This document shows, in pieces, positions 1 through 55,862 of a DNA stretch of 55,862 nucleotides (positions are counted from its first letter, which is position 1; each line of letters starts with the position of its first letter). The translations under genes and the position numbers were made by a program. Below the pieces are notes generated by a model. It saw only the letters and a list, made by a program, of their open reading frames with translations. It searched no databases and was not told the origin of the DNA. Where the stretch lies: IMG/VR virus record IMGVR_UViG_3300025862_000001, positions 1-55,862 of that record; one strand, 5' to 3'. Source of the DNA: a virus. Its lineage: Duplodnaviria > Caudoviricetes.

Positions 1-20
1 CAAAGCTCCGCGGCAAGCGA

Positions 21-386
21 ATGAAAGATATGACCAGAGGGGAACGTATCTCAGCGGTAAAGCAAGGCATATTTCCTCCAGTTCGCTCAGAGCGAGAGCG
101 ACAACTTCGCTCGCGCTACGGGTTGACGCTAGAGGCGTATGCAGATCTTCTACTCCAACACAACGGTGCCTGTTGGGCGTGCGACGAAACTGTTAGCTAC
201 GATCTTTACGTCGATCACGATCACGCAACAAACGAGGTGCGTGGCTTGCTCTGTGCGCGCTGTAATACGTTAGTTGGAAAAGTTGAGGACATGCGTTTAC
301 AGCAGGTAAACCAGTACCTTGAGAGGCATTGCCTAGCACTGCTCGCCTTCGTAAAGCGCAGCATTGGAACGGATGACCGCCCATGA
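21..386 (+). CDS. Endonuclease VII-family homing endonuclease (may start at GTG 55702 across the circular junction)
   Basis: RYGLT..Y..LL, CWAC, VDHDH, VRGLLCARCN motifs. Confidence 0.9.
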   Translation: MKDMTRGERISAVKQGIFPPVRSERERQLRSRYGLTLEAYADLLLQHNGACWACDETVSYDLYVDHDHATNEVRGLLCARCNTLVGKVEDMRLQQVNQYLERHCLALLAFVKRSIGTDDRP

Positions 387-625
387 CTGAACACAAGCAA
401 GTGACTATTCATACCGTCAAGCTGACGCGGAACAAACGACAAGGAGTGGCGTACGGGCAGGACGAGCTTGGAGCGGCGGTACGTATCTGGCTGCTGACGC
501 CGCGAGCCGTAGCGGTCGGGATGGAACAGCTCGAAGGGCTTGGCCGCAGCTTAGGTAGCTACGCTAAGAAGGTGCGGCCTCGTGCCGCGAGCTTTCCTCA
601 TACCAGAGAGTGGGAGCTAGCATGA
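383..625 (+). CDS. Hypothetical protein
   Basis: ATGA overlap with upstream gene. Confidence 0.5.
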   Translation: MTEHKQVTIHTVKLTRNKRQGVAYGQDELGAAVRIWLLTPRAVAVGMEQLEGLGRSLGSYAKKVRPRAASFPHTREWELA

Positions 626-752
626 AGGATGGGCTGCTGGTGATGATGATTTGTTCTTTCGTCGGAATAGCTGCGCTCGAAGCGGTAGAAGGAAACTGGA
701 AGATCGCGATCGGTAGCCTGCTCCTGGCCGGCGCGAACGGAGTTCTGCTTTC

Positions 753-1277
753 ATGAGGCTCACAGCAGATGAGACAACCGAGCTAAAGAAACAGAAACCA
801 TGCAAAGCATGGAGAGCCGTGGAGCCGCCCTACGCTGAGCCAGGAAAGAGCTACCGATCAGGAGGTCAGGAGTACACGGTGGTCTCTGTAGAGCTATTGA
901 GCGACGGAGACATCCTACGGCGGTTTGGAAAAGCTGAATACGCGACCCTAAACGAGAGGTTCGGAGAAGGCCAACTCTGGCTGGTAGTGATCGTAGCCGG
1001 AGACCGAACCGACAAACCACGTCACATACATTGGTCCGGTCGAGGCGGAAATGAACGCGGCTACGGAGACCTATTCCTCGGGCATAAGAAGACGATGTCG
1101 GACATGGAGGCGGTAGCAGACGTTGATCTCAACCAGTTCGCAGCGCAAGCACAAGCAGCAAGCGAAGAGAAACGCTTCCGGCGCAAGCTCCCGAAGCGGA
1201 TACGGCACCCAAAAGCAGACAAGCAAGAAAGAGAAACCCATTCAGATCCGACGTACGGCGTCGGATGGCCAGACTGA
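753..1277 (+). CDS. Hypothetical protein
   Basis: 174-aa ORF on the coding strand. Confidence 0.6.
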   Translation: MRLTADETTELKKQKPCKAWRAVEPPYAEPGKSYRSGGQEYTVVSVELLSDGDILRRFGKAEYATLNERFGEGQLWLVVIVAGDRTDKPRHIHWSGRGGNERGYGDLFLGHKKTMSDMEAVADVDLNQFAAQAQAASEEKRFRRKLPKRIRHPKADKQERETHSDPTYGVGWPD

Positions 1278-1388
1278 TGTGCATGTGTGCTATGCTGCGA
1301 CAGCCGCCCGAGACGACTGCCCTCAATAGAGGTGCTGCGCGAGTGCGAAGTCCTCGACGTACACCTAAACCCAGGAGATTCACAAGAC

Positions 1389-2045
1389 ATGGCTAAAGCT
1401 GGGCCAGGTAAGACACTGTGTGGGGGCGCCAAGAACACCAAAAAACCCAACGGGTGCGGAAACCGTGCAGGCATGGGAACTCATCATGTTGGGGTTGGTC
1501 GCTGTTCGCTGCATGGAGGCAGGACCCTCACCCATGAAGTCTCCGGGCAACGAGAGCTCGCACAGAGACTGGCAGACCGGCTAGCGATCCCTGTTCGTAT
1601 CCACCCCTATGAGGCGCTCACGGATGCGCTAGCGATCGAGTGGGGATTCGTCGAGCACTTCAGACAGCAGGTCGTCGCTCTCGACCCGAGCATGGAATAC
1701 GTACGCCCGACTAGCAGGCTACGCAGGCCGCTGAATGAAGGCAAGGAAGGCGAGGATCCAGCGGTTGTGGTTGAAGAGATCACCGAAGCGCCGGCTGATG
1801 TGAACATCGCGATACGGCAGCTCGGTGTGTGGCTCGACCGGAGCACAAAGCTCAGTAAGGATATTGCGTCACTAGGGCTCGACGACCGCAAACTGAAACT
1901 TGACGAAGAACGTGGCCACGAGATAGGGGATGCGGTGCTAGCGATACTTGCTGGGCTCGACATCAAGATGGATGCTAAAGTGCTTGCTCTTGTGCACCGT
2001 GAGCTAACCGCAATCGACGCGACGTGTGTTGAGGAGGACACATGA
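1389..2045 (+). CDS. Probable terminase small subunit
   Basis: CGG..C...G..H.G.GRC.LHGG Zn-binding N-terminus followed by helical region; AGGAGA RBS; upstream of TerL. Confidence 0.65.
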   Translation: MAKAGPGKTLCGGAKNTKKPNGCGNRAGMGTHHVGVGRCSLHGGRTLTHEVSGQRELAQRLADRLAIPVRIHPYEALTDALAIEWGFVEHFRQQVVALDPSMEYVRPTSRLRRPLNEGKEGEDPAVVVEEITEAPADVNIAIRQLGVWLDRSTKLSKDIASLGLDDRKLKLDEERGHEIGDAVLAILAGLDIKMDAKVLALVHRELTAIDATCVEEDT

Positions 2046-2305
2046 GGCTTCGCGCGGCGCCGTTAGCTCGTGAGTGTGAGCGCCTGGTAGCGAACGGCAC
2101 ATACACTTGGTCTGATATCGCCTACAACTGCGGTATGACTGTTTCGTCGAAACAAGCTGATACGGCTCGGTTGCTTCGAGTGCTTGGTCTCAAGCCGGGG
2201 AGCGCGCCCGGCGCCCGCGTGAATCCCACCAAGCAACTAAGCGAAGCCACAGTCCACCTAATACTTCGGGCCATCAGCAAGGATCCGGTTGATGTCGGCT
2301 ACTAA
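2042..2305 (+). CDS. Putative HTH DNA-binding protein
   Basis: TWSDIAYNCG helix-turn-helix-like pattern; ATGA overlap. Confidence 0.5.
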   Translation: MRLRAAPLARECERLVANGTYTWSDIAYNCGMTVSSKQADTARLLRVLGLKPGSAPGARVNPTKQLSEATVHLILRAISKDPVDVGY

Positions 2306-2315
2306 GGAGTACACG

Positions 2316-2492
2316 ATGAAGATTGATTTGGGGAGAGGTAGCCTGCTAGGCGTTGCTTTCATTGTTTTGCGGCTCGTCGGCGTGATTCACTGGTCGTGGG
2401 TCTGGGTGCTGGCACCGTTCTGGATACCGTTTGTGATCGGGCTTGCTGTCGTTTTTCTTGTTGGCTTGTTCTCCTGGTGGACTGAGTGGTGA
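2316..2492 (+). CDS. Small membrane protein
   Basis: LRLVGVIHWSWVWVLAPFW motif common in phage membrane proteins; AAGGAG RBS. Confidence 0.75.
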   Translation: MKIDLGRGSLLGVAFIVLRLVGVIHWSWVWVLAPFWIPFVIGLAVVFLVGLFSWWTEW

Positions 2493-2701
2493 GGCGCACA
2501 GGCGGCCGGGTTCGCGGTTTCGTAGGTCTTTGGTTGCTCGCAATCACCGGCCTCTTCGACTGGTGGATGATTGAAGGGGCTAGCCTGCCGTGGGTAACGC
2601 CGCTAGGAGCCGCGGGACTCTACCTGCTGACCGTCACCTGCACCGTCGTCAGTTTAGCTTTTGTCGGTTGGCTCTGGCGCTATGACGGATTGTGCTAGAG
2701 T

Positions 2702-3052
2702 GTGTGGGTGCTAGACATACTCACAGCCGCGTTCATAGCCGTTGCTGCACTGTTTCACCCACATCTGACTCACCCAAACCAGGAGCATTTCACAGTCGAT
2801 TCGACCTGTTACGCCGAAGGTGGTCTGACCGCAAGTGGAACGCAAGCACACCTCGGAGAGGTAGCGGTGATGCCAGGCTTCCTACCGCTAGGCTCACGGA
2901 TCAAGCTGGACAATCCCGCGTTCGGCCGGCGAGTGTTCCGCGTCGAGGATCATATCGGGAGCGGCTCAGAACTCGACGTGTTCTACCCAAGTGAGGTTCG
3001 GTGCGAAGCATATGGCCGGCAACGTCGCGGGTTTGTGCTCTTGACACGGTAG
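2702..3052 (+). CDS. 3D-domain (MltA-like) cell-wall protein
   Basis: Hydrophobic N-terminus; TCY..G.TASG, VAV...LPLGS, VED.G, LDVF motifs. Confidence 0.85.
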   Translation: MWVLDILTAAFIAVAALFHPHLTHPNQEHFTVDSTCYAEGGLTASGTQAHLGEVAVMPGFLPLGSRIKLDNPAFGRRVFRVEDHIGSGSELDVFYPSEVRCEAYGRQRRGFVLLTR

Positions 3053-3608
3053 AGGCGAGTAGGTAGTCTTGTATGCGGGTGACGGTTCAGAGGCCGTCAC
3101 CCAACAAACTTTGAGAGAGGCCATGAAATGATCGGTCAAGAGCGCGAGATGCGATGAGCTGGTGGGTCTGGATACTGGTCGGCATCGGCTGCATCGGTTG
3201 GATACAGGTCAGCCCGTTAGCAGTTCGTAGACCTTGGCGGCGAGCGCCATACCCGACGCTGGACGAGATCCGGGCCGCTGCCCGCGAGGGTACTGCGCAG
3301 GAGCACGGGTGTTGAACAAGACTGCGACCCTCACTAACCGCCTAATACGGCCCGGCGTACAGGTACTCAAGCTCGACAAAACCAAGGCTGAGGTGAAGTT
3401 TCCTTGGACACCGAGGCGACGCGCAAAGCGCGCAGACCAGATGACCACCTACACGCACTTGCAACAGGTCGGCCGGGTGAGTATGATCCAGATAGGCGAG
3501 GACGAGTTCCGTACACCGAGCAGGCAGGAGCGCCGCTCAGCACGAATGGGTCTTCGTCGCAACCAGCACCCTATGGCTCGCATAGCTCAATCACGGAGGC
3601 CGCGTTAG

Positions 3609-3914
3609 ATGCCCTACGTTGACCCACACACCCGCGATCGACTAAGCGACCCAGACTTGCCGGCTCGCTCGCGCCGCGCACTGAACGCCGGCGAGCTGAC
3701 ATACCAGCTACAACAAAACCTGCTCGCATTCATAAAGGGCCACGAGCTGAAGTATCAGACGCTGGCTGAATGCCTCGGGGCGCTGGAGGGCGCCAAGCTC
3801 GACCTGATCGAGCGCGTCGTCAAACCTTACGAGGAACGGAAGCGCTTGGAGAACAGCGACGTATGGCCGGATAGCCTGACGAGAAGTGTCGGGGGTAGCG
3901 AATGGGTAATCTAG
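3609..3914 (+). CDS. Conserved phage hypothetical protein
   Basis: MPYV..GEL.Y..GALEGAKL..PYEE.K..EN.DV pattern recognised from phage proteins. Confidence 0.7.
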   Translation: MPYVDPHTRDRLSDPDLPARSRRALNAGELTYQLQQNLLAFIKGHELKYQTLAECLGALEGAKLDLIERVVKPYEERKRLENSDVWPDSLTRSVGGSEWVI

Positions 3915-4161
3915 ATTGCGCACTGGTGCTCATTGTAGGAACCAAGCAAATCAAGCTAGACTTGACCTGTGTGCCTGGCGCCGAGTACGCCGCAGCCAAC
4001 GCTCTGATGGAAGCTATGCGCGATAAGCTCAAGAAAGCGCGCCATGAGGAACTCACCAACGTCGAGTTCATCGGGCCGGTGAGCACGTGACCGGCTTCTC
4101 CAGCATGATCCCTGAGGCCACCGACCAGCATCCTTGGTACGTAATGGAATGGAGGTACAGT

Positions 4162-4842
4162 ATGACCATAACAATGTACGACAGCGTTGATGTTTCGCAG
4201 ATACCCGTGACTGCTGAAGCCGTTGCTGGGTACACAACGGGGTTATATCCGACCTTCCCTGTCCTCGCCCAACGCTTCCCGCACGCGCACCTGCTTTCGA
4301 TCGCAGTGGACTCGGGTGAGGATGCTGACTGTCTCGACGTGGAGACCGGAGACGGGACACCGGCTGACGCTCCTGCTTGGTATCGGCGCCAGATCAAGCT
4401 TGGTAAAAAGCTGCCGTGCTTCTACGCGAACTCTTCAACGATGCCGTCTGTTGTAGCGGCTCTGACAAAGAGTGGTATCCCGCGCAGCCAGTACCGAGTC
4501 TGGACAGCGCACTACACAGGAGTACCGCACATCGAGCCAGGCTCCGACGCAACCCAATGGTATGACAAAGCGCTCGGCCGGAACCTCGACATCAGCTGGT
4601 GCAAGGACACGTTCTTTGCGAGCGCATCAGACACTTGGCAGCCAGGAGACGAGGTGAACTGGTGCCGTGAGTGGGACAAAATCATCGCACGCAAGACGCT
4701 CGCCGCACATCTACGTCGGCTGTATCTACGAAGCAGGATGCTGCTAAGGCGGCGTGCAATCACTAAAGCAGCCCACCGCACAGGCTGGAGCATCGCGAAC
4801 CGTCTGTATCGGTATAACCAGTTGAGGAATCGGACGCACTAA
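4162..4842 (+). CDS. GH25-like muramidase / endolysin
   Basis: MYDS, CLDVETGD, YAN, WTAHY, ATQW, LDIS motifs; GGAGG RBS; basic C-terminus. Confidence 0.75.
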   Translation: MTITMYDSVDVSQIPVTAEAVAGYTTGLYPTFPVLAQRFPHAHLLSIAVDSGEDADCLDVETGDGTPADAPAWYRRQIKLGKKLPCFYANSSTMPSVVAALTKSGIPRSQYRVWTAHYTGVPHIEPGSDATQWYDKALGRNLDISWCKDTFFASASDTWQPGDEVNWCREWDKIIARKTLAAHLRRLYLRSRMLLRRRAITKAAHRTGWSIANRLYRYNQLRNRTH

Positions 4843-5084
4843 TGGATGATGAGCCGGAGGAGCTAGAGCCGAGCGCGTACGCACTCTCGCTTGCTCTTCT
4901 TGCAAAGGGCATCCAGCCGTACTGTGTAGTGGTTGATGACGAGCTGCATGTACTCGCCTGCATGCCCGATAGCGAGGCGAGTCTCGCGCAGATGATAAAC
5001 ACAGACGGCAGCATCCGCGACGGCTACATGGTCGGCGTTATGAAAGTCCTCTGCGACGCGATAGAGGAAGAGGCACTCACATGA
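4842..5084 (+). CDS. Hypothetical acidic protein
   Basis: TAATG coupling to upstream gene. Confidence 0.55.
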   Translation: MDDEPEELEPSAYALSLALLAKGIQPYCVVVDDELHVLACMPDSEASLAQMINTDGSIRDGYMVGVMKVLCDAIEEEALT

Positions 5085-5181
5085 TGAGACATCCGTTCAC
5101 AACATGTTTAGGGGTAGGGTTGGCCGTCACGAACATCGTGTATCGCGCTCTACTACGACAGCCGCTACGTGAGCGGCTACG

Positions 5182-5670
5182 ATGACCGCCGCACACGAAC
5201 AAGAAGTCACGATTCGTCTGCTCGTACGCTGGCCGGCGCATGAACCCCGCGAGCAAGATCCCAACTACAAGCTTTTTCACCAGGCGAAAGCCCGCATGAA
5301 GAGGGCTGGCCTGCTGAAGTGCAACGTCGAGTCCGACTATCATTCAGATGGTCCTATTGAGTTGCATCACTCCAAGGTCGAGTTCGCGCACGTCAACGAC
5401 ATATCGCTCGACAAGTTCAACCACGCTTATGGGCTGCATCTTAGCGACGAGGATTTCAAGAAGTACGTTGAGGAAGAGGGCAACCTAGAGCCGCTCTGCA
5501 CGTTGCATCACCGAGGGCAAGAGGGGATTCACAGTCTGGACGGCCCGACTTGGAACGTGCTGCGTACGGCTACAGACCCGAAACATGTAGTTGAAGCGTT
5601 AGCAAACAACGAGATCCCTGTCGTGAAGCCTCACTTGCAAGCGGTCTCAAACGCGGGGGCTGTCGCCTAA
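5182..5670 (+). CDS. HNH-fold protein
   Basis: IELHH...NLEPLC..HHRG..GIH. Confidence 0.6.
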   Translation: MTAAHEQEVTIRLLVRWPAHEPREQDPNYKLFHQAKARMKRAGLLKCNVESDYHSDGPIELHHSKVEFAHVNDISLDKFNHAYGLHLSDEDFKKYVEEEGNLEPLCTLHHRGQEGIHSLDGPTWNVLRTATDPKHVVEALANNEIPVVKPHLQAVSNAGAVA

Positions 5671-6155
5671 TGCAGCCGGGAGACCTGCTGTTGATTCGAA
5701 CTAATCACTTCGCCTCGAAACTCATTCAGTGGGGGCAGCGAGGCTATGGGAAAGAGGCAGCACGCTGGAATCACGTAGCGGTGTGTGTTGGTGAAGAACA
5801 GATCGTCGAGGCACTAACACAAGGTGTTGTGCTTTCTAAAGTTGACAAGTACCCTTACCTAGATACACAACCGATCAAAGCGCATCCACGAGGACTCGTC
5901 TTAGGAGAATATGGTGGCGCAATGAGAGGTAACGCCTCCCAGTTTGCTCGATCCTGCGTGGGTCAGTCTTACGGCTGGTGGACGATCGCAGCGATCGCCG
6001 TCAAAGCACTCACCAAGGGGCGTATTGACTTTGGTGTGCAAGGCACGTCGATCTGCTCGGGGCTCGCAGCCAGGTCGCTTGAGCGTCTTGGATATAATTT
6101 CAATCCGTGGGATCCAGCTGAGCTAACGCCGGCCTACCTAGCGGAGAACGTGTGA
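5670..6155 (+). CDS. Permuted papain-like (YiiX/NlpC-P60) amidase
   Basis: QPGDLLL, WNHVA, Y, ICSGL, TPA motifs. Confidence 0.85.
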   Translation: MQPGDLLLIRTNHFASKLIQWGQRGYGKEAARWNHVAVCVGEEQIVEALTQGVVLSKVDKYPYLDTQPIKAHPRGLVLGEYGGAMRGNASQFARSCVGQSYGWWTIAAIAVKALTKGRIDFGVQGTSICSGLAARSLERLGYNFNPWDPAELTPAYLAENV

Positions 6156-6299
6156 GAAAGTGGCGAGCCTATTGATTGGATCGTGTTCGGCGTGTGGCTG
6201 GTCTGGGATATGGCTGCGAAAGCCTGCGGGCGACCACGCCCACGCCTACTGCAAACGCTGCCCAAGCAGACCGCTACTAGAGTGGAAGGCCGAAGAGCT

Positions 6300-6569
6300 A
6301 TGCGTACAGGAAGATGCTACAGATGCTCAACATGCGGAACCTGCTGGCCTTACCAACCCGCCTACTCCAAGTGCACCAAATGTGAAAGCAAGTGTTGGAG
6401 CAAGCCGATAGAATCGGACGATGACGTGCCGACGCGCGAGGAAGCATCGAAGCTAAAAGCACACATCGACTTCGAAGCGTTCTGCGAGAAGCGAGACGAC
6501 CGCATCGCTAAGGAAGAGATCGACCGGCTCGCCTCAGAGCTACCGCTTTTCTCTGACGCTTTCGTCTGA
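6300..6569 (+). CDS. Zn-ribbon protein
   Basis: CSTC...CTKC; stop overlaps TerL start. Confidence 0.6.
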   Translation: MRTGRCYRCSTCGTCWPYQPAYSKCTKCESKCWSKPIESDDDVPTREEASKLKAHIDFEAFCEKRDDRIAKEEIDRLASELPLFSDAFV

Positions 6570-8350
6570 TGGGCAGAGGGCGGTTCGCGGCCGAACACGT
6601 CGCCGCGTCAATAACAGAGACGGACGTTACCCCTGGTGATCTAGCCCGGAGATGCGACTCGCAAATCGTGCAGACAGCAGCCCTAGACATCATAGATGCC
6701 GAGCTGGTAATGATACGAGACCAGCTAACGGTCATGTTCGCTCGCCGCCAGCAGTTCGCGCAAGCGATGAAGTCCGGGCTGTCCGAGGAAGGCGCCGTCC
6801 TCGCCGCGCAAGATATGGTGCCCGATAAAGGCAATGCGCGGCTGACGATCTCGATGCCTCCACAGGAGGGGAAGACATCACGAATAGGGCGCTACGGGAT
6901 ACTGTGGCTTCTCAGGCAGTTTCCCGGCTTGCACGTCGGGCTTGTGTCTTACGACAGTACCCGCGCTAACGAGATCAGCTACCTGTTACGCGCAGACATC
7001 GAAGCCTTCGACGGCACAGACGGAAACCTTGATTTGGGGTTGCGCCTAGCAAAAGACTCGAAGGCGGTCGGACGCTGGCGGCTCGCGCAGCCCCACGCCG
7101 GCGACGTGTACGCGATCGGGATAGGCGGAGGGCTCACTGGCCGGCACGTAGACATGCTGCTGATAGATGATCCGGTAAAGGACATCAGGGCCGCAGACTC
7201 ACTGCTGCAAAGCCAGCAGGCGTGGGACTGGTGGCAGACAGTCGCAAGCGCGCGTCTCGCACCGTGGGCACCAGTGATTGTTGTTGCTACCCGTTGGCAC
7301 GAGCTGGACCTGATCGGACGGCTGCTACTCAACCAGCAAGAAAGCGAACAGGCAGGCGAGCCGCATATAGACAAGTGGCGTGTCGTCAGCATCCCAGCGC
7401 AAGCGGAGGACGAGGACGACATCCTCGGCCGGCAACCCGGCGAGTTCATGGCATCCGCGAGAGGGCGCACCCAAGAGCAGTGGCTGACAAAGAAGGCAGA
7501 ACTAGCCCCACGGTTCTGGACAGCCCTATACCAGGGGCGCCCGGCACCAGACGTAGGTGAGGTGTGGTTGAAGCATTGGTGGCGCCGGTACGACGAGCCG
7601 AAGTGGCAGCAGCAGGCAGACGGATCGTTTCGTTTGCCTGGGGTCGATAAGGCACTGCTCTCAGTGGATTGCGCATTCAAGGACAAGTCCACATCGGACT
7701 ATGTGACGATCGGCGTGTGGGGCAAATGGAGTGTTGAGACATACCTGATCTATCAAGTATGGGCGCGTCTTTCGTTTACGGATACGTGCTCGGCGCTGGT
7801 TCGCGTCGCAAACCTGTTCCCGGACTGCTACTCAAAGCTGGTAGAGGACAAGGCCAACGGGACCGCGGTGATCGACTCGCTGAAGAAGACGGTGACAGGG
7901 CTGCTCCCTATCGTGCCGGTACAACACAAGCGAGCGAGAGCGGAGGCGGTGTCCCCGTTTATTCGCGCCGGCAACGTGTACCTGCCGTCAGCTCAACTTG
8001 CGTCAATGCAACCGGAGATCAGCTGGGACGTGGAGGCGCTGATTACCGAGGCGACTAGCTTTCCGAACGGGGCGCACGATGACCAGGTCGACCAAGTGTC
8101 GCAGGCGTTGGCGGAGTTCTACCTAGTGGGCGGTGCGGGTGAGGCGTACTTGAAGGCTATCCAGGCTGAGGTCGAGTATGGTAGCGCGGGAGATATTCCG
8201 ACCGGGCATTTCAGCGGCAAGGTCGAGTATGAGGAGGTCGAGTCTGAGCCGTGTGGGCATGACGCATGGCAACCGAGCCCCGAGCATCCGGGCTACGATG
8301 AATGTGCTGTTGATGGCTGCGACGAGTTTCAGAAACGGATGATCACATGA
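6569..8350 (+). CDS. terL: Terminase large subunit
   Basis: MPPQEGKT Walker A, LLIDDPVK Walker B, TRWHE.DL, SVDCAFK, FPNGAHDDQVD nuclease motif. Confidence 0.97.
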   Translation: MGRGRFAAEHVAASITETDVTPGDLARRCDSQIVQTAALDIIDAELVMIRDQLTVMFARRQQFAQAMKSGLSEEGAVLAAQDMVPDKGNARLTISMPPQEGKTSRIGRYGILWLLRQFPGLHVGLVSYDSTRANEISYLLRADIEAFDGTDGNLDLGLRLAKDSKAVGRWRLAQPHAGDVYAIGIGGGLTGRHVDMLLIDDPVKDIRAADSLLQSQQAWDWWQTVASARLAPWAPVIVVATRWHELDLIGRLLLNQQESEQAGEPHIDKWRVVSIPAQAEDEDDILGRQPGEFMASARGRTQEQWLTKKAELAPRFWTALYQGRPAPDVGEVWLKHWWRRYDEPKWQQQADGSFRLPGVDKALLSVDCAFKDKSTSDYVTIGVWGKWSVETYLIYQVWARLSFTDTCSALVRVANLFPDCYSKLVEDKANGTAVIDSLKKTVTGLLPIVPVQHKRARAEAVSPFIRAGNVYLPSAQLASMQPEISWDVEALITEATSFPNGAHDDQVDQVSQALAEFYLVGGAGEAYLKAIQAEVEYGSAGDIPTGHFSGKVEYEEVESEPCGHDAWQPSPEHPGYDECAVDGCDEFQKRMIT

Positions 8351-8583
8351 AGCTCTTTCCAAAGCTCCGCGAGTCGAAGGAGGAGCACGCAATCCGACTC
8401 GACGGTGAAGCACAGCTTCGACAGCTACCAAAGCTGACTGATGAGAACATTCGCAAATACGCTGAGCCCGGCAGTAGGTGCAAGAAGAGCCAGGCAGGAG
8501 GACGACACCGTTGGATGGAGCTAGGCGTCGAGTACCAATGCCAGTATTGTGGACGTTGGAATCCGGAATACCGGACCGTATAG
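8347..8583 (+). CDS. Small Zn-binding hypothetical protein
   Basis: C...HRW...CQYCG; ATGA overlap. Confidence 0.55.
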   Translation: MKLFPKLRESKEEHAIRLDGEAQLRQLPKLTDENIRKYAEPGSRCKKSQAGGRHRWMELGVEYQCQYCGRWNPEYRTV

Positions 8584-8789
8584 AAACCTCAACCGGGCTG
8601 GGCCTAGAGCAAGCCTCGGCGGGAGATTTGAATGACCGATTTGATAGATTTGATGACAGCAACCCAACTGAAACGCTACTGTGCTGGAGCTATAGAGCTA
8701 ACCGTCACAAAGGACGGCGCTATCCTTGCAACTGACGGCTTGCTAAACGGGCAAGGACGCTCAGCTAAGCTAGCGATCGAGGGGATGAA

Positions 8790-11700
8790 GTGAAGGTTCC
8801 CGTTATCAGCGCACGCCGAGACCTCAGCCGCAAAGCGATCGAGACAGCTGCGATCGAGAAGACCATGCACGCGGTCGGACAGTCGCTAGTCGAGACCGGC
8901 ACGCTAGACGCAACCGATGTCGAGAAGAGCTTTGGCTCCAGCGCGGCAGCGCTCTCGTCAGCCGGACACGCGCCCGGTAGCGCTATCACACAAACCAGCA
9001 CCGGCTGGTCGCCGTCGAGCGCGCTCAGCGCGAAGCTAAAGGCGAGGCTAGAACAGAACCTCGCCAGCGGGTTTAGCGAGTCTCAGCCGAAGCTAGAGGA
9101 AGCGCTCGCCGTACAAGGACTCACATGGGGACCACCGTTCCCGCCAGGCCGGCCACTCGACCCATTCTTTGGCGTTCGCAGACCACCACGCACATTCGAC
9201 TACCCAGTTGGCGCGAACGTCCAACTTACACCGCGCTCAAACCGCGTTAGCTTCCCGACCATCAAGGCGGTCTATGACGCCTACGATGTGGCGCAGATAT
9301 GCGTGCGGCACTTGATAAACGATGTGCGCTCCCTCGACTACAACTGGGAGCCGATCCCCGGCATCAAGGCTGATGTAGCAGACGAGATCGAGCAGGCAAT
9401 CGCGTTCTTCTCCTCGCCAGACAAGCGCCAGCCGTTCCGAACATGGCTTGCCGAGTGGTTGCAGGACGTGCTGCGGTACGATGCCGGCGCGCTATATATC
9501 CGCCGTAACGAAGCCGACGAGCCGATCGCGCTTGAGGTCATCAGCGGTAGCACGATCATTCCGCTCATCGACTACTACGGGCGCCGCCCCGAAGACGAGG
9601 ATGATGAGAACGCTAGCCCTGAAGGATTGTTCGGCGGGGAGATAACCCCGGCGTATGTGCAAATCATTGAGGGGCTGCCATGGGACTGGTTGGCCGCGGA
9701 CGATCTGATGTATCTGCCGTGGAACCCGCTCCCGGAATCGCAGTATGGCCTGTCCCCGATCGAGGCCGTGCTGCTCAGCGCCAACACCGACATCCGCTTT
9801 CAATGGCACTTTCTGAACTTCTTTACGGAAGGCACCATGCCGGCCGGCTTCATGGAGTCGCCGCCGGACATGTCCGACCCGGCACAGATCGCATCCATGC
9901 AGGATGCGTGGGACGCGCTGATGCAGGGCGACCAGACGAAGCTCCGGCAGATCCGCTGGGTGCCGTCCGGCGCGAAGTTTACCGAAGCGAAGCCTGCCGC
10001 GAACAAGTTTGATTCAGAGTTCCCGTTGTACTTGATGCGTCGTACCTGCGCTTCGTATGGCGTCACACCTAACGACCTTGGCTTTACGGAGAACGTGAAC
10101 CGTGCGACAGGAGACACCCAGATCGACGTTCAGTTCCGCGTCGGCACATCCCCGCTACTGCGATACGTCGAGGATGTCATCAACCTGTTCGTCAAGCAGC
10201 ACCTCAAGCTGCGTGTGCGGATACGTTTCGATGACGGCAAAGAGACTGAGGATCGGGTCGCTGCCGCACAAGCAGCAGGCATATACCTGGATCACGGAGT
10301 CATCGGGATAGACGAGGTGCGTACGGAGCTCGGCAAAGCGATCGACAAGAGCAAACCGTCGCCGCGTTACATAAACAACGCACGCAACGGTCCTATTCCA
10401 CTATTGGCGTTGGAGTCGATGTCCGGCAAGATCGACGCGGATACGCTCGGGATCGCGGACTCGCAGGAACTCGTGACGACCCCGTACGCGCCGCTGCCGG
10501 GTGTGATCCCGCCGAACGGTTCGGAAGAGCAGAAGCAAGCCGCGCAGCACACCGAACAGGTAGCGCGGGATTTGCGGTCGGCTACAACCGGCAAACCGAC
10601 CGAAGGCACCGATGAAGAACCCGAAGGCGCCGAAGAAGGAACCGAAGAATCCGCGGAAGAAACGCCGATCGAGAAGATGCTCAAGGATATCGACGCGCTG
10701 CTAATGAAGGCTGAGACCGCAGGAGTTACGGCGGCGACAGGCGTTCAGGGAGTAGACCTTGAAAGCGAAGAGGAAGAAGATGACGATGACGAGGAAGAGG
10801 CTGCTACGAAGGCTGCGGCGACTGCGCTGGCTCTTCGGCGCTGGCGCGAGAACAGCCGGAACCGGCTGAAGAAGGGTAGGGCGCCTCGTAAGTTCGTAGA
10901 CCCAAGCCTGTCGCCCGAGGCTCATAACGAAATCTGGTCGAAGCTGGAGAAAGCGAAGACGCGCGTGCAGGTGGACGCCGCCTTCAAGGCTAGCCCAAAA
11001 GCTAAGCCGGCGCGGCCGGCGTTTCACCACAACGCTGACGCGATCGTTGAGCACTACAGCCCGGTGATTGCTGCTGCGCTAGGTAAGCTGTTTAGCGCGA
11101 GCGCAGTCAAAGCAGCGTACAATGCCGCCGCCAAATCGAGTACGAACGTGGCGAAGGCGGCGGAACCGGATCCGGTAGCTGCGGCCGCGATCAAATCGCT
11201 CGAAGCAGCGAGTGCGAGCCCGAAGGCGTTGGAAGCGACTCTGCGCGAACTGTACGGTGACGGCTTCCTGCAAGGCGCCCACGATGCAGCAGCTGCCGCG
11301 CACAGCTCGATCCTAGCCTCGCTAACGGACATTGCCGCTCAGCCGGACGCCGCGTACTGGGATGCGTGGACGCCTGGCTACGGTGAGGCTGCTGCGTTGA
11401 CCGCGAACGGTGGCATGGCGGACTTGCTATCGAACGGTGGCATCACGATCCAGGGCATGACGGATACGAGCATTGAAAGGATCGGGAACGCGATCAGCGA
11501 AGGGCTGAGCAAAGGCGACTCATACGAAGCGACCGCGAAAGCACTCGAAGACGTGACGGGTAGCCGCGCGGAAGTCATCGCGAATACCGAGATGAATAGG
11601 GCGATGACGACTGCGAGCGTCGAAACGTACAAGGACGCAGGGGTTACGGAAGTAGAATGGCTCGCGGAGGCAGATGCGTGCCCGATCTGTGAAGAAAATG

Positions 11701-11825
11701 CAGACGCTTCGCCTTACCCTCTAGATGGCGGAGAAGAACCGCCTGCCCACCCGAGTTGCAGGTGCGCCTTGTCACCCGTCGTTAGCCTTGACGGGCCGGC
11801 TGAGGAAGCAGCTCCGGAAGAATGA
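8790..11825 (+). CDS. Portal protein fused to Mu gpF/SPP1 gp7-like minor head domain
   Basis: YGLSPIE, portal-like core; C-terminal RAEVIANTE..RA, EWL, CPIC, PPAHPSCRC. Confidence 0.92.
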   Translation: MKVPVISARRDLSRKAIETAAIEKTMHAVGQSLVETGTLDATDVEKSFGSSAAALSSAGHAPGSAITQTSTGWSPSSALSAKLKARLEQNLASGFSESQPKLEEALAVQGLTWGPPFPPGRPLDPFFGVRRPPRTFDYPVGANVQLTPRSNRVSFPTIKAVYDAYDVAQICVRHLINDVRSLDYNWEPIPGIKADVADEIEQAIAFFSSPDKRQPFRTWLAEWLQDVLRYDAGALYIRRNEADEPIALEVISGSTIIPLIDYYGRRPEDEDDENASPEGLFGGEITPAYVQIIEGLPWDWLAADDLMYLPWNPLPESQYGLSPIEAVLLSANTDIRFQWHFLNFFTEGTMPAGFMESPPDMSDPAQIASMQDAWDALMQGDQTKLRQIRWVPSGAKFTEAKPAANKFDSEFPLYLMRRTCASYGVTPNDLGFTENVNRATGDTQIDVQFRVGTSPLLRYVEDVINLFVKQHLKLRVRIRFDDGKETEDRVAAAQAAGIYLDHGVIGIDEVRTELGKAIDKSKPSPRYINNARNGPIPLLALESMSGKIDADTLGIADSQELVTTPYAPLPGVIPPNGSEEQKQAAQHTEQVARDLRSATTGKPTEGTDEEPEGAEEGTEESAEETPIEKMLKDIDALLMKAETAGVTAATGVQGVDLESEEEEDDDDEEEAATKAAATALALRRWRENSRNRLKKGRAPRKFVDPSLSPEAHNEIWSKLEKAKTRVQVDAAFKASPKAKPARPAFHHNADAIVEHYSPVIAAALGKLFSASAVKAAYNAAAKSSTNVAKAAEPDPVAAAAIKSLEAASASPKALEATLRELYGDGFLQGAHDAAAAAHSSILASLTDIAAQPDAAYWDAWTPGYGEAAALTANGGMADLLSNGGITIQGMTDTSIERIGNAISEGLSKGDSYEATAKALEDVTGSRAEVIANTEMNRAMTTASVETYKDAGVTEVEWLAEADACPICEENADASPYPLDGGEEPPAHPSCRCALSPVVSLDGPAEEAAPEE

Positions 11826-11841
11826 CAACCAGGAGGTAGTT

Positions 11842-12072
11842 ATGTTCAATTACGGAACAAGCAAAGACCGCACCATAGGCCCGTTTAGGTTCAAGTATTC
11901 TCTTTGGGAAAGCGGTAAGCGCGAAGTAAGCGTTCGGCTCGCTCTGCCCAAGCGCTCAATGGTAGACGCTAACCCTCTAGGCGGAGATGAAGGTTGCCTA
12001 GTAGGAAGTCGGGGGGCAGCGTTTGTTCGTGCTTTGCAAGAGGAAGCTGCGCAGGGAGCTAGCCATGCCTGA
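11842..12072 (+). CDS. Hypothetical protein
   Basis: AGGAGG RBS. Confidence 0.55.
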   Translation: MFNYGTSKDRTIGPFRFKYSLWESGKREVSVRLALPKRSMVDANPLGGDEGCLVGSRGAAFVRALQEEAAQGASHA

Positions 12073-12310
12073 GCCGATATTAGGGCCGCTCTCTAAGTCC
12101 GACTCGACGAGGCAGGAGCCGACCGTCGAGCATAAGTTGCGCGGGGAAGCTAAGCGTGAGCTAGAGAAGCAAGCCGAGATCGAAGATTGGCGCGAGGCTA
12201 CTGTGGGACTGGACCCTGTACTGGTACAGGCAATAAAGCAGGATCAAGTGAATAGAGAAGCATTAGCAAAGCTAAAGGCGATGCGCAAGGCGAAAGCGGT
12301 ACAGGACTAG
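12065..12310 (+). CDS. Hypothetical protein
   Basis: GGGAG RBS, overlaps previous stop. Confidence 0.55.
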   Translation: MPEPILGPLSKSDSTRQEPTVEHKLRGEAKRELEKQAEIEDWREATVGLDPVLVQAIKQDQVNREALAKLKAMRKAKAVQD

Positions 12311-12339
12311 AGCCTCATCGCGCCGTAAATCCTAGATAA

Positions 12340-12670
12340 ACCTCGCCTCGCCCCGCCTAGCCCCGCCTTGCCTCGCCTCGCCCAACCTAGCCGAGCCATG
12401 CCTGCCATGCCCTACCCAGCCGCGCTTCGCCTTGCCGTGCTATGCCCCGCCTGCCGTACCTTGCCTCGCCAAGCCCAGCCCCGCCTAGCTGAGCCCAACC
12501 GAGCCTTGCCTGCCTTGCTTAGCCCTGCCAATGCCCCGCCTAGCCCTACCACACCATGCCTGCCAAGCCTCGCCTAGCCTCGCCGTGCTTTGCCCTACCA
12601 CGCCTCGCCTGCCTTGCCGCGCCCTGCCGAGCCTGGCCACACCCCGCCGAGCCGCGCCTTACCTTGCCAC
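12340..12670 (-). ncRNA. GGY-NN pentamer repeat array, six units delimited by GGCAGGC (candidate guide-RNA array)
   Basis: Near-strict 5-nt period RCC-NN on + strand; GCCTGCC delimiters at 12400, 12449, 12508, 12558 and 12607; lies directly downstream of the RAMP-like operon. Confidence 0.8.
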
Positions 12671-12677
12671 GATGAAT

Positions 12678-12707
12678 CCCTCTGCCCGATTTGACTCAGA
12701 CAGAGGG
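12678..12707 (-). other. 12-bp RNA hairpin immediately 5' of the array
   Basis: CCCUCUGUCUGA-GUCAAA-UCGGGCAGAGGG; pairs fully only on the minus-strand RNA (G-U pairs). Confidence 0.7.
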
Positions 12708-12713
12708 CGCACA

Positions 12714-13160
12714 TTACGCCGCCACCTCCATTTCCGCCAAGCACTCGACGTTCGCAGCTTCACAAAGCGCAAGCACACGTTCCGCCGCTTCACGCCCGCG
12801 CTTCACGCCTTCCTCTTGCCCTTTGAGCATATCGATTCGCGCATGGAGCGCCGCTCGGTTCATGTACCTCAACTCCCGTTCCTCCCCTGAGAGGGTTGGG
12901 TAACGCTTGTCGAGTAGCGGTCGTATTTGCTCTAGAGCCTCCTTTTGTTGTTTTAGGGTTTTCAGCGGTGCTGTCGCACTTGCTGCAACTGACGCCTCCA
13001 CGCTGCGAACGGCTCCGCGCCGAATATGCTGGAACTCGTTAGCGAGCATTGCTATCAACGTCTTTTGTGTTACGGCCAGTAAGAACTTCCTCGCTAACGA
13101 GTAATTGCTGAGCTTCGGATTTTCGGCAGCGAATGCTGCCATTGCGGAGCGAAGGCTCAT
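12714..13160 (-). CDS. Accessory protein of the RAMP-like cassette
   Basis: 148 aa, ATGA-coupled to upstream gene, helical. Confidence 0.75.
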   Translation of the reverse strand: MSLRSAMAAFAAENPKLSNYSLARKFLLAVTQKTLIAMLANEFQHIRRGAVRSVEASVAASATAPLKTLKQQKEALEQIRPLLDKRYPTLSGEERELRYMNRAALHARIDMLKGQEEGVKRGREAAERVLALCEAANVECLAEMEVAA

Positions 13161-13735
13161 ACTGGCACCACCTCGCCCGTGAAGCGCCCGTAGCCGTTGA
13201 CGCGGTTATCGCCTATACCAATCGCTTGACCGGCAAGGGCAACGATGCGCTCCAGCTCATCGAAGTTCAAGCCGGCGTCCTCGATCAGCAACCCATCGAG
13301 TTGCATAGACCAGGCCGCGAACTGTGGGCGAACGCGCATTACGCGCTTACCCATGATTCCTACCGACAGTCGCGAAACGAATCGGCTGTCGAGAGCGAGC
13401 TTGTCGATCGACTTTGGGCCGTTATGCTTCAGCGGCACATTGAGGGCGTTGAAAGCGAGCCCTCGCTCGACCTGCTTGCCCTGCTTGGTGATCCGCGCTG
13501 TCTCGATCAGACACTTGCGAACCTTGGCGGTCGGCTGCACCACGACACCATCATCGTCTGTGTAGAGACCACCGTGCCACTCCAGCATCTCGATCTGCTG
13601 GAGATCCTGGTCGGTCTTCTTTCGCTTCCCGGTGAGCGCCTTTAGCTCTCGGTTGATCGGAAACTCTGGATCAACCATCCGGGGATTGTGCATCAACAGC
13701 GGGCTTGTGCCCGTGAGGGTGACTTGTACGTTCAT
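13157..13735 (-). CDS. RAMP/Cas7-like RNA-binding protein (Vipr-like)
   Basis: N-terminal VTLTGTSPLLMHN, C-terminal G-rich loop GIGDNRVNGYGRF; AAGGAGG RBS. Confidence 0.75.
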   Translation of the reverse strand: MNVQVTLTGTSPLLMHNPRMVDPEFPINRELKALTGKRKKTDQDLQQIEMLEWHGGLYTDDDGVVVQPTAKVRKCLIETARITKQGKQVERGLAFNALNVPLKHNGPKSIDKLALDSRFVSRLSVGIMGKRVMRVRPQFAAWSMQLDGLLIEDAGLNFDELERIVALAGQAIGIGDNRVNGYGRFTGEVVPV

Positions 13736-13810
13736 TACTGCCTCCTTGTGTTGTGTCGTGTTAGCTGTTCCTTGTCTCGCATGTTGAGACGATCGCTTAC
13801 GACTCGACGG

Positions 13811-13840
13811 AGAGTAGCAGGTCTCATGCCCGCTTGTCAA
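13811..13840 (-). promoter_or_regulatory. Sigma70-type promoter of the RAMP-like cassette
   Basis: TTGACA-N18-TACTCT with shared AGCRGGCA spacer motif. Confidence 0.75.
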
Positions 13841-14009
13841 GGGCGGAGCTTAGTGCCTCACATATAGCGCACTATGGTCTATACCGCACAATCTATGAAG
13901 CATAAGAACCGAAAGGAAGCAACCCAATGGGCATCCTCGTAACCGTAGTAGTCATCCTCGTGTGCGCCGTCGTGATCCTCAAGCTGCTCGACCGGCTGTA
14001 AACCCTCTT

Positions 14010-14082
14010 AGCGGAGTAGTAGAAGTGGTATCTACGCGGGTTTCATACGCCCGAGAACCTTGTTCGAATCAGGGCTCCGCTA
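14010..14082 (+). tRNA. tRNA-Met/Ile2 (anticodon CAT)
   Basis: AGCGGAG/CTCCGCT acceptor stem, TGG D-loop, CGGGT-TTCATAC-GCCCG anticodon arm, TTCGAAT T-loop; no encoded CCA. Confidence 0.85.
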
Positions 14083-14145
14083 CTTAGTCGCCGGCCCATA
14101 TAGCCCGCGACCGACCCGACCCGAACGCGGGCGATGAGAACACAC

Positions 14146-14241
14146 TGCGAGTTAGTGGCGGAGGCGCTGGACACGGGCGCACGCGGCTAACACCCGGCAC
14201 GACAGAGGCCGGAACGAATGGTTCGAATCCTTCACTCGCAG
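14146..14241 (+). tRNA. Atypical/degenerate tRNA with long variable arm (Ser-GCT-like)
   Basis: TGCGAGT/ACTCGCA acceptor, CCGGC/GCCGG variable arm, GGTTCGAATCC T-arm, G discriminator; anticodon arm irregular. Confidence 0.5.
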
Positions 14242-14295
14242 TCCCTTACTTTAGAAACGCGGCACGGTACTAACCAATCCCTAGAAGGAGTCAAC

Positions 14296-14592
14296 ATGTC
14301 CGTACAGACCGAAGCAGAAGCCGGCGCGAAAACCACTGCGGAAGGCCTCATCGCAACCGCCAAAACGTCGATCCTAGCCGCGTCCAAAGTGACTTCTGAA
14401 GCTGAGGTCAAAGTAGAGACAGAAGCACGCGAGCTCGCGGTCCTCGCCGCTGAAGCTGCCGCGAAAGTTGAAGTCGAAGCGAAGACGATCACTACGCTGA
14501 AGGCAGAACTTGCGACGTTAGAAAGAGCCGCAGATAAATCGAACGAAGAACTCCGCGAAAAGAACGCGAAGATCCTCTCCCTGACGAGCTAA
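14296..14592 (+). CDS. Coiled-coil hypothetical protein
   Basis: AAGGAG RBS; Ala/Glu/Lys-rich. Confidence 0.65.
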   Translation: MSVQTEAEAGAKTTAEGLIATAKTSILAASKVTSEAEVKVETEARELAVLAAEAAAKVEVEAKTITTLKAELATLERAADKSNEELREKNAKILSLTS

Positions 14593-14743
14593 TTGACATG
14601 CCAATTCCTAACGACTTCACAACTATCCTAGAGGCTGCTCGTGGCGCTTACCTGAAAGTGTGCGAGGAAGTCCGCGTGTCTGGTGCACGCGGCACGCTGG
14701 CCTGGAAAGACAACCCGAGCAAATAGAGGCGTAAGGAGACAAC

Positions 14744-15262
14744 ATGGGCGACATACACATACACAACTACCACGCCGAGCCTGCTCCTTCCTGTGTTGTG
14801 AAGGAGTCGATTCTCCCCGCTGACACAGACCTAGCGGCCGTGAACGTCATCGAGGCACAAGACGAGCGACGCTACACCCTCGGCATCGCCTACCCAGCCA
14901 TGCGCGCAGACAAGGCAGTCGCAGCCGACGGGCATCGCGACTTCGTATCCGCTGAGGCGCTAGAGAAGACCGCCTGGGCGTTCCTGAAGAACGGCGGCGT
15001 GAACATGTTTCATCAGGACGGCACAGACGGCCACGCCGACATTGTTGAGTCCTACATATACAGGGGACCAGATTGGGTGTTCACCTCCCCTGTGGACAGC
15101 AAGGAGTACGCCGTCAAGGAAGGCGACTGGATGCTCGGCACGGTGTGGGATCAAGAGGGCTGGCAGATGGTGAAGGCTGGCCTCATAAATGGTTGGAGCC
15201 CTGAAGGCGGGGCACGCCGAACTACCGCGAGCCCTGAACGGCTGCTGGAACTAAGGAGCTAG
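14744..15262 (+). CDS. XkdF-like prohead serine protease
   Basis: ERRYTLG.AY, D.H.D, LEKTAW, MFH, VESY, GDW, GWSPEG; between portal and capsid genes. Confidence 0.85.
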   Translation: MGDIHIHNYHAEPAPSCVVKESILPADTDLAAVNVIEAQDERRYTLGIAYPAMRADKAVAADGHRDFVSAEALEKTAWAFLKNGGVNMFHQDGTDGHADIVESYIYRGPDWVFTSPVDSKEYAVKEGDWMLGTVWDQEGWQMVKAGLINGWSPEGGARRTTASPERLLELRS

Positions 15263-15265
15263 AAC

Positions 15266-16609
15266 ATGAAGACTGACGGTGTAGATATCACAGAGATTGT
15301 GGAGTTGACCGCAAGCAAGGTTTCCGGCGTAACCGCACCCGCCAATTCCACACCCTTTTTGCTACTCAAGGCAGCGGCGCCTGCTGAAGAAGACGACGGC
15401 GAGAAGACAACCGACGAAAAGTTCAAGGAGAACGCTCAGAGGATGAAGGAAGGCAAGGAACCAAAGAAAGCTGAAAAGGGCGAAAGCTCCGAAGAAGAAG
15501 AAGCCAAGGAAGAAAAGGAAGAAGAAGAAGAAGCCGAAAAGGGCACCGTACAGGACGCCCTCAGCGGCACCGCGACCCCACAGGAGACCGGCCATCTCGT
15601 GTCCGGTCAGTCCTCCCTCGCGGGTCCTGTAGCAACAGGCGCAAAGCCAGCCGTACCCGCCGCTCAGCAAGAAGGCGGCGCGTCCTCCTACGAGATCCCC
15701 GACGAGTCGAAGCTGACTAAGGCCGACGCTGTAGCGTCGCTGGTCGAGGCGATCGAAGTCCTCGACACGCAGCGCGCTGCCATCAAGGACGGCATCGCCG
15801 CGATCGCGGACGCTGAGGGCGAGACTGGCGAGGCCACCAAGGCAGGCAAGGTGCTCTCCGCAAAGAACGTGGCGGCGTTGGAAGCCGCACATAAACACTT
15901 GAGCAGCGTAATAGAAACTGCCAAGAGCAAGGCGACCCCGGCCAGCCCGGATAGCAAAACCGCAGAAGCAGAAAAGGAGATTATCTCCATGACTGACATC
16001 ACGAAGTCTGAGCTGGCCGAGAGCATCGTTGCCGGCGTCAAGACCGCGTTCCGAGCGGAGCGCGACGCAGAGAAGGCCGAAGTGGCCGAGAAGGCCGAGA
16101 AGCTAGAGCAGGCGAAGCGGCTTGTGGCAGCCGATCTGGCCGAGAAGGGCAACGTGTCCGGCGGCGAGAGCACCGGCGGAACGCAGTCTAACAACGCAGG
16201 CGAGATCACTGAGGCGGCTATCAAACCCTCCAAGGAGACCGACGCCAACGATGTAAACGCGGTGAAGGAGGGCGAGGTCACGAAGTCAGAGGACACGCCT
16301 GACGAGTTCACCAAGCAGGTCGAGACGCAGCTAGAGGCACTGACCAAGGGTCAGAACGCGCTTCAGGAGCTTGTCTCGAAGATCGCCAAGCGTCCCCGCC
16401 CAGGGGGTCCTTCACTTGACGGCCAAGGCCGAGGCATTGCGCCCGCGGTAGAGGGTCGGATGAGTGGCGTGACCAAGAGCGAGGGAGATGAGATCGGGAA
16501 GCTGGCCAAGGCTCTCGATGAGGCGACGGACCCCGTTCAGAAGTCTGAGCTGGGAATCAAGCTGACCCACGCGCGTCTTGTGAAAGCGCACGAAGCCGGT
16601 CAGCTGTAA
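15266..16609 (+). CDS. Capsid scaffolding protein
   Basis: VSGV..PAN..FLLLK N-terminus, acidic coiled coil, directly before capsid gene. Confidence 0.8.
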   Translation: MKTDGVDITEIVELTASKVSGVTAPANSTPFLLLKAAAPAEEDDGEKTTDEKFKENAQRMKEGKEPKKAEKGESSEEEEAKEEKEEEEEAEKGTVQDALSGTATPQETGHLVSGQSSLAGPVATGAKPAVPAAQQEGGASSYEIPDESKLTKADAVASLVEAIEVLDTQRAAIKDGIAAIADAEGETGEATKAGKVLSAKNVAALEAAHKHLSSVIETAKSKATPASPDSKTAEAEKEIISMTDITKSELAESIVAGVKTAFRAERDAEKAEVAEKAEKLEQAKRLVAADLAEKGNVSGGESTGGTQSNNAGEITEAAIKPSKETDANDVNAVKEGEVTKSEDTPDEFTKQVETQLEALTKGQNALQELVSKIAKRPRPGGPSLDGQGRGIAPAVEGRMSGVTKSEGDEIGKLAKALDEATDPVQKSELGIKLTHARLVKAHEAGQL

Positions 16610-16646
16610 GTATCGCATCAACCTCTAATCCGACAGGAGACCTAGC

Positions 16647-18143
16647 ATGGAGCTAGATCAAGTAACTGCGGAGACGCTGGCAATGGTCCAGAAGGCCGAA
16701 ACAAGTGGCGTTCTGGTCGGTACAGGTGTTCAGGGCGTAGACCTTTCGGGTCTCGTCGCTCTGGTTCCAGTCAACGTTCCCGCACGAAACAACACAAGTG
16801 CCTTTCCCCGCACGACTGCGGGCGAGGGTAGCCAGACCGCCGTATGGCGTTCGCTGTTGAACATCAACAGCAAGCAGTCAGACGCAGCGGTTGGGCTGGA
16901 CTTCGCCGGTTCGCTGACGAAGTTTGATGAGCAGGACTGCTTCGCACCGTATAAGCCGCTTGCAAAGGCCGGCCGTGTCACCCTTGACGCTGTCGCCGTT
17001 GCTCGCAACTACGCGGACGCGCTGGCGGTGGCTGAGCTTCAGACGCTCAACCAGCTGTTCATTGACCAGGATCTGCATATCATCAACAGTCAGAACTGGT
17101 CGCTGGGTAAAGGGTCGGCTCTCGCCGCCCCGACGTGCGTTGCCAAAATCACCGGCGGTACGTTGCACAAGTCCGTCAAATGGGAAGTTGGTTATGCTGC
17201 CCGTTCAGGAGCTAACTACTTCATTGGAGGCAACACGGAACTCTCCAAAAAGACCATAGTCGAAACCATCACCGAAGAAACATGCAGCATTTCCGCCACG
17301 ATCCCGGCGGTCAAGGGTGCGGTTGCGTACGACTGGTACTTCGGTGTTGACGGCGAAGAACTGTACTACTACACGACCACGACAACGGGTAAAGTGACAT
17401 TTACCACGAAGCCGGCTGCGGCTGCGGCTCTACCGACGCTGCCGTTGCTGAGTGCTGCGGAACCTCCGAAAACCGCGAAACTGCTAGGCGAACGCGTCGA
17501 AAAAGACACGTCGTTTAGCTCGAAGTGGTATAACGGTGTGATCGCCTCAACACTGGGCGACTACGGCGAAACGGGTGCGCTTACTCCGGGCACAGGTACA
17601 GCAACAGGCGCGACGTTCATCGACAACGGTGGTGCAGCTATCACCGCGACGGGCTCAAGCATCCCGGTGCTAGACGAAGTCAACGACGCTATCTGGGCGT
17701 CGGTCCAGCTCTCTCCGACGGCTTACATGGTCAACTCGGCTCAGGCCGACGAGATCAGCAAGGCGTGCCTAGAAAACAACACTGCCGTCACGTTCCTGCC
17801 GCCTACCGATCAGGATGCTAGAAGCAACCTGGCCGGCGGCGGGTACATCGGCCGCTACATCAATAAGGCTGCCGGTGGTGTCCCAGTGAGCATTGAGGTG
17901 CATCCGCACGTCGCACCGGGTACGATCATCGCCCGCACCGATCGCGTTCCCTTCCCCGGAAGCAACATCGGTTCGGTGTACGAGGTTCGTTGCCAGTACG
18001 ACACGATGCGCTTCGACTACGCGGCGAACTACGAACCTGCTGTGGAAGGCGGCGGACCTCGATACGACTTCGAGATTCGCAGCATGGAGACCCTTGTGAA
18101 TAGGGCTCCCGTCACGCAGGCCGTTGTCTCGAATATTGCCTAA
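16647..18143 (+). CDS. Major capsid protein
   Basis: Position, size, AGGAG RBS, IEVHPHVAPGTI motif; Thr-rich beta insertion. Confidence 0.85.
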   Translation: MELDQVTAETLAMVQKAETSGVLVGTGVQGVDLSGLVALVPVNVPARNNTSAFPRTTAGEGSQTAVWRSLLNINSKQSDAAVGLDFAGSLTKFDEQDCFAPYKPLAKAGRVTLDAVAVARNYADALAVAELQTLNQLFIDQDLHIINSQNWSLGKGSALAAPTCVAKITGGTLHKSVKWEVGYAARSGANYFIGGNTELSKKTIVETITEETCSISATIPAVKGAVAYDWYFGVDGEELYYYTTTTTGKVTFTTKPAAAAALPTLPLLSAAEPPKTAKLLGERVEKDTSFSSKWYNGVIASTLGDYGETGALTPGTGTATGATFIDNGGAAITATGSSIPVLDEVNDAIWASVQLSPTAYMVNSAQADEISKACLENNTAVTFLPPTDQDARSNLAGGGYIGRYINKAAGGVPVSIEVHPHVAPGTIIARTDRVPFPGSNIGSVYEVRCQYDTMRFDYAANYEPAVEGGGPRYDFEIRSMETLVNRAPVTQAVVSNIA

Positions 18144-18235
18144 GCAGTATTAGGCGAACCCTCTTCTCGCTCCCGCTGCGCGACAGTCGCGCTATGCGCG
18201 AGTTACCTCCCTGACCGCGCGCGGGAGCGAGAGGA
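18138..18235 (+). terminator. Structured hairpins after the capsid gene
   Basis: GCCTAA/TTAGGC and CTCGCTCCCGC/GCGGGAGCGAG inverted repeats. Confidence 0.55.
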
Positions 18236-18263
18236 ACCATTTTCCAAAAGGAGGTAGTACATC

Positions 18264-18545
18264 ATGGCTCAAATCCACAACGTAGAGGTTTCACAGACGA
18301 AGCGGTACGTAACCGACCCAGAGAAAGGGCTCGTCCTCAAGCACGACTCCCTGATCAAGCAGGGTTCGGCCAGCACGATCACGCACGACGGCGAGACCTA
18401 CAAGGTTGACTCGGACGGTACGTTCGACGTGTCAGAGGAGTGTGCGGCGTTCTTGACGCATACGCCCGGCTGGTATAACGGCCCAAATCCGTTCGTTACT
18501 GAGGCGCCGGCAGCTCCGGCACGTCGCGTGAAGAAGGCCGCGTAA
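18264..18545 (+). CDS. Small virion-associated protein
   Basis: AAGGAGG RBS; YKVDSDGTFDV; follows capsid gene. Confidence 0.7.
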   Translation: MAQIHNVEVSQTKRYVTDPEKGLVLKHDSLIKQGSASTITHDGETYKVDSDGTFDVSEECAAFLTHTPGWYNGPNPFVTEAPAAPARRVKKAA

Positions 18546-18654
18546 CATGCCCTGGTATGGATGGGCAATAACGGTTGTCGTGAGCGCGTGGATTCTGTTC
18601 TACGTGTTCTTCATTATCGTCTTTGCGAAAATCTGGAAAGCCAGCTAGGCTCAC

Positions 18655-19641
18655 ATGAGCCCCGCTTTCGTTCCTGAACCGTTCGTGCAACCGGCGGTCA
18701 GCCCAGACACTGCAACTCTCTTTCGCAGAGCGCCGTACATTTCACCTTCCGAGTACAAGCAAACGCCGACCGCAGTCGCGGTCAGCGGGCTTGTACCCGG
18801 AGGGAACGCGGCCGAAAACGAAGCGGCCCTAGCCGCTGTCATCGCACGCGCGAGTGACTGGGTGGACACGATCTGCTTCCACCGCGCGGACGGCACGCTA
18901 GCAGCTAGCCCGGCTACAGAGTCCGGGTGGATCCGCGTCAAGGGCGATGGTTCGATCAAGCTAATCTGCAACTACAAGCCGATCCTAGAGGTAGACGCGC
19001 TGGCGATCGGCTCCGGACCGAACAGCATGAGCAACATTGGACAGGAAGCCGCCGAAGAACTGACGATCGCCGGCCAGATCATTCAGCTCGCACAGGCGAG
19101 CCCCGTACGGGGCATCACCACCTTCTTTCCCAGCGTCCGCACCGTCGGCGGCAAGGTGTACGTGGTTTGGACGTACGTCAACGGCTACCCACATACTTAC
19201 CTAACGACAAAGGTTGAAGAAGAAGCGTCCGCCCTTGTTGTAGCCCCGTCCGTGCCGGGCGGCTCCGTTGTGTATGGCGTTTATCCTGGGACGCAACTCA
19301 CGATCCACGACGGCGCCGCGACAGAGGTCGTCGTCGTCTCGTCCGTGGAAGGTCTAACCCTCAATCTTCAGAACGAAACGCTGTATGAACACGAACCACC
19401 AAAAGCTCCGAACACGACCCGTGTCTCAGCCGTACCGTGGGTGGTGGAGCAGGCGTGTATATCGCTCGTGTCGGCACTAATCAAGATGCGCGGCTCCCGC
19501 GCGCTCGTGCTGCCGCAGACCGCAGCGGGCGCTACAGCTCCAGGGAAACAGGCAGCGATGCAGGGCGGCGGCGAGAAAGACATTGAGCTTGCGTTTGAGT
19601 TGCTCGCGCCGTTCGTGGTTCCGTATCTGCGGAGCACTTGA
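18655..19641 (+). CDS. Head-tail adaptor protein
   Basis: ARASDWVDTIC, Y.NGY, VP..VEQAC, LLAPF pattern. Confidence 0.75.
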   Translation: MSPAFVPEPFVQPAVSPDTATLFRRAPYISPSEYKQTPTAVAVSGLVPGGNAAENEAALAAVIARASDWVDTICFHRADGTLAASPATESGWIRVKGDGSIKLICNYKPILEVDALAIGSGPNSMSNIGQEAAEELTIAGQIIQLAQASPVRGITTFFPSVRTVGGKVYVVWTYVNGYPHTYLTTKVEEEASALVVAPSVPGGSVVYGVYPGTQLTIHDGAATEVVVVSSVEGLTLNLQNETLYEHEPPKAPNTTRVSAVPWVVEQACISLVSALIKMRGSRALVLPQTAAGATAPGKQAAMQGGGEKDIELAFELLAPFVVPYLRST

Positions 19642-19643
19642 CC

Positions 19644-19763
19644 ATGACAATCCACAGACGGAAAAACCCGCATGCTGTCAAAGCGCACAAAGTAAAAGTG
19701 CACCATACTAAAAAGCTGAAGGCACACAAGAGCCGGACGAAAAAGAAAGCGCCGCGAGTCTGA
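19644..19763 (+). CDS. 39-aa Lys/His-rich basic peptide
   Basis: Fills the intergenic gap exactly; TGATG coupling to next gene. Confidence 0.5.
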   Translation: MTIHRRKNPHAVKAHKVKVHHTKKLKAHKSRTKKKAPRV

Positions 19764-20281
19764 TGGGTAGAGCTGCTGTCAGAACCGCAGTCGCAGACTA
19801 CTTCGCAAACGCGGACATTCAATTCGTCGGTAAGGTGTACGCCGCACGCCCGGAGATCGTGGAGGAGACAGCATACGAAACCAACCGACTCAACGAAGCG
19901 GTTCCGTCAACAAACGGATCGAGCACGATCCTCGTCGTGAACATTCCGACCGACGACCGCAAGCGTCGCGCTGACACCGGCCGAGGCGCCGTAAACGACA
20001 CTTGGATTCACAAGATCGCGCTGGAGGTATTCTTCGCCAGCACAGGCGGCGCCGCAGTACCGGCGCAGGAAGACTACGACTCGATCATTGACAATATGGT
20101 CGAGCTCGTGCGTGCTAGCGGAACACTTGGCGCACCCGGAGTAATCTGGAGCGCAGGCGAGTACGAACACGGCATTGAACATAAGCAGTCGGCGCCGTTT
20201 ACGGACGCGGACGGCCTAACCGTGTTCATTACAGGCGAAGTTTCTTTCGACGCATACGAGTGGGTTTCAGGTCCCGTCTAG
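19763..20281 (+). CDS. Tail terminator/completion protein
   Basis: Position before tail tube; R.AVR.A...F N-terminus. Confidence 0.6.
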   Translation: MGRAAVRTAVADYFANADIQFVGKVYAARPEIVEETAYETNRLNEAVPSTNGSSTILVVNIPTDDRKRRADTGRGAVNDTWIHKIALEVFFASTGGAAVPAQEDYDSIIDNMVELVRASGTLGAPGVIWSAGEYEHGIEHKQSAPFTDADGLTVFITGEVSFDAYEWVSGPV

Positions 20282-20343
20282 AAACTTAGTACCCCCGGCG
20301 GATCTCCCGACGGACAACCAAAGCTAAAAGGAGCGCAAGGAAA

Positions 20344-21756
20344 ATGACTTATTTCTCGGCTTTGCCGGTCGTAGAGACTCAAATCGGGATCGCCATAGAG
20401 GCAGTACGTGGCACCCCAGAAGCGCCAGCCTACTGGCTTCCAATTATGGGGCCGAAGTACGTACCCGACGTTCAGCTGCTCCCCGATGCTGGGTTGCGCG
20501 GCTCGATGGTGACGCTCTACGATGAGATTCCCGGCCTGCGCTTCGACAGCCATGCTTGGGACGCCTACCCCTTCCTGGACTCATTCCCCGTCTTCCTCCG
20601 CGCGCTGCTCGGATCAAAAGACAATGTGCAAGCGCGTACGCCGCTAACGACGCTAGTCGCCGAAGCGAAATCATCCGACAAAAAAATCATCGTAGTTGAA
20701 AAACTCGCGGAAGGGCTCGTCGTCGTACTCGACGAAGGCGGAGCAGAAGAAGAGGCCACAACCCTCGGCAAAGAAACGAAAATCAAAGCCGGGGAATACG
20801 AATACGTCGTCCCCACGCTGACCAAGAAACATCTGATCGGCGCGACGGTCTCCGGCCCTACGGAACTCGTGAAAGAAGCGGTCGCGGGCGCCACGGAAAT
20901 CGTCGTTCCGTACAAAGTGGAAGCCGGACAGTATCTTGTTCTTGGGACGATCGCCGGTGAGCAGGAGACTGTTCTTGTGGTCGGTAGTCCTACTGAATCC
21001 AAAGCGGGTGAATGGAAAACCAAAGTCACCTACCCGCTCGCCTTCGCCCACAAAGCGAAAGCTCCTGTTGTCGGGTTGACAGGCCACGCATTCAGCTTGC
21101 TGAACAACGCGCCGGCCGAAGGAAACCAGCCCCCGTCCTGCACCATCACGGACTTTGCCGGCGAGGAAAACTGGCGCCAGCTCGCTAGGGCGCAGCTCAA
21201 CTCTCTCAACATCAAGGGCTCAGCCGAGGCGTTACCGACGGTTGCGGTGGACTGGTTCGCTGACAAGGCAATCACCCCCGCGCCTCCCTCTGCATCGTAC
21301 TCGTCTGCGGAGGCACCTCCGGGCTGGACTGCTGTCGCGACGATTGGTGGCACGCAGATTGGGTACATGGTCAACTGGGAGTTCGACCTGAAGCGGAATG
21401 TCAAGAACATTCCCGGCGTCACCGGGAACCAGAACTGGTATCAGCACTTCGCTGGTCCGCTGGAGGCGACCGCTAAAGTCACTGTGCTAGAGGATCGGGA
21501 AGCTACCTGGTTGACGGCCTACGAAAACGGTGAACTGGAGTCGATCGACCTCACGCTCAGTGATGTGAAGTCGGGCTTCGCGCTGAACCTACACTCCTCA
21601 AGCCTGAAGTTCACAAAAGGCAGCTTGGACCGCTCGAAAGAGTGGGTTGAGGTTCCGCTGGAGGCTCAGCTCATACCGTCCACGGCGGACGCGCTCGCAG
21701 GCGGCGTGTCCCCTATCGCGATGACTGTTGCCAATTCGCAGGCTACCAAATACTAG
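20344..21756 (+). CDS. Major tail tube protein with tandem inserted beta domains
   Basis: IGIAIE..RGTP..P..WLP N-terminus; position. Confidence 0.85.
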   Translation: MTYFSALPVVETQIGIAIEAVRGTPEAPAYWLPIMGPKYVPDVQLLPDAGLRGSMVTLYDEIPGLRFDSHAWDAYPFLDSFPVFLRALLGSKDNVQARTPLTTLVAEAKSSDKKIIVVEKLAEGLVVVLDEGGAEEEATTLGKETKIKAGEYEYVVPTLTKKHLIGATVSGPTELVKEAVAGATEIVVPYKVEAGQYLVLGTIAGEQETVLVVGSPTESKAGEWKTKVTYPLAFAHKAKAPVVGLTGHAFSLLNNAPAEGNQPPSCTITDFAGEENWRQLARAQLNSLNIKGSAEALPTVAVDWFADKAITPAPPSASYSSAEAPPGWTAVATIGGTQIGYMVNWEFDLKRNVKNIPGVTGNQNWYQHFAGPLEATAKVTVLEDREATWLTAYENGELESIDLTLSDVKSGFALNLHSSSLKFTKGSLDRSKEWVEVPLEAQLIPSTADALAGGVSPIAMTVANSQATKY

Positions 21757-22159
21757 TGCGATGGCGGCGGCGGGAGGGGATTAGGTTCTACTGTCGTCGC
21801 CGCCTTCGAGTCCATGTCGCCGTCTACCGTCCACGGTAGGATCGTAGCGAACTGCTCAGGCCATTTTGTTTGGCAGATCCTGTTTGCGGCGCGAGCGGCA
21901 TCTTGTTTATCAGAGAAAACCCCATCTACCCATGTCTCCTCCCCCCAACACGTATGCCCAGTGACAATGTAGTCAGTCCTTCCTAGCTGTTCTGCCCGGA
22001 GACGATTGCCCTCATCTTCAGCTAGGGCGGCTACCCACTCTAGAGCGGAACACTCTCGCTTCACGGCTAGTATGTGCCTCCTGTTTTCGCGCTTCCACAT
22101 TGCACCACAAACAAGCGTCACTAGAAACATCGCTAGGATTGCAACCCAAAGCATCTTAT
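21753..22159 (-). CDS. Membrane-anchored hypothetical protein
   Basis: GAGGAG RBS, N-terminal hydrophobic helix. Confidence 0.55.
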
Positions 22160-22365
22160 CTGCTCCTCGGGCCAGCGAACTTCCGAGAAACACGGACTTC
22201 TTCTCTGGCTGCCATGTAATCAAGCCACCCGATAAGCATCTCGTCAAAGGATTGATAGCCACTGAAATACGGTTCCCATAGCTCTTTGCAGCGGGCTGCT
22301 ATAGGGGCTGGTATCTCAACTAGATGTGGCTCCCTAATGTATGTTGCAGACATATCTTTCTCCAT
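22156..22365 (-). CDS. Hypothetical protein
   Basis: Part of minus-strand insert. Confidence 0.45.
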   Translation of the reverse strand: MEKDMSATYIREPHLVEIPAPIAARCKELWEPYFSGYQSFDEMLIGWLDYMAAREEVRVSRKFAGPRSR

Positions 22366-22438
22366 TCGTAGCTAACCAAATACTAGAAGCTACCTTAGCT
22401 GCCCTGCTACCTCCTCGGTAGCGGGCGGCTAGGGTACC

Positions 22439-22924
22439 TCAGCTTTCTGCTTCTTCTTGAGGGCCGTTCTGTACGGCGCCCAAGGCTTCCATCTTGCACG
22501 CGTTGGTCTTCAGGGTTTCCTCGTCCGACACGATCGCGGGAGACGCTTCATCGACCGGCGTGTTGCAGACTTCCTGCATGGTCGAGACGCACGAGGGTGA
22601 CAGCGTGCCTGTAGCGGCGTCTTCGTGGTCGCAAGCCACGGTCGATTCCGCTGTCCAGATGGGGTTCACGGACGCTTGCGCGCTCGCTTCGCTCGGCGCA
22701 GCAGGAGCGCTGACTGGGGTAGTGGTGGTGACAGCCGGTGTTACCGACGCAGGCTGTGTGCTTGTGCTCTTGCTGGGGCTGCTGCCCCCGAGAGCTATAG
22801 CGATGCCAATTACGAAGTAGACGAACAGCCCTAGTACGGCAATGAGGGCGAGTTTCAAGATCCCGTCAACTATGTCTTTGGTGGTCTGCATGATGTTCCC
22901 CGTTCCTTTGGTCTTGTTGTTCAT
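22439..22924 (-). CDS. Membrane protein with S/T/P linker and Cys-containing extracellular domain
   Basis: TM helix, low-complexity linker, four Cys; own promoter. Confidence 0.7.
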   Translation of the reverse strand: MNNKTKGTGNIMQTTKDIVDGILKLALIAVLGLFVYFVIGIAIALGGSSPSKSTSTQPASVTPAVTTTTPVSAPAAPSEASAQASVNPIWTAESTVACDHEDAATGTLSPSCVSTMQEVCNTPVDEASPAIVSDEETLKTNACKMEALGAVQNGPQEEAES

Positions 22925-22930
22925 AGGAAC

Positions 22931-22959
22931 AGTATCGCACCTCCTTGCCTGCTTGTCAA
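22931..22959 (-). promoter_or_regulatory. Early-type promoter (leaderless)
   Basis: TTGACA-AGCAGGCA..N17-GATACT, ATG 6 nt downstream. Confidence 0.75.
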
Positions 22960-23001
22960 TGGCAGGGAGGCTCTCTAAACGAATGTACTAGGAGGCGTAA
23001 A

Positions 23002-23523
23002 ATGAAGACAGTTCCCGTACCCGGAGGCTCCGCAGATTTGCGCGAGCAGAACGAGATCAAGGTCCGGCACCGCCGGCTAGTAGAATCCGCCAGCGTAGGC
23101 GCAGCTACCGCACTGGCAAAGCTACCATCCGATCAAGCCGAGCTAGAGGCCGCCACGCTCGCAGAGCTAGACCTCACAGAGGCCGAGGCCGACAATCTCT
23201 TCCGGCTCCAGGACGCGACCATCGTCGCAGCCCTGGACTCGTGGACGCTGCCAGGCCCGACCCCTACCCTCGCAACGGTTGGCGACCTCGACCCAGAGGT
23301 CTACGACGCGCTAGCGGAGGCAACCCGTGAGCTTGGCACTGCGATTGCTGGCGCAGAGGACTTCGAGCCATCTAACCCGGCGAGTCCGGAGTTCCAAGCG
23401 TCCCCTACGCCGCGCTCCGCAGGCTCCGAGGAGCACTCGAAGGGCGCCCAGGAGCCGGCATCGACGGAGACACTTCCGACAAGTACCAAGAGTTCAGATT
23501 TCGAAGGGCCTTTCACGGACTGA
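23002..23523 (+). CDS. Tail assembly chaperone (G)
   Basis: GGAGG RBS; SWTL...P...DL...YDAL pattern; upstream of tape measure gene. Confidence 0.8.
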   Translation: MKTVPVPGGSADLREQNEIKVRHRRLVESASVGAATALAKLPSDQAELEAATLAELDLTEAEADNLFRLQDATIVAALDSWTLPGPTPTLATVGDLDPEVYDALAEATRELGTAIAGAEDFEPSNPASPEFQASPTPRSAGSEEHSKGAQEPASTETLPTSTKSSDFEGPFTD

Positions 23524-23642
23524 CCCACGAGGATTTCCTGAATGAGCCCGACGCGACAGTGACTTGGTTGCTCGCCATAGATAGCCTCGTGCTCGACGTA
23601 CAAAACGAGCAGCGGAAGAGAGAAGAAGCTCGTGCCCGGTAA
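23400..23642 (+). CDS. Tail assembly chaperone -1 frame extension (GT)
   Basis: Start-less open -1 frame: PYAALRRLRGAL...LTHEDFLNEP..TWLLAID. Confidence 0.7.
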   Translation, partial: VPYAALRRLRGALEGRPGAGIDGDTSDKYQEFRFRRAFHGLTHEDFLNEPDATVTWLLAIDSLVLDVQNEQRKREEARAR

Positions 23643-24006
23643 CGTAGACGACGCAGCTTTCCAAGCGGCGCTAGATGCTCTGATGTTGCGTGTCAGCGCA
23701 GCTAGCGCCGCCGCTGTAAAGACAGCTGCGCTCGCCATACAGGCAGCCGGTATGGCGAACACGAAGGTCGTGTCCGGTACTAACCGCCGATCGTGGCGTA
23801 CGGAGAGTGCTGGGCCTTACGCCGCATTTGTCGGGCCGACGATGATATACAGCCGCCGGCTTGAGTTGGGATTCGAGGGCGCTGACTCGCTCGGTCGCGT
23901 TTATCACCAAGCCCCGAAACCTTATGTGCGACCGACATACGAGTCCATGTTACCTAAGATCAGGCCGTTTTTTGTTACTTCAATTTCTGCTGCCTTGAAA
24001 GCCTGA
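23632..24006 (+). CDS. HK97 gp10-like neck/tail protein
   Basis: VVSGTNRRS, VGPTMIYSRRLELG, PKPYVRP. Confidence 0.85.
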   Translation: MPGNVDDAAFQAALDALMLRVSAASAAAVKTAALAIQAAGMANTKVVSGTNRRSWRTESAGPYAAFVGPTMIYSRRLELGFEGADSLGRVYHQAPKPYVRPTYESMLPKIRPFFVTSISAALKA

Positions 24007-24019
24007 AAGGAGGTGTGAT

Positions 24020-26644
24020 ATGGCGGGTGAGTTTTTACCTCCGGTCGTGATTTCAATTGCAGTAAATGACGCGCCTGCGCTCGCACAGCTTGCTGGGCTC
24101 AAGGGCGCTATGGCAGACACAGCCGCCGCCTCAAGGGTTAGTGCCACGTCCATGAGTAGCAGCGCCGGCAAAGTCACAACTACTTACGAGGGAATGGGCG
24201 CCGGAGCGGCGGCCGGTGCAAGCGGAGTAAAGGTAGCTGAGAAAGACGCGGAGAGCGCGAGCAAGGGCTTCTCTGGTCGCATGGCGATGATGTTCGAGTC
24301 GATGGGCAACTCAATGTCAAGTTTCGGTATCCCGTTCGGTAATTCAGTGAAGAAAATGGGGTACGCAATGAAGGAGGGGGAGTCAGGTGCGAAAGGCTTC
24401 GGATCTAGTCTTCAGGGGCTATCGAAGATCGCGTCCCTTTCAGCCATCGCGATCGGAGGCGTTCTAGTTGCAGCCGCTCTCAAAGCCGGCGCCGCGACCA
24501 CCGAAGCGAACGCGCGCTTGATGACGGCCGCTCAGGATACCGGCAAGAGTATGGTGGGCGTCGAAGCGTCGTACTTGAAAACAGAGAAAGCCGGCGTAAA
24601 ACTTGGTTTCATGACAGATGAAACAGCGGAATCTCTTACCTCACTAACAGTTGCGTCTCACAGCTCAGCAAAGGCGGTTGAATTACAAAGCCTTGCCGAG
24701 AACTTGTCTGCAATGCGCAAAGTCCCCCTAATGACAGCAACAAAAGCGTTGGTTCAGTTGTACGGCGGCTCAGAAAGGGCGCTCAAACAGATGGGTGTCC
24801 AACTGGATACCGGCTCCATGAAGCTGAAAACGCAAGTGAAAGACACTGAAGCGCTCACAAAAGCAAAGGCTAACCTCAAGACCGCTGAAGAAGGTATGGC
24901 GGTAGCCGTCAAGAAGAGCGCGGAAGAACACGAAAAGGCAGAGGCGAAGGTAGCATCGGCGGAGGAAACGCTATCGCGTTCACAGGAAACGTTGAAGGGC
25001 GGTTCGGAAAGCCTCGCCGCCGCCCAGCACACGCTCACAGAAGCACAAAAGGGCGTAACTGAAGCCGCCGAAAAAGAGAAGACTGCAATCAAGGAAGCGG
25101 CCGCCGCACTCAAGTCAGCCGAAGAAGCAGCGAGGGAAACGGCTGAATCCGGCGCGAAGGGGATCGCAGCCGCTAAGACGAACCTGAGCAACTTGGAACA
25201 GGAACGCGCAAAGGAAGGCAACGAAGCAGGCATCAAGAAAATTGAAAGCGAAGAAAGCGTTCTAAAAGCTGTCAAGTCTGTAGCGAACGAACAAGCGCTA
25301 GCGCTGTTGGGCGGGAAGAAGGCTCAGCTCGAAGCGGCCGATAAAGGGATGGAAGCGCAGAAGAAGGAACAGGCGCTCACAAAGGCGAGCCAAGGCATCA
25401 TCGAAGCCGAAGCGACCGCACATAAGAATAACGCTAAAGCCATCCATACGGTTGAGACGGCACACGAAAAACTTGTGAAAGCTCAGAAGGCGGGGCTCGC
25501 TTCAAGTAAGGAAAACGAGGCTGCCGCGAACAAGGTTGCTACCGCGCAAAAAGGTGTTTCGGTTGCCGAGCGCACGCTTTCGGGCGATCTAGCAAATGTA
25601 CAAAAGGCAACGGATGGGTTGTCTCTCGCGCAGAAAGAAGCCGCCGCGCCATCTACAGCGTTGGCTGCCGCGCAAGAAAAGCTGAAGAAAGCTCATGAAG
25701 CGGTCTCAGTTGCGTCGCTCAAGGTAAAGAAGGACTCTAGTGCTTTGGGAGAAGTGCTAGCGAACCTAGCGAAAATCAGCATGGGGCAAGCCCAGAAAGC
25801 ATCTGAAACCACCACAGGGAAACTGCGCGTCCTACGCGCGACTCTCAATGAAGTCGCGGCTGAGATAAGTAAAAAATTAGAACCTGCCATCATGAAACTA
25901 GCTGAAGCGATGCTCAAGATAATTGGCTTTTTCAAGCAGCACACAACGGCAGCTAAAGCACTGGCGATCGCATTGGGGCTTGTAGCCATAGCGTGGCCGA
26001 TCACTAAGGTCATCGGCCTTTTTACCGCTATCAGTAAACTACTGATGCTGGGGAGGTTGGCGTCGCTCGCTAGGGGCGCAGCGGTTGCGATAGGGCTAAT
26101 CGGAACAGCGGAGGTAGGAACCGAGGCGGCGGCGCTTCCGTTGCTTGCTACGTTTGGGGCAATCGCCCTCGCAATCGGCGGGATTGTCGCGGTTGCAGAA
26201 GTGGCTAGCCGGCTGCTCGGCAAGGGTAGTTTCATAGAAAATGCGAAAGAACTCATCAGTGGAGGTACCGCCAAATATGAAAACATGGAAGCGAATACTA
26301 AAGGACAGGAACTAGCCAATCAGGTCCAGCAGAAACTTCTGAACAAACGGCGCGAACAAAAAGGGATGGCGCCTGTGAAATTCGCGCTCGGGGGAATCGT
26401 CTCTAAACCGACAGTGGTGGAAGTCGGGGAGGCAGGTCCGGAGGCGATCATCCCACTCGCTAGCGGTGGACTAACCGCACCGCCTGGCTTCACAGCGCTC
26501 CCGGCCATTCCCTCTAGCGGCACGCCCGGCAGCGGAGGCCCTGGCGGTCTAAACGTCCAAAACCTAACGGTGAACGGTATGAGTACGCCTAACGCGCAGG
26601 TTGTACAGGAACTCTACAGCCGCCTACGTCCGCTCCTCATCTGA
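24020..26644 (+). CDS. Tape measure protein
   Basis: 874 aa, Ala/Lys-rich helical, TM-like segments, FALGGIV..P...VGEAGPEAIIPL. Confidence 0.92.
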   Translation: MAGEFLPPVVISIAVNDAPALAQLAGLKGAMADTAAASRVSATSMSSSAGKVTTTYEGMGAGAAAGASGVKVAEKDAESASKGFSGRMAMMFESMGNSMSSFGIPFGNSVKKMGYAMKEGESGAKGFGSSLQGLSKIASLSAIAIGGVLVAAALKAGAATTEANARLMTAAQDTGKSMVGVEASYLKTEKAGVKLGFMTDETAESLTSLTVASHSSAKAVELQSLAENLSAMRKVPLMTATKALVQLYGGSERALKQMGVQLDTGSMKLKTQVKDTEALTKAKANLKTAEEGMAVAVKKSAEEHEKAEAKVASAEETLSRSQETLKGGSESLAAAQHTLTEAQKGVTEAAEKEKTAIKEAAAALKSAEEAARETAESGAKGIAAAKTNLSNLEQERAKEGNEAGIKKIESEESVLKAVKSVANEQALALLGGKKAQLEAADKGMEAQKKEQALTKASQGIIEAEATAHKNNAKAIHTVETAHEKLVKAQKAGLASSKENEAAANKVATAQKGVSVAERTLSGDLANVQKATDGLSLAQKEAAAPSTALAAAQEKLKKAHEAVSVASLKVKKDSSALGEVLANLAKISMGQAQKASETTTGKLRVLRATLNEVAAEISKKLEPAIMKLAEAMLKIIGFFKQHTTAAKALAIALGLVAIAWPITKVIGLFTAISKLLMLGRLASLARGAAVAIGLIGTAEVGTEAAALPLLATFGAIALAIGGIVAVAEVASRLLGKGSFIENAKELISGGTAKYENMEANTKGQELANQVQQKLLNKRREQKGMAPVKFALGGIVSKPTVVEVGEAGPEAIIPLASGGLTAPPGFTALPAIPSSGTPGSGGPGGLNVQNLTVNGMSTPNAQVVQELYSRLRPLLI

Positions 26645-27999
26645 TGTTTCCGTCACCTTCACTCGAACCCCCGACACTAGAAGATTTCCAGTGGGAATAT
26701 AACGAATTATTGATGGGAGCAAATACTCCCTACGGAGTTTTGCTCGTCGAGGGACTTGACCTTGCAGAAATCCGGTCGGGTGACGTGAACTGGCCGCGGG
26801 ACCACGGGCAGGCGATGGGCCTCGACCTGTACGGAGGCCGGGACATCATTCTGGACCTGTGGATGAAAACTGACGGTACGTCGCTTCAACACGCACAGCT
26901 CGCGCTCGCGGCAGCAACCATAGTGCGGCCCGACGAAGAGCTGCCTCTGTGGTTTCAGTTGCCGAACCTGCCGCTTCTTTGCGTCATGTGCCGCCCGCGC
27001 AAAAAGCCAATGAAGGTAGAAACGGAGTACGCGGCCGGCAACATCGGCAAGCCAGAACTTCACCTACGCGCGTCGGATCCGCGGATCTACACGGCCGGGG
27101 AAGAAACTGAAATCAAACCAAACCACCCGGCGACCTCGAAAACGCTGACTAACGCCGGCAATACGGAGATGCGGCCGATACTCGTTTTCACAGGCCCGCT
27201 CGCGCGTCCCACAGCGAAGAATAAAGCCATCGCAGGCGAACCGTTCCTCACGATCTCCAAAGCAATACCGGCAGAAGAAGAAGAACGCAACACGCGGGAA
27301 CAGACGGAACGGAGTGCTAAAGCAGCTCGTGAATCAGGAGAAGAATCAGCGCGGGTTGCCCGTGAAAAAGCTGAAGTGGTAATACGTATCGCCTACGAAA
27401 CATCAGAAATAGTCAGCTTAGAATCCCATGAAAAAACCGTTGCGAAAGCACAAGAAGAAGCGGAACTAGCAGAAGCCGTCGCGAAAAAAGCGAAGGAAGA
27501 AGCGAAAGAAGTCTACATCTCGCCTAGGGAAGCGCGCGAAGTCGAAGAAAAGATCGCGCAAGCTAAATGGGAAAACGAACACCACGGCACGAAAGAAATC
27601 CGCGAAAAAGGAGAAGAAAAAGAACGTGAAGAAGCGGAAGCCTCCGAAGCGGCTGAGCGTAAAGTAGACGAAGAAGAAGAAGCGACCGCGAAGATCGCCG
27701 CAGAAAAAGTAGAAAAAGAAGCTCGGGAAGCTCGGGAAACGAAAGAAAAAGCAAGCGAACTCCCGACCGTCGCGGCCGGGCACCAAATCGTCGTAGATAC
27801 AGGCACCCCACACAGCGCCCGCTACTACGAAAATACGACCCGCTCGGGTGCTTACAAAAACGTGCTCGGCTGGTTCACACCAACCTCTACGTGGTGGGAC
27901 CTGATACCTGGGGCTAACCCGATCGCGTTCTCCTCCTATGACGCAGGTGAAACCGCCGGAACACTCCTAGTTGAATGGGCGAGTGCAAATGAGCTCTAG
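26644..27999 (+). CDS. Distal tail protein with E/K-rich insertion
   Basis: Follows tape measure; GGRDI, DPRIY, NAGN...P, WWDL.PG.N. Confidence 0.8.
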   Translation: MFPSPSLEPPTLEDFQWEYNELLMGANTPYGVLLVEGLDLAEIRSGDVNWPRDHGQAMGLDLYGGRDIILDLWMKTDGTSLQHAQLALAAATIVRPDEELPLWFQLPNLPLLCVMCRPRKKPMKVETEYAAGNIGKPELHLRASDPRIYTAGEETEIKPNHPATSKTLTNAGNTEMRPILVFTGPLARPTAKNKAIAGEPFLTISKAIPAEEEERNTREQTERSAKAARESGEESARVAREKAEVVIRIAYETSEIVSLESHEKTVAKAQEEAELAEAVAKKAKEEAKEVYISPREAREVEEKIAQAKWENEHHGTKEIREKGEEKEREEAEASEAAERKVDEEEEATAKIAAEKVEKEAREARETKEKASELPTVAAGHQIVVDTGTPHSARYYENTTRSGAYKNVLGWFTPTSTWWDLIPGANPIAFSSYDAGETAGTLLVEWASANEL

Positions 28000-29662
28000 C
28001 GACCCGCGTATCACGTGCCGGTTCGCGGGACTACTATCGTTCTCGCCGATCGCTGACCTTCCGTTGAACGGGCTGACGTTCAGCAAAGTGCTAAACGGAG
28101 TCGGCTCGTGGGCCGGCTCACTGCCTGTCGAGGACCCAGGCGTTCGGGGCACTGCGTGGATCAACGCGACCGCACCCAACCTGACTTCGATGTGGGTAGA
28201 CATCGACGGGGCGCTGATGTACGGGGGACGAAGCCTAACCCGGCAATACCAGTTGGCCTCAGGGAAGGTTGCGTTGGGTGGAACCGACTTCTGCGGTTAC
28301 TTCGCACAGCGCCTGCAAGCCAGAGACTACACCTCCTACGTGGACCCCGACGGGCACGCTTGGGCGACCACCGGTGCGCCGGCGCTCCGGATCGCTTACT
28401 ATGTTCTTTCACAGGCGCTCGCTAAGCGGTTCTCGATCCCGCTCAAAATTGTCACTTCCGGCGCAGAAGCCGGTGCGGGGTTCTGGCTTACGATCAGCCT
28501 GCCGGGAGCGCAGCAGCAGACCCTCGCGTCGATCCTGAGCCAGATGCAGGAACTCGGGTACATGGTCGGTATCGACTACACCCAGGACGTTGCGTATGTC
28601 GGAGGTGAGCTGACGGCGACCTGCACCCTATCGTATCCGCGGCGCGGTTCTGAAGCGGAACCGTTGACGATTGATCTCTCACAAGCCCTGGACGTGCAGT
28701 ACGACGAGGACGGCACTGAGCAGGCCGACCGGGTGGTGGTGCTGGCCGGTGCAACAACGGTGCGCTCGAAGGGGGAAGTGTGGGGTCCGGCGCAGGTAGC
28801 CGGGTATCCGTTGCTGGAGGCGCAGGTGTCTCGTACGGCCCTGGCGCCGTTGCAGAAGGGTGTTGAACGCTCGGCGCTAGAGGCGTACGTGTCGGGGGAG
28901 CTTACGACGAATGCGTACCCCCTGGTGGCGCCCACGGTTACGCTCCCGCTGTTCGGAGAACCGTCGATCCTTCAGCTTGACGTGGGGCAGGAGGTTTACC
29001 TCGTCTCGTCCGCCGGTGCGGGGGACGTGCCGCCGGATAACCCCCGGTTCCCGAACGGGCTGAAGCAACTGTTCCGCATCGTGCGTATCGACTGCACGGT
29101 TCCTGATGAGGGTGTGCCTACGATGACGCTCACGTTGAACATACCCGCTTTCTCAACCCCGGTGGAACCCCCGGAAACGGAAGTGAAGGAACCAGAAACC
29201 GCCGAACAAGAAACTCAGAAGCATACGGCGATCGAACGCGCGAAAGAAGAAACGGTTACGAGCGCGAAAGAAGCCGAAGCAGAAGCTGCCGCGAAAAAAG
29301 AACAGGAAGAAAAAGAAGCCAAAGAAGCCGCGGAAATGGAAGCGCTCCGCGCATCTCAAAACACTGAAGTAGCGGCGGGGCTCTCGGCTGGGCTCACTCT
29401 TCCCCAGGTAGTGAAGATGACCCCGCAGGCGATCACCGCTTACAATAAGCACCACAAGCCCGGGGGTAAGCTCGGGGAAGTAGCGGACAAGGGTTTGCGT
29501 ACTGTGCGGGAAGCTAACGACGCACGCGAAAAAGCCGAATACGCGCAGAAAACGGCGGAAGAAGGCGGCGGCGGGCTCAAATTAGGCGAATATGAAACAG
29601 GCGAAGAAGGTGTGCTTAGCAAAACACACGACACTTTCGTGGTCGTCACACTAAGTTTCTAA
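27989..29662 (+). CDS. Minor tail / baseplate hub protein
   Basis: LPL..LTFS..LNGVGS N-terminus, GYPLLE; E/K-rich C-terminal region. Confidence 0.75.
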   Translation: MSSSDPRITCRFAGLLSFSPIADLPLNGLTFSKVLNGVGSWAGSLPVEDPGVRGTAWINATAPNLTSMWVDIDGALMYGGRSLTRQYQLASGKVALGGTDFCGYFAQRLQARDYTSYVDPDGHAWATTGAPALRIAYYVLSQALAKRFSIPLKIVTSGAEAGAGFWLTISLPGAQQQTLASILSQMQELGYMVGIDYTQDVAYVGGELTATCTLSYPRRGSEAEPLTIDLSQALDVQYDEDGTEQADRVVVLAGATTVRSKGEVWGPAQVAGYPLLEAQVSRTALAPLQKGVERSALEAYVSGELTTNAYPLVAPTVTLPLFGEPSILQLDVGQEVYLVSSAGAGDVPPDNPRFPNGLKQLFRIVRIDCTVPDEGVPTMTLTLNIPAFSTPVEPPETEVKEPETAEQETQKHTAIERAKEETVTSAKEAEAEAAAKKEQEEKEAKEAAEMEALRASQNTEVAAGLSAGLTLPQVVKMTPQAITAYNKHHKPGGKLGEVADKGLRTVREANDAREKAEYAQKTAEEGGGGLKLGEYETGEEGVLSKTHDTFVVVTLSF

Positions 29663-29671
29663 GAAGGTAAA

Positions 29672-29818
29672 ATGGCTACTGTAACGGTTGGAGGAAAAAC
29701 ACTATCGACTCTTCCGGTAAAAGGTACGTATGAGATTACGTTCATCTTACCAAAGAACGTGGCGTGGGGTACGGCGGGTGTGGCTAGCAAATCTGTCCAG
29801 TATGTAACTCTCGATTGA
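29672..29818 (+). CDS. In-frame continuation of the minor tail gene after a TAA
   Basis: Same frame as 27989-29662; MATVTVGG...FILPKN...YVTLD. Confidence 0.5.
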   Translation: MATVTVGGKTLSTLPVKGTYEITFILPKNVAWGTAGVASKSVQYVTLD

Positions 29819-29827
29819 GGTAGCACT

Positions 29828-30043
29828 GTGCCCACTATTACCCCCTTCCTAGTTATCAAGGACGAAAAAGAAAGCACCATTTGGTCCTCTGAAGAATTAC
29901 ACAAAAAAGAACTAGAAACCGGGATCACTAAAGCCGTATTCTGTTTGATGGTCCCCAAAGGAGGCGCAGTAAAGATGGCTGGCTCTTTCTGGGAACTCTC
30001 TGGGATCAAAATAGCTACAGTAGAGTTCTTACTCTTAGACTGA
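29828..30043 (+). CDS. Small beta-rich tail-associated ORF
   Basis: GAGGT RBS; C-terminus resembles preceding ORF. Confidence 0.5.
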
Positions 30044-30053
30044 GAACTGCCTA

Positions 30054-31112
30054 ATGCCCCCTATCACGCCCCCGATCGCAGTCCGTCAGCTCGAAGCGTT
30101 GGCGAGTAAAAGCCAAAACGAGCTAAAGCAGTTCGCAGGCCGCCAAGGCTTGGAAGCTCAGACGGGCGCACCGGGACCCGCCGGTCCAGGCGGTCCAGGC
30201 GGCCCCGCTGGGCCTACGGGTCCAACAGGGCCATCCGGTGGGCCTACGGGTGCAACGGGGCCTACTGGGGGCACAGGACCTCCGGGCGCTACTGGACCAA
30301 CAGGCGCGGGCGCTACAGGGCCTACAGGGCCTACAGGCGGAACAGGCCCTACGGGCGGAACAGGCGGCTCCGGAGGCACCGGCGGGACGGGAGCTGAAGG
30401 GGCAACCGGATCAACCGGAGCTTCCGGGGCAACAGGACCGTCCGGCCCTTCAGGGAGCGCGTTCACAGCCGAAGTCGGCGACGGTGCCAAAACCGAATAC
30501 CTGATTGAACACAAACTCGGCGCGACGCATGTCATAACGAACGTTTACGAAAAGGAAGCGCCTCACGCTGAGGTGATTCCTACGGTTGAGATCACGGACG
30601 AAAACCATGTGACGCTGATCTTCCTAACCGCACCCTCAGAAAACCAGTACGTTGTCGTCGTAGTGTCGGGGGCCGGCGGAGGTGGCGGCGGCGGCGGATT
30701 CCCTAACACGCTAGCCATCGCCTACCGCAACGCCGGACAGACAATAGCAGGAGCGAAAACCGAACGCATCAAGGTAGATACCGTAGTTGCAGACATTGGC
30801 AGCAACCTGGACCTCGCGGAAGGGCTCTACACGGTCCCTGAAGATGGGTACTACCAGGTTTTTGGGCAGATACAGACAAGCGCGACCAGCGGGCGCTTTA
30901 TTACTGCCGTCGGAGTCAACGGTAGCTTTGAGCTATACGGCGAGGAACTGACTCTAGGATCGCAACCGTTTCTCGGCTTGACGGCCCAAGGTATTACAGG
31001 AAAACTAACAAAAGGAGATAAAATCGAACTGGTTCTTTACTCTGAAGTGGGAGCCGAATTGTATGTGGGCTCAGCTCCTTATAATCGGCTGCAAGTATTG
31101 AGGGTGGTCTGA
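30054..31112 (+). CDS. Collagen-like tail fibre with C1q-like C-terminal domain
   Basis: Gly-X-Thr triplets; [20 protein letters not shown]. Confidence 0.85.
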
Positions 31113-32260
31113 TGGCAGGTGAACCAGGAGGGGTTACATGGGGTGATTTGAGCACCGAAGCGAAAGCGAAACTCGGCGCGACCGGGCCGACAGGTCCGAC
31201 GGGTGCTACCGGGTCTACGGGCAGTACTGGCGGCACGGGTGCCCCGGGCGCGATAGGAATCACAGGCGCAGCCGGACCCGAAGGAGCGAAAGGCACAACG
31301 GGTGCTTCCGGGCCGGAAGGCCCAAAAGGGACGACGGGCAGTACTGGCGGCACTGGAGCTGCTGGGAGCGAAGGGCCAAAAGGGGTAACTGGCGCGACCG
31401 GACACGAAGGCCCCAAAGGTACGACCGGGGCGACTGGTCCGGAAGGACCAAAAGGCACCACGGGCAGCACCGGACCGACGGGGGCCACTGGCGCAACCGG
31501 CCCAACGGGTGCCACAGGTCCCGGTACCTCCTGGAAGAAGCCCGTATTCCTTGCTACGACTGAAGCCCTTGCGGGAGAACCAGAAGCAATCGGCGAAACC
31601 CTACTAAGCAAAAAAGAAGAAAAACTAAAAGCAGATAACGCGGAACCAGGCGCAGGCAAGCGCATCCTCGTCAAGAACCAGCCGGAAGCCAAGGATGATG
31701 GCCCCTACGAAGTAGTCAAAGCTGGAAAAGCCGGAGAAAAGTGGGAACTCAAACGAACCACTGACGCGAATACGACAAGTGAACTTCAAGACGCCGTCGT
31801 ACCCATAGAAACCGGTGGCGGGGGGAGCAAACTGATCGGATCGTTTTGGGTACAGACGGCATCTGTGAACATTGTAGGCACCTCCCCACAGAAATGGGTG
31901 GTGTTCGGCACGGGCGGGTGGGAAAACCTCGAATCCGTGAACGCGGGACTCACCGCCGCCTCGGGCAACGAAAACCCGCAGGCGCAGAGGGAGACCTACG
32001 GGGCCCGAGCGTTCCTAAAGGGAGCGTACGAAGTGACGGCGGCGGTGGAAATAGCGGCCAACGTCGCATTGTTCACCCTCCCAGGCCTCACTCGTCCGAA
32101 AGCCACCGTCCATCCTGCCTGCGAGTATGATCTGATTGCTACGGGCGCGCAGACTGCGCTGCGCCTGACGATCCTGAGCACCGGTGTTGTATCGGCGAAC
32201 GTCGCCATACTGAAAGGAGGCTTCATTTACTTTGACGGTCTGAGTTGGAACCTTACCTAG
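31112..32260 (+). CDS. Collagen-like tail fibre protein
   Basis: Gly-X-Y repeats; RILVKNQ...DGPY.V...W..R..DA domain; LFTLP...RP C-terminal domain. Confidence 0.85.
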
Positions 32261-32271
32261 GAAAGGACTCC

Positions 32272-33360
32272 ATGAGCGACAAACCCACGTGCCACCTCCT
32301 AGCTTTACCACACACGCAAACCACCCGCGCGTACAACCATTGTGCATATACAAGCCGCGTCCGCAAGTTCTCCACGATGATCACCCAGCAGGGCTACCGG
32401 ACGATCCTCTACGGCTGCGGCAAGAACGAAGCCGAGTGCTCGGAGTACGTGAAGGTACTCTCCGCCGCGAAACAACGCGAGCTGTTGAAGGACGCTGACT
32501 GGTTTCAACGCGGTGAAATCTACGCGTTACCTTATGACGAGAACGAGCCGATCTGGCGAGCGTACAACGACGCGGCGATCAAGCAGATAGCGAAGCGTAT
32601 CGAGCCACACGACATCCTGTGCTTGCCGTCGAGCACACACGCGCCGGTCATGCGGGCGTTCCCCTCACACATGAGCGTGGAGACGGGCGTGGGCTACGAG
32701 GGCGCCTGCGCGCCGTACCGGGTCTTCGAGTCCTACGCGTGGCGGCACACGGTGTACGGCTACCAGCAGGGCGCCGCCGCCGCCGACGGGCACTTCTACC
32801 ACCAAGTGATCCCTAACTTCTTCGAGGTCGAGGACTTCCCGGCCGGCAAGGGCGACGGGAATTATTTTCTGTACATGTCGCGCATGACGGCGCGAAAGGG
32901 ATACGAGATCGCGTTCGATGCGACGGAGCGCGCGGGCGCGCGACTGCTCGTCGCGGGTATCGGCGGCGACCGCCCAGAAGCGGACCACGTCGAGTACGTC
33001 GGTCTAGCAGACACAGCGAAGCGGGCGGAGCTAATGGGGGGTGCGAAAGCGATCTTCGTGCCTACCTTGTACGTCGGCCCCTTCGAGGGCGTCAATGTCG
33101 AGGCTCAGCTCTGCGGGACACCCGTCATCTCCACAGACTGGGGCGCGTTCACGGAGACGGTGGGGCATGGTGTCAGCGGCTTCCGATGCCATACGCTCGC
33201 GGAGTTCACCCAAGCCTGTAGCGATGTGGAGAGCCTTGACCGTGACGCGATCCGTGAGGCCGCCATCGCTCGCTGGTCGACTGAGGTCGTCGGACCGCAG
33301 TACAGCGCGTACTTCGACCGTCTCGCCGGCCTGTGGAACGATGGTTTCTATGCTGAGTAA
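32272..33360 (+). CDS. Glycosyltransferase (GT-B, GT4-like)
   Basis: FLYMSR...KG, PT.Y.GPF..V.VEAQLCGTPVI.TD.GAF.E. Confidence 0.92.
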   Translation: MSDKPTCHLLALPHTQTTRAYNHCAYTSRVRKFSTMITQQGYRTILYGCGKNEAECSEYVKVLSAAKQRELLKDADWFQRGEIYALPYDENEPIWRAYNDAAIKQIAKRIEPHDILCLPSSTHAPVMRAFPSHMSVETGVGYEGACAPYRVFESYAWRHTVYGYQQGAAAADGHFYHQVIPNFFEVEDFPAGKGDGNYFLYMSRMTARKGYEIAFDATERAGARLLVAGIGGDRPEADHVEYVGLADTAKRAELMGGAKAIFVPTLYVGPFEGVNVEAQLCGTPVISTDWGAFTETVGHGVSGFRCHTLAEFTQACSDVESLDRDAIREAAIARWSTEVVGPQYSAYFDRLAGLWNDGFYAE

Positions 33361-33382
33361 ACTAACCTAGGAAGCGGAGCAC

Positions 33383-33904
33383 ATGGCTAAGAAGACGAAC
33401 AAAACCGCCGCAGAGATTGAGAAGCTCCGCACCGACCTCGCCACGATCCTTGCGCGCGAAGCTGCCGAGAAGGCCGCCGCGCTCGCACGCGGGGTAACAG
33501 ACAAGGCTGCTGGGCTAACCCGTGAGCAGGAGCAGGCGGCTACCGTCCTAGCCGAACAGCGGGGGCGAGAGTCAGCTCGTGTCGAGGAGCGCCTGAACGT
33601 GCACGATGAGCGCCTCCAAATCGTCACCGGATCCCTAGACCGCTTCGCTACAGCGCAGGAGCACTTGAGCACCCAAGTTACTGTTCTCACCGCCGAGATC
33701 CGAGAACGTAACAAGCACATGACGGACGACGCAGCTGCGGCAATTCAGGATCTCGACAAACGACTTGACGGACTCGATAGAGTGGCGTTCGCAACACAAA
33801 AGGAGAAAACTGGGATCATCGGATTGCAGAACAGACAGATAGCTTTCCTCGCCGCAGTCGCAACCGTCGTCTACACGTTCATCTCAGCCGGCATTCACCC
33901 ATGA
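33383..33904 (+). CDS. Coiled-coil protein with C-terminal TM helix (lysis cassette)
   Basis: Sequence pattern and position. Confidence 0.65.
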   Translation: MAKKTNKTAAEIEKLRTDLATILAREAAEKAAALARGVTDKAAGLTREQEQAATVLAEQRGRESARVEERLNVHDERLQIVTGSLDRFATAQEHLSTQVTVLTAEIRERNKHMTDDAAAAIQDLDKRLDGLDRVAFATQKEKTGIIGLQNRQIAFLAAVATVVYTFISAGIHP

Positions 33905-34293
33905 CACCCCCTATTCACCACGGTCACTTCCACCGACACAGCCCCACGGCTGCTAGCGTGACAGAGAGCCGCTCAGAACGAATCATGGCAGGAATCACCT
34001 CAAAGGTAGGCACCCTCGCCTGCGCCATCGTATTCACGGTTATCGCTCTGCTTAGCGTACAGGCAAAGTTTGCTGAAGGAACAAAGGGGGCGGTCGAATG
34101 GTTCGCCCAGACGTTTCTTCAGCTAGTCCTCCTCGCCATTATCTTGGGGGGCCAGAAGGTCAGCGAAAAGGCTAACGACGCTCAAACCAAGCACATAGCG
34201 CTCGGTATCGACACAGCACTCGACAGGCTCTCCACCGAAACCGACGGAGGTCTCCAAACCATACTCCACGCAATCGAAAAGAGCAACGCATGA
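33901..34293 (+). CDS. Two-TM membrane protein
   Basis: W.AQTFLQLVLL.II..GQ motif. Confidence 0.7.
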   Translation: MTPPIHHGHFHRHSPTAASVTESRSERIMAGITSKVGTLACAIVFTVIALLSVQAKFAEGTKGAVEWFAQTFLQLVLLAIILGGQKVSEKANDAQTKHIALGIDTALDRLSTETDGGLQTILHAIEKSNA

Positions 34294-35000
34294 GTCAGTT
34301 CTGTTACGGCCGTCTCCCAGCCACACGCCCCGCCGCACTCAAGGATCTTGCGGTCTACGCACACGGCGTAATTCCCACGCCCCCACGTGCCGTTGAAGTC
34401 CCGACGACCAGCTACCCGATCGACCGAAACGACTCCAAAGGCGACTGCACGTACGCCGGCGCCGATCACCTGAACCGCGCATGGAATGCTGAGACCAACG
34501 AGCACGACTCGCTACCGACCGAACAAGAGATCGAAGACGCCTACCTTGTAGAAACCGGCGGAGAAGACACAGGCTGCTCCGAGGCCGACGTACTGAAGCG
34601 CTGGTACACTGAGGGCCTATTCGGTGAGAAGATCGCCGGCTATGCTCCGGTGAACCCTAAGGACTTGCTCCAGCTGCACCAAGCCGTGGCGTTCTACGGT
34701 GGCTGCTATCTCGGGATCGAATGCCCCGCGAGCGCGCAGGAACAGTTCGCTCGCGGTGAGCCGTGGACGTATGAGGGCGCACCAGTCGCGGGCGGCCATT
34801 GCGTTGTGGCGCTCGGATACGGCCCCAACGGCGGTCTGCACTGCGCTACGTGGGGCGGGATTGCGGTTCTGGAGGCTAGCTTCCTTGCACACTACTTGGA
34901 TGAGGCCTTCGTGATTCTCAGCCACCAAATGGTCGAGAAGAAGGGGGACGCCTTAGGGTTAGACTTGGCTGCACTTCAAGCTGACCTTGCTTTGGTGTAG
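34290..35000 (+). CDS. Papain-like (C1-type) peptidase, possible endolysin
   Basis: ND..GDCT.AG, D.GC, GGHCV..GY, TWG. Confidence 0.8.
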
Positions 35001-35001
35001 A

Positions 35002-35142
35002 CTTGGTATCCTATGTGAGCGGTGCAACACCGGAATCGGCAGCCTTCAGGACGACCCTGCGATCTTGCGCCGCGCGGCTGAGTACGTAGAGGCCGAAAGA
35101 CTCGATCTCGCTACGTTGAAAGCGGATCTAGCGCGCGTCTAA
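35002..35142 (+). pseudogene. Endonuclease VII C-terminal remnant fused to a duplicate of the peptidase C-terminus
   Basis: [28 protein letters not shown] + [13 protein letters not shown]; no start codon. Confidence 0.8.
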
Positions 35143-35219
35143 CGAAGCGCGACGCTTTGCCCAAGCGTATAGGGTATGCTTTAGAGGACTAGTCACCCCC
35201 CCAGAGAAAGAAGGAGCAC

Positions 35220-35438
35220 ATGGCAACACCTACACCAGTCCCCGCACCGCCAGCGCAGACGAGCCCGCTCGTCGCTGTGATTACGACCCTCATCGGGAAC
35301 CTCAGCGTCTCCGCAGTAGCCTTCGGCGTGATCAATAACACGACCGCAGCCGTAGTGGTGACGGCCCTTACCGGCTTCGTCTCAGGGACCTTTCTGATCG
35401 CGAACGAGTTGCGGCACAAGACGAACTCGCAGGCGTAG
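35220..35438 (+). CDS. Putative holin
   Basis: 72 aa, two TM helices, AAGGAG RBS. Confidence 0.7.
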   Translation: MATPTPVPAPPAQTSPLVAVITTLIGNLSVSAVAFGVINNTTAAVVVTALTGFVSGTFLIANELRHKTNSQA

Positions 35439-35456
35439 CCAATACAGAATACAGGC

Positions 35457-35496
35457 GAGAGCGCGCCCGGAGGAGAATGGGCGCGCTCTCGGTTTA
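35457..35496 (+). terminator. Intrinsic terminator
   Basis: GAGAGCGCGCCC/GGGCGCGCTCTC stem followed by GGTTT. Confidence 0.65.
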
Positions 35497-35517
35497 CTCT
35501 CAATAAGGAGGCCGAAC

Positions 35518-35781
35518 ATGCCAGTTCCATCGCAGCCTGATTTGACGGAGTTTTTCAAGTATTCGAGACCAAAGAAGCCGCCATGTAAGGTAGGGGTCGC
35601 ATTAGGGAAACTTAGAGGAGACACGAAAACGCAACTTGTCGCGGCTTTGGATACAGACACCGGCATAATTACTAACGGGGCAATCATTACGTGGGTGGAG
35701 AAACGCGTGAAAGATTTGCTGCTCAACACAAGTAATGTAACGTCCCACAGAGCGAAAAGGTGTACGTGTTATGATGAGTAA
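35518..35781 (+). CDS. Hypothetical protein
   Basis: AAGGAGG RBS; C..., HR..CTC. Confidence 0.7.
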   Translation: MPVPSQPDLTEFFKYSRPKKPPCKVGVALGKLRGDTKTQLVAALDTDTGIITNGAIITWVEKRVKDLLLNTSNVTSHRAKRCTCYDE

Positions 35782-36817
35782 AGAAAACGACGTTGACGTA
35801 TCAGAGTTTCATGCGCTTACTGAGGTCGAGGAGCTACATAAAGTCATCGGGAGCTTGCAGACTAAGCTCCGCAAGGCGACCACAAAGAACATCACCCTCA
35901 CTACAGCCGCACGCGAGGGCGCAAGAGAGGCGTTCACCGCTCTAGGCTTGCCGAAGACGGTTCCAACACCTCTTGCGTACAAGCCAGGCATAGGCGACCC
36001 TGAGGTGGCTGTGTTGCACCTCTCCGATTGGCAAACAGGAAAGAAGACTGTTTCGTTCGACTCGAACGTAGCCGAGTCGCGTATCAAGCAGCTTGGAAAA
36101 AAGCTGGAGATCATCGCGAACATCGAGCGCGCGGCGCACCCAGTAGATGAGTGCTGGTTGTTGTTCGGTGGCGACCATGTAGAGGGCGTGACCGTCTTCC
36201 CCGGCCAAGCGTACGAGATCGACTCGACGCTCTTTGAGCAGCACGCCCGCGCAAGCAGAATGTTGGTCGAGCTGACACGACACGCGTCGCGCATCTTCAA
36301 GACAGTTCACATCGTACACGAGGACGGAAACCACGGGCGAATCGGCCGGCAAGGTGAGCTGCCTAGAGGAGACAATTCAGACAATTTCGTTTACTACGCT
36401 GTCAACTTGCAGTTGCAAGAGTTGATAAAGAGCGGGCGCGTTGTCTGGCACGGTTCTACGAACGGGTGGCACTCGATCTTTGAGATCGGTAACTACAAAG
36501 GGCTGCTAGTTCACGGCGACGAGATCAAGGGCTTTGGTGGACAGACGCCTGCTTTCGGTATCGCTAAGAAGTGCACGGCGTGGGCTTCGGGCGTGATCGA
36601 ACCTTTCAACGATGTGTATATGGGCCACTTTCATCAGCCGCTTGTGATCCCGCTCCCGGTAGGCAACCATCGCGTGTTTCTGAACCCCTCGATCGAGAGT
36701 GATAACATTTACGCGCAGGAGTTTGTGGGCGCTAACGGGTATCCAGGGCAACGGTTGAACTTCGTTTCTCCTGAGAAGGGTGAGGTCACGAGCGAGCGCT
36801 TGCTCTGGTTGAAGTAA
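35771..36817 (+). CDS. Calcineurin-like metallophosphoesterase
   Basis: SDWQ, GGDHVEG, GNHGR, VHGD, MGHFH. Confidence 0.9.
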   Translation: MMSKENDVDVSEFHALTEVEELHKVIGSLQTKLRKATTKNITLTTAAREGAREAFTALGLPKTVPTPLAYKPGIGDPEVAVLHLSDWQTGKKTVSFDSNVAESRIKQLGKKLEIIANIERAAHPVDECWLLFGGDHVEGVTVFPGQAYEIDSTLFEQHARASRMLVELTRHASRIFKTVHIVHEDGNHGRIGRQGELPRGDNSDNFVYYAVNLQLQELIKSGRVVWHGSTNGWHSIFEIGNYKGLLVHGDEIKGFGGQTPAFGIAKKCTAWASGVIEPFNDVYMGHFHQPLVIPLPVGNHRVFLNPSIESDNIYAQEFVGANGYPGQRLNFVSPEKGEVTSERLLWLK

Positions 36818-37025
36818 CAACTAAACAAGGAGATAACATGAAAGCGTTTAGGTTCTCAAAGTGGGCTCAGCCCGTCACCGATCGTCGGTGGGCAGTTGTG
36901 GCTGTGCTTGTCGATAGGCTGTGGCGGTTGACTCAGATTGATCTCGGCAAACATCGCGCGTGGGAGCGCGCTTGCGGAATCTCTCCGTTACCGTAGCTGT
37001 TTGCACTACCTACTCCTCGCCCTAC

Positions 37026-37065
37026 GCGGGTCTGCCCTACCTCTCCTGGGCAGACCCGCTTTTTT
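37026..37065 (+). terminator. Intrinsic terminator at end of late region
   Basis: 12-bp perfect stem GCGGGTCTGCCC/GGGCAGACCCGC followed by T6. Confidence 0.9.
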
Positions 37066-37071
37066 GTTCTC

Positions 37072-37100
37072 TTGACAAGCAGGCATGAGGCTGCTATCGT
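37072..37100 (+). promoter_or_regulatory. Early-type promoter (leaderless)
   Basis: TTGACA-AGCAGGCATG..N17-TATCGT, ATG 7 nt downstream. Confidence 0.8.
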
Positions 37101-37107
37101 TGAGCCT

Positions 37108-37323
37108 ATGCCCCACACTAACACAGAGTTCGGCGACGCGATCGGGGTGAGTTCGAGCATGGCGAGCCGCATCCGCAACGGACACAGGCTCCCCGGCGTA
37201 GAAACCCTCACGCTGCTTTCCAAATACCTAAACGCGGATCTAGCACACTTACACGCCGCCTACTCTCAAGGCTCGCGTGTGTTCGGTAAAGAGGTGCGCC
37301 GCTTACTTGAGGAGATACGATGA
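37108..37323 (+). CDS. XRE-family HTH regulator
   Basis: EFGDAIGVSSSMASRIRNGHRLP. Confidence 0.85.
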   Translation: MPHTNTEFGDAIGVSSSMASRIRNGHRLPGVETLTLLSKYLNADLAHLHAAYSQGSRVFGKEVRRLLEEIR

Positions 37324-38426
37324 TCGGACCAGAGCGCAAGAAGCACCGCATGTCCGTCACGATTGATGTTAGCCCTGGGAATTGGAAGGACACCTATGGC
37401 GAATATCCTACGTCTGACGGCGTTCGATCGTATGTGCGTCAAGTGCTCTCTAAGAGCGCCGCAGCCGAGGAAGATGCCTTTGTAAATGTCTTTGTAAAGC
37501 CACTTGACCCCTCCCACGGGCTCGCCAAAGGGCTGCGTACACAACTCGCCGAGGCTCGTGCTGCTCTCGCTGCCCGTGAGGAGCCGCGACGAGGGCCCGT
37601 TAGCGAGAGCTGCGCTCCGACCTGCTACCGGGACACGGACAACAGCATCGCCCATTCGCCCGAGTGCCCTGCCGTGCATCTGCACCCGGCTGAACCAAGT
37701 CCTCAAGACGTGCTGTGGCGAACCGTAGTCGAACGGGACGAACTTCGAGAGGCTCTTGCCGCTGCCCGTGAGGACACCGAGCGACCGGGCAGCAGCGTGG
37801 AGGTCGACCTGCACAACGCGCTCTTGGAGATCAACATGGATTGGTCGGATTGGGGTGAGGCTGAGGCGCTGGCGCGAGTGTTGCAGATAGCGGACGACGC
37901 GCTCAAGGGCCGACCGCAATACTCCCTCGCTCGTGAGGACACCGAGCGACCGGAGGAGCCGCTCACCGACGACTTGAAGCGCCTCGCTGACATCGGCGAT
38001 CAGGTGCTTGCTGGCGCGCCGATCGAGGACCTCAAGCTCGGTGAGTTCGAGACCCTTTTCGTGGTGGGTTACTGCACGGCGGAAAAGGCGAAGACGCACG
38101 AGTACGACCTGCCAGACCATCCCGCGCTCGCTGCCCGTGAGGCACCGGCGAGCGAGGCCGAAGCCGAGTCAGTGGCATCCGTGATTCGCAACGTCTGGCT
38201 CACCGACGCCGGCGAAGCCCCGAAGCAGGAGCCCGACCGCCTGCTCGACTTCCTCGCGGGCCAACCGAGCGGCAACTGCATCGCGTCGTCAAGCGCGGTC
38301 GTTCGGGAGATGATGCTCCAGACCGGCGGCTGGATGATGGCCTGCGGCGAGATGTACGACATTCAATCACAGCCGCTTCCAGGCGGGGTGTACCGCATAA
38401 CACTAAGCAGAAAGGCGTTCTCGTGA
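37320..38426 (+). CDS. Mosaic hypothetical protein with repeated LAARE(DTERP) junctions
   Basis: 368-aa ORF; four junction repeats. Confidence 0.65.
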   Translation: MIGPERKKHRMSVTIDVSPGNWKDTYGEYPTSDGVRSYVRQVLSKSAAAEEDAFVNVFVKPLDPSHGLAKGLRTQLAEARAALAAREEPRRGPVSESCAPTCYRDTDNSIAHSPECPAVHLHPAEPSPQDVLWRTVVERDELREALAAAREDTERPGSSVEVDLHNALLEINMDWSDWGEAEALARVLQIADDALKGRPQYSLAREDTERPEEPLTDDLKRLADIGDQVLAGAPIEDLKLGEFETLFVVGYCTAEKAKTHEYDLPDHPALAAREAPASEAEAESVASVIRNVWLTDAGEAPKQEPDRLLDFLAGQPSGNCIASSSAVVREMMLQTGGWMMACGEMYDIQSQPLPGGVYRITLSRKAFS

Positions 38427-38773
38427 GTGAGATTCAGACAGTCCACGTTGTGTTCGATGGCCCTCCCGGTCCGGAAGCTGGCCGCTTCATTGAGGTGGAG
38501 ACCCTCGACGGTGTAGGGATCACTGTCGGGACGTGGGTGCACCGTGACGATGGTTATTGGGTGCTTGAGCTCGACGTGATCCCAAGGGTGCGGACACCAA
38601 GCAGGAGCCAAGCCATGAGCGATCGAGAGCGCGAGCCGCTGGAAGAGTGCGATATCTGTAGGGGGGAGTCGGATGAACTCTTAGAAGGTGAATGCCCCGA
38701 CTGCGTCTATGAACGGGAGGCCGAGGAAGCGCGAGGCGCTGGTGCGGGCAATGGCGACCTGTCAGGAGCCTAA
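38423..38773 (+). CDS. Hypothetical protein
   Basis: VFDGPPGPEAGRFIEVE motif; C-terminal CxxC pairs. Confidence 0.65.
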   Translation: MSEIQTVHVVFDGPPGPEAGRFIEVETLDGVGITVGTWVHRDDGYWVLELDVIPRVRTPSRSQAMSDREREPLEECDICRGESDELLEGECPDCVYEREAEEARGAGAGNGDLSGA

Positions 38774-40112
38774 TGGCGGAACTTATGAAGCACCAAGCTG
38801 AGGGGGTGAAGTTCCTCCAGGCTCATCAACGTGCAGCGATTTTTGATGAGCCTGGTTAGTTGGTCTGGGTAAGTCCGCTCAGGCTCTTTTTGCCGCTGAG
38901 GAGCCGATTCTTATCGTGGCTCCCAGTATGCTAATCGACGGCGGCGTATGGGACGATGAGATCAGCAAGTGGCGCCCAACCCTTGACGCGGTACAGGTTC
39001 CCTACTCGCGCCTGATGGTCCGCAACGGGCGACAGATCACCTCGCAGCTCCAACCCGAGCTCTCACAACAGTGGGGAACTGCCATCTTTGACGAGGCACA
39101 TTACCTCAAGGGCAGGAGTACGAAATGGGCGCTCGCCGCGAAACAGATCCGCGCCGAGCGAACCTTTCTCCTTACTGGCACACCGCTGCCAAACTGGGCG
39201 CATGAGGCGTTCACTCTTTTACAGATGATGTTCCCTGAAGAAGCAAAACCAGGACAGCGTCTAGGAAGCTACTGGCGCTGGGCCGAAGAGTATTTCGATA
39301 TCGGGGAGCTGCGCGGCAAAGGCGGCATTGTACTTAGCTCGCACGTCGTAGGAGAGCTGCGTAAAGATCGGACGTGGGAGGAGTTCATAGCCGAGAACTG
39401 GAAGGATCGAATGCTCCTACGCCTGCGCGATGATTGCCTCGACTTGCCGCCGCTGACTGAACAGACGATCCGGGTCGATATGATACCGGCACAGAAGAAA
39501 GCATACCGTGAGCTGAAGAAGGACTTTGTGACATGGCTTGTGTCTGGAGAGGAGGTCGCCGCCTGGTCAACGGCGGCGCAGTTGGTCAAGCTAGCGATGT
39601 GTGCGACTGGCCTCGAAGTTATTGATCCGAACACGAAAGGGTCAGGCAAGCTCGACGCGCTCCAAACGCTGCTCACGGACCGCCCGGCGCCGACCCTGGT
39701 TGTGGCGCACTTCCGAAAGAGCGTCGAGGCGTGCGTGGCTCGCGCGGCAGCTGCGGGCAAGACGGTAGCCATCGTGCATGGGGGAACTAGCAAGAAGATG
39801 AGAGGGGAGAATGTAAGAGCGTTCCAGGCCGGGAAGGTGGAGGTGCTCTGCGCCACCTTAGGGACCATCAGCGAAGGCCTGACCTTGAACGCCGCAGATC
39901 AAGTCATCTTTGTAGAGCGTTCGTGGAGACCATCGCAGAATGAGCAAGCTCTCCGCCGAATCCACCGGATAGGGCAGACGCGCCCTGTCACGTCAATCAA
40001 CCTAGTCACGTGCGATTCTGTAGACGAACGCGTGCTTGCTGTGCTCGCAGGCAAGACAGACCAACAGATGAAGGCTCTCGGGCTTGCGGAGCTACGCGAA
40101 CTGGCCGACTAA
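38773..40112 (+). CDS. SNF2-family helicase, interrupted by an 8-nt insertion in Walker A
   Basis: HQ.EGV.FL...DEPG|LGKS, DEAH, LTGTP, EGLTL, QA..RIHRIGQ. Confidence 0.9.
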
Positions 40113-40130
40113 AACATTCGTCCAAAGCCC

Positions 40131-40159
40131 TTGACAAGCAGGCATGGATAGCCGATACT
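40131..40159 (+). promoter_or_regulatory. Early-type promoter (leaderless)
   Basis: TTGACA-AGCAGGCATG..N17-GATACT, ATG 6 nt downstream. Confidence 0.8.
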
Positions 40160-40165
40160 GTTCAT

Positions 40166-40471
40166 ATGGAGCACACAACCAAAGGAACCGAGGACATCAT
40201 GGACGCCACAAAGATCATCGAGCAGGCAGACCAGCAGCTTGCCGCCTTCCGTAATCGCCGGGCGCTGGATTCCCTCGGGAAGCGTGAAGCCCAGCCAAAA
40301 CTCGACGCTATCGCCGCACTCGACCGCGAGATCGCAGAGGAACAAGCGCGCGTCCACCTAACATTCCGCACGCTCGATATGCTTGAGCGCCTGGATCACA
40401 AGACAGAAGACTTCCCTGACGACGCGATCGAGCCGCATGTAGACGACGAAGGATACGAGGTGACGCGATGA
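40166..40471 (+). CDS. Hypothetical early protein
   Basis: Directly follows promoter. Confidence 0.6.
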   Translation: MEHTTKGTEDIMDATKIIEQADQQLAAFRNRRALDSLGKREAQPKLDAIAALDREIAEEQARVHLTFRTLDMLERLDHKTEDFPDDAIEPHVDDEGYEVTR

Positions 40472-40948
40472 CCGCGCACACCCACAACGCGAACGCGACA
40501 CCCCAGCAGATCGCTGGGCAGATATCGGGCGTCAACCGGACACACCGAGCCGCCGAACGTCGCATGGCGGCAGAGCGTCAAACCCACTACGACAAGCCCG
40601 GCGTCCCCGGACACCCTCGCTGCTGCATCTGCGACGATTGCGAGGCGCGGCGATGACCTACAACACCAACAAACCAGAGCGCCGCAAAGGAGAGAGGCGC
40701 GCGGAAGCCGCACGCTACGCCGGAGGCAACCGTAAGCTCCAGACCGATCGCCGATTCAGCGACACAGTCCTTTTCGGCGGTGTCCCGTACAGCGTGAACG
40801 AGAGTGCTACGTACGTACGCCGCAGTGAGAACCCTGAGCTTGTTCCCCCGTGGCAAGTGCGCCGCAATCGGCCCGATGAGACCTTCGAGGTGCTCAGTGA
40901 ACACACGACCGAAGAGGGCGCGGTTGCTGCGCTGACGAGGAGAACGAG

Positions 40949-41542
40949 ATGATGGCACGCCGACTAGACCCATTCGAGCCCGGACTTGAGCTGGAGGAAC
41001 GCCAAGACCGCATGGGCGGATACGTACTGAAGCTGCGCCGGCAGGTAGGCTCCGTCTTCTGGGGCGAAGACATAACCGTCACCTCACTTCGCTCCTACGA
41101 CGAGGAATCTGGTATTCTCAAGCTGTTCGCACTGACCGGGCGAAGCCACAAGAAGCTAGACCCAAGTAGAGAGTGCGGGCAATCACGTACCATTCACATC
41201 AACGAAATCTTGAAATCAAAACAAGGAGGCCGCATGAGCACTGCAACGAAAGCACCTAAGAAGACCACTGCACCGAAGGCTAAGAAGGCAGCCACACCGA
41301 AAGCACCTAAGAGGGCTGATGAAGGCCAAGGCACCAAGACAGATGAGACGCTGGCTACCACCGCCAAGTCTGAGGTTGTGAAGGCTGAGCGTTTTGCTAA
41401 GCGGATCGAGGCGCTTGCGATGCGTGAGGCAGGTAAGAAGTTCCAGGAGATCGCCGACCGCTTCGGTTGGGCGAACTCCGGTGTCGCTAACAACGCCGTC
41501 CGCCGCGCGAAGGCAGCTCGGGACGGTGTAGAGGCGAAGTAG
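40949..41542 (+). CDS. Protein with histone-like PAKK region and C-terminal HTH (likely internal start at 41234)
   Basis: ALAMREAG..FQEIADRFG; AAGGAGG before ATG 41234. Confidence 0.7.
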   Translation: MMARRLDPFEPGLELEERQDRMGGYVLKLRRQVGSVFWGEDITVTSLRSYDEESGILKLFALTGRSHKKLDPSRECGQSRTIHINEILKSKQGGRMSTATKAPKKTTAPKAKKAATPKAPKRADEGQGTKTDETLATTAKSEVVKAERFAKRIEALAMREAGKKFQEIADRFGWANSGVANNAVRRAKAARDGVEAK

Positions 41543-41549
41543 CTTCACT

Positions 41550-41593
41550 GGCCGCGTGTGCGCGAGCAGCGGGATCGAATCCTGCCGCGGCCA
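41550..41593 (+). ncRNA. Minimal tRNA-like element
   Basis: 7-bp acceptor-like stem, GNRA hairpin, 5-bp T-arm with ATCGAAT loop. Confidence 0.6.
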
Positions 41594-42007
41594 ATACAAA
41601 AAAACAACCAAACGAAAGGAACGGTGCTGTGATGAATTACGGTAAGCTCCTGATCGACGGGAGCACGTTCGGCCGCGCACATGCACGGCTCGATATGAAA
41701 CTCGCAGGGATCGAAGGCGTCGAGCCGGTCGCGCCTCACCTCAAGCTCGTATCGAACGCCGGCTACGCAGACACTCACCCTGAGGACTGGTACGATCGCG
41801 AGAAAGCAGCGCTGCGCGACGCCGGACGAGAGCTAACGTAACCGTCAAGGGCCGTGTATACTCTAAGCGTGCTCTAGAGGGCAACCGGCAACTTGCCGAG
41901 CATCCTACTGAGCGACCCGTGCGGTGCTGGCGTACAAGACAGCTTGGCGTCAGCAGCCCACGGAACACACCTAAAAATAAAAAGAACAATTGAATAAGGA
42001 GGACCGG

Positions 42008-42847
42008 ATGGCAACCGCTAAACCGAACTCTCGCACCCTACAGGAGAGCGAAAACGAACCGCTGCACGTCATGTACTACGGCGACGGCGGGACCGGCAAG
42101 TCTTCACACCTATGCTCGCTTGCGAACAACGGGCGTGTGCTGGTCGTGAATGCTGAGAAGGGAATCAAACGACGCGCACTACAGCGCATCGGCATAGCCG
42201 TCGAGAACATCGAGGTCTTCCCGGTAGGTGACGAGGAGATCACGTACGAGTCGCTAGAGCGCGAGTGGCTTCGCATACGTGAAGCCCTTCATGCAGACCC
42301 GACAGCGTACGTCGGATATCTGTGGGACTCAATGACGCAGATATACAACGTGCTTCTGGAACACGCTAAGGTCGCCGGAGAAGAGTGGGAAGCCCGTACC
42401 GGCAAGAAGCGAGATCCGCGTAACGACTTCGGTGACGCAAACGACCAGCTACGGAAGCTGACGCGGAAAGCAATGGACCTCCCTTGCCACTTCGGCGCCA
42501 GTGCGCTGGAGCGTCGCGACCAGGACGATGACGGCACCGTTACATACCGTCCGTCGATTCCACCGGGGTTGATGAAGGACACCTATGGATGGTTCGATCT
42601 GGTCGCACACACAACCCTAGAGGTGGTAGGCGAGCACGAACAATACCGCGGGCTATTCAAACCCCTCGGCAAGTACCGTGGTAAAGATCGTGAAGGGGTA
42701 ATGCCGCGAACGGTAGTCAACCCGTCGTTTGATCGAGTCATCGCCTACGCGGAGGAGTCGCTAACAGCAAAGACCGACCCAGTTATGATAACTGCACAAG
42801 AGCAAATCAGCGCACAAAAGAAAACCACAACGCAAGAGGAGAAGTAA
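42008..42847 (+). CDS. AAA ATPase (Sak4/AAA_24-like recombination protein)
   Basis: YGDGGTGKS, NAEKG, WDSMT, GKDR. Confidence 0.88.
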   Translation: MATAKPNSRTLQESENEPLHVMYYGDGGTGKSSHLCSLANNGRVLVVNAEKGIKRRALQRIGIAVENIEVFPVGDEEITYESLEREWLRIREALHADPTAYVGYLWDSMTQIYNVLLEHAKVAGEEWEARTGKKRDPRNDFGDANDQLRKLTRKAMDLPCHFGASALERRDQDDDGTVTYRPSIPPGLMKDTYGWFDLVAHTTLEVVGEHEQYRGLFKPLGKYRGKDREGVMPRTVVNPSFDRVIAYAEESLTAKTDPVMITAQEQISAQKKTTTQEEK

Positions 42848-43222
42848 GTGACACGAGAGGAGCTAGCATGGCTAGCGGGACTCTTAGAGGGTGAGGGCAG
42901 TTTCTTTCTTGTGAAAAAGAAGTCTGGTCGCTCCTACCCGAGAGTCTCACTAAACATGACGGACGAGGATGTCATCGAACGAGCCGCGAACTTGTTAGGC
43001 CGTGGGTACTATCCTTTTCCAAGGAAGCCTCCTCGCAAGGAACAGTTTGCACTCCAAATCGAAGGGCGCGGTGCGGTAGTTCTCATGGAGGAGATACTTC
43101 TTTTTATGGGTTTGCGCCGATCAGCTCAACTCAACGAACTCATCAAATACCATTACGAAAACGCAGCTTACAAACAAAGGAAAGGTGAGCACAATTCCCA
43201 AGCTAAACAAAAAACAAGCTAA
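42848..43222 (+). CDS. LAGLIDADG homing endonuclease
   Basis: LAWLAGLLEGEGSF, MTDEDVI. Confidence 0.9.
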   Translation: MTREELAWLAGLLEGEGSFFLVKKKSGRSYPRVSLNMTDEDVIERAANLLGRGYYPFPRKPPRKEQFALQIEGRGAVVLMEEILLFMGLRRSAQLNELIKYHYENAAYKQRKGEHNSQAKQKTS

Positions 43223-43655
43223 AGATGTCGGCGACGCTAGCGGGAGCTTTGATCCCCTAGAGGATGGTGTTTATCATGCAAGACTTAGAAGTGTCGAGGT
43301 AAGTGATAACGCTGGGCCTTCTGGCAGTTTCTATTGGAAGTGGGAGTTCGAGGTCGTAGAGGAGCCATACGTAAACCGGCGCCTGTGGACGAACACATCA
43401 CTCGCTGAGGCAGCGGCCTTCAAGCTCAAGGAGATGTTCGACGCGTTCGGTGTAGACAACGACACCGACACGGACGAGCTGTGCGGTCAGGTAGTGCGTC
43501 TGGTAGTGTCCACGCGCACGATCCAGGAGGGCTCACGTAAGGGCGAGGCATCCAATCAGATCGACCGCGTGTCGCCGGCCGACGAGTCCTTCGAGGCACC
43601 CGAGGCCGAGGCAACAGGTGCCGTCAAAGGAGCGGACGGAGAGGATTTATTCTAA
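43185..43655 (+). CDS. DUF669-like single-stranded DNA-binding protein
   Basis: FDPL.DG.Y, WEFEV, acidic tail ending DLF. Confidence 0.85.
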   Translation: MSTIPKLNKKQAKDVGDASGSFDPLEDGVYHARLRSVEVSDNAGPSGSFYWKWEFEVVEEPYVNRRLWTNTSLAEAAAFKLKEMFDAFGVDNDTDTDELCGQVVRLVVSTRTIQEGSRKGEASNQIDRVSPADESFEAPEAEATGAVKGADGEDLF

Positions 43656-43771
43656 GATAGAGGTACATGGGCAGCCGCAGCGTCGAGTCCTCTCCCCGGT
43701 CCCCTCGACGCCCGCCGAGCGTGTTTATAAACGACCCGTAGCCGGGCGCCCACTCTTACTAGAACCTAACG

Positions 43772-44980
43772 ATGGCAAAACCTCTCACAGTCGGCTCGCT
43801 CTTTGCGGGGATAGGAGGCTTCGACCTAGGACTTGAGCGGGCCGGTATGAAAACCGCATGGTTCTGTGAGCAAAACACATACTGCCAAAAGGTACTAGCG
43901 AAGCATTGGCCTAAAGTACCCTGTTACGATGATGTCTGTGAGATCGGAGCGCACAATGTCAAACCTGTTGATATTCTCGCCGGAGGATTCCCCTGCCAAG
44001 ATATCTCAACGGCTGGTAAGGGGGCGGGGCTCGCAGGTGCGCGGTCGAGTCTTTGGCGAGAGTTTGCCCGACTCATTGGCGAGCTTCGACCTTCCTACGT
44101 CATCGTGGAGAATGTTCCAGCTCTCCGCAGACGGGGCTTGCATCAGGTCCTCCATGACCTCGATGCGTGCGGGTATGATGCGGAGTGGGACGGTATATCC
44201 GCTTCGGCCGTTGGCGCCCCTCACCGCCGCGACAGAATCTGGATTGTTGCCTACCACAACAGCGACGATGGGCGATCGTGGGGGGCGAGGGGATTTGCTC
44301 CAGGCAGTGAGAGGCAATCTGAGCCCGAGCGGGCACTTCACGTTCCCGTCCCCAACGCAGGCGGACGGAACTGGAGGGCCGGGACGGTCAGCAGCGACGA
44401 GGGGTGGTGGGCCTCTGAACCCGACGTGGGTCGAGGGCTTGATGGGTTTTCTCGCTGGCTGGACGGACGTGACCTAAATGCCGATGCCCTACACGGACTG
44501 CGGGCCGAAGATTTGCGAGTTCTGCAAAGGCGAGTACAGGCGTCGCCGGCAACAGTCTACGCGGACATTTCAGCGGAGCAAGTTCTGCTCGCTTACCTGC
44601 GCCAACTCACGTCGAGATGTGACGGAGGGGACGTTGCGCTGGCGTGCCCGGAAGCTGCGGGGTCCGAAATGCGAGGCATGCGGGACGACACGCAAGCTCC
44701 AGGCTCACCATGTCGATCAGGACATAGCGAACAACCATCCGACCAACATCCAGACGCTCTGCAAGGAGTGCCACGACTTCTGGCACGCGACGCAGAGGCG
44801 ACTTGGCTGGCTTATCGCAGGTCGGATGCCTGCCCTCAACTGGGATGGGAGGACGGCATCGCCAGAGTCGCCGATGGAGTCCCCCACCGGGTACACAGAC
44901 TTAGGGCTCTCGGCAACAGTCTCGTCCCACAGATCGCCCAGTGGGTCGGTGAGCAGATCGTAGCGTTCGATAATGGCTAA
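43772..44980 (+). CDS. C5 cytosine DNA methyltransferase (alpha chain)
   Basis: SLFAGIGG, GGFPCQD, VENV, HRRDR, LGNSLVP. Confidence 0.95.
   Translation: MAKPLTVGSLFAGIGGFDLGLERAGMKTAWFCEQNTYCQKVLAKHWPKVPCYDDVCEIGAHNVKPVDILAGGFPCQDISTAGKGAGLAGARSSLWREFARLIGELRPSYVIVENVPALRRRGLHQVLHDLDACGYDAEWDGISASAVGAPHRRDRIWIVAYHNSDDGRSWGARGFAPGSERQSEPERALHVPVPNAGGRNWRAGTVSSDEGWWASEPDVGRGLDGFSRWLDGRDLNADALHGLRAEDLRVLQRRVQASPATVYADISAEQVLLAYLRQLTSRCDGGDVALACPEAAGSEMRGMRDDTQAPGSPCRSGHSEQPSDQHPDALQGVPRLLARDAEATWLAYRRSDACPQLGWEDGIARVADGVPHRVHRLRALGNSLVPQIAQWVGEQIVAFDNG
43956..44477 (+). CDS. Nested alternative-frame C5-MTase beta chain
   Basis: GMMRSG, LLPT, LNPTWVEGLMGF..GWT (motif IX-like); GGAG RBS. Confidence 0.75.
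   Translation: MSNLLIFSPEDSPAKISQRLVRGRGSQVRGRVFGESLPDSLASFDLPTSSWRMFQLSADGACIRSSMTSMRAGMMRSGTVYPLRPLAPLTAATESGLLPTTTATMGDRGGRGDLLQAVRGNLSPSGHFTFPSPTQADGTGGPGRSAATRGGGPLNPTWVEGLMGFLAGWTDVT
44478..44963 (+). CDS. HNH endonuclease overprinted within the MTase gene
   Basis: CEFC, KFCSLTC, CEACG, AHHVD...NN...N..TLCKECH. Confidence 0.85.
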   Translation: MPMPYTDCGPKICEFCKGEYRRRRQQSTRTFQRSKFCSLTCANSRRDVTEGTLRWRARKLRGPKCEACGTTRKLQAHHVDQDIANNHPTNIQTLCKECHDFWHATQRRLGWLIAGRMPALNWDGRTASPESPMESPTGYTDLGLSATVSSHRSPSGSVSRS

Positions 44981-47462
44981 GCTCCGTGACGCTCAAGCGC
45001 TGCATAAGCTCGGCTGGCGCGTCGTAGCTGCTCCGCTCGCCGGCAAGTCACCTCTAAACTCGTGGAAGGGTGCGCAGACCGAACCGGCGACTTCGGCCGA
45101 GCTAAAGGAGGCGTTTGCGAAGGACAGAAACCTCTTCATCGTTACCGGAGCGATCAGCCGGCTAGCGGTGCTCGACTGTGACGACAAGCAAGCAGAGATC
45201 TACTGGCACGAGCGACTCGGAGACGTACTCGACGAAACGACCTGCGTTGCGACCGGCCGCGGGCGCCACTACTACTTTCGTTTAGCTGAGGGTGAGATCC
45301 ACAAAGGGAGATCGTCCCCCGGCGGAGATAGCGGCAAGTGGGACATACGCGCCGAGGCCGGCGGCGTGATTGCACCGCCTAGTGTTCACGCTGGAGGAAG
45401 AGTTTATAGGTGGGGCCAAGGCCGCGGCCCTGACGCCATACAAGACGCTCCAGAGGAGCTGTGGGCCGGTGAGAAGAAGGCGGAGGACAAGCTGAGCGGC
45501 CCATCCTCACTGCTCTCACACCTGCTAGCGAACCCGCCGGAGGAAGGCGCGCGAAATAACTGGCTGGCGCGAGTTGCGGGTCACTACGCCGTCGAACTCA
45601 AGCACCAAGACGCTTTCGAAGAGACCGTGCGCGGACTCGGGCAGAGTGTCGGACTTGAAGACGAGGAGATCAAGAAGCTAATCGCGTCAATCTGGAACGC
45701 CGAGCAAGCCAAGGAGGGCAAAGCCGCGCCAGAGGACGCGCCAGAGGGTGAGGGCGGAGACTGGCGCATCGGACAATGCACAGAATCCTCCGGCTACCTG
45801 ATGAGTGGCGACACACGCATCCTAACCCAGATTCGCGAACGTGACTCAGACGGCGGCTTTCAGATCGCGTTAGCGCCCTGGCTAGACGCAGACCTACGCG
45901 CGATCGGAATCTTCGAAATGCCAGACGAGACGCGACTCTACCACGTCGAGATCCGCACGCCCGGCAAAGTGTACGACGGCGACGTCGGATCGAAGACGCT
46001 AGGCGACTCACGCCAGCTAGTCCAGTGGCTTGCAAGCTTTGGCGTCAGCCTATCGGCGCCGGACGGGATCTTCCCCCGCGGTATGGCGTCAGGCGCTCGC
46101 CTCGTGCGCTACCTAGAGGCACAGCAGCCGCCCGTACAGCTAGCCGTCGCGGCACTGGGATGGCATGAGGAGTCAGCGGCGTTCATCACCCACGAAGGGC
46201 TCCTACGCGCCGACGGTTTCGCGCCGTTTGAGGCCGTTCGCCCCTCTCCGCGCGTAAAGCAGTGGGCACCGTACGTTTACGGCTTAGAGGGCGCCGAGCA
46301 CTCCGCACAGGCGGTGCTGTCCGAGGTGCTGACCTTCCACGATGAGCGCGTTGCGGCCATCTTCGGTGCGTGGTGGGCAGCCTGCCTACTCAAGCCGCAG
46401 ATCGCACACGAGTTCTCGCAGTTTCCATTTATGGCCTTGGAGGCGCCTTCAGAGAGCGGAAAGACAATTGGTTACTTTCCCTTGATGTTGGAATTGGCTG
46501 GCAATACCCAAGGGAACAGCAACCCCACACGCGCCGCGATGCGCGACTACCTCTCAGCTCATCGCTCCGGGATCGTGTGGGTCGATGACCTAGACAACCT
46601 AGACGCACTCGGAGAGCTTATCCGCGGCTCAACCGTCGGCGGGTCCGTGGTAAAGAAGGCGCTCAACCAGTCAGACCAAATCTCCGTTCGGCTTGAGGCT
46701 GCGCTGTGTGTCAGCGGTGAGTCGCTGGGCCTACACGGCCAGAAGGCGCTGCTCGACCGCAGCATAGGGCTGGAGGTGCCCTCGCCCGTCGGTAGGCGCT
46801 CCCTGCACGGCGACTACTCCCAGTTTCAGGACATCGTAGAGCTGAAACGCAAGCACCCGGCGCTGAGCGACTTCGCCGGCACGTACATGGTGCGTGCGCT
46901 AAAGCTAGTACCGGAAATACCCTCTAAGGCTCTCGATCTCCGAGAGGGCGACGGACGGTTGATGGACAAGCTCACAATCATGCGGCTCGGCTGCTGGGTT
47001 CTCCGTACGTTGATCGACCGCGATAGCAGCGATTGGATCGAACGCCACGTTGAGGGGTGGGTAGCTGAGCAGCGCGCAGATTACGACCCAACCGACAATA
47101 GCCTCACGATGCAGCTACTACCAGCCGCTATCAAGCGCCTGGGGCGCCCCGCACAGCCGCTCGGACCAGATACCAGTAGGTCTAGGCCAGCGAGCCCCGC
47201 ATTCGTGAGAGCGCACGAGAAAGACTTATGGTTCAACCCGACCACGCTCGCGGAATGGTGGAGCGACATCCACTATGGGCGAATCGACCAGCGCACCGCG
47301 TCCTCTGAAGCGCTCCGCCAGCAGGCAAAAGCGATTGGTGCTGGGGGAAAGAAGGGGACAGATCGTCGTTATTTCCCGTACTCGACCGGGTCTGGGGGAG
47401 CAAACTTTTGGCGTCTTCCAGACAAGATCGCCGCTCAGGTGCTCAAGCGCGCGGAGGAATAG
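44973..47462 (+). CDS. Bifunctional primase-polymerase with helicase-like domain
   Basis: VLDCD, TGRGRHYYF, DIRA.GGVIAPPS.H, RNN, APSESGKT. Confidence 0.9.
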   Translation: MAKLRDAQALHKLGWRVVAAPLAGKSPLNSWKGAQTEPATSAELKEAFAKDRNLFIVTGAISRLAVLDCDDKQAEIYWHERLGDVLDETTCVATGRGRHYYFRLAEGEIHKGRSSPGGDSGKWDIRAEAGGVIAPPSVHAGGRVYRWGQGRGPDAIQDAPEELWAGEKKAEDKLSGPSSLLSHLLANPPEEGARNNWLARVAGHYAVELKHQDAFEETVRGLGQSVGLEDEEIKKLIASIWNAEQAKEGKAAPEDAPEGEGGDWRIGQCTESSGYLMSGDTRILTQIRERDSDGGFQIALAPWLDADLRAIGIFEMPDETRLYHVEIRTPGKVYDGDVGSKTLGDSRQLVQWLASFGVSLSAPDGIFPRGMASGARLVRYLEAQQPPVQLAVAALGWHEESAAFITHEGLLRADGFAPFEAVRPSPRVKQWAPYVYGLEGAEHSAQAVLSEVLTFHDERVAAIFGAWWAACLLKPQIAHEFSQFPFMALEAPSESGKTIGYFPLMLELAGNTQGNSNPTRAAMRDYLSAHRSGIVWVDDLDNLDALGELIRGSTVGGSVVKKALNQSDQISVRLEAALCVSGESLGLHGQKALLDRSIGLEVPSPVGRRSLHGDYSQFQDIVELKRKHPALSDFAGTYMVRALKLVPEIPSKALDLREGDGRLMDKLTIMRLGCWVLRTLIDRDSSDWIERHVEGWVAEQRADYDPTDNSLTMQLLPAAIKRLGRPAQPLGPDTSRSRPASPAFVRAHEKDLWFNPTTLAEWWSDIHYGRIDQRTASSEALRQQAKAIGAGGKKGTDRRYFPYSTGSGGANFWRLPDKIAAQVLKRAEE

Positions 47463-47468
47463 CTGCCC

Positions 47469-47497
47469 TTGACAACCAGTCATCTATGACGTAAGCT
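47469..47497 (+). promoter_or_regulatory. Sigma70-type promoter
   Basis: TTGACA-N17-TAAGCT. Confidence 0.6.
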
Positions 47498-47527
47498 ATA
47501 TAGCACATACAACAAAGGAGGTTACTG

Positions 47528-48331
47528 ATGGATGTAGTAGCGACGCTGCGAGAGATCGCAGATCAACTAGAGGAGGCGACAGCAAGCGCCGATGTGTTCG
47601 TCTTCAACGACAGGGAAGGACCGGTTTCTGCTGCCCGGCACACGAACCCCAACGGTAGCGTAGGCGGGTGGGTCGCTGCAACTGCCACAGTAGCATCATC
47701 CGCGTGGGTGCTCGGTAACGCGCGGGTGTACGGTAACGCGTGGGTGCTCGGAGACGTGTGGGTGGACGGTAACGCGCAGGTGTACGGTAACGCGTGGGTG
47801 GACGGTAACGCGCAGGTGTACGGTAACGCGAAGGTGCTCGGTGACGCGGGGGTGGACGGTAACGCGAAGGTGCTCGGAGACGCGTGGGTGGACGGTAACG
47901 CGAAGGTGCTCGGAGACGCGTGGGTGGGTGGTAACGCGAAGGTGCTCGGAGACGCGTGGGTGGGTGGTAACGCGAAGGTGCTCGGAGACGTGTGGGTGTA
48001 CGGTAACGCGAAGGTGTTCGGAGACGCGTGGGTGGACGGTGACGCGAAGGTGTACGGTAACGCGCAGGTGTACGGTAACGCGTGGGTGCTCGGAGACGTG
48101 TGGGTGGACGGTGACGCGAAGGTGTACGGTAACGCGAAGGTGTACGGTAACGCGTGGGTGCTCGGTAACGCGCAGGTGCTCGGTGACGCGGGGGTGTACG
48201 ATGACGCGAAGGTGTACGGTAACGCGAAGGTGTACGGTAACGCGTGGGTGTACGGTAACGCGTGGGTGTACGGTAACGCGAAGGTGTACGGTAACGCGTG
48301 GGTGTACGGTGACGCGAAGGTGTCTCAATGA
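47528..48331 (+). CDS. Left-handed beta-helix (hexapeptide repeat) protein
   Basis: More than 30 G(N/D)A(W/K/Q)V(Y/L/D) repeats (18-nt DNA repeat); AAGGAGG RBS. Confidence 0.9.
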   Translation: MDVVATLREIADQLEEATASADVFVFNDREGPVSAARHTNPNGSVGGWVAATATVASSAWVLGNARVYGNAWVLGDVWVDGNAQVYGNAWVDGNAQVYGNAKVLGDAGVDGNAKVLGDAWVDGNAKVLGDAWVGGNAKVLGDAWVGGNAKVLGDVWVYGNAKVFGDAWVDGDAKVYGNAQVYGNAWVLGDVWVDGDAKVYGNAKVYGNAWVLGNAQVLGDAGVYDDAKVYGNAKVYGNAWVYGNAWVYGNAKVYGNAWVYGDAKVSQ

Positions 48332-48645
48332 CTACGTTCCCAACAGACCCAACCGGAGCTGAGTTGGAGATTGTCTATATAGAGCGAGGACGGCAAGCGC
48401 AGTTGAAGGCCGAGGGGCGCTTCAGATACACGCTCGCAGACAGGGAGATGCCAGAGCTCGCAAAGCTCGCCTGCATCATAGAGGAGGTTGGTGAGGTGGG
48501 TCGCGACGTGCTCGCAAGTGAGGGGCTTGTAACAGACGGGGACACATCTCTAGTAGCACTGCACAAGGAGCTGTGTCAGGTCGCTGCTCTGTCGGTCGCG
48601 TGGATGGAGTACCTGACGTTGCTGATGGATTCGGGGCTGGTATGA
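48328..48645 (+). CDS. MazG-like nucleotide pyrophosphohydrolase
   Basis: EEVGEV...KEL.QVAA..VAW. Confidence 0.8.
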   Translation: MTTFPTDPTGAELEIVYIERGRQAQLKAEGRFRYTLADREMPELAKLACIIEEVGEVGRDVLASEGLVTDGDTSLVALHKELCQVAALSVAWMEYLTLLMDSGLV

Positions 48646-49514
48646 GTACGCACGTGGTTTCTTATAGTGAGTTGGATGCGATACGTCAATGTAAGTTGAA
48701 GAGTTATTTGAGCTATCAGGAGCGGTGGCAGCCTGAGACAATCAGCGCAGCGCTGTCGCGCGGCAAGCTCTTTCATAGCGTGATGGAGGCTTACTACAGC
48801 ACAAAAGTCGCAACGCATGATGGTGGTGGGGTAATGCAGACCGGAGACCCGTACGCAATACTTGACGCAGCCGACGAAAACGAGGAGACCGAGCTAGTGC
48901 GCTGGATGTTCGATGGCTACATAGAGCAATGGGGGGATGACTCGCAGTGGGAGATACTAGCGGTCGAGCAGCGAGTAGAGGATTGGCTGCGGACACCTAA
49001 CGGGCGGAGGTCTACATTCAAGCTCAAGGGCATCGTAGACCTGCTCGTACGCGATCACTCAGCCGGCGGCGGACTGTGGATCGTAGACCATAAGACGTGC
49101 TCCGAACTCCCGAAGCAGAAGGCGCTCGACTTCGATGACCAGTTCGGGATATATATGTGGTTGTTGAAACGGCAAGGGCACGACATCAGAGGCGTGATAT
49201 ACAACGCTTGCCGAACCAAAAAACTGAAGCGTGATATGTCGCTCGACGAGCGCTTCCGACGCGAGTACACGGTCCGAACAGACCGTGAGTTGGAGACGAT
49301 GGCTGGCGAGGCGCTCCAGACGTTTAGGTCGGCGTATAGGGGACATGTTAGGGGGGCAAAGGGGGGGGACATACTGCCGCCGCGCTCGCCGGATCCGGAC
49401 AGATGTGGTTGGCGATGCCCCTTTACGGAGTCCTGTCTGATGAGTCGGAAGGGGAGCGACATCCGCGAGCTGCTGACCGAAACCGGCTTCACACAGTCGT
49501 ACGAGAGGCACTAA
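48642..49514 (+). CDS. PD-(D/E)XK (Cas4/RecB-like) exonuclease
   Basis: SYSEL...C, G..FH, VE, GIVD, IVDHKT, Q..IY, C.W.CPF..C. Confidence 0.9.
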   Translation: MSTHVVSYSELDAIRQCKLKSYLSYQERWQPETISAALSRGKLFHSVMEAYYSTKVATHDGGGVMQTGDPYAILDAADENEETELVRWMFDGYIEQWGDDSQWEILAVEQRVEDWLRTPNGRRSTFKLKGIVDLLVRDHSAGGGLWIVDHKTCSELPKQKALDFDDQFGIYMWLLKRQGHDIRGVIYNACRTKKLKRDMSLDERFRREYTVRTDRELETMAGEALQTFRSAYRGHVRGAKGGDILPPRSPDPDRCGWRCPFTESCLMSRKGSDIRELLTETGFTQSYERH

Positions 49515-49829
49515 ATGTCTTTATCGGGCGTTTACATTCAAACGGCGCGAGGACTAAAGAAGAGCAGAGATCCGCAGGGTCGTGCGATGAATCAAGTAGC
49601 GCGTGCAATCAAGGAAGGAGAGCTAGCGAGACCCAACATTTGTGATAACTGCGGAGATGCAGATTGGTGGCGTTTGCAGGGAAAAACCGTAAGAATATCA
49701 GCGCATCACACCGACTATAGAAAGCCTCTCGATGTTGAGTGGTTGTGTGATCCTTGCCATAGAGCAGCGGACAAGGAGAGGCGTCAGAAAGAACAGAAAG
49801 ACGTGGATCAGTGGTATGTCCCCCAGTAA
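49515..49829 (+). CDS. HNH endonuclease
   Basis: CDNCG, AHHTDY.KPLDVEWLCDPCH. Confidence 0.88.
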   Translation: MSLSGVYIQTARGLKKSRDPQGRAMNQVARAIKEGELARPNICDNCGDADWWRLQGKTVRISAHHTDYRKPLDVEWLCDPCHRAADKERRQKEQKDVDQWYVPQ

Positions 49830-50143
49830 GCCGAATTCGCGTTTTTCTGTCCCCATACAGACCCATACATAATATAGAGTTTGTCCCCATTTGTCCCCAT
49901 GTCCCCCATCAAAATACTATAACGTGAGAATCTTGCTTGTAGTAGTATATAATCATTAGATATTACTACAAGTAGCTTTTACCTACGTAGACGAGCATAT
50001 CTGCCAAGAAGGGGGACACAATCACGAAATCCCTGCAAATCAGCACTTTATAGGGGGACAATTTTATGATTCATTTTGATGCGCAGGGGGACACCCCTAA
50101 CGAATCCCCCGCAAATCATGGGTTTTAGAGGGGACACCCCTAA
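49817..50143 (+). other. Putative replication origin with inverted iterons
   Basis: AT-rich intergenic region; 5x TGTCCCC then 4x GGGGACA around a central palindrome. Confidence 0.7.
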
Positions 50144-50154
50144 AGGAGATTGAA

Positions 50155-50511
50155 ATGGAAGAGCTCAAACGAGAGTACGAAACCATCGCGTACGATGGTG
50201 AGCAAGTCACGGTTGAGATTCCTCGCCAAGAGATCCTACGGCGCCTCAAGCAAGCTCAGAAGTCTCAAGAGAAAGAAGCTAAACGTCAGGCACGAGAAGA
50301 GGTAGCGCTGAAGCCGCGAATCCTGAGAGCTTTGAAAGAACACCCTGACGGCCTAAACAAGTCGCAGGTCTACCTTCATGTCGGGTGCTACCCTTCCGGC
50401 GGCTCTCTCGCGCTAGCTCAGCTAGAGCAAGCAGGTAAGCTCAGCTTCGAGCAGCGATCAGGTGTCGGAAAAGCTATCATCTGCCGACTAACGGAGGACA
50501 CGAATGTTTGA
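50155..50511 (+). CDS. Winged-helix DNA-binding protein
   Basis: IL.ALKEHPDGLNKSQV...L.QLEQAG; AAGGAG RBS. Confidence 0.7.
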   Translation: MEELKREYETIAYDGEQVTVEIPRQEILRRLKQAQKSQEKEAKRQAREEVALKPRILRALKEHPDGLNKSQVYLHVGCYPSGGSLALAQLEQAGKLSFEQRSGVGKAIICRLTEDTNV

Positions 50512-50731
50512 GCACAGAGAGCAGAAGCGACCCAAAGACTGTGAAACGCTGCTGAAGCCGCTCGGATCGGGGTGGGGGAACACAAGCGAACTAGCCCGCC
50601 AGCTAGGCTGGTCCCGGCGACGAGTACGCAACGCCATACGCGCCATGCGAGCCGACGTAGACCATGAACGAAAGATCGGCGCGCACGGAGTAGAAGAAGA
50701 CCGCTGGATACTCAAAGATGCGCTGAGATGA
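50504..50731 (+). CDS. HTH DNA-binding protein
   Basis: TSELARQLGWSRRRVRNAI. Confidence 0.75.
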   Translation: MFEHREQKRPKDCETLLKPLGSGWGNTSELARQLGWSRRRVRNAIRAMRADVDHERKIGAHGVEEDRWILKDALR

Positions 50732-51387
50732 AGCCATACTACGAGGACGAGCACGTAACCATATTCTGCGCCGACTGGCACGATGCCGCCGCGGAGTTGA
50801 AGGCGCTCCCGATCGACGCGGTAGTTACAGACCCTCCGTACGGGATTGGAGCTGATACGACACAGGCGCTCCGAGCAAACGTGCAAGGCGGAGCGGCGTT
50901 GGCCGCCAGCATTGATTACGGAGCCACCGACTGGGATCAGGAGCCGCCAACACCGGAGGACTTCAGACAGCTTCTCAAACTTAGCAAGCAGCACATCTTT
51001 TGGGGCGGGAACTACTTCGTGCTCCCGCCGCAATCAGGTTGGCTCGTGTGGGACAAGGAGACAGGAGCAAACACGTACGCTGACTGTGAGCTAGCATGGA
51101 CCGATCTACCGATGGCGGTGCGACTCATAAAACATGAGTGGAAGGGAATGTTCAAGAAGAATCGCAAGGAAGAACGCTTCCACCCGACACAGAAGCCACT
51201 AGAAGTTATGCTCTGGACGCTGAAATTTCTAGCTGACGACACTCGCATGGTCTGTGACCCTTACATGGGGAGCGGCACAACTCTACGCGCCGCGAAGGAT
51301 TTAGGAATGCGTGCTGTCGGTGTAGAGCGTGAAGAGAAGTACTGCGAGGTAGCGGCCAGGCGCCTTGGGCAAGGTAATCTTTTCTGA
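50728..51387 (+). CDS. N4/N6 DNA methyltransferase (beta class)
   Basis: TDPPYG, WGGNYF, HPTQKP, DPYMGSGTT. Confidence 0.95.
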   Translation: MKPYYEDEHVTIFCADWHDAAAELKALPIDAVVTDPPYGIGADTTQALRANVQGGAALAASIDYGATDWDQEPPTPEDFRQLLKLSKQHIFWGGNYFVLPPQSGWLVWDKETGANTYADCELAWTDLPMAVRLIKHEWKGMFKKNRKEERFHPTQKPLEVMLWTLKFLADDTRMVCDPYMGSGTTLRAAKDLGMRAVGVEREEKYCEVAARRLGQGNLF

Positions 51388-51398
51388 GGAGGTACGGA

Positions 51399-52070
51399 AT
51401 GAATATCATTGAAGGCGACTGTTTAGAAGTAATGCAGAAGATGGAGGCTGAAAGCGTTGACGCCGTAATCACCGACCCGCCGTACGGCATGGCCTACCAA
51501 TCGAACTATCGAACTGCCACGCCACAGTTCGACGCAATCGACAACGATGCAGTCTTTGACCCAGAGTGGCAGTTAGCGTGGATGAAGCAGTGCTATCGAC
51601 TGCTGAAGAACGACAGGCACTTCTACGCCTTCTGCAACGACTTACACCTTGGTGAGTTCAGGTCAACTTGTGCAGAGGCAGGCTTCACGGTAAAGCGCAC
51701 AATCGTTTGGGTGAAGGATGCGTCAGGGATGGGGGACCTCACCGGGGACTATGCTCATTTCACTGAGTTTTGTGTGTTCGCACATAAGGGCACACGTGAT
51801 CTCATGAATGGGCGCCCGTCAAATGTCATCGAGGCCCGTCGTGTAGCTCCAGGACAGATGGTTCACCCAACCGAGAAGCCGATCCGTGTACTGCGACCGC
51901 TGATCACCAACAGCACTGAGGTAGGCGAGACGATCCTAGACCCATTCGCCGGATCAGGCTCGCTGGGAGTCGCAGCTAAAGAAGAGAACCGCGAGGTGGT
52001 GCTCATCGAGAAAGAGAAAAAGTACGTGGAGATAATTGAGGGCCGACTCGCGCAGGGTAAGCTATTCTAA
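51399..52070 (+). CDS. N4/N6 DNA methyltransferase (beta class)
   Basis: TDPPYG, HPTEKP, DPFAGSG. Confidence 0.95.
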   Translation: MNIIEGDCLEVMQKMEAESVDAVITDPPYGMAYQSNYRTATPQFDAIDNDAVFDPEWQLAWMKQCYRLLKNDRHFYAFCNDLHLGEFRSTCAEAGFTVKRTIVWVKDASGMGDLTGDYAHFTEFCVFAHKGTRDLMNGRPSNVIEARRVAPGQMVHPTEKPIRVLRPLITNSTEVGETILDPFAGSGSLGVAAKEENREVVLIEKEKKYVEIIEGRLAQGKLF

Positions 52071-53917
52071 TGGAACAGAAGTACGACTGGGAGGGACTAG
52101 CGGCCGCTGACGTAGTAGCTGTGGACTGCGAGAGCAACGGATTATTTCCAGATGACGGAGCGCGCGTCTCGTGCGTAGCCTGCGCCTGGGAGGGCGGGAG
52201 CCTCGCGTTACCCTTCGATCAAGGTGACCGCGACAAGGAAGAGAAACAAACGGGTCAGTTCACTTTCGAGGACACCGAAGAGGACCCTAATCTCGACGAG
52301 CACGAGTGGAAACAGCTGCTGTGGTTACTCCGCAGCAAACGACTCGTGTTCCACAATGCCGGCTTCGATCTGATTATGCTCGCAGCCGGAACCCGACATT
52401 GGAAAGGGGCCGATTTAGGTGACATGCTCCATTGGGACACGATGATCGCGCACCGCATACTCAGACCCAACAGCTCAGCCGGACTAGACAACGCCGCACG
52501 AGAGCTAGGAGTAGGAGGAAAGCAAGGATTAGATGAGGTAAAGGATTGGCTACGAACAGCGAAAAAGCCGAAGGGACGCTACGACCTAGCGCCCTGGCAT
52601 GTTATTGAGCCGTATGTGCGAGGGGACGCTGAGACAACACTGGCGCTGTACGAAGAACAGGTACGCCACTTCAAGGAGGATCCAGCCATCGAGCGAGAGC
52701 GTCGCCTGCGAGAGTGCCGGCGCGAGTTCGACCTAGCGGTGGTGCTGATGAGAATGGAGCAGCGCGGGCTAGGCTACGACGCCGAGCGATCCCTGTTGGC
52801 AGCTGAGGAGATGGAACAAAAGTGCGCTGACATTGTCGCGCGCCTACCCTTCAAACTAACGCCAGCCGGCGCCAGAGGATACTTTCTAGAGCAAGGGCTA
52901 ACAGTTGACCGCACGACCCCAAAGGGAGCCCCGTCGATCGACAAAGAGCAGATCCGCGACTGGGCAGAGGAAGGCGCCCAGTGGGCTGCCGAGTACCGCG
53001 ATGCAACCAAAGCCAAACGCGCAGCCTCAATGTGGTATCGGGGATATGCAGAGAAGCTCGGGGAGGACGGGAGGCTCCGGTGCCGCTACCGACAAACGAA
53101 GCAACGAGATGACGGTGGTGATAGTGGATCAAGGGCAGGGCGGCTGTCGGCCGAGCGCGTAAACCTGCAAGCAATGCCCAAAGGCGACAAGATCGAGGAG
53201 GGGATGGTCGGCGTTCGGGAACTGCTACTCGCTAAGAAGGGATGCAGTTTGATTTCGCTGGACATGTCACAGGCCGAGCTTCGGTGCGCCGCAAAGTACA
53301 GTGAGTGTGAGAAGATGCTGACGATGCTAAACGAGGGAGTTGACTTCCACGGCAAAGCAACCGAAGACGTAATGCACGTAGGGCGCGACCATCCCGAATG
53401 GAAGCTCAAGCGAGACATCGGTAAGAAGCTGACCTTCGGCGCGATCTTCGGTATCGGCGGTGAGAGCTTTCAAGCACTACTCACACGGGAAACAGACCTT
53501 CAACTAGAGGTAGCGGAGTGTGACCGTTTGGTTGCAGACTGGCGTCGAACATATCCCGAGATCATGGCCGCTTACAGGCGAGCCGAGCGCGTGTTCCGTG
53601 AGCGTGGATACGTGAGAATACTGCCAGGGACCGAGTACGAGAGCAAGTCGTATCTCGCTGACGGGGATTGGCCGCATACCGGGTGGAACCGAATGGTGCA
53701 AGGGTCGCTGGCAGCGTGGCTCCGGTTGTGGTTAGTTGAAATCGAGCGCGAGGTGCCAGGCGCACTCGTACTGACCGTACATGATAGTGTGGTGCTTGAG
53801 CTCCCTAAACGCACCGCGAAAAAAACAGCTCAAAAGGTGGCTGATAAAGCCGCCGAGCGAGCAAGTGCCTTATTCGATACTCCGATGACTGTGGATCTGG
53901 AGGTGTACGTGAAATGA
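52070..53917 (+). CDS. Family A DNA polymerase with 3'-5' exonuclease domain
   Basis: DCE, FHNAGFD, Y..GD, GRLS, DMSQAELR, R..GK..TFG, VHDS. Confidence 0.95.
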   Translation: MEQKYDWEGLAAADVVAVDCESNGLFPDDGARVSCVACAWEGGSLALPFDQGDRDKEEKQTGQFTFEDTEEDPNLDEHEWKQLLWLLRSKRLVFHNAGFDLIMLAAGTRHWKGADLGDMLHWDTMIAHRILRPNSSAGLDNAARELGVGGKQGLDEVKDWLRTAKKPKGRYDLAPWHVIEPYVRGDAETTLALYEEQVRHFKEDPAIERERRLRECRREFDLAVVLMRMEQRGLGYDAERSLLAAEEMEQKCADIVARLPFKLTPAGARGYFLEQGLTVDRTTPKGAPSIDKEQIRDWAEEGAQWAAEYRDATKAKRAASMWYRGYAEKLGEDGRLRCRYRQTKQRDDGGDSGSRAGRLSAERVNLQAMPKGDKIEEGMVGVRELLLAKKGCSLISLDMSQAELRCAAKYSECEKMLTMLNEGVDFHGKATEDVMHVGRDHPEWKLKRDIGKKLTFGAIFGIGGESFQALLTRETDLQLEVAECDRLVADWRRTYPEIMAAYRRAERVFRERGYVRILPGTEYESKSYLADGDWPHTGWNRMVQGSLAAWLRLWLVEIEREVPGALVLTVHDSVVLELPKRTAKKTAQKVADKAAERASALFDTPMTVDLEVYVK

Positions 53918-54333
53918 AATGCGTTATCGCAGTAGATCCCGGGGGAGCGCACGTAGGCGTCGCGACCTGGCATGGGGGAGAGGAGATCGACGCTACAGAG
54001 ATCGATGCCGAGATGTGGTTGCCTCTATTTAGGCGGATGATAAAGAGCGCCGACGTAGTGATAATCGAGAAGTTTGTCCTATATCCAGGAAAGGCTTCAG
54101 CGCAATCATGGTCTCCAATGACGACGAGTGAAATGATCGGGGCGATGCGCTGGATAGCGGCCGAGGCAACGGTGGAAGTCGTAATGCAAGGTGCTGACAT
54201 CAAGAACCCAACACGCCGGCAATGCAAGGCGCGACACATTCAGTGGAAGGACAATAAGAGCGGACACGCTTCTGACGCTCTCTTACATCTCCAATACTAC
54301 TTGACCCGAAACGAACTACAGGAGGTAGTATGA
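53914..54333 (+). CDS. RuvC-like Holliday junction resolvase
   Basis: IAVDPG, VIIEKF, H..DA..H. Confidence 0.8.
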   Translation: MKCVIAVDPGGAHVGVATWHGGEEIDATEIDAEMWLPLFRRMIKSADVVIIEKFVLYPGKASAQSWSPMTTSEMIGAMRWIAAEATVEVVMQGADIKNPTRRQCKARHIQWKDNKSGHASDALLHLQYYLTRNELQEVV

Positions 54334-54884
54334 AGTCGGAGTACGACACATGTCCGCGATGCAAAGGGCGAAAGCTCGTGCGGTCGCGGCTGTGCGTACA
54401 TTGCAAAGACGCGGGCGCTGCAAGCAACGCTTGGAAAGGAGGCAAGCCGCCGTGTCCTCGCTGTGGTGGTCCGAAGTTTAGATCGTCTAAACAATGCAGA
54501 AAATGTGGGGGCACAAAATACGATGACGAGCAGCACCTAACCGCAGCAGAGAAGATGCGTGCGTATCGACAGACCCCAAAAGGTGCCGCGGTTATTCGAA
54601 ACGCGAACCTCAAATCTACGCACGGTATAACTGTGCTAGAGTACGACGCGATGGTTGAGGCGCAGGGCGGCGTATGCGCTGCCTGCAATCTCCCCGAGAC
54701 ACATCGCAACCAGCACGGACCTGTACGACTTGCAGTAGATCACAACCACGAAACAGGAGCTATTCGCGGGCTACTATGCCAGCGATGTAATACCTCTCTA
54801 GGGCTCCTATCCGATTCACCCGAGCGGATTCGTGGTTTACTTCTATACCTAGAGAACCAGGAGGTGATGCCTTATGCCCAGTAA
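54330..54884 (+). CDS. Endonuclease VII-family homing endonuclease
   Basis: Q.GVCAAC, LAVDHNH.TG.IRGLLCQRCN. Confidence 0.92.
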   Translation: MKSEYDTCPRCKGRKLVRSRLCVHCKDAGAASNAWKGGKPPCPRCGGPKFRSSKQCRKCGGTKYDDEQHLTAAEKMRAYRQTPKGAAVIRNANLKSTHGITVLEYDAMVEAQGGVCAACNLPETHRNQHGPVRLAVDHNHETGAIRGLLCQRCNTSLGLLSDSPERIRGLLLYLENQEVMPYAQ

Positions 54885-55715
54885 ACCAACGAAACACGGT
54901 TATCTGTGCGGTAGATCGGCCCTATGACACACATTCCACACTTCAATTTCCCGCTGTTTCACGCAGCAGCAAAAGAGCTACGGAAACGAGGCTGGGAAAT
55001 AACCTCACCCGCAGAGCTCGACTCACCAGAAGCGAAAAAAGCAGCCGAAGAGTCCCTAACCGGCGACGCCTCACACTACGCAGCAAACGACAGTTGGGGA
55101 GACCTACTAGCCCGCGACGTAAAGCTCATCGCAGACGGAGCAATCGACGCGATCATCTGCCTACCAGGGTGGGAACGCTCACGCGGCGGAAAACTAGAGA
55201 CATACGTTGCCCGTTTATGCGGGCTGCCGCTACTCGAATACCCGACGCTGGACGAGATCCACGCAAACCGCATCGACCACGCCCACGGACATGAGGAGGC
55301 AAGTTACAAACACCTAACCGATCGAACAAAAGAAATACAAGAAATGGAGTTCGTACCAGATACATACCGAGACGATCCTCACGAGATAAGGGTCACAGAC
55401 CCAAAGACAGGCGGCCAGAAGGGGAGCAAGATTCAACGCTATGACTTGCTTCCTTGGGATCAACTTGATAAGCTAGCTGAACTGTATGGGTGCGGCGCAG
55501 AAAAGTACGAGCCGAGAAATTGGGAGCTTGGGTATGCGTGGTCTCTCTCCTTCGCTTCAGCACACCGACACATGAAGATGTTTTGGCAAGATCACGAGTC
55601 GCTTGATTCCGAAACAAAATGTCACCATCTAGCGTCGGCTATCTTTCACCTCCTAGCGCTAATGCGTTTTGAGGAGCAGTACCCGGAGAAAGACGATCGC
55701 AGTGTATCCCTCTAG
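54874..55715 (+). CDS. DUF4406-like domain fused to dATP/dGTP diphosphohydrolase (DUF5664), with an 8-nt insertion near the N-terminus
   Basis: YLCG|PMT...FNFP.F, LPGWERSRG..LE; TGGQKG, RYDLLP, GAEKY..RNWE.G, RH, D.ET..HHLA. Confidence 0.88.
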
Positions 55716-55735
55716 ACTACCTAAACACGACCTTG

Positions 55736-55862
55736 CAAAGCTCCGCGGCAAGCGAATGAAAGATATGACCAGAGGGGAACGTATCTCAGCGGTAAAGCAA
55801 GGCATATTTCCTCCAGTTCGCTCAGAGCGAGAGCGACAACTTCGCTCGCGCTACGGGTTGAC
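55736..55862 (+). repeat. 127-bp terminal direct repeat of 1-127 (circular assembly overlap)
   Basis: Exact match to bases 1-127; 127 is a common assembler k-mer size. Confidence 0.95.

Follow-up and report, generated by a model that had tools for sequence, protein, structure and literature searches.

A probable HNH homing endonuclease gene, with the host frame open across it, inside an alpha/beta C5 methyltransferase gene of a phage

A two-chain C5 cytosine methyltransferase gene of the EcoHK31I-like alpha/beta type carries within it a predicted HNH endonuclease gene, and the frame of the alpha chain stays open across this insertion. The gene is found in the window, i.e., the whole stretch of DNA analysed, which comprises 55,862 nucleotides of a virus of the Caudoviricetes (IMG/VR record IMGVR_UViG_3300025862_000001). 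It is likely that the HNH gene is a mobile homing endonuclease gene and that alpha is read through across it. The features of the region are listed in Table 1.

Table 1. Coordinates of the methyltransferase, nuclease and insertion features in the window
Feature	Position	Strand	Description
alpha ORF	43772..44980	+	402 aa; C5 cytosine methyltransferase; motifs I-VIII, linker, 144-aa insert out of the HNH frame, motif X
beta ORF	43929..44477	+	182 aa counted from the first ATG; nested in the +1 frame of alpha; TRD-like part and motif-IX-like end LNPTWVEGLMGFLAGWTDVT before the stop
tract unlike the HNH-free sibling phage	44255..44908	+	from after motif VIII (WIVAY) to LGN of motif X; TRD-coding part of beta and HNH
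upstream copy of the dual-coding segment	44417..44477	+	kept for the beta C-terminus; alpha frame reads EPDVGRGLDGFSRWLDGRDL
insertion, placed by protein alignment with HNH-free homologues	44432..44863	+	alpha residues 221-364; 432 nt, 144 codons
HNH endonuclease ORF	44478..44963	+	161 aa, ATG start; same frame as beta, +1 to alpha
HNH catalytic core and CxxC...CxxCH zinc site	44670..44786	+	HNH residues 65-103; from Pfam, invariant columns and structural matches over model residues 49-120
downstream copy of the dual-coding segment	44849..44908	+	kept for alpha (EDGIARVADGVPHRVHRLRA); HNH/beta frame reads ...MESPTGYTDLG
motif X core of alpha, LGNSLVPQ	44909..44932	+	residues 380-387; L380, G381, N382, V385 and P386 conserved; contacts with beta 165-179 in the model

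Three overlapping reading frames

The alpha ORF matches PF00145 of Pfam over residues 6-166 (profile positions 2-166, E 1.5e-42) and phrog_363 (E 3.9e-78). It holds every motif residue that is invariant in the homologue alignment and ends in RLRALGNSLVPQ. The names of the motifs in both chains follow what we take to be their consensus. The alpha frame is uninterrupted over its entire length, across the HNH ORF and up to motif X. In the AF2 model of alpha, residues 1-160 and 381-402 are confident and residues 171-380 fall in pLDDT blocks of 34-59. Searched as DNA against the phage collection, 43700-45100 yielded four weak matches, all to the methyltransferase N-domain, and no close cultured relative of this region.

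The nested beta ORF matches phrog_1008 ('DNA methyltransferase', E 2.2e-19) and phrog_26627 (E 1.2e-4). Among 64 viral loci with both alpha and beta matches, 52 have a +1 frame that is open for at least 158 codons, and loci with a GC content of 0.33-0.42 are included. Conserved TRD-like repeats (LPTP..., WPTP...) are found in beta, while the matching stretch of alpha is poorly conserved. The conservation of beta is highest after motif VIII, where that of alpha is lowest. For this reason, and because beta is open even in the loci of low GC, the notion that beta is a mere shadow of alpha conservation was rejected. Long alpha ORFs of the type found in locus L040 were considered as hosts of another hidden nuclease and were rejected as well, since they contain only a longer beta interrupted by a stop.

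According to profiles, alignments and models, the motifs are distributed over the two chains as in the M.EcoHK31I type: motifs I-VIII and X in alpha and the motif-IX part in beta. The complex model of alpha and beta scores 0.88 against 0.00 for the best of three controls, a pass that likeness to solved single-chain C5 enzymes may explain; of 80 solved complexes, 58 pass the mark used for this score, as do 2 of 110 mismatched pairs. The runs share at least 77% of contacts, with a partner pLDDT of 51-59. The modelled interface consists of alpha 359-387 and beta 160-182, and the insert lies outside it. The model supports binding of the two chains, which may together make an active methyltransferase. 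M.EcoHK31I itself is described, in passages of PMC2836561, as a two-chain C5 methyltransferase in which beta lies inside alpha in another frame and both chains are needed. Compared by this description, the window is alike in that beta is nested in an alternative frame of alpha; it differs in that the alpha chain of M.EcoHK31I also carries the TRD (PMC2836561, same passages), whereas the TRD-like repeats of the window are in beta.

The preliminary description of this DNA proposed a complete HNH ORF right after the stop of beta, and such an ORF is present, its ATG at 44478 adjoining the TAA of beta (44475-44477). By sequence and structural model, it is predicted to encode an HNH protein: the match to phrog_1271 ('HNH endonuclease') has an E of 1.7e-14, and a profile search against PDB finds the HNH region of IscB (E 9.3e-6). 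The Pfam HNH match covers residues 65-100 with 17.5 bits, which is below the cut-off of 21.4. All family-invariant residues (C13, C16, C37, C41, C65, C68, H77, H78, N90, C95, C98, and H99) are present, and the last eight form the His-His ... Asn ... His core with two CxxC pairs. The AF2 model of the HNH has a mean pLDDT of 81, with blocks of 78-97 for residues 11-120. Its VIA matches to HNH domains are middling (Z 5-6.8): the top one is 8yha_A (Z 6.8, rmsd 2.5, 70 residues), and another is 5h0m (Z 5.6, rmsd 2.6, 62 residues). Foldseek with the same model found no match in PDB at E <= 0.001, the E values being at least 0.11. HNH residues ~121-161 are probably a mere shadow of the DNA coding for the C-terminus of alpha.

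In six loci (the window, L078, L081, L082, L084, and L085), the HNH ATG is located 0-3 nt past the beta stop, which suggests that translation of the HNH is coupled to this stop. In L082, L084, and L085, the WTE codons of beta provide a GGAGG 8-11 nt upstream of the HNH ATG. The SD-like sequence of the window is weak (GGACGGAC, not GGAGG).

Insertion and open host frame

Alignment with HNH-free homologues, the check proposed in the preliminary description, delimits an insertion of 144 codons between 'EPDVG' and 'RVADGVP' of alpha. It is equally placeable at 44478-44909 because its flanks are repeated. The invariant residues around it are W213 and E216, then R365; in the alpha frame the insert opens with RGLDG and is followed directly by R365. 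The closest homologue (P0003, 262 aa), with an N-domain 93% identical to that of alpha, has no counterpart of alpha residues 221-364, and the identity of the two proteins is 93%, 24%, and 72% in three successive segments. A sibling phage (49,365-nt contig, run X4) also has no HNH: 44254 is joined to 44909, where likeness resumes, with 654 nucleotides skipped and 234 letters between. The tract that is unlike the sibling, including the TRD part, could be the product of ordinary recombination between conserved motifs and not of endonuclease-driven co-conversion.

The DNA of the window may stem from runs X1 and X2. In another run (X3), the sequence of the window occurs in short contigs and the bins 44632-44853 are uncovered; this hole proves nothing.

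The flanks had been noted to look duplicated in both frames, and this holds. One copy starts at 44417 and the other exactly 432 nt further on, at 44849. Compared in register, they agree at 31 of 69 bases, where the background is 17.8 +- 3.7 and a count of 31 is reached in 0.05% of 7971 windows. When the flanks were aligned locally as DNA under stringent settings, the result was not significant, since 1900 of 2000 shuffles gave a score as high. From the in-register comparison and the logic of the protein families, the repeat is judged to be real but weak at the DNA level. In HNH-free alleles, a single stretch of DNA codes for the end of beta and for the segment of alpha before motif X; in the window this stretch is present twice. 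With the segment doubled around the HNH, the two frames are each served by a copy of their own, and this duplication accounts for the flank repeat.

The alpha frame had been described as open across the HNH to motif X, and across relatives this openness goes beyond chance. The comparison covers 14 embedded members of this HNH family, namely that of the window, those of 12 viral loci, and that of Staphylococcus phage CUB-EPI_14 (GC 0.35). Their GC contents are 0.35-0.65, and none of the 14 has a stop in the host frame. Synonymous shuffles preserving the codon counts of each locus give 2.7-11.1 expected stops in this frame, and the P of no stop ranges from 0/5000 to 0.037 per locus. Since the shuffle keeps codon counts, it tests the arrangement of codons and not codon usage. 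P is 0.006 or less for embedded loci of GC 0.35-0.50, and for the window alone (GC 0.62) it is 0.03, which is marginally unlikely. The other off-frame of the embedded copies has about as many stops as expected (2-12 observed vs 2.0-10.0 expected), and four free-standing HNH controls have 5-17 stops in the corresponding frame. In bacterial genomes, five of the six copies next to a C5 N-domain are embedded and free of stops, and the sixth (L099), just 3' of the alpha gene, has nine; 54 of the 55 HNH matches without a methyltransferase have at least one stop. In L103 the HNH is truncated and the host frame is still open. Judged by these comparisons, selection holds the host frame stop-free.

Within the insert, the nucleotide entropy at HNH codon positions 1, 2, and 3 is 0.87, 0.76, and 1.25. 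Pairs of translations (36 pairs from 9 sequences, over 112 columns) are on average 0.51 identical when read in the HNH frame and 0.30 identical when read in that of alpha. On these sequence measures, the HNH frame is the constrained one. Read in the alpha frame, the insert has a pLDDT mostly below 50 in the AF2 model and 30% identity among relatives. Such a variable and poorly folded stretch fits a tolerated loop.

Mobility and competing explanations

The insert is present in 56 and absent in 64 of the best 120 alpha homologues. On a tree of the N-domain (FastTree, 116 of the 120 proteins, 161 columns, with many open forks), it needs at least seven changes, three of which are forced by starred branches. 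The window belongs to a starred clade of five, and the other four members have no insert. Among these related methylase sequences, the distribution of the insert is patchy. Its clustering on the tree is nonetheless strong, as none of 500 shuffles needed as few as seven changes, and much of the distribution is therefore vertical.

These features would be explained by an HNH gene of the free-standing type lodged in the host methyltransferase gene, 3' of the beta stop and in the frame of beta. Lying in that frame right after the stop, it is 'intergenic' for beta and internal for alpha. Alpha would remain unspliced, and ribosomes in the alpha frame would traverse the HNH DNA one base out of register. 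The read-through product would contain a loop of ~144 residues, mostly disordered, between the linker and the motif-X helix, which is the position of the variable region in a normal C5 enzyme. Selection could keep the alpha frame stop-free at no cost to the HNH protein because, as deduced from the genetic code, a stop requires an NNT codon of the HNH before AA, AG, or GA, and any NNT codon can be replaced by NNC without altering the amino acid. Translation of the HNH probably depends on re-initiation or coupling at the stop of beta. The HNH would presumably spread by cutting the HNH-free alleles of co-infecting relatives, after which repair would copy the HNH in along with the neighbouring variable region.

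An intein was rejected as the endonuclease is not in the host frame and no Hint family was found; the insert starts with RGLDG and is followed by R365. An HNH that is +1 to alpha cannot be an intein domain, and the search of alpha for Hint or intein families found PF00145 as the sole Pfam family. A group I or group II intron with an endonuclease ORF was rejected too, because no Rfam family matches 43500-45300 at E <= 1 and selection keeps the host frame open. Divergent introns may escape covariance models, and the first part of the insert is similar to what follows the site, a feature also weighed as intron-like in PMC11855218. It is nevertheless very unlikely that the insert is removed before the protein functions, whether a self-splicing intron that went unrecognised or an intein-like element takes it out or ribosomes bypass it, leaving alpha loop-free: the host frame is stop-free in all 14 copies, selection for which would be purposeless if it were spliced or bypassed, and the repeat is accounted for by the dual-coding segment. 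Among the public runs listed, there is no RNA run with this region. The 144-codon insertion, the searches without Rfam or Hint matches and the 14 open frames support what the preliminary description had put forward, namely invasion by a homing endonuclease without intron or intein, tolerated as an overprinted loop.

The other readings concern what the methyltransferase and the nuclease are for. It is very unlikely that the methyltransferase is dead or dispensable and that the HNH alone matters, the open alpha frame being left over from the past or a mere effect of composition. The window alone, with its GC of 0.62 and P of 0.03, would allow it, and phage methylases can be non-essential, as is argued in section 4.1 of PMC11855218. 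However, this reading does not agree with the absence of stops in all 14 copies, loci of GC 0.35-0.50 with P <= 0.006 among them, with the nine stops gathered by the same HNH family outside the gene (L099), or with an intact beta and an alpha in which all alignment-invariant motif residues are kept. Another reading makes the HNH a domesticated partner that is not selfish, or not solely so; it and the methyltransferase would be a compact restriction-modification-like or exclusion module cutting DNA without the alpha/beta mark, and nesting would mean co-inheritance. Related HNHs accompany two unrelated methyltransferase superfamilies (C5 here and N6_N4 in Applejack gp54/gp55), L099 has the same HNH family directly 3' of an alpha/beta gene, and the HNH and the specificity-determining part of beta differ together from the sibling phage. 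But the methyltransferase is without the HNH in 64 of the best 120 homologues, the closest included; the HNH of L103 has decayed while its host frame is open; the insertions lie in DNA that codes for conserved motifs, which is the usual case in homing; and nothing links the specificity of the nuclease to the TRD. Domestication is therefore considered unlikely. It is quite unlikely, too, that the HNH and the specificity region of beta are one cassette moving between motif VIII and motif X DNA, with the nuclease tuned to the cassette's own mark. If this were true, the nuclease would cut the genomes of the host or of HNH-free rival phages that do not have the methylation, and the gene would be a three-frame self-protecting exclusion module and not a mere parasite of a methyltransferase.

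Relation to known systems and implications

A hidden HNH of this kind has a described precedent, the 'ShiLan domain'. According to portions of PMC11855218, it is an out-of-frame HNH in phage N6/N4-type methylases, described in 2025 in a few mycobacteriophage methylases, and leaderless initiation is proposed for it. Compared with the description given there, the window has in common an HNH ORF in another frame within a stop-free methylase ORF, the absence of signatures of an intron or intein, an insert whose first residues are like those after the site, a patchy distribution, and a host-frame reading that folds poorly (PMC11855218, same portions). It differs from the ShiLan kind in that the host gene is dual-coding, the HNH starts at the beta stop, and the repeat is the duplicated dual-coding segment. 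The published example that was compared by sequence is Applejack (accession from PMC12613952), ShiLan being compared by description. The HNH of Applejack likewise lies +1 to its host frame: the offset is 355 nt there and 706 nt in the window, and both numbers are 1 mod 3. Its host, gp54, is an N6_N4 methylase (PF01555, E 5.8e-31), whereas alpha of the window matches PF00145, and the two HNHs are remotely alike (29% identity over 94 aa, pairwise E 2e-4). The window thus appears to be of the same kind as the ShiLan domain, but with another HNH lineage and methylase family than Applejack. In tblastn searches of the phage collection, no Mycobacterium phage match to the HNH of the window was obtained at E <= 1e-3, and the ShiLan phage was not found with two HNH queries.

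Homing endonuclease genes are usually said to persist in useful or even essential host genes via introns, inteins, or intergenic sites, or by splitting a gene. Like inteins and intron-encoded homing endonucleases, the nuclease gene of the window is at a conserved site of a conserved host gene without destroying it, is patchily present, and decays after fixation (here in L103). Unlike them, it lacks a splicing element, the extra residues are predicted to stay in the host protein, and the nuclease is in another frame. Free-standing homing endonucleases can split or abut host genes, for example mobE in nrdA of T-even-like phages. The window resembles this type in having a free-standing HNH-type gene with its own start right after a stop (here that of beta) and likely co-conversion of flanks. 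It differs in that alpha is not split into two polypeptides and a single open frame runs across the nuclease gene. We know of no HNH in M.EcoHK31I. In the article texts covered, no description joins a homing endonuclease with overprinting, and what there is on out-of-frame homing endonucleases and methylases deals with actinobacteriophages, besides one unrelated review. What appears to be new here is the EcoHK31I-like alpha/beta C5 host, and hence the three overlapping frames, together with the start of the HNH at or just past the beta stop in six loci and the frequency of the arrangement (56 of the best 120 alpha homologues).

Out-of-frame read-through would be a further survival route for homing endonuclease genes. 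The same arrangement is common among the C5 methyltransferases of phages from the environment and of prophages of several phyla, and a Staphylococcus phage has it too. The openness of the host frame is under measurable selection, and the duplication of the dual-coding segment explains a flank repeat that was puzzling. The location of the nuclease at the stop of a nested beta may be a testable answer to how a hidden HNH gets translated. Thousands of database 'methyltransferases' of 400-500 aa would hide an unannotated nuclease gene, and many of them an unannotated beta as well.

Three overlapping frames at the methyltransferase locus

The window's record is complete (55.9 kb, with terminal repeats). 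The preliminary description of a gene hidden inside a methyltransferase gene is correct in its coordinates and in every descriptive element, including ORF positions, frames and the step from the beta TAA to the HNH ATG (Table). As it also claimed, the alpha frame stays open across the HNH ORF up to motif X, and alpha ends with RLRALGNSLVPQ in the motif-X region. No Pfam family is matched by beta.

Table. Positions of the ORFs discussed, in the window and in other records
Feature	Record	Position	Strand	Description
alpha	window	43772..44980	+	402 aa; C5 cytosine methyltransferase; PF00145 E 1.5e-42 (residues 6-166), phrog_363 E 3.9e-78
beta	window	43929..44477	+	182 aa counted from first ATG; alpha's +1 frame; phrog_1008 'DNA methyltransferase' E 2.2e-19, phrog_26627 E 1.2e-4
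HNH ORF	window	44478..44963	+	161 aa; shares beta's frame; ATG immediately 3' of beta's TAA
ATPase-like ORF	window	41990-42847		
LAGLIDADG-like ORF	window	42848-43222	+	124 aa; GTG start immediately after stop of ATPase-like ORF; Pfam LAGLIDADG_3 22.3 bits, cut-off 22.5
Repeat ORF	window	47528-48331	+	267 aa; nearly all 'GNAKVxGDAWV'-type repeats
Single ORF	L074/L075	2869-3945		alpha N-domain (to ENVPGL), then in-frame beta-type sequence; motifs VIII and X absent
Split methyltransferase	L080	1699-3036		N-domain out of frame with TRD, insert and motif X
Split methyltransferase	L102	1594-3111		as L080
HNH homologue	L093, Komagataeibacter phage phiKX1	1887-2402		annotated as two short hypothetical CDS
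Alpha/beta gene and HNH	L099, Spirosoma lacussanchae	1405-2863		HNH free-standing
Shortened HNH frame	L103, Acutalibacter sp. genome contig	1931-2146		72 codons

The window's HNH protein is a genuine HNH, and the evidence beyond Pfam is stronger than the Pfam score (17.5 bits, under the 21.4 cut-off). It matches phrog_1271 'HNH endonuclease' at E 1.7e-14, and 17 of the 19 PHROG families that it matches are annotated as HNH endonuclease or endonuclease. All residues invariant in an alignment of 13 relatives are kept (C13, C16, C37, C41, C65, C68, H77, H78, N90, C95, C98 and H99), and the family profile matches the IscB HNH region at E 9.3e-6. In the AF2 model, confidence is high over residues 11-120 (pLDDT blocks 78-97) and low in the tail, 121-161. 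Foldseek with this model gives no match at E <= 0.001, and its best rows are HNH nucleases at E 0.1-1. VIA ranks HNH domains at the top of these rows, with middling Z (8yha_A, Z 6.8, rmsd 2.5, 70 aligned; 5h0m, Z 5.6, rmsd 2.6, 62 aligned). The LAGLIDADG-like ORF 1.2 kb 5' of the HNH is a candidate for a second homing endonuclease of the free-standing type. Over the repeat ORF, long open frames are also present on the minus strand and in a different forward frame.

With tblastn, 70 of the 76 viral loci fetched with P0003, an insert-free homologue of alpha, show beta-like sequence. Both an alpha and a beta match at E <= 1e-5 are present in 64 loci, and in 62 of them beta occupies alpha's +1 frame; 12 more viral loci have no such pair and are outside the 64. 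At the match, beta's frame is open for 158 codons or more in 52 of the 64, including low-GC loci (L057, GC 0.33, 258 codons; L038, GC 0.40; L070, GC 0.42). Conservation of beta peaks after motif VIII, precisely where that of alpha is lowest. For M.EcoHK31I, a beta wholly encoded in another frame of alpha is reported (PMC2836561), and the window's beta is likewise nested in an alternative frame of alpha. Nested alpha/beta genes are widespread and unannotated in C5 methyltransferases (L002-L077; L097). In Mycobacterium phage Che9d gp80 (L097) the beta match is +1 to a lone CDS annotated 'DNA methyltransferase'. The single ORF in L074/L075 probably arose through a deletion or a frameshift.

Modelled together, alpha and beta score 0.88 (best of 3 controls, 0.00); 58 of 80 solved complexes attain this mark, as do 2 of 110 mismatched pairs. 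At least 77% of contacts are shared between runs, with a partner pLDDT of 51-59. The interface pairs beta 160-182 with alpha 359-387 and does not include the insert. The model supports alpha-beta binding but does not show it, and likeness to solved single-chain C5 enzymes may explain the pass.

The insertion and its flanks

A search with alpha gave the 8000 best-scoring candidate proteins, 7999 of them at E <= 0.001, and the analysis used the top 120. Alignment with HNH-free homologues, which the preliminary description had called for, defines the insertion as alpha residues 221-364 (432 nt), missing from P0003 and from the 49,365-nt contig of sequencing run X4, an HNH-free sibling phage. In the insert-free proteins P0003, P0022 and P0023, '..EPxVG' runs directly into 'RVAxGVPxR..RLxALGN', while the window and others have approximately 145-170 additional residues between '..EPxVG' and 'RVAxGVPxR'. 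P0003 (262 aa), the closest among the best 120 of the 7999 homologues, is without the insert. Alpha minus its insert is identical to P0003 at 153 of 165 residues (93%) up to motif VIII, 13 of 55 (24%) in the linker after it and 31 of 43 (72%) at the C-terminus. The X4 contig shows few differences from the window as far as 44254 and likeness returns at 44909; between these points 234 different letters replace the window's 654. The unlike tract thus starts just past WIVAY in motif VIII, extends as far as motif X with its LGN, and covers beta's TRD-coding part and the HNH.

In HNH-free loci a single stretch of DNA encodes both '..EPxxxRVAxGxxNRxDR..' in alpha and '..NPxFxEWLMGFPxGWTEL', followed by the stop, in beta. 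This dual-coding stretch is present twice in the window. The copy from 44417 keeps beta's end, LMGFLAGWTDVT and the stop, and in the alpha frame has diverged to RGLDGFSRWLD; the copy from 44849, 432 nt on, keeps alpha's RVADGVPHRVHRL, and its beta-frame reading, MESPTGYTDL, is a mere HNH ORF tail. The flanks are therefore duplicated in both frames, as first proposed, because a doubled overlap lets each copy serve one frame. Compared in register, the two copies are identical at 31 of 69 bases (background 17.8 +- 3.7; 31 reached by 0.05% of 7971 windows), and a stringent local DNA alignment of the two is not significant.

The HNH ATG lies 0-3 nt past the beta stop in the window and five other loci (L078, L081, L082, L084 and L085), and 30 nt past it in L083. 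In L082, L084 and L085, GGAGG is found 8-11 nt 5' of the ATG, made by beta's final W-T-E-(V) codons TGG ACG GAG G..; the window has the weaker sequence GGACGGAC at this position, and the more distant members L088 and L092 have classical AGGAGG sites. This stop/start geometry suggests that HNH translation would be coupled to beta's termination. For a hidden mycobacteriophage HNH, PMC11855218 proposes leaderless initiation instead.

Selection on the open host frame

The viral contig search was seeded with the HNH protein rather than the methyltransferase, because loci with broken host frames are thereby also findable. It gave 14 loci, two near-identical to each other and two on contigs fetched earlier. 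Twelve distinct viral loci have, one base behind the HNH, a frame that is open over the entire HNH ORF and ends in C5 motif X; in the remaining one, L091, a distant HNH lies outside any methyltransferase gene. Staphylococcus phage CUB-EPI_14, from the phage collection, is a thirteenth embedded case (GC 0.35 in the HNH ORF), within a CDS annotated only 'DNA-cytosine methyltransferase'.

Synonymous-codon shuffles of every HNH ORF predict 2.7 to 11.1 host-frame stops, and all 14 embedded copies, the window among them, have none (P(0) per locus 0/5000 to 0.037; window alone, 0.031). The other off-frame has 2-12 stops, as the shuffles predict (2.0-10.0), and four free-standing HNH controls have 5-17 in the corresponding frame. 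A further HNH-seeded scan covered the genomes of bacteria and archaea; of its 61 loci, six have a C5 N-domain upstream of the HNH. Five of these (L100-L104; Actinomycetota, Alphaproteobacteria, Bacillota and Betaproteobacteria) are embedded, with 0 stops. In the sixth, L099, a free-standing HNH gene of the same family follows a complete alpha/beta gene, whose final 32 nt it overlaps, and has 9 stops in 120 codons in the frame that embedded copies keep stop-free. At least one stop is found in 54 of the 55 HNH loci without a methyltransferase match, the exception having 58 codons only and GC 0.69. Judged from these sequence comparisons, the open host frame is the result of selection rather than chance.

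The hidden HNH lies 5' of motif IX in L100 and L102, single-chain actinobacterial-type enzymes, and after alpha residue ~116 in L104; the family therefore uses several sites, with the host frame open each time. The split frames of L080 and L102 reflect either an M.AquI-like enzyme of two ORFs or a frameshift. The phiKX1 HNH homologue has a lone stop in the -1 frame (6.4 expected from shuffles); it may be a decaying case, an embedded copy broken recently.

In nine codon-aligned HNH ORFs (112 gap-free columns), nucleotide entropy is 0.87, 0.76 and 1.25 at the first, second and third HNH codon positions, as is characteristic of DNA that codes for protein in the HNH frame. Identity averages 0.51 in the HNH frame versus 0.30 in the alpha frame over 36 pairs, and conserved alpha-frame patches (e.g., VLLAYLRQL) overlie the HNH's invariant KFCSLTCAN and the HNH core. 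AF2 of alpha (50-row alignment) has high confidence for residues 1-160 and the final helix, 386-401, and pLDDT blocks of 34-59 for linker and insert (171-380). With such low conservation and pLDDT, the alpha-frame reading of the insert looks like a passenger loop.

Possible gain and decay, and published precedents

The window-type insert is present in 56 of the best 120 of the 7999 homologues (blastp E <= 1e-3). On an N-domain FastTree of 116 of these proteins (161 columns; four dropped for no near-full N-domain match) it requires at least 7 gains or losses, 3 forced by starred branches, and its presence shows strong clustering (mean of 38.7 over 500 shuffles, none of which gives so low a number). 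The window and four insert-free proteins together form a starred clade. This clade, the mosaic relation to P0003 and the sibling contig suggest that the window's lineage acquired the insert recently or, alternatively, that its relatives lost it precisely. In L103 the HNH frame ends before the HNH core and the host frame is still open (478 aa); this looks like a decaying endonuclease in a retained insert, the decay stage expected of a homing element.

Arsenault, Gosselin and Gogarten 2025 (PMC11855218) describe the 'ShiLan domain', a 202-aa insertion in a mycobacteriophage methylase. Its host frame is stop-free with a 195-aa HNH concealed in another frame; it is without an intron or intein signature, its distribution is patchy, and its first 11 residues are similar to those following the site. 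Pacc40 is given there as a second case, and Applejack gp54/gp55 is annotated likewise in a 2025 genome announcement (PMC12613952). The Applejack HNH, offset +1 from its host frame as in the window, resembles the window's HNH only remotely (pairwise E 2e-4; 29% over 94 aa). It lies in a gene for an N6_N4 methylase (PF01555, E 5.8e-31), unlike the window's C5 host. With the window's HNH, tblastn finds no Mycobacterium phage at E <= 1e-3, and a literature search, supplements and repository aside, did not find the arrangement described for C5 or alpha/beta methyltransferases.

The comparative evidence supports the original proposal that a homing endonuclease invaded without intron or intein and would be tolerated in alpha; we infer that alpha is translated through the insert, that the enzyme is active, and that coupling and homing occur. 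This kind of element is already published. What is new is the C5 host family, the three overlapping frames and the placement of the HNH at a nested gene's stop, together with an explanation of the flank repeat and a quantification of selection and of wide occurrence.

Follow-up and report, generated by a model that had tools for sequence, protein, structure and literature searches.

The window analyzed here is a single stretch of 55,862 nt, and its source is a soil phage. Two of its replication-related genes, one encoding a DUF4406/dGTP-diphosphohydrolase protein and the other an SNF2 helicase, are broken in frame at a glycine codon (Table 1). In the DUF4406 gene, the Shine–Dalgarno (SD) sequence GGAGGTG is followed by a 7-nt spacer and ATG 54874. 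The frame opened by this ATG begins ATG CCC AGT, runs to CAC GGT TAT CTG TGC GGT (54910–54912), continues with AGA (54913–54915) TCG GCC CTA, and stops at TGA 54925–54927. In the landing frame, TAG 54912–54914 is followed by ATC, GGC (54918–54920), CCT and ATG (54924–54926), and the ORF list has this frame open until 55715. The internal ATG 54924 overlaps the stop codon of the head frame (ATGA), and the gene as called, P0001, starts there. Each element named in the preliminary description of the site (the SD and ATG 54874 head, GGT 54910, AGATC and GGC CCT ATG) is present in the sequence.

Table 1. Coordinates of the features at the two frame breaks of the window
Feature	Position	Strand	Basis or remark
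HNH endonuclease gene, Endonuclease_7 family	54330..54884	+	Pfam PF02945, E 3.3e-22; stop TAA 54882-84
Shine–Dalgarno GGAGGTG for ATG 54874	54860..54866	+	Within 3' end of HNH gene; read from sequence
DUF4406 gene head, 13 codons, MPSKPTKHGYLCG; last codon is the proposed take-off GGT 54910-12	54874..54912	+	
5-nt gap AGATC; A-site codon at take-off AGA 54913-15	54913..54917	+	TAG 54912-14 shuts the landing frame immediately upstream
Proposed landing codon GGC, first GGN triplet past take-off in any frame	54918..54920	+	
DUF4406 gene body, resume codon CCT 54921; DUF4406, then dGTP_diPhyd_N	54921..55715	+	Pfam, ORF list
SNF2 helicase gene head, 28 codons ending FDEPG; take-off GGT 38854-56	38773..38856	+	
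5-nt gap TAGTT; A-site codon at take-off is the in-frame stop TAG 38857-59	38857..38861	+	Identical five bases in G001/L015 and L140
Landing GGT 38862-64 and helicase body: GLGKS Walker A, SNF2-rel_dom, Helicase_C	38862..40112	+	Pfam

Homologs of the DUF4406 gene and the endonuclease gene upstream

In the body, the Pfam profile DUF4406 (PF14359) was matched with E 3.1e-12 and 47.2 bits (curated cut-off 22), over profile positions 7–89 of 91. The match begins at the G of GPMT, and profile positions 1–6 fall in the head, in the other frame. Further downstream lies a match to dGTP_diPhyd_N (E 1.1e-26). We aligned 13 intact DUF4406 homologs, picked from 120 listed. All 13 carry Y-[LIV]-[AC]-G-P-M-[TS] uninterrupted in one frame, and the two nearest begin MSKQHGYLCGPMT and MSKRHGYLCGPMT. 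The gene of the window therefore has 8 bases too many. Skipping 8 nt, as had been suggested earlier, gives YLCGPMT, in agreement with the start seen in all 13.

The head of the window gene resembles those of P0002 and P0003 (MSKQHGYLCG and MSKRHGYLCG). Across the aligned DUF4406 proteins, M12 is invariant, and Y7, G10 and P11 are nearly so. In the model of P0002, residues 5–9 form strand 1 of a four-strand sheet, with pLDDT of 84–95 over the first 40 residues. Conservation of Y7, G10, P11 and M12, together with the modeled strand 1, predicts that the head is needed for the DUF4406 protein. The best Foldseek matches were nucleoside 2-deoxyribosyltransferases, but these were weak (E 4e-3, TM 0.47–0.53 normalized to target), and a PDB sequence search with P0002 gave no match.

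The window-type protein occurs in three near-identical sequence variants (P0001, P0121 and P0004), all starting at the internal Met. The gap is absent from diverged relatives: it was found in none of the 13 aligned homologs and in none of 39 IMG/VR pattern matches, which were judged by eye and included no DUF4406 gene. P0002, which lacks the gap, differs from the N-terminal domain of the window protein at ∼11 of ∼165 aligned residues by hand count. Among the sequences compared, the gap thus appears confined to the lineage of the window. With a near relative unbroken, the gap is possibly too young, and a signature of selection may be missing for that reason. A blastn search of 54330–55862 against phage records returned no match.

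Immediately upstream lies an HNH gene whose ATG overlaps the stop of a RuvC-like gene; the DUF4406 gap is 25 nt downstream of the HNH gene. In the relative G001/L001 the HNH gene is missing at the corresponding place, and the RuvC-like gene runs directly into DUF4406. A relative contig of 49,365 nt from run X4 lacks it as well, jumping from 54281 to 55086. HNH homologs are found at varied positions in 1876 phage records. The HNH gene is probably a free-standing homing endonuclease, and the 8 extra bases probably either arrived with it or were selected after its insertion between the RuvC-like gene and DUF4406. The GG or GGT microhomology at both ends of the gap could stem from the insertion event itself, a point that counts against bypassing.

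The helicase gap and scans for further gaps

In the helicase gene, ATG 38773 opens a frame that reads GAG CCT GGT (38854–38856), followed by TAG TT GGT (38862–38864) CTG GGT AAG TCC. The first start codon in the frame of the body is GTG 38916. Relatives L004 and L007 read DEPGLGKS uninterrupted, and all 77 IMG/VR helicase relatives are continuous, with no additional residue at the junction. One relative, G001/L015, shares the gap (FDEPG, GGC TAG TT GGT CTC GGT AAG), in a helicase gene that is 70.7% identical to that of the window in DNA and 73% in protein. Over 25 aligned codons of the head, pN/pS between the two was 0.18, with 9 of 15 differences at third positions. Over the 18 codons from the landing codon to GTG 38916, pN/pS was 0.25 in the body frame and >2 in both other frames; wrong frames around the gap gave values of 0.8–5. 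Around the gap pS was ∼0.56, yet none of the five gap bases differs between the window and G001. Conservation of the gap at this DNA identity, with purifying selection on both sides, argues for recoding. Most simply, this would be an 8-nt Gly-to-Gly bypass, with ribosomes probably hopping over the gap. By these comparisons, the helicase gap appears to be older than the DUF4406 gap and to have been kept by selection.

Across the full length of the window and G001, 48 kept ORF pairs were compared. Coding conserved for >10 codons ahead of any start codon in both genomes was seen in four pairs, two of them real: the tail-chaperone frameshift and the helicase. The pair at 43146 was rejected as a low-complexity overhang ahead of a normal GTG, and that at 47781 is probably an alternative frame of the repeat gene. 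Comparative support for the helicase gap equals that for the classical tail-chaperone frameshift of the same genome. The ORF neighboring the helicase gap in the window gave no match to an endonuclease family. In the helicase tree, the window, L015, L018, L019 and L020 are unresolved; the tree would accommodate one origin of the gap. A third recoding site had been considered in the C5-methylase gene (43772–44980), where a second frame (43929–44477) was thought to encode target recognition. This was ruled out by tblastn using the phage C72C1 methylase, which showed one frame throughout; the second-frame similarity is to an off-frame of the C72C1 gene.

Geometry is alike at the two sites, as the preliminary description had it: the insertions are of 8 nt, at invariant glycines, and Gly codons ending in a pyrimidine flank each. 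A third gap, GGC TGA CC GGC, was found in another SNF2 helicase (L157), at the equivalent glycine. There, a DUF559 endonuclease ORF ends 56 nt upstream of the gap, and all 12 relatives of the helicase are unbroken. [quoted passage not shown] Three of these four sequences present a stop in the A site (UAG for the window and G001, UGA for L157), and the fourth presents AGA. AGA is the rarest Arg codon of the phage (55 of 810, or 6.8%, in 48 ORFs of the window). Because the phage uses it 55 times, however, it cannot be very hard to decode.

Taken alone, the geometry is uninformative. GGT-N5-GGY occurs 74 times in the window versus 52 expected, and same-codon junctions at +8 between a short and a long ORF number 53, versus 37–62 at other spacings. 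The latter count, from a geometric scan for matched-codon junctions, does not discriminate, and the scan was rejected as a detector. What makes the DUF4406 and helicase sites special is homology on both sides of the break. Moreover, the searches that yielded G001 and L157 were tied to a 5-nt spacing, the one spacing covered by the scans, so that the 8-nt geometry of these two is partly an effect of the search. Scanning JGI metagenomes for the helicase-gap pattern gave five matches: L140, identical to G001 over 1261 nt, and four unrelated sequences. The same scan of GTDB genomes gave three matches, none a helicase, and a scan of IMG/VR for GLGKS/TCN variants gave nine, none a helicase gap.

We also looked for accessory signals. 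RNA folds of 91 nt around the gap sites were no better than shuffles (z of –0.01, 0.30 and 0.16), and a lone 31-nt hairpin seen at the helicase gap (z –1.9) has one pair fewer in G001. Rfam, run over the whole window, found only a tRNA-Met and no element at the gaps. This tRNA-Met (CAT, 14010–14083) is the only tRNA in the window; no suppressor or unusual tRNA was seen there.

Competing explanations at the DUF4406 site

Assemblies show the extra bases to be genuine. Runs X1 and X2, which may be the window's own source, gave separately assembled Logan contigs (depth ∼150–180) that span both gap sites without an indel. Run X3, from another study, covers 38422–39033 with no differences; at the DUF4406 site, it has no bridging piece among those listed and an unexplained 27-nt loose end at 54932. 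No listed RNA run contains this phage. The preliminary description had named an assembly error as one way in which its reading would fail, but the X1 and X2 contigs repeat the 8 bases at ∼150×. That the 8 bases are a sequencing or assembly artefact, for example an adapter remnant, is barely conceivable. The insert does contain AGATCGG, which we take to be the start of a common sequencing adapter. Yet this motif is not over-represented in the window (10 matches versus 7.9 expected), the separate X1 and X2 assemblies agree, with correct flanks on both sides, and the helicase insert lacks the motif and recurs in X3, G001 and L140.

We consider it improbable that the population is mixed, such that the protein comes from a minority without the 8 bases, or the gap is repeatedly gained and lost, and the contigs represent the majority form. 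Logan contigs drop rare variants. Moreover, the JGI proteins P0122 and P0124 start at the internal Met, and P0126 and P0002, which match them along all their remaining sequence, start 11 residues earlier; these could be gapped and ungapped alleles or merely different start calls. Against this, none of the X1–X3 contigs among the rows shown is gapless, routine complementation between phages is not expected, and two diverged lineages are fixed for the helicase gap.

The best reading of the locus, which we hold tentatively and at slightly below an even chance, is that full-length DUF4406 protein is made by bypassing between 54910 and 54920. Peptidyl-tRNA-Gly would sit on GGU 54910 with the rare AGA in the A site. 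Its anticodon would then release, the mRNA would slide by 8 nt, and the same tRNA would re-pair on GGC 54918, with decoding restarting at CCU 54921. Glycine would thereby be inserted once, yielding the normal family start Y-L-C-G-P-M-T. The SNF2 helicase probably uses the same device at its P-loop glycine (GGU 38854, UAG, UU, GGU 38862). At DUF4406, the gap may shield the gene from the neighboring endonuclease. Counting against bypassing at DUF4406, take-off would come after no more than 13 residues of nascent chain.

There is an appreciable possibility that no recoding takes place: translation would end at TGA 54925–54927 and restart at ATG 54924, giving the 263-residue P0001 that lacks strand 1, or the gene would be dead, a dispensable gene with a recent HNH scar. 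The overlap of TGA with ATG makes restart a ready alternative to bypassing, and gene callers begin P0001, P0121 and P0004 at this Met. The confinement of the gap to one lineage, with a near relative intact, fits this explanation too, as does the lack of RNA folding beyond that of shuffles. Accessory nucleotide-metabolism genes are often dispensable in phages. However, the restart product would be without Y7, G10 and P11, all nearly invariant, and would have three of the four sheet strands, and ATG 54924 has no SD of its own. The head, for its part, has kept the conserved HGYLCG as well as its ATG and a strong SD, and a gap of identical geometry is selectively kept in the helicase gene of the same genome.

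Frameshifting onto an overlapping or nearby codon, in place of an 8-nt hop, seems improbable. At DUF4406, a +2 shift would add Ile-Gly past take-off; in the helicase, LGKS would be preceded by an added Leu-Val-Gly after a –1 shift or an added Val-Gly after a +2 shift. The helicase frames permit this, with the –1 frame open from 38850, and the T/C exchange that distinguishes the take-off codons of the window and G001 is likewise silent in the –1 frame (TTA/CTA). But at DUF4406 the –1 route is shut by TAG 54912–54914, the codon that had been noted earlier to block a simple –1 shift at GGT. Neither site has a slippery heptamer. After a –1 or +2 shift, the Gly anticodon would face UGG, UUA or UAG, with one matching position or none. 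Finally, the junction has no extra residue in any of the 77 helicase relatives or the 13 aligned DUF4406 homologs.

The preliminary description had offered two interpretations, a shared recoding switch and the scars of a mobile element. For the helicase, the first is borne out by a gap kept at 70.7% DNA identity with purifying selection on both sides; it may hold for DUF4406, where no diverged carrier was found and restart at ATGA is possible. The second is half right: it fits the DUF4406 gap, which lies 25 nt behind an HNH gene missing in relatives. Because the gap adjoins an HNH gene, as in T4 mobA/gene 60, the two interpretations may be one.

Relation to known bypass systems

Natural cases of translational bypassing are few, and in the available text of the sources cited here they comprise T4 gene 60 and its homologs, candidate blocks in the Hau3 terminase, and yeast mitochondrial byps. 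The closest known case to the present gaps appears to be the 10-nt UUA blocks of Hau3. In the large terminase gene of this Streptomyces phage, and also in prophage StrepC.1 and an S. catenulae prophage, ribosomes take off from a Gly codon to skip short frame-breaking blocks (Antonov et al., RNA Biol 2023, PMC10732093), as first proposed by Smith et al. 2013 (cited in PMC10732093). Going by the portions of that article available, the resemblance is considerable. Hau3 is an actinophage, and the hosts of the present phages are probably actinobacteria. Its blocks (10 nt, or 7 nt in one prophage) lie between sequences adjacent in relatives, take-off follows ...GWG, the block opens with a slow-to-decode codon, and the junction is highly conserved in relatives, arguing against a simple frameshift. 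There are also differences. The Hau3 junction peptide was detected by mass spectrometry in E. coli, whereas support for bypassing at the present gaps is comparative. In Hau3 the A-site UUA is tied to the bldA tRNA, with a proposed regulatory role; here the A-site codon is UAG or AGA (UGA in L157), and UUA is absent from the 5′ end of both window blocks, which begin with AGA (54913) and TAG (38857). The present blocks are of 8 nt, in SNF2 helicase and DUF4406 genes, and two of the three gap events adjoin endonuclease genes.

T4 gene 60 and the MobA cassettes offer a second comparison. In the parts available of the account by Manning & Atkins (bioRxiv 10.1101/2022.08.31.505936), the Gly codons of gene-60-type cassettes are matched or wobble-related, and they occur with a stop or a 'hungry' AGG codon. 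As in the present cases, the gene hit by the insert serves DNA metabolism and is broken at an invariant Gly codon (10.1101/2022.08.31.505936, PMC5009743), the take-off and landing Gly codons are either identical or related by U/C or G/A wobble, the A site holds a stop or 'hungry' codon, and the gap is free of premature landing triplets. As at DUF4406, an HNH-type endonuclease gene missing in relatives lies immediately upstream. Some MobA lineages keep the bypass after loss of the endonuclease, and the window helicase may be such a case. VSR-type endonucleases can replace MobA, which may be compared with the DUF559 ORF in L157. Unlike the present sites, gene 60 has a 50-nt gap, accompanied by stem-loops, a mini-SD and a nascent-peptide signal; the gaps considered here span 5 nt (an 8-nt move), with no fold beyond shuffles, and the host genes are others. 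Given a 5-nt gap as against 50 nt, homology of the inserts to gene 60 is not to be expected.

Unaided short hops are described as inefficient in the sections available of Atkins et al. (NAR 2016, PMC5009743). Unprogrammed 'stop-hops' and hungry-codon hops in E. coli were reported by Weiss et al. 1987, Kane et al. 1992, and Gallant and co-workers (cited in PMC5009743 and PMC10732093). There, as here, a stop or rare codon lies between matched codons spaced by a few bases, with peptidyl-tRNA re-pairing downstream. But according to these citing texts, those hops were synthetic or seen on over-expression, and of low efficiency, whereas the sites described here occur naturally, and selection conserves one of them. 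In mitochondria of Magnusiomyces capitatus, the 'byp' elements (Lang et al. 2014, as described in PMC5009743) are likewise many short frame-breaking inserts in essential genes that the ribosome skips, with an unused codon in the A site. They differ in being mitochondrial and longer, with relaxed wobble, and the available text of PMC5009743 mentions no endonuclease link.

Besides the helicase gap, then, there are two further gaps of the same build, in DUF4406 and L157, both adjoining endonuclease genes. It is possible, though less likely than not, that 8-base Gly-to-Gly gaps are minimal bypass cassettes, set or selected by unrelated families of homing endonucleases (HNH and DUF559) in invariant Gly codons near the insertion site. 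Such a cassette would destroy the endonuclease's own target and leave the host protein unchanged, and ribosomes of the soil hosts, probably actinobacteria, would hop 8 nt efficiently given a matched codon and a stop or rare codon. If so, short bypassing would be a recurrent and evolvable tolerance of selfish DNA in phage replication genes. Were the hop itself real, the elaborate signals of gene 60 would be unnecessary over short distances, and a second and a third system would link bypassing to homing-endonuclease immunity. Gene callers would then truncate working phage genes or mark them as pseudogenes, as with P0001, called from the internal Met.

Break in the DUF4406 gene and reality of the inserted bases

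The DNA at the start of the DUF4406/dGTP-diphosphohydrolase gene (54874-55715) matches the ribosome-binding site, ATG, GGT, AGATC and GGC CCT ATG of the preliminary description. In Pfam, DUF4406 aligns to the body starting at profile position 7 of 91, with dGTP_diPhyd_N behind it. In all 13 intact homologues aligned (picked from 120 listed), the motif Y-[LIV]-[AC]-G-P-M-[TS] lies in a single frame; Y7, G10 and P11 are near-invariant and M12 is invariant. The two nearest homologues start MSKQHGYLCGPMT and MSKRHGYLCGPMT. Because these homologues are continuous in one frame, the window has 8 surplus bases between Gly and Pro.

Features of the two split genes and ORFs with early conservation between the window and the relative contig G001
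Feature	Position or sequence	Strand	Remark
Shine-Dalgarno GGAGGTG	54860-66	+	7 nt before ATG 54874
DUF4406 head	ATG 54874 to GGT 54910-12	+	13 codons, MPSKPTKHGYLCG
Head-frame continuation after GGT 54910-12	AGA TCG GCC CTA TGA	+	stop TGA 54925-27
DUF4406 body frame	TAG 54912-14, ATC, GGC 54918-20, CCT, ATG 54924	+	open to 55715
Helicase head	ATG 38773 to GGT 38854-56	+	28 codons, ending FDEPG
Helicase gap	TAG + TT between GGT 38854-56 and GGT 38862-64	+	
SNF2 body start	GGT 38862-64 CTG GGT AAG TCC	+	different frame from head
Early-conserved ORF	23376-23630		tail-assembly-chaperone frameshift
Early-conserved ORF			helicase
Early-conserved ORF	43146		low-complexity overhang, then normal GTG
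Early-conserved ORF	47781		judged alternative frame of repeat gene

The geometry by itself is not unusual: the window has 74 instances of GGT-N5-GGY, and its 53 matched-codon '+8' ORF-ORF junctions are no commoner than junctions at other spacings. What counts is homology on either side of the break, not geometry. Among the phage's Arg codons, AGA is used least (55 of 810). A second copy of the 10-mer GGTAGATCGG from the DUF4406 gap region lies on the minus strand at 51100-51109, within the N6-methylase gene 50728-51387; we estimate ~0.1 such matches by chance.

The 8 bases are very unlikely to stem from assembly or from an adapter, and the assembly error allowed for in the preliminary description was not borne out. 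Logan contigs from runs X1 and X2, possibly the source samples, span 38000-55862 at a depth of ~150-180 with one substitution and no indel. In X3, a run from another study (depth ~5), a 612-nt contig over 38422-39033 agrees with the window at the helicase site, with zero differences. No contig bridging the DUF4406 site was among the X3 pieces listed. One X3 contig fits the window from 54932 on, 5 nt behind ATG 54924, and carries 27 unrelated letters before that point; this junction could be an artefact of low depth or a product of recombination. The window-type protein variants P0001 (the window's own), P0121 (R to C) and P0004 (R to H) all start at the internal Met, which fits a gap in each. 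Beyond ~155 residues, P0004 is a translation of the opposite strand (ORF 55153-55365), which suggests a hairpin-type chimeric contig as its source.

The window is an entire virus record, rated complete; it is 55,862 bases long, has direct terminal repeats and a G+C of ~58%. Its replication genes resemble those of actinophages, and tblastn matches to the DUF4406 protein, all below 60% identity, lie mostly in Arthrobacter, Propionibacterium, Mycobacterium and Gordonia phages; on these two grounds the host is probably actinobacterial. Position 50070 is T in the window and A in all three runs that contain the phage (X1, X2 and X3). GNAKV[LY]GDAWV-like repeats make up nearly all of the gene at 47528-48331, where every frame is open on both strands; X1 and X2 Logan contigs fragment between 47754 and 48281.

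Conservation of the helicase gap

In relatives of the window's SNF2 helicase (38773-40112), DEPGLGKS is continuous. The junction is unbroken in at least 77 other IMG/VR relatives (77 of 77 usable matches in the sample listed, 3 of the 80 loci having been left out as matches short of the N-terminus). A degenerate IMG/VR pattern, DEPG, five bases, GLGK, gave nine matches, one of them true: locus L015 in G001 (42,591 nt), with the junction GGC TAG TT GGT CTC GGT AAG. Locus L140, found in a different record, matches G001 without a difference across 1261 nt. The helicase tree neither supported nor excluded a sister relation of window and G001. Relaxing the pattern to D-[DE]-x-G, then five bases and G-[LF]-G-K-T, gave 16 IMG/VR matches, again with one true helicase, L157, on a 103,756-nt contig; its junction reads GVLFGDEMG GGC TGA CC GGC TTG GGT AAA ACT, and an SNF2 body of 540 residues lies behind it. 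Because both patterns fixed the spacing at 5 nt, L157 and G001 cannot show that 8 nt is special. The scan for GGY-N5-GGY breaks proposed in the preliminary description yielded helicase-type gaps in G001 and L157, but no DUF4406 gap in diverged relatives, whether among the 13 aligned homologues or the IMG/VR pattern matches.

The window and G001 helicases share 70.7% DNA and 73% protein identity. Over 25 aligned codons of the head, third positions account for 9 of 15 differences and pN/pS is 0.18; over the 18 codons from the landing codon (the Gly codon after the gap) to the first possible start, GTG 38916, the values are 9 of 14 and 0.25. Read in a wrong frame, either stretch gives a pN/pS of 0.8 to 5. 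Since pN/pS is low in the proper frames and high in the wrong ones, the head and the first codons past the gap both appear to be translated, in their respective frames. All five gap bases are the same, although pS is ~0.56, and the only change in the take-off codon (the Gly codon before the gap) is silent. The Walker A motif has no usable start codon upstream in the body frame. An ORF comparison over the whole of both genomes kept 48 pairs; in four of them conserved coding begins, in the window as in G001, more than 10 codons ahead of the first start codon. The helicase gap thus ranks alongside a textbook recoding site, the tail-chaperone frameshift. The tail ORFs 22945-23523 and 23376-23630, upstream of the tape-measure gene (24020-26644), form what appears to be the usual frameshift pair; conservation of the second frame between window and G001 begins 61 codons (window) or 48 codons (G001) ahead of any start codon.

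Endonuclease genes beside two of the gaps

The DUF4406 gap may be young. The nearest intact homologue, P0002, differs from the window protein's N-terminal domain at ~11 of ~165 aligned residues (hand count), and the strongest differences cluster at the junction (MPSKPTK versus MSKQ, THI versus TGR). In G001 a RuvC-like gene overlaps the DUF4406 ATG (ATGA). In the window the corresponding ATGA is that of an inserted HNH gene (Endonuclease_7 family, Pfam), whose 3' end contains the new Shine-Dalgarno and ATG of the head and whose stop lies 25 nt upstream of the take-off codon. Run X4 contains a 49,365-nt relative that is also without this gene. Its homologues occupy many different genomic places across 1876 phage records, in the manner of free-standing homing endonucleases. 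The DUF4406 gap combines the build of the helicase gap with an endonuclease neighbour. Protection of the site from the neighbouring endonuclease by the gene 60 insert was reportedly described by Bonocora et al. in 2011. Manning and Atkins (bioRxiv 10.1101/2022.08.31.505936) cite this role of the insert as their reference 19, and the layout in the window is that of mobA and the gene 60 insert. The mobile-element scar of the preliminary description gains in part from this likeness; the gap probably came with the HNH insertion or was selected after it.

In an AlphaFold model of the intact P0002 (14-row alignment; mean pLDDT 69, 84-95 for the first 40 residues), the N-terminal domain has four strands, the first made of residues 5-9; the model's best Foldseek matches are nucleoside 2-deoxyribosyltransferases, weakly (E 4e-3). 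A product begun at Met 54924 would, on this model, be without strand 1 and the near-invariant Tyr. The main rival reading, somewhat less likely than bypass, is that no hop occurs and the gene is truncated, restarted or lost. Ribosomes could stop at TGA 54925-27 and restart at the overlapping ATG 54924, giving the shortened P0001, or the gene may just be defunct and one that the phage does not need. Separately, a minor gapless allele, which contigs alone can miss, may exist in the population but is unlikely. The nearest intact homologue belongs to a 90% cluster whose two full-length JGI members, P0122 and P0124, start at the window's internal Met; the Logan and ENA members, with P0126 and P0002, start 11 residues earlier. 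P0126 and P0002 otherwise match P0122 and P0124 along their remaining lengths. These could be further gapped alleles or differing start calls.

In L157, a DUF559 endonuclease-domain ORF (E 3.8e-11) ends 56 nt upstream of the gap. The 12 relatives compared with this helicase are all continuous at the junction, with ~20 residues where L157 has ~190. The N-terminal helicase ORF (6965-7918, minus strand) stays open through the embedded DUF559 ORF (7027-7749, minus strand, other frame), as do only 3 of 5000 codon shuffles. The window's C5 cytosine methylase gene (43772-44980) keeps a single frame throughout and carries an insert of ~414 nt (~44435-44848) between its EPDVGR and VADGVP motifs. In that insert, where the methylase frame is free of stops, an HNH-like ORF (44478-44963; Pfam HNH below cut-off, E 0.0047) runs in another frame, and only 51 of 5000 codon shuffles of it leave the methylase frame open. 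Rfam found no group I intron there. L157 is, after the methylase, a second case of a host frame that stays open across an overprinted endonuclease gene. The RecA-like ATPase gene and the gene after it are separated by a LAGLIDADG-like gene (42848-43222; Pfam matches just under cut-offs), which G001 lacks; the X4 relative lacks it too and shows 8 different letters there.

How the gaps may be read

In all four gap sequences compared (the window's two, G001 and L157), the first GGN triplet after take-off, in any frame, is the one at +8, and each take-off codon forms a U/C wobble pair with its landing codon. UAG occupies the A site in the window helicase and G001, UGA does so in L157, and at the DUF4406 gap the codon is AGA. 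At both window sites, the best model is that peptidyl-tRNA-Gly re-pairs 8 nt downstream, which would restore the family's normal sequence. A -1 or +2 shift at the helicase is possible on paper, but the site has no slippery run, the Gly anticodon would face UGG or UUA, and the product would carry two or three extra junction residues, seen in none of the relatives. At the DUF4406 site, TAG 54912-14 closes the -1 route, as the preliminary description had held; for bypass at 54910-54920 the chances are a little short of even. The shared recoding switch proposed in that description fares well at the helicase, where the gap is conserved in G001 with selection on both sides, but not at DUF4406.

According to Manning and Atkins, dozens of gene-60-type cassettes are inserted at an invariant Gly (or Asp) codon, with matched or wobble take-off and landing codons, a stop or 'hungry' codon first in the gap and no premature landing triplet; the helicase gap follows these rules, as does the DUF4406 gap if AGA acts as a 'hungry' codon. 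The nearest parallel is the terminase of Streptomyces phage Hau3, where two 10-nt blocks (7 nt in a prophage) opening with UUA follow ...GWG, and mass spectrometry detected a junction peptide in E. coli (PMC10732093). E. coli stop-hops, hungry-codon hops and mitochondrial byps are treated in PMC5009743. No description of bypass in an SNF2 helicase or DUF4406 gene was found in the full-text literature searched, which leaves most subscription journals outside. The two gaps would differ from known bypass cases in the genes that they interrupt, and the helicase gap, from its comparison with G001, is a strong candidate for a natural short bypass.
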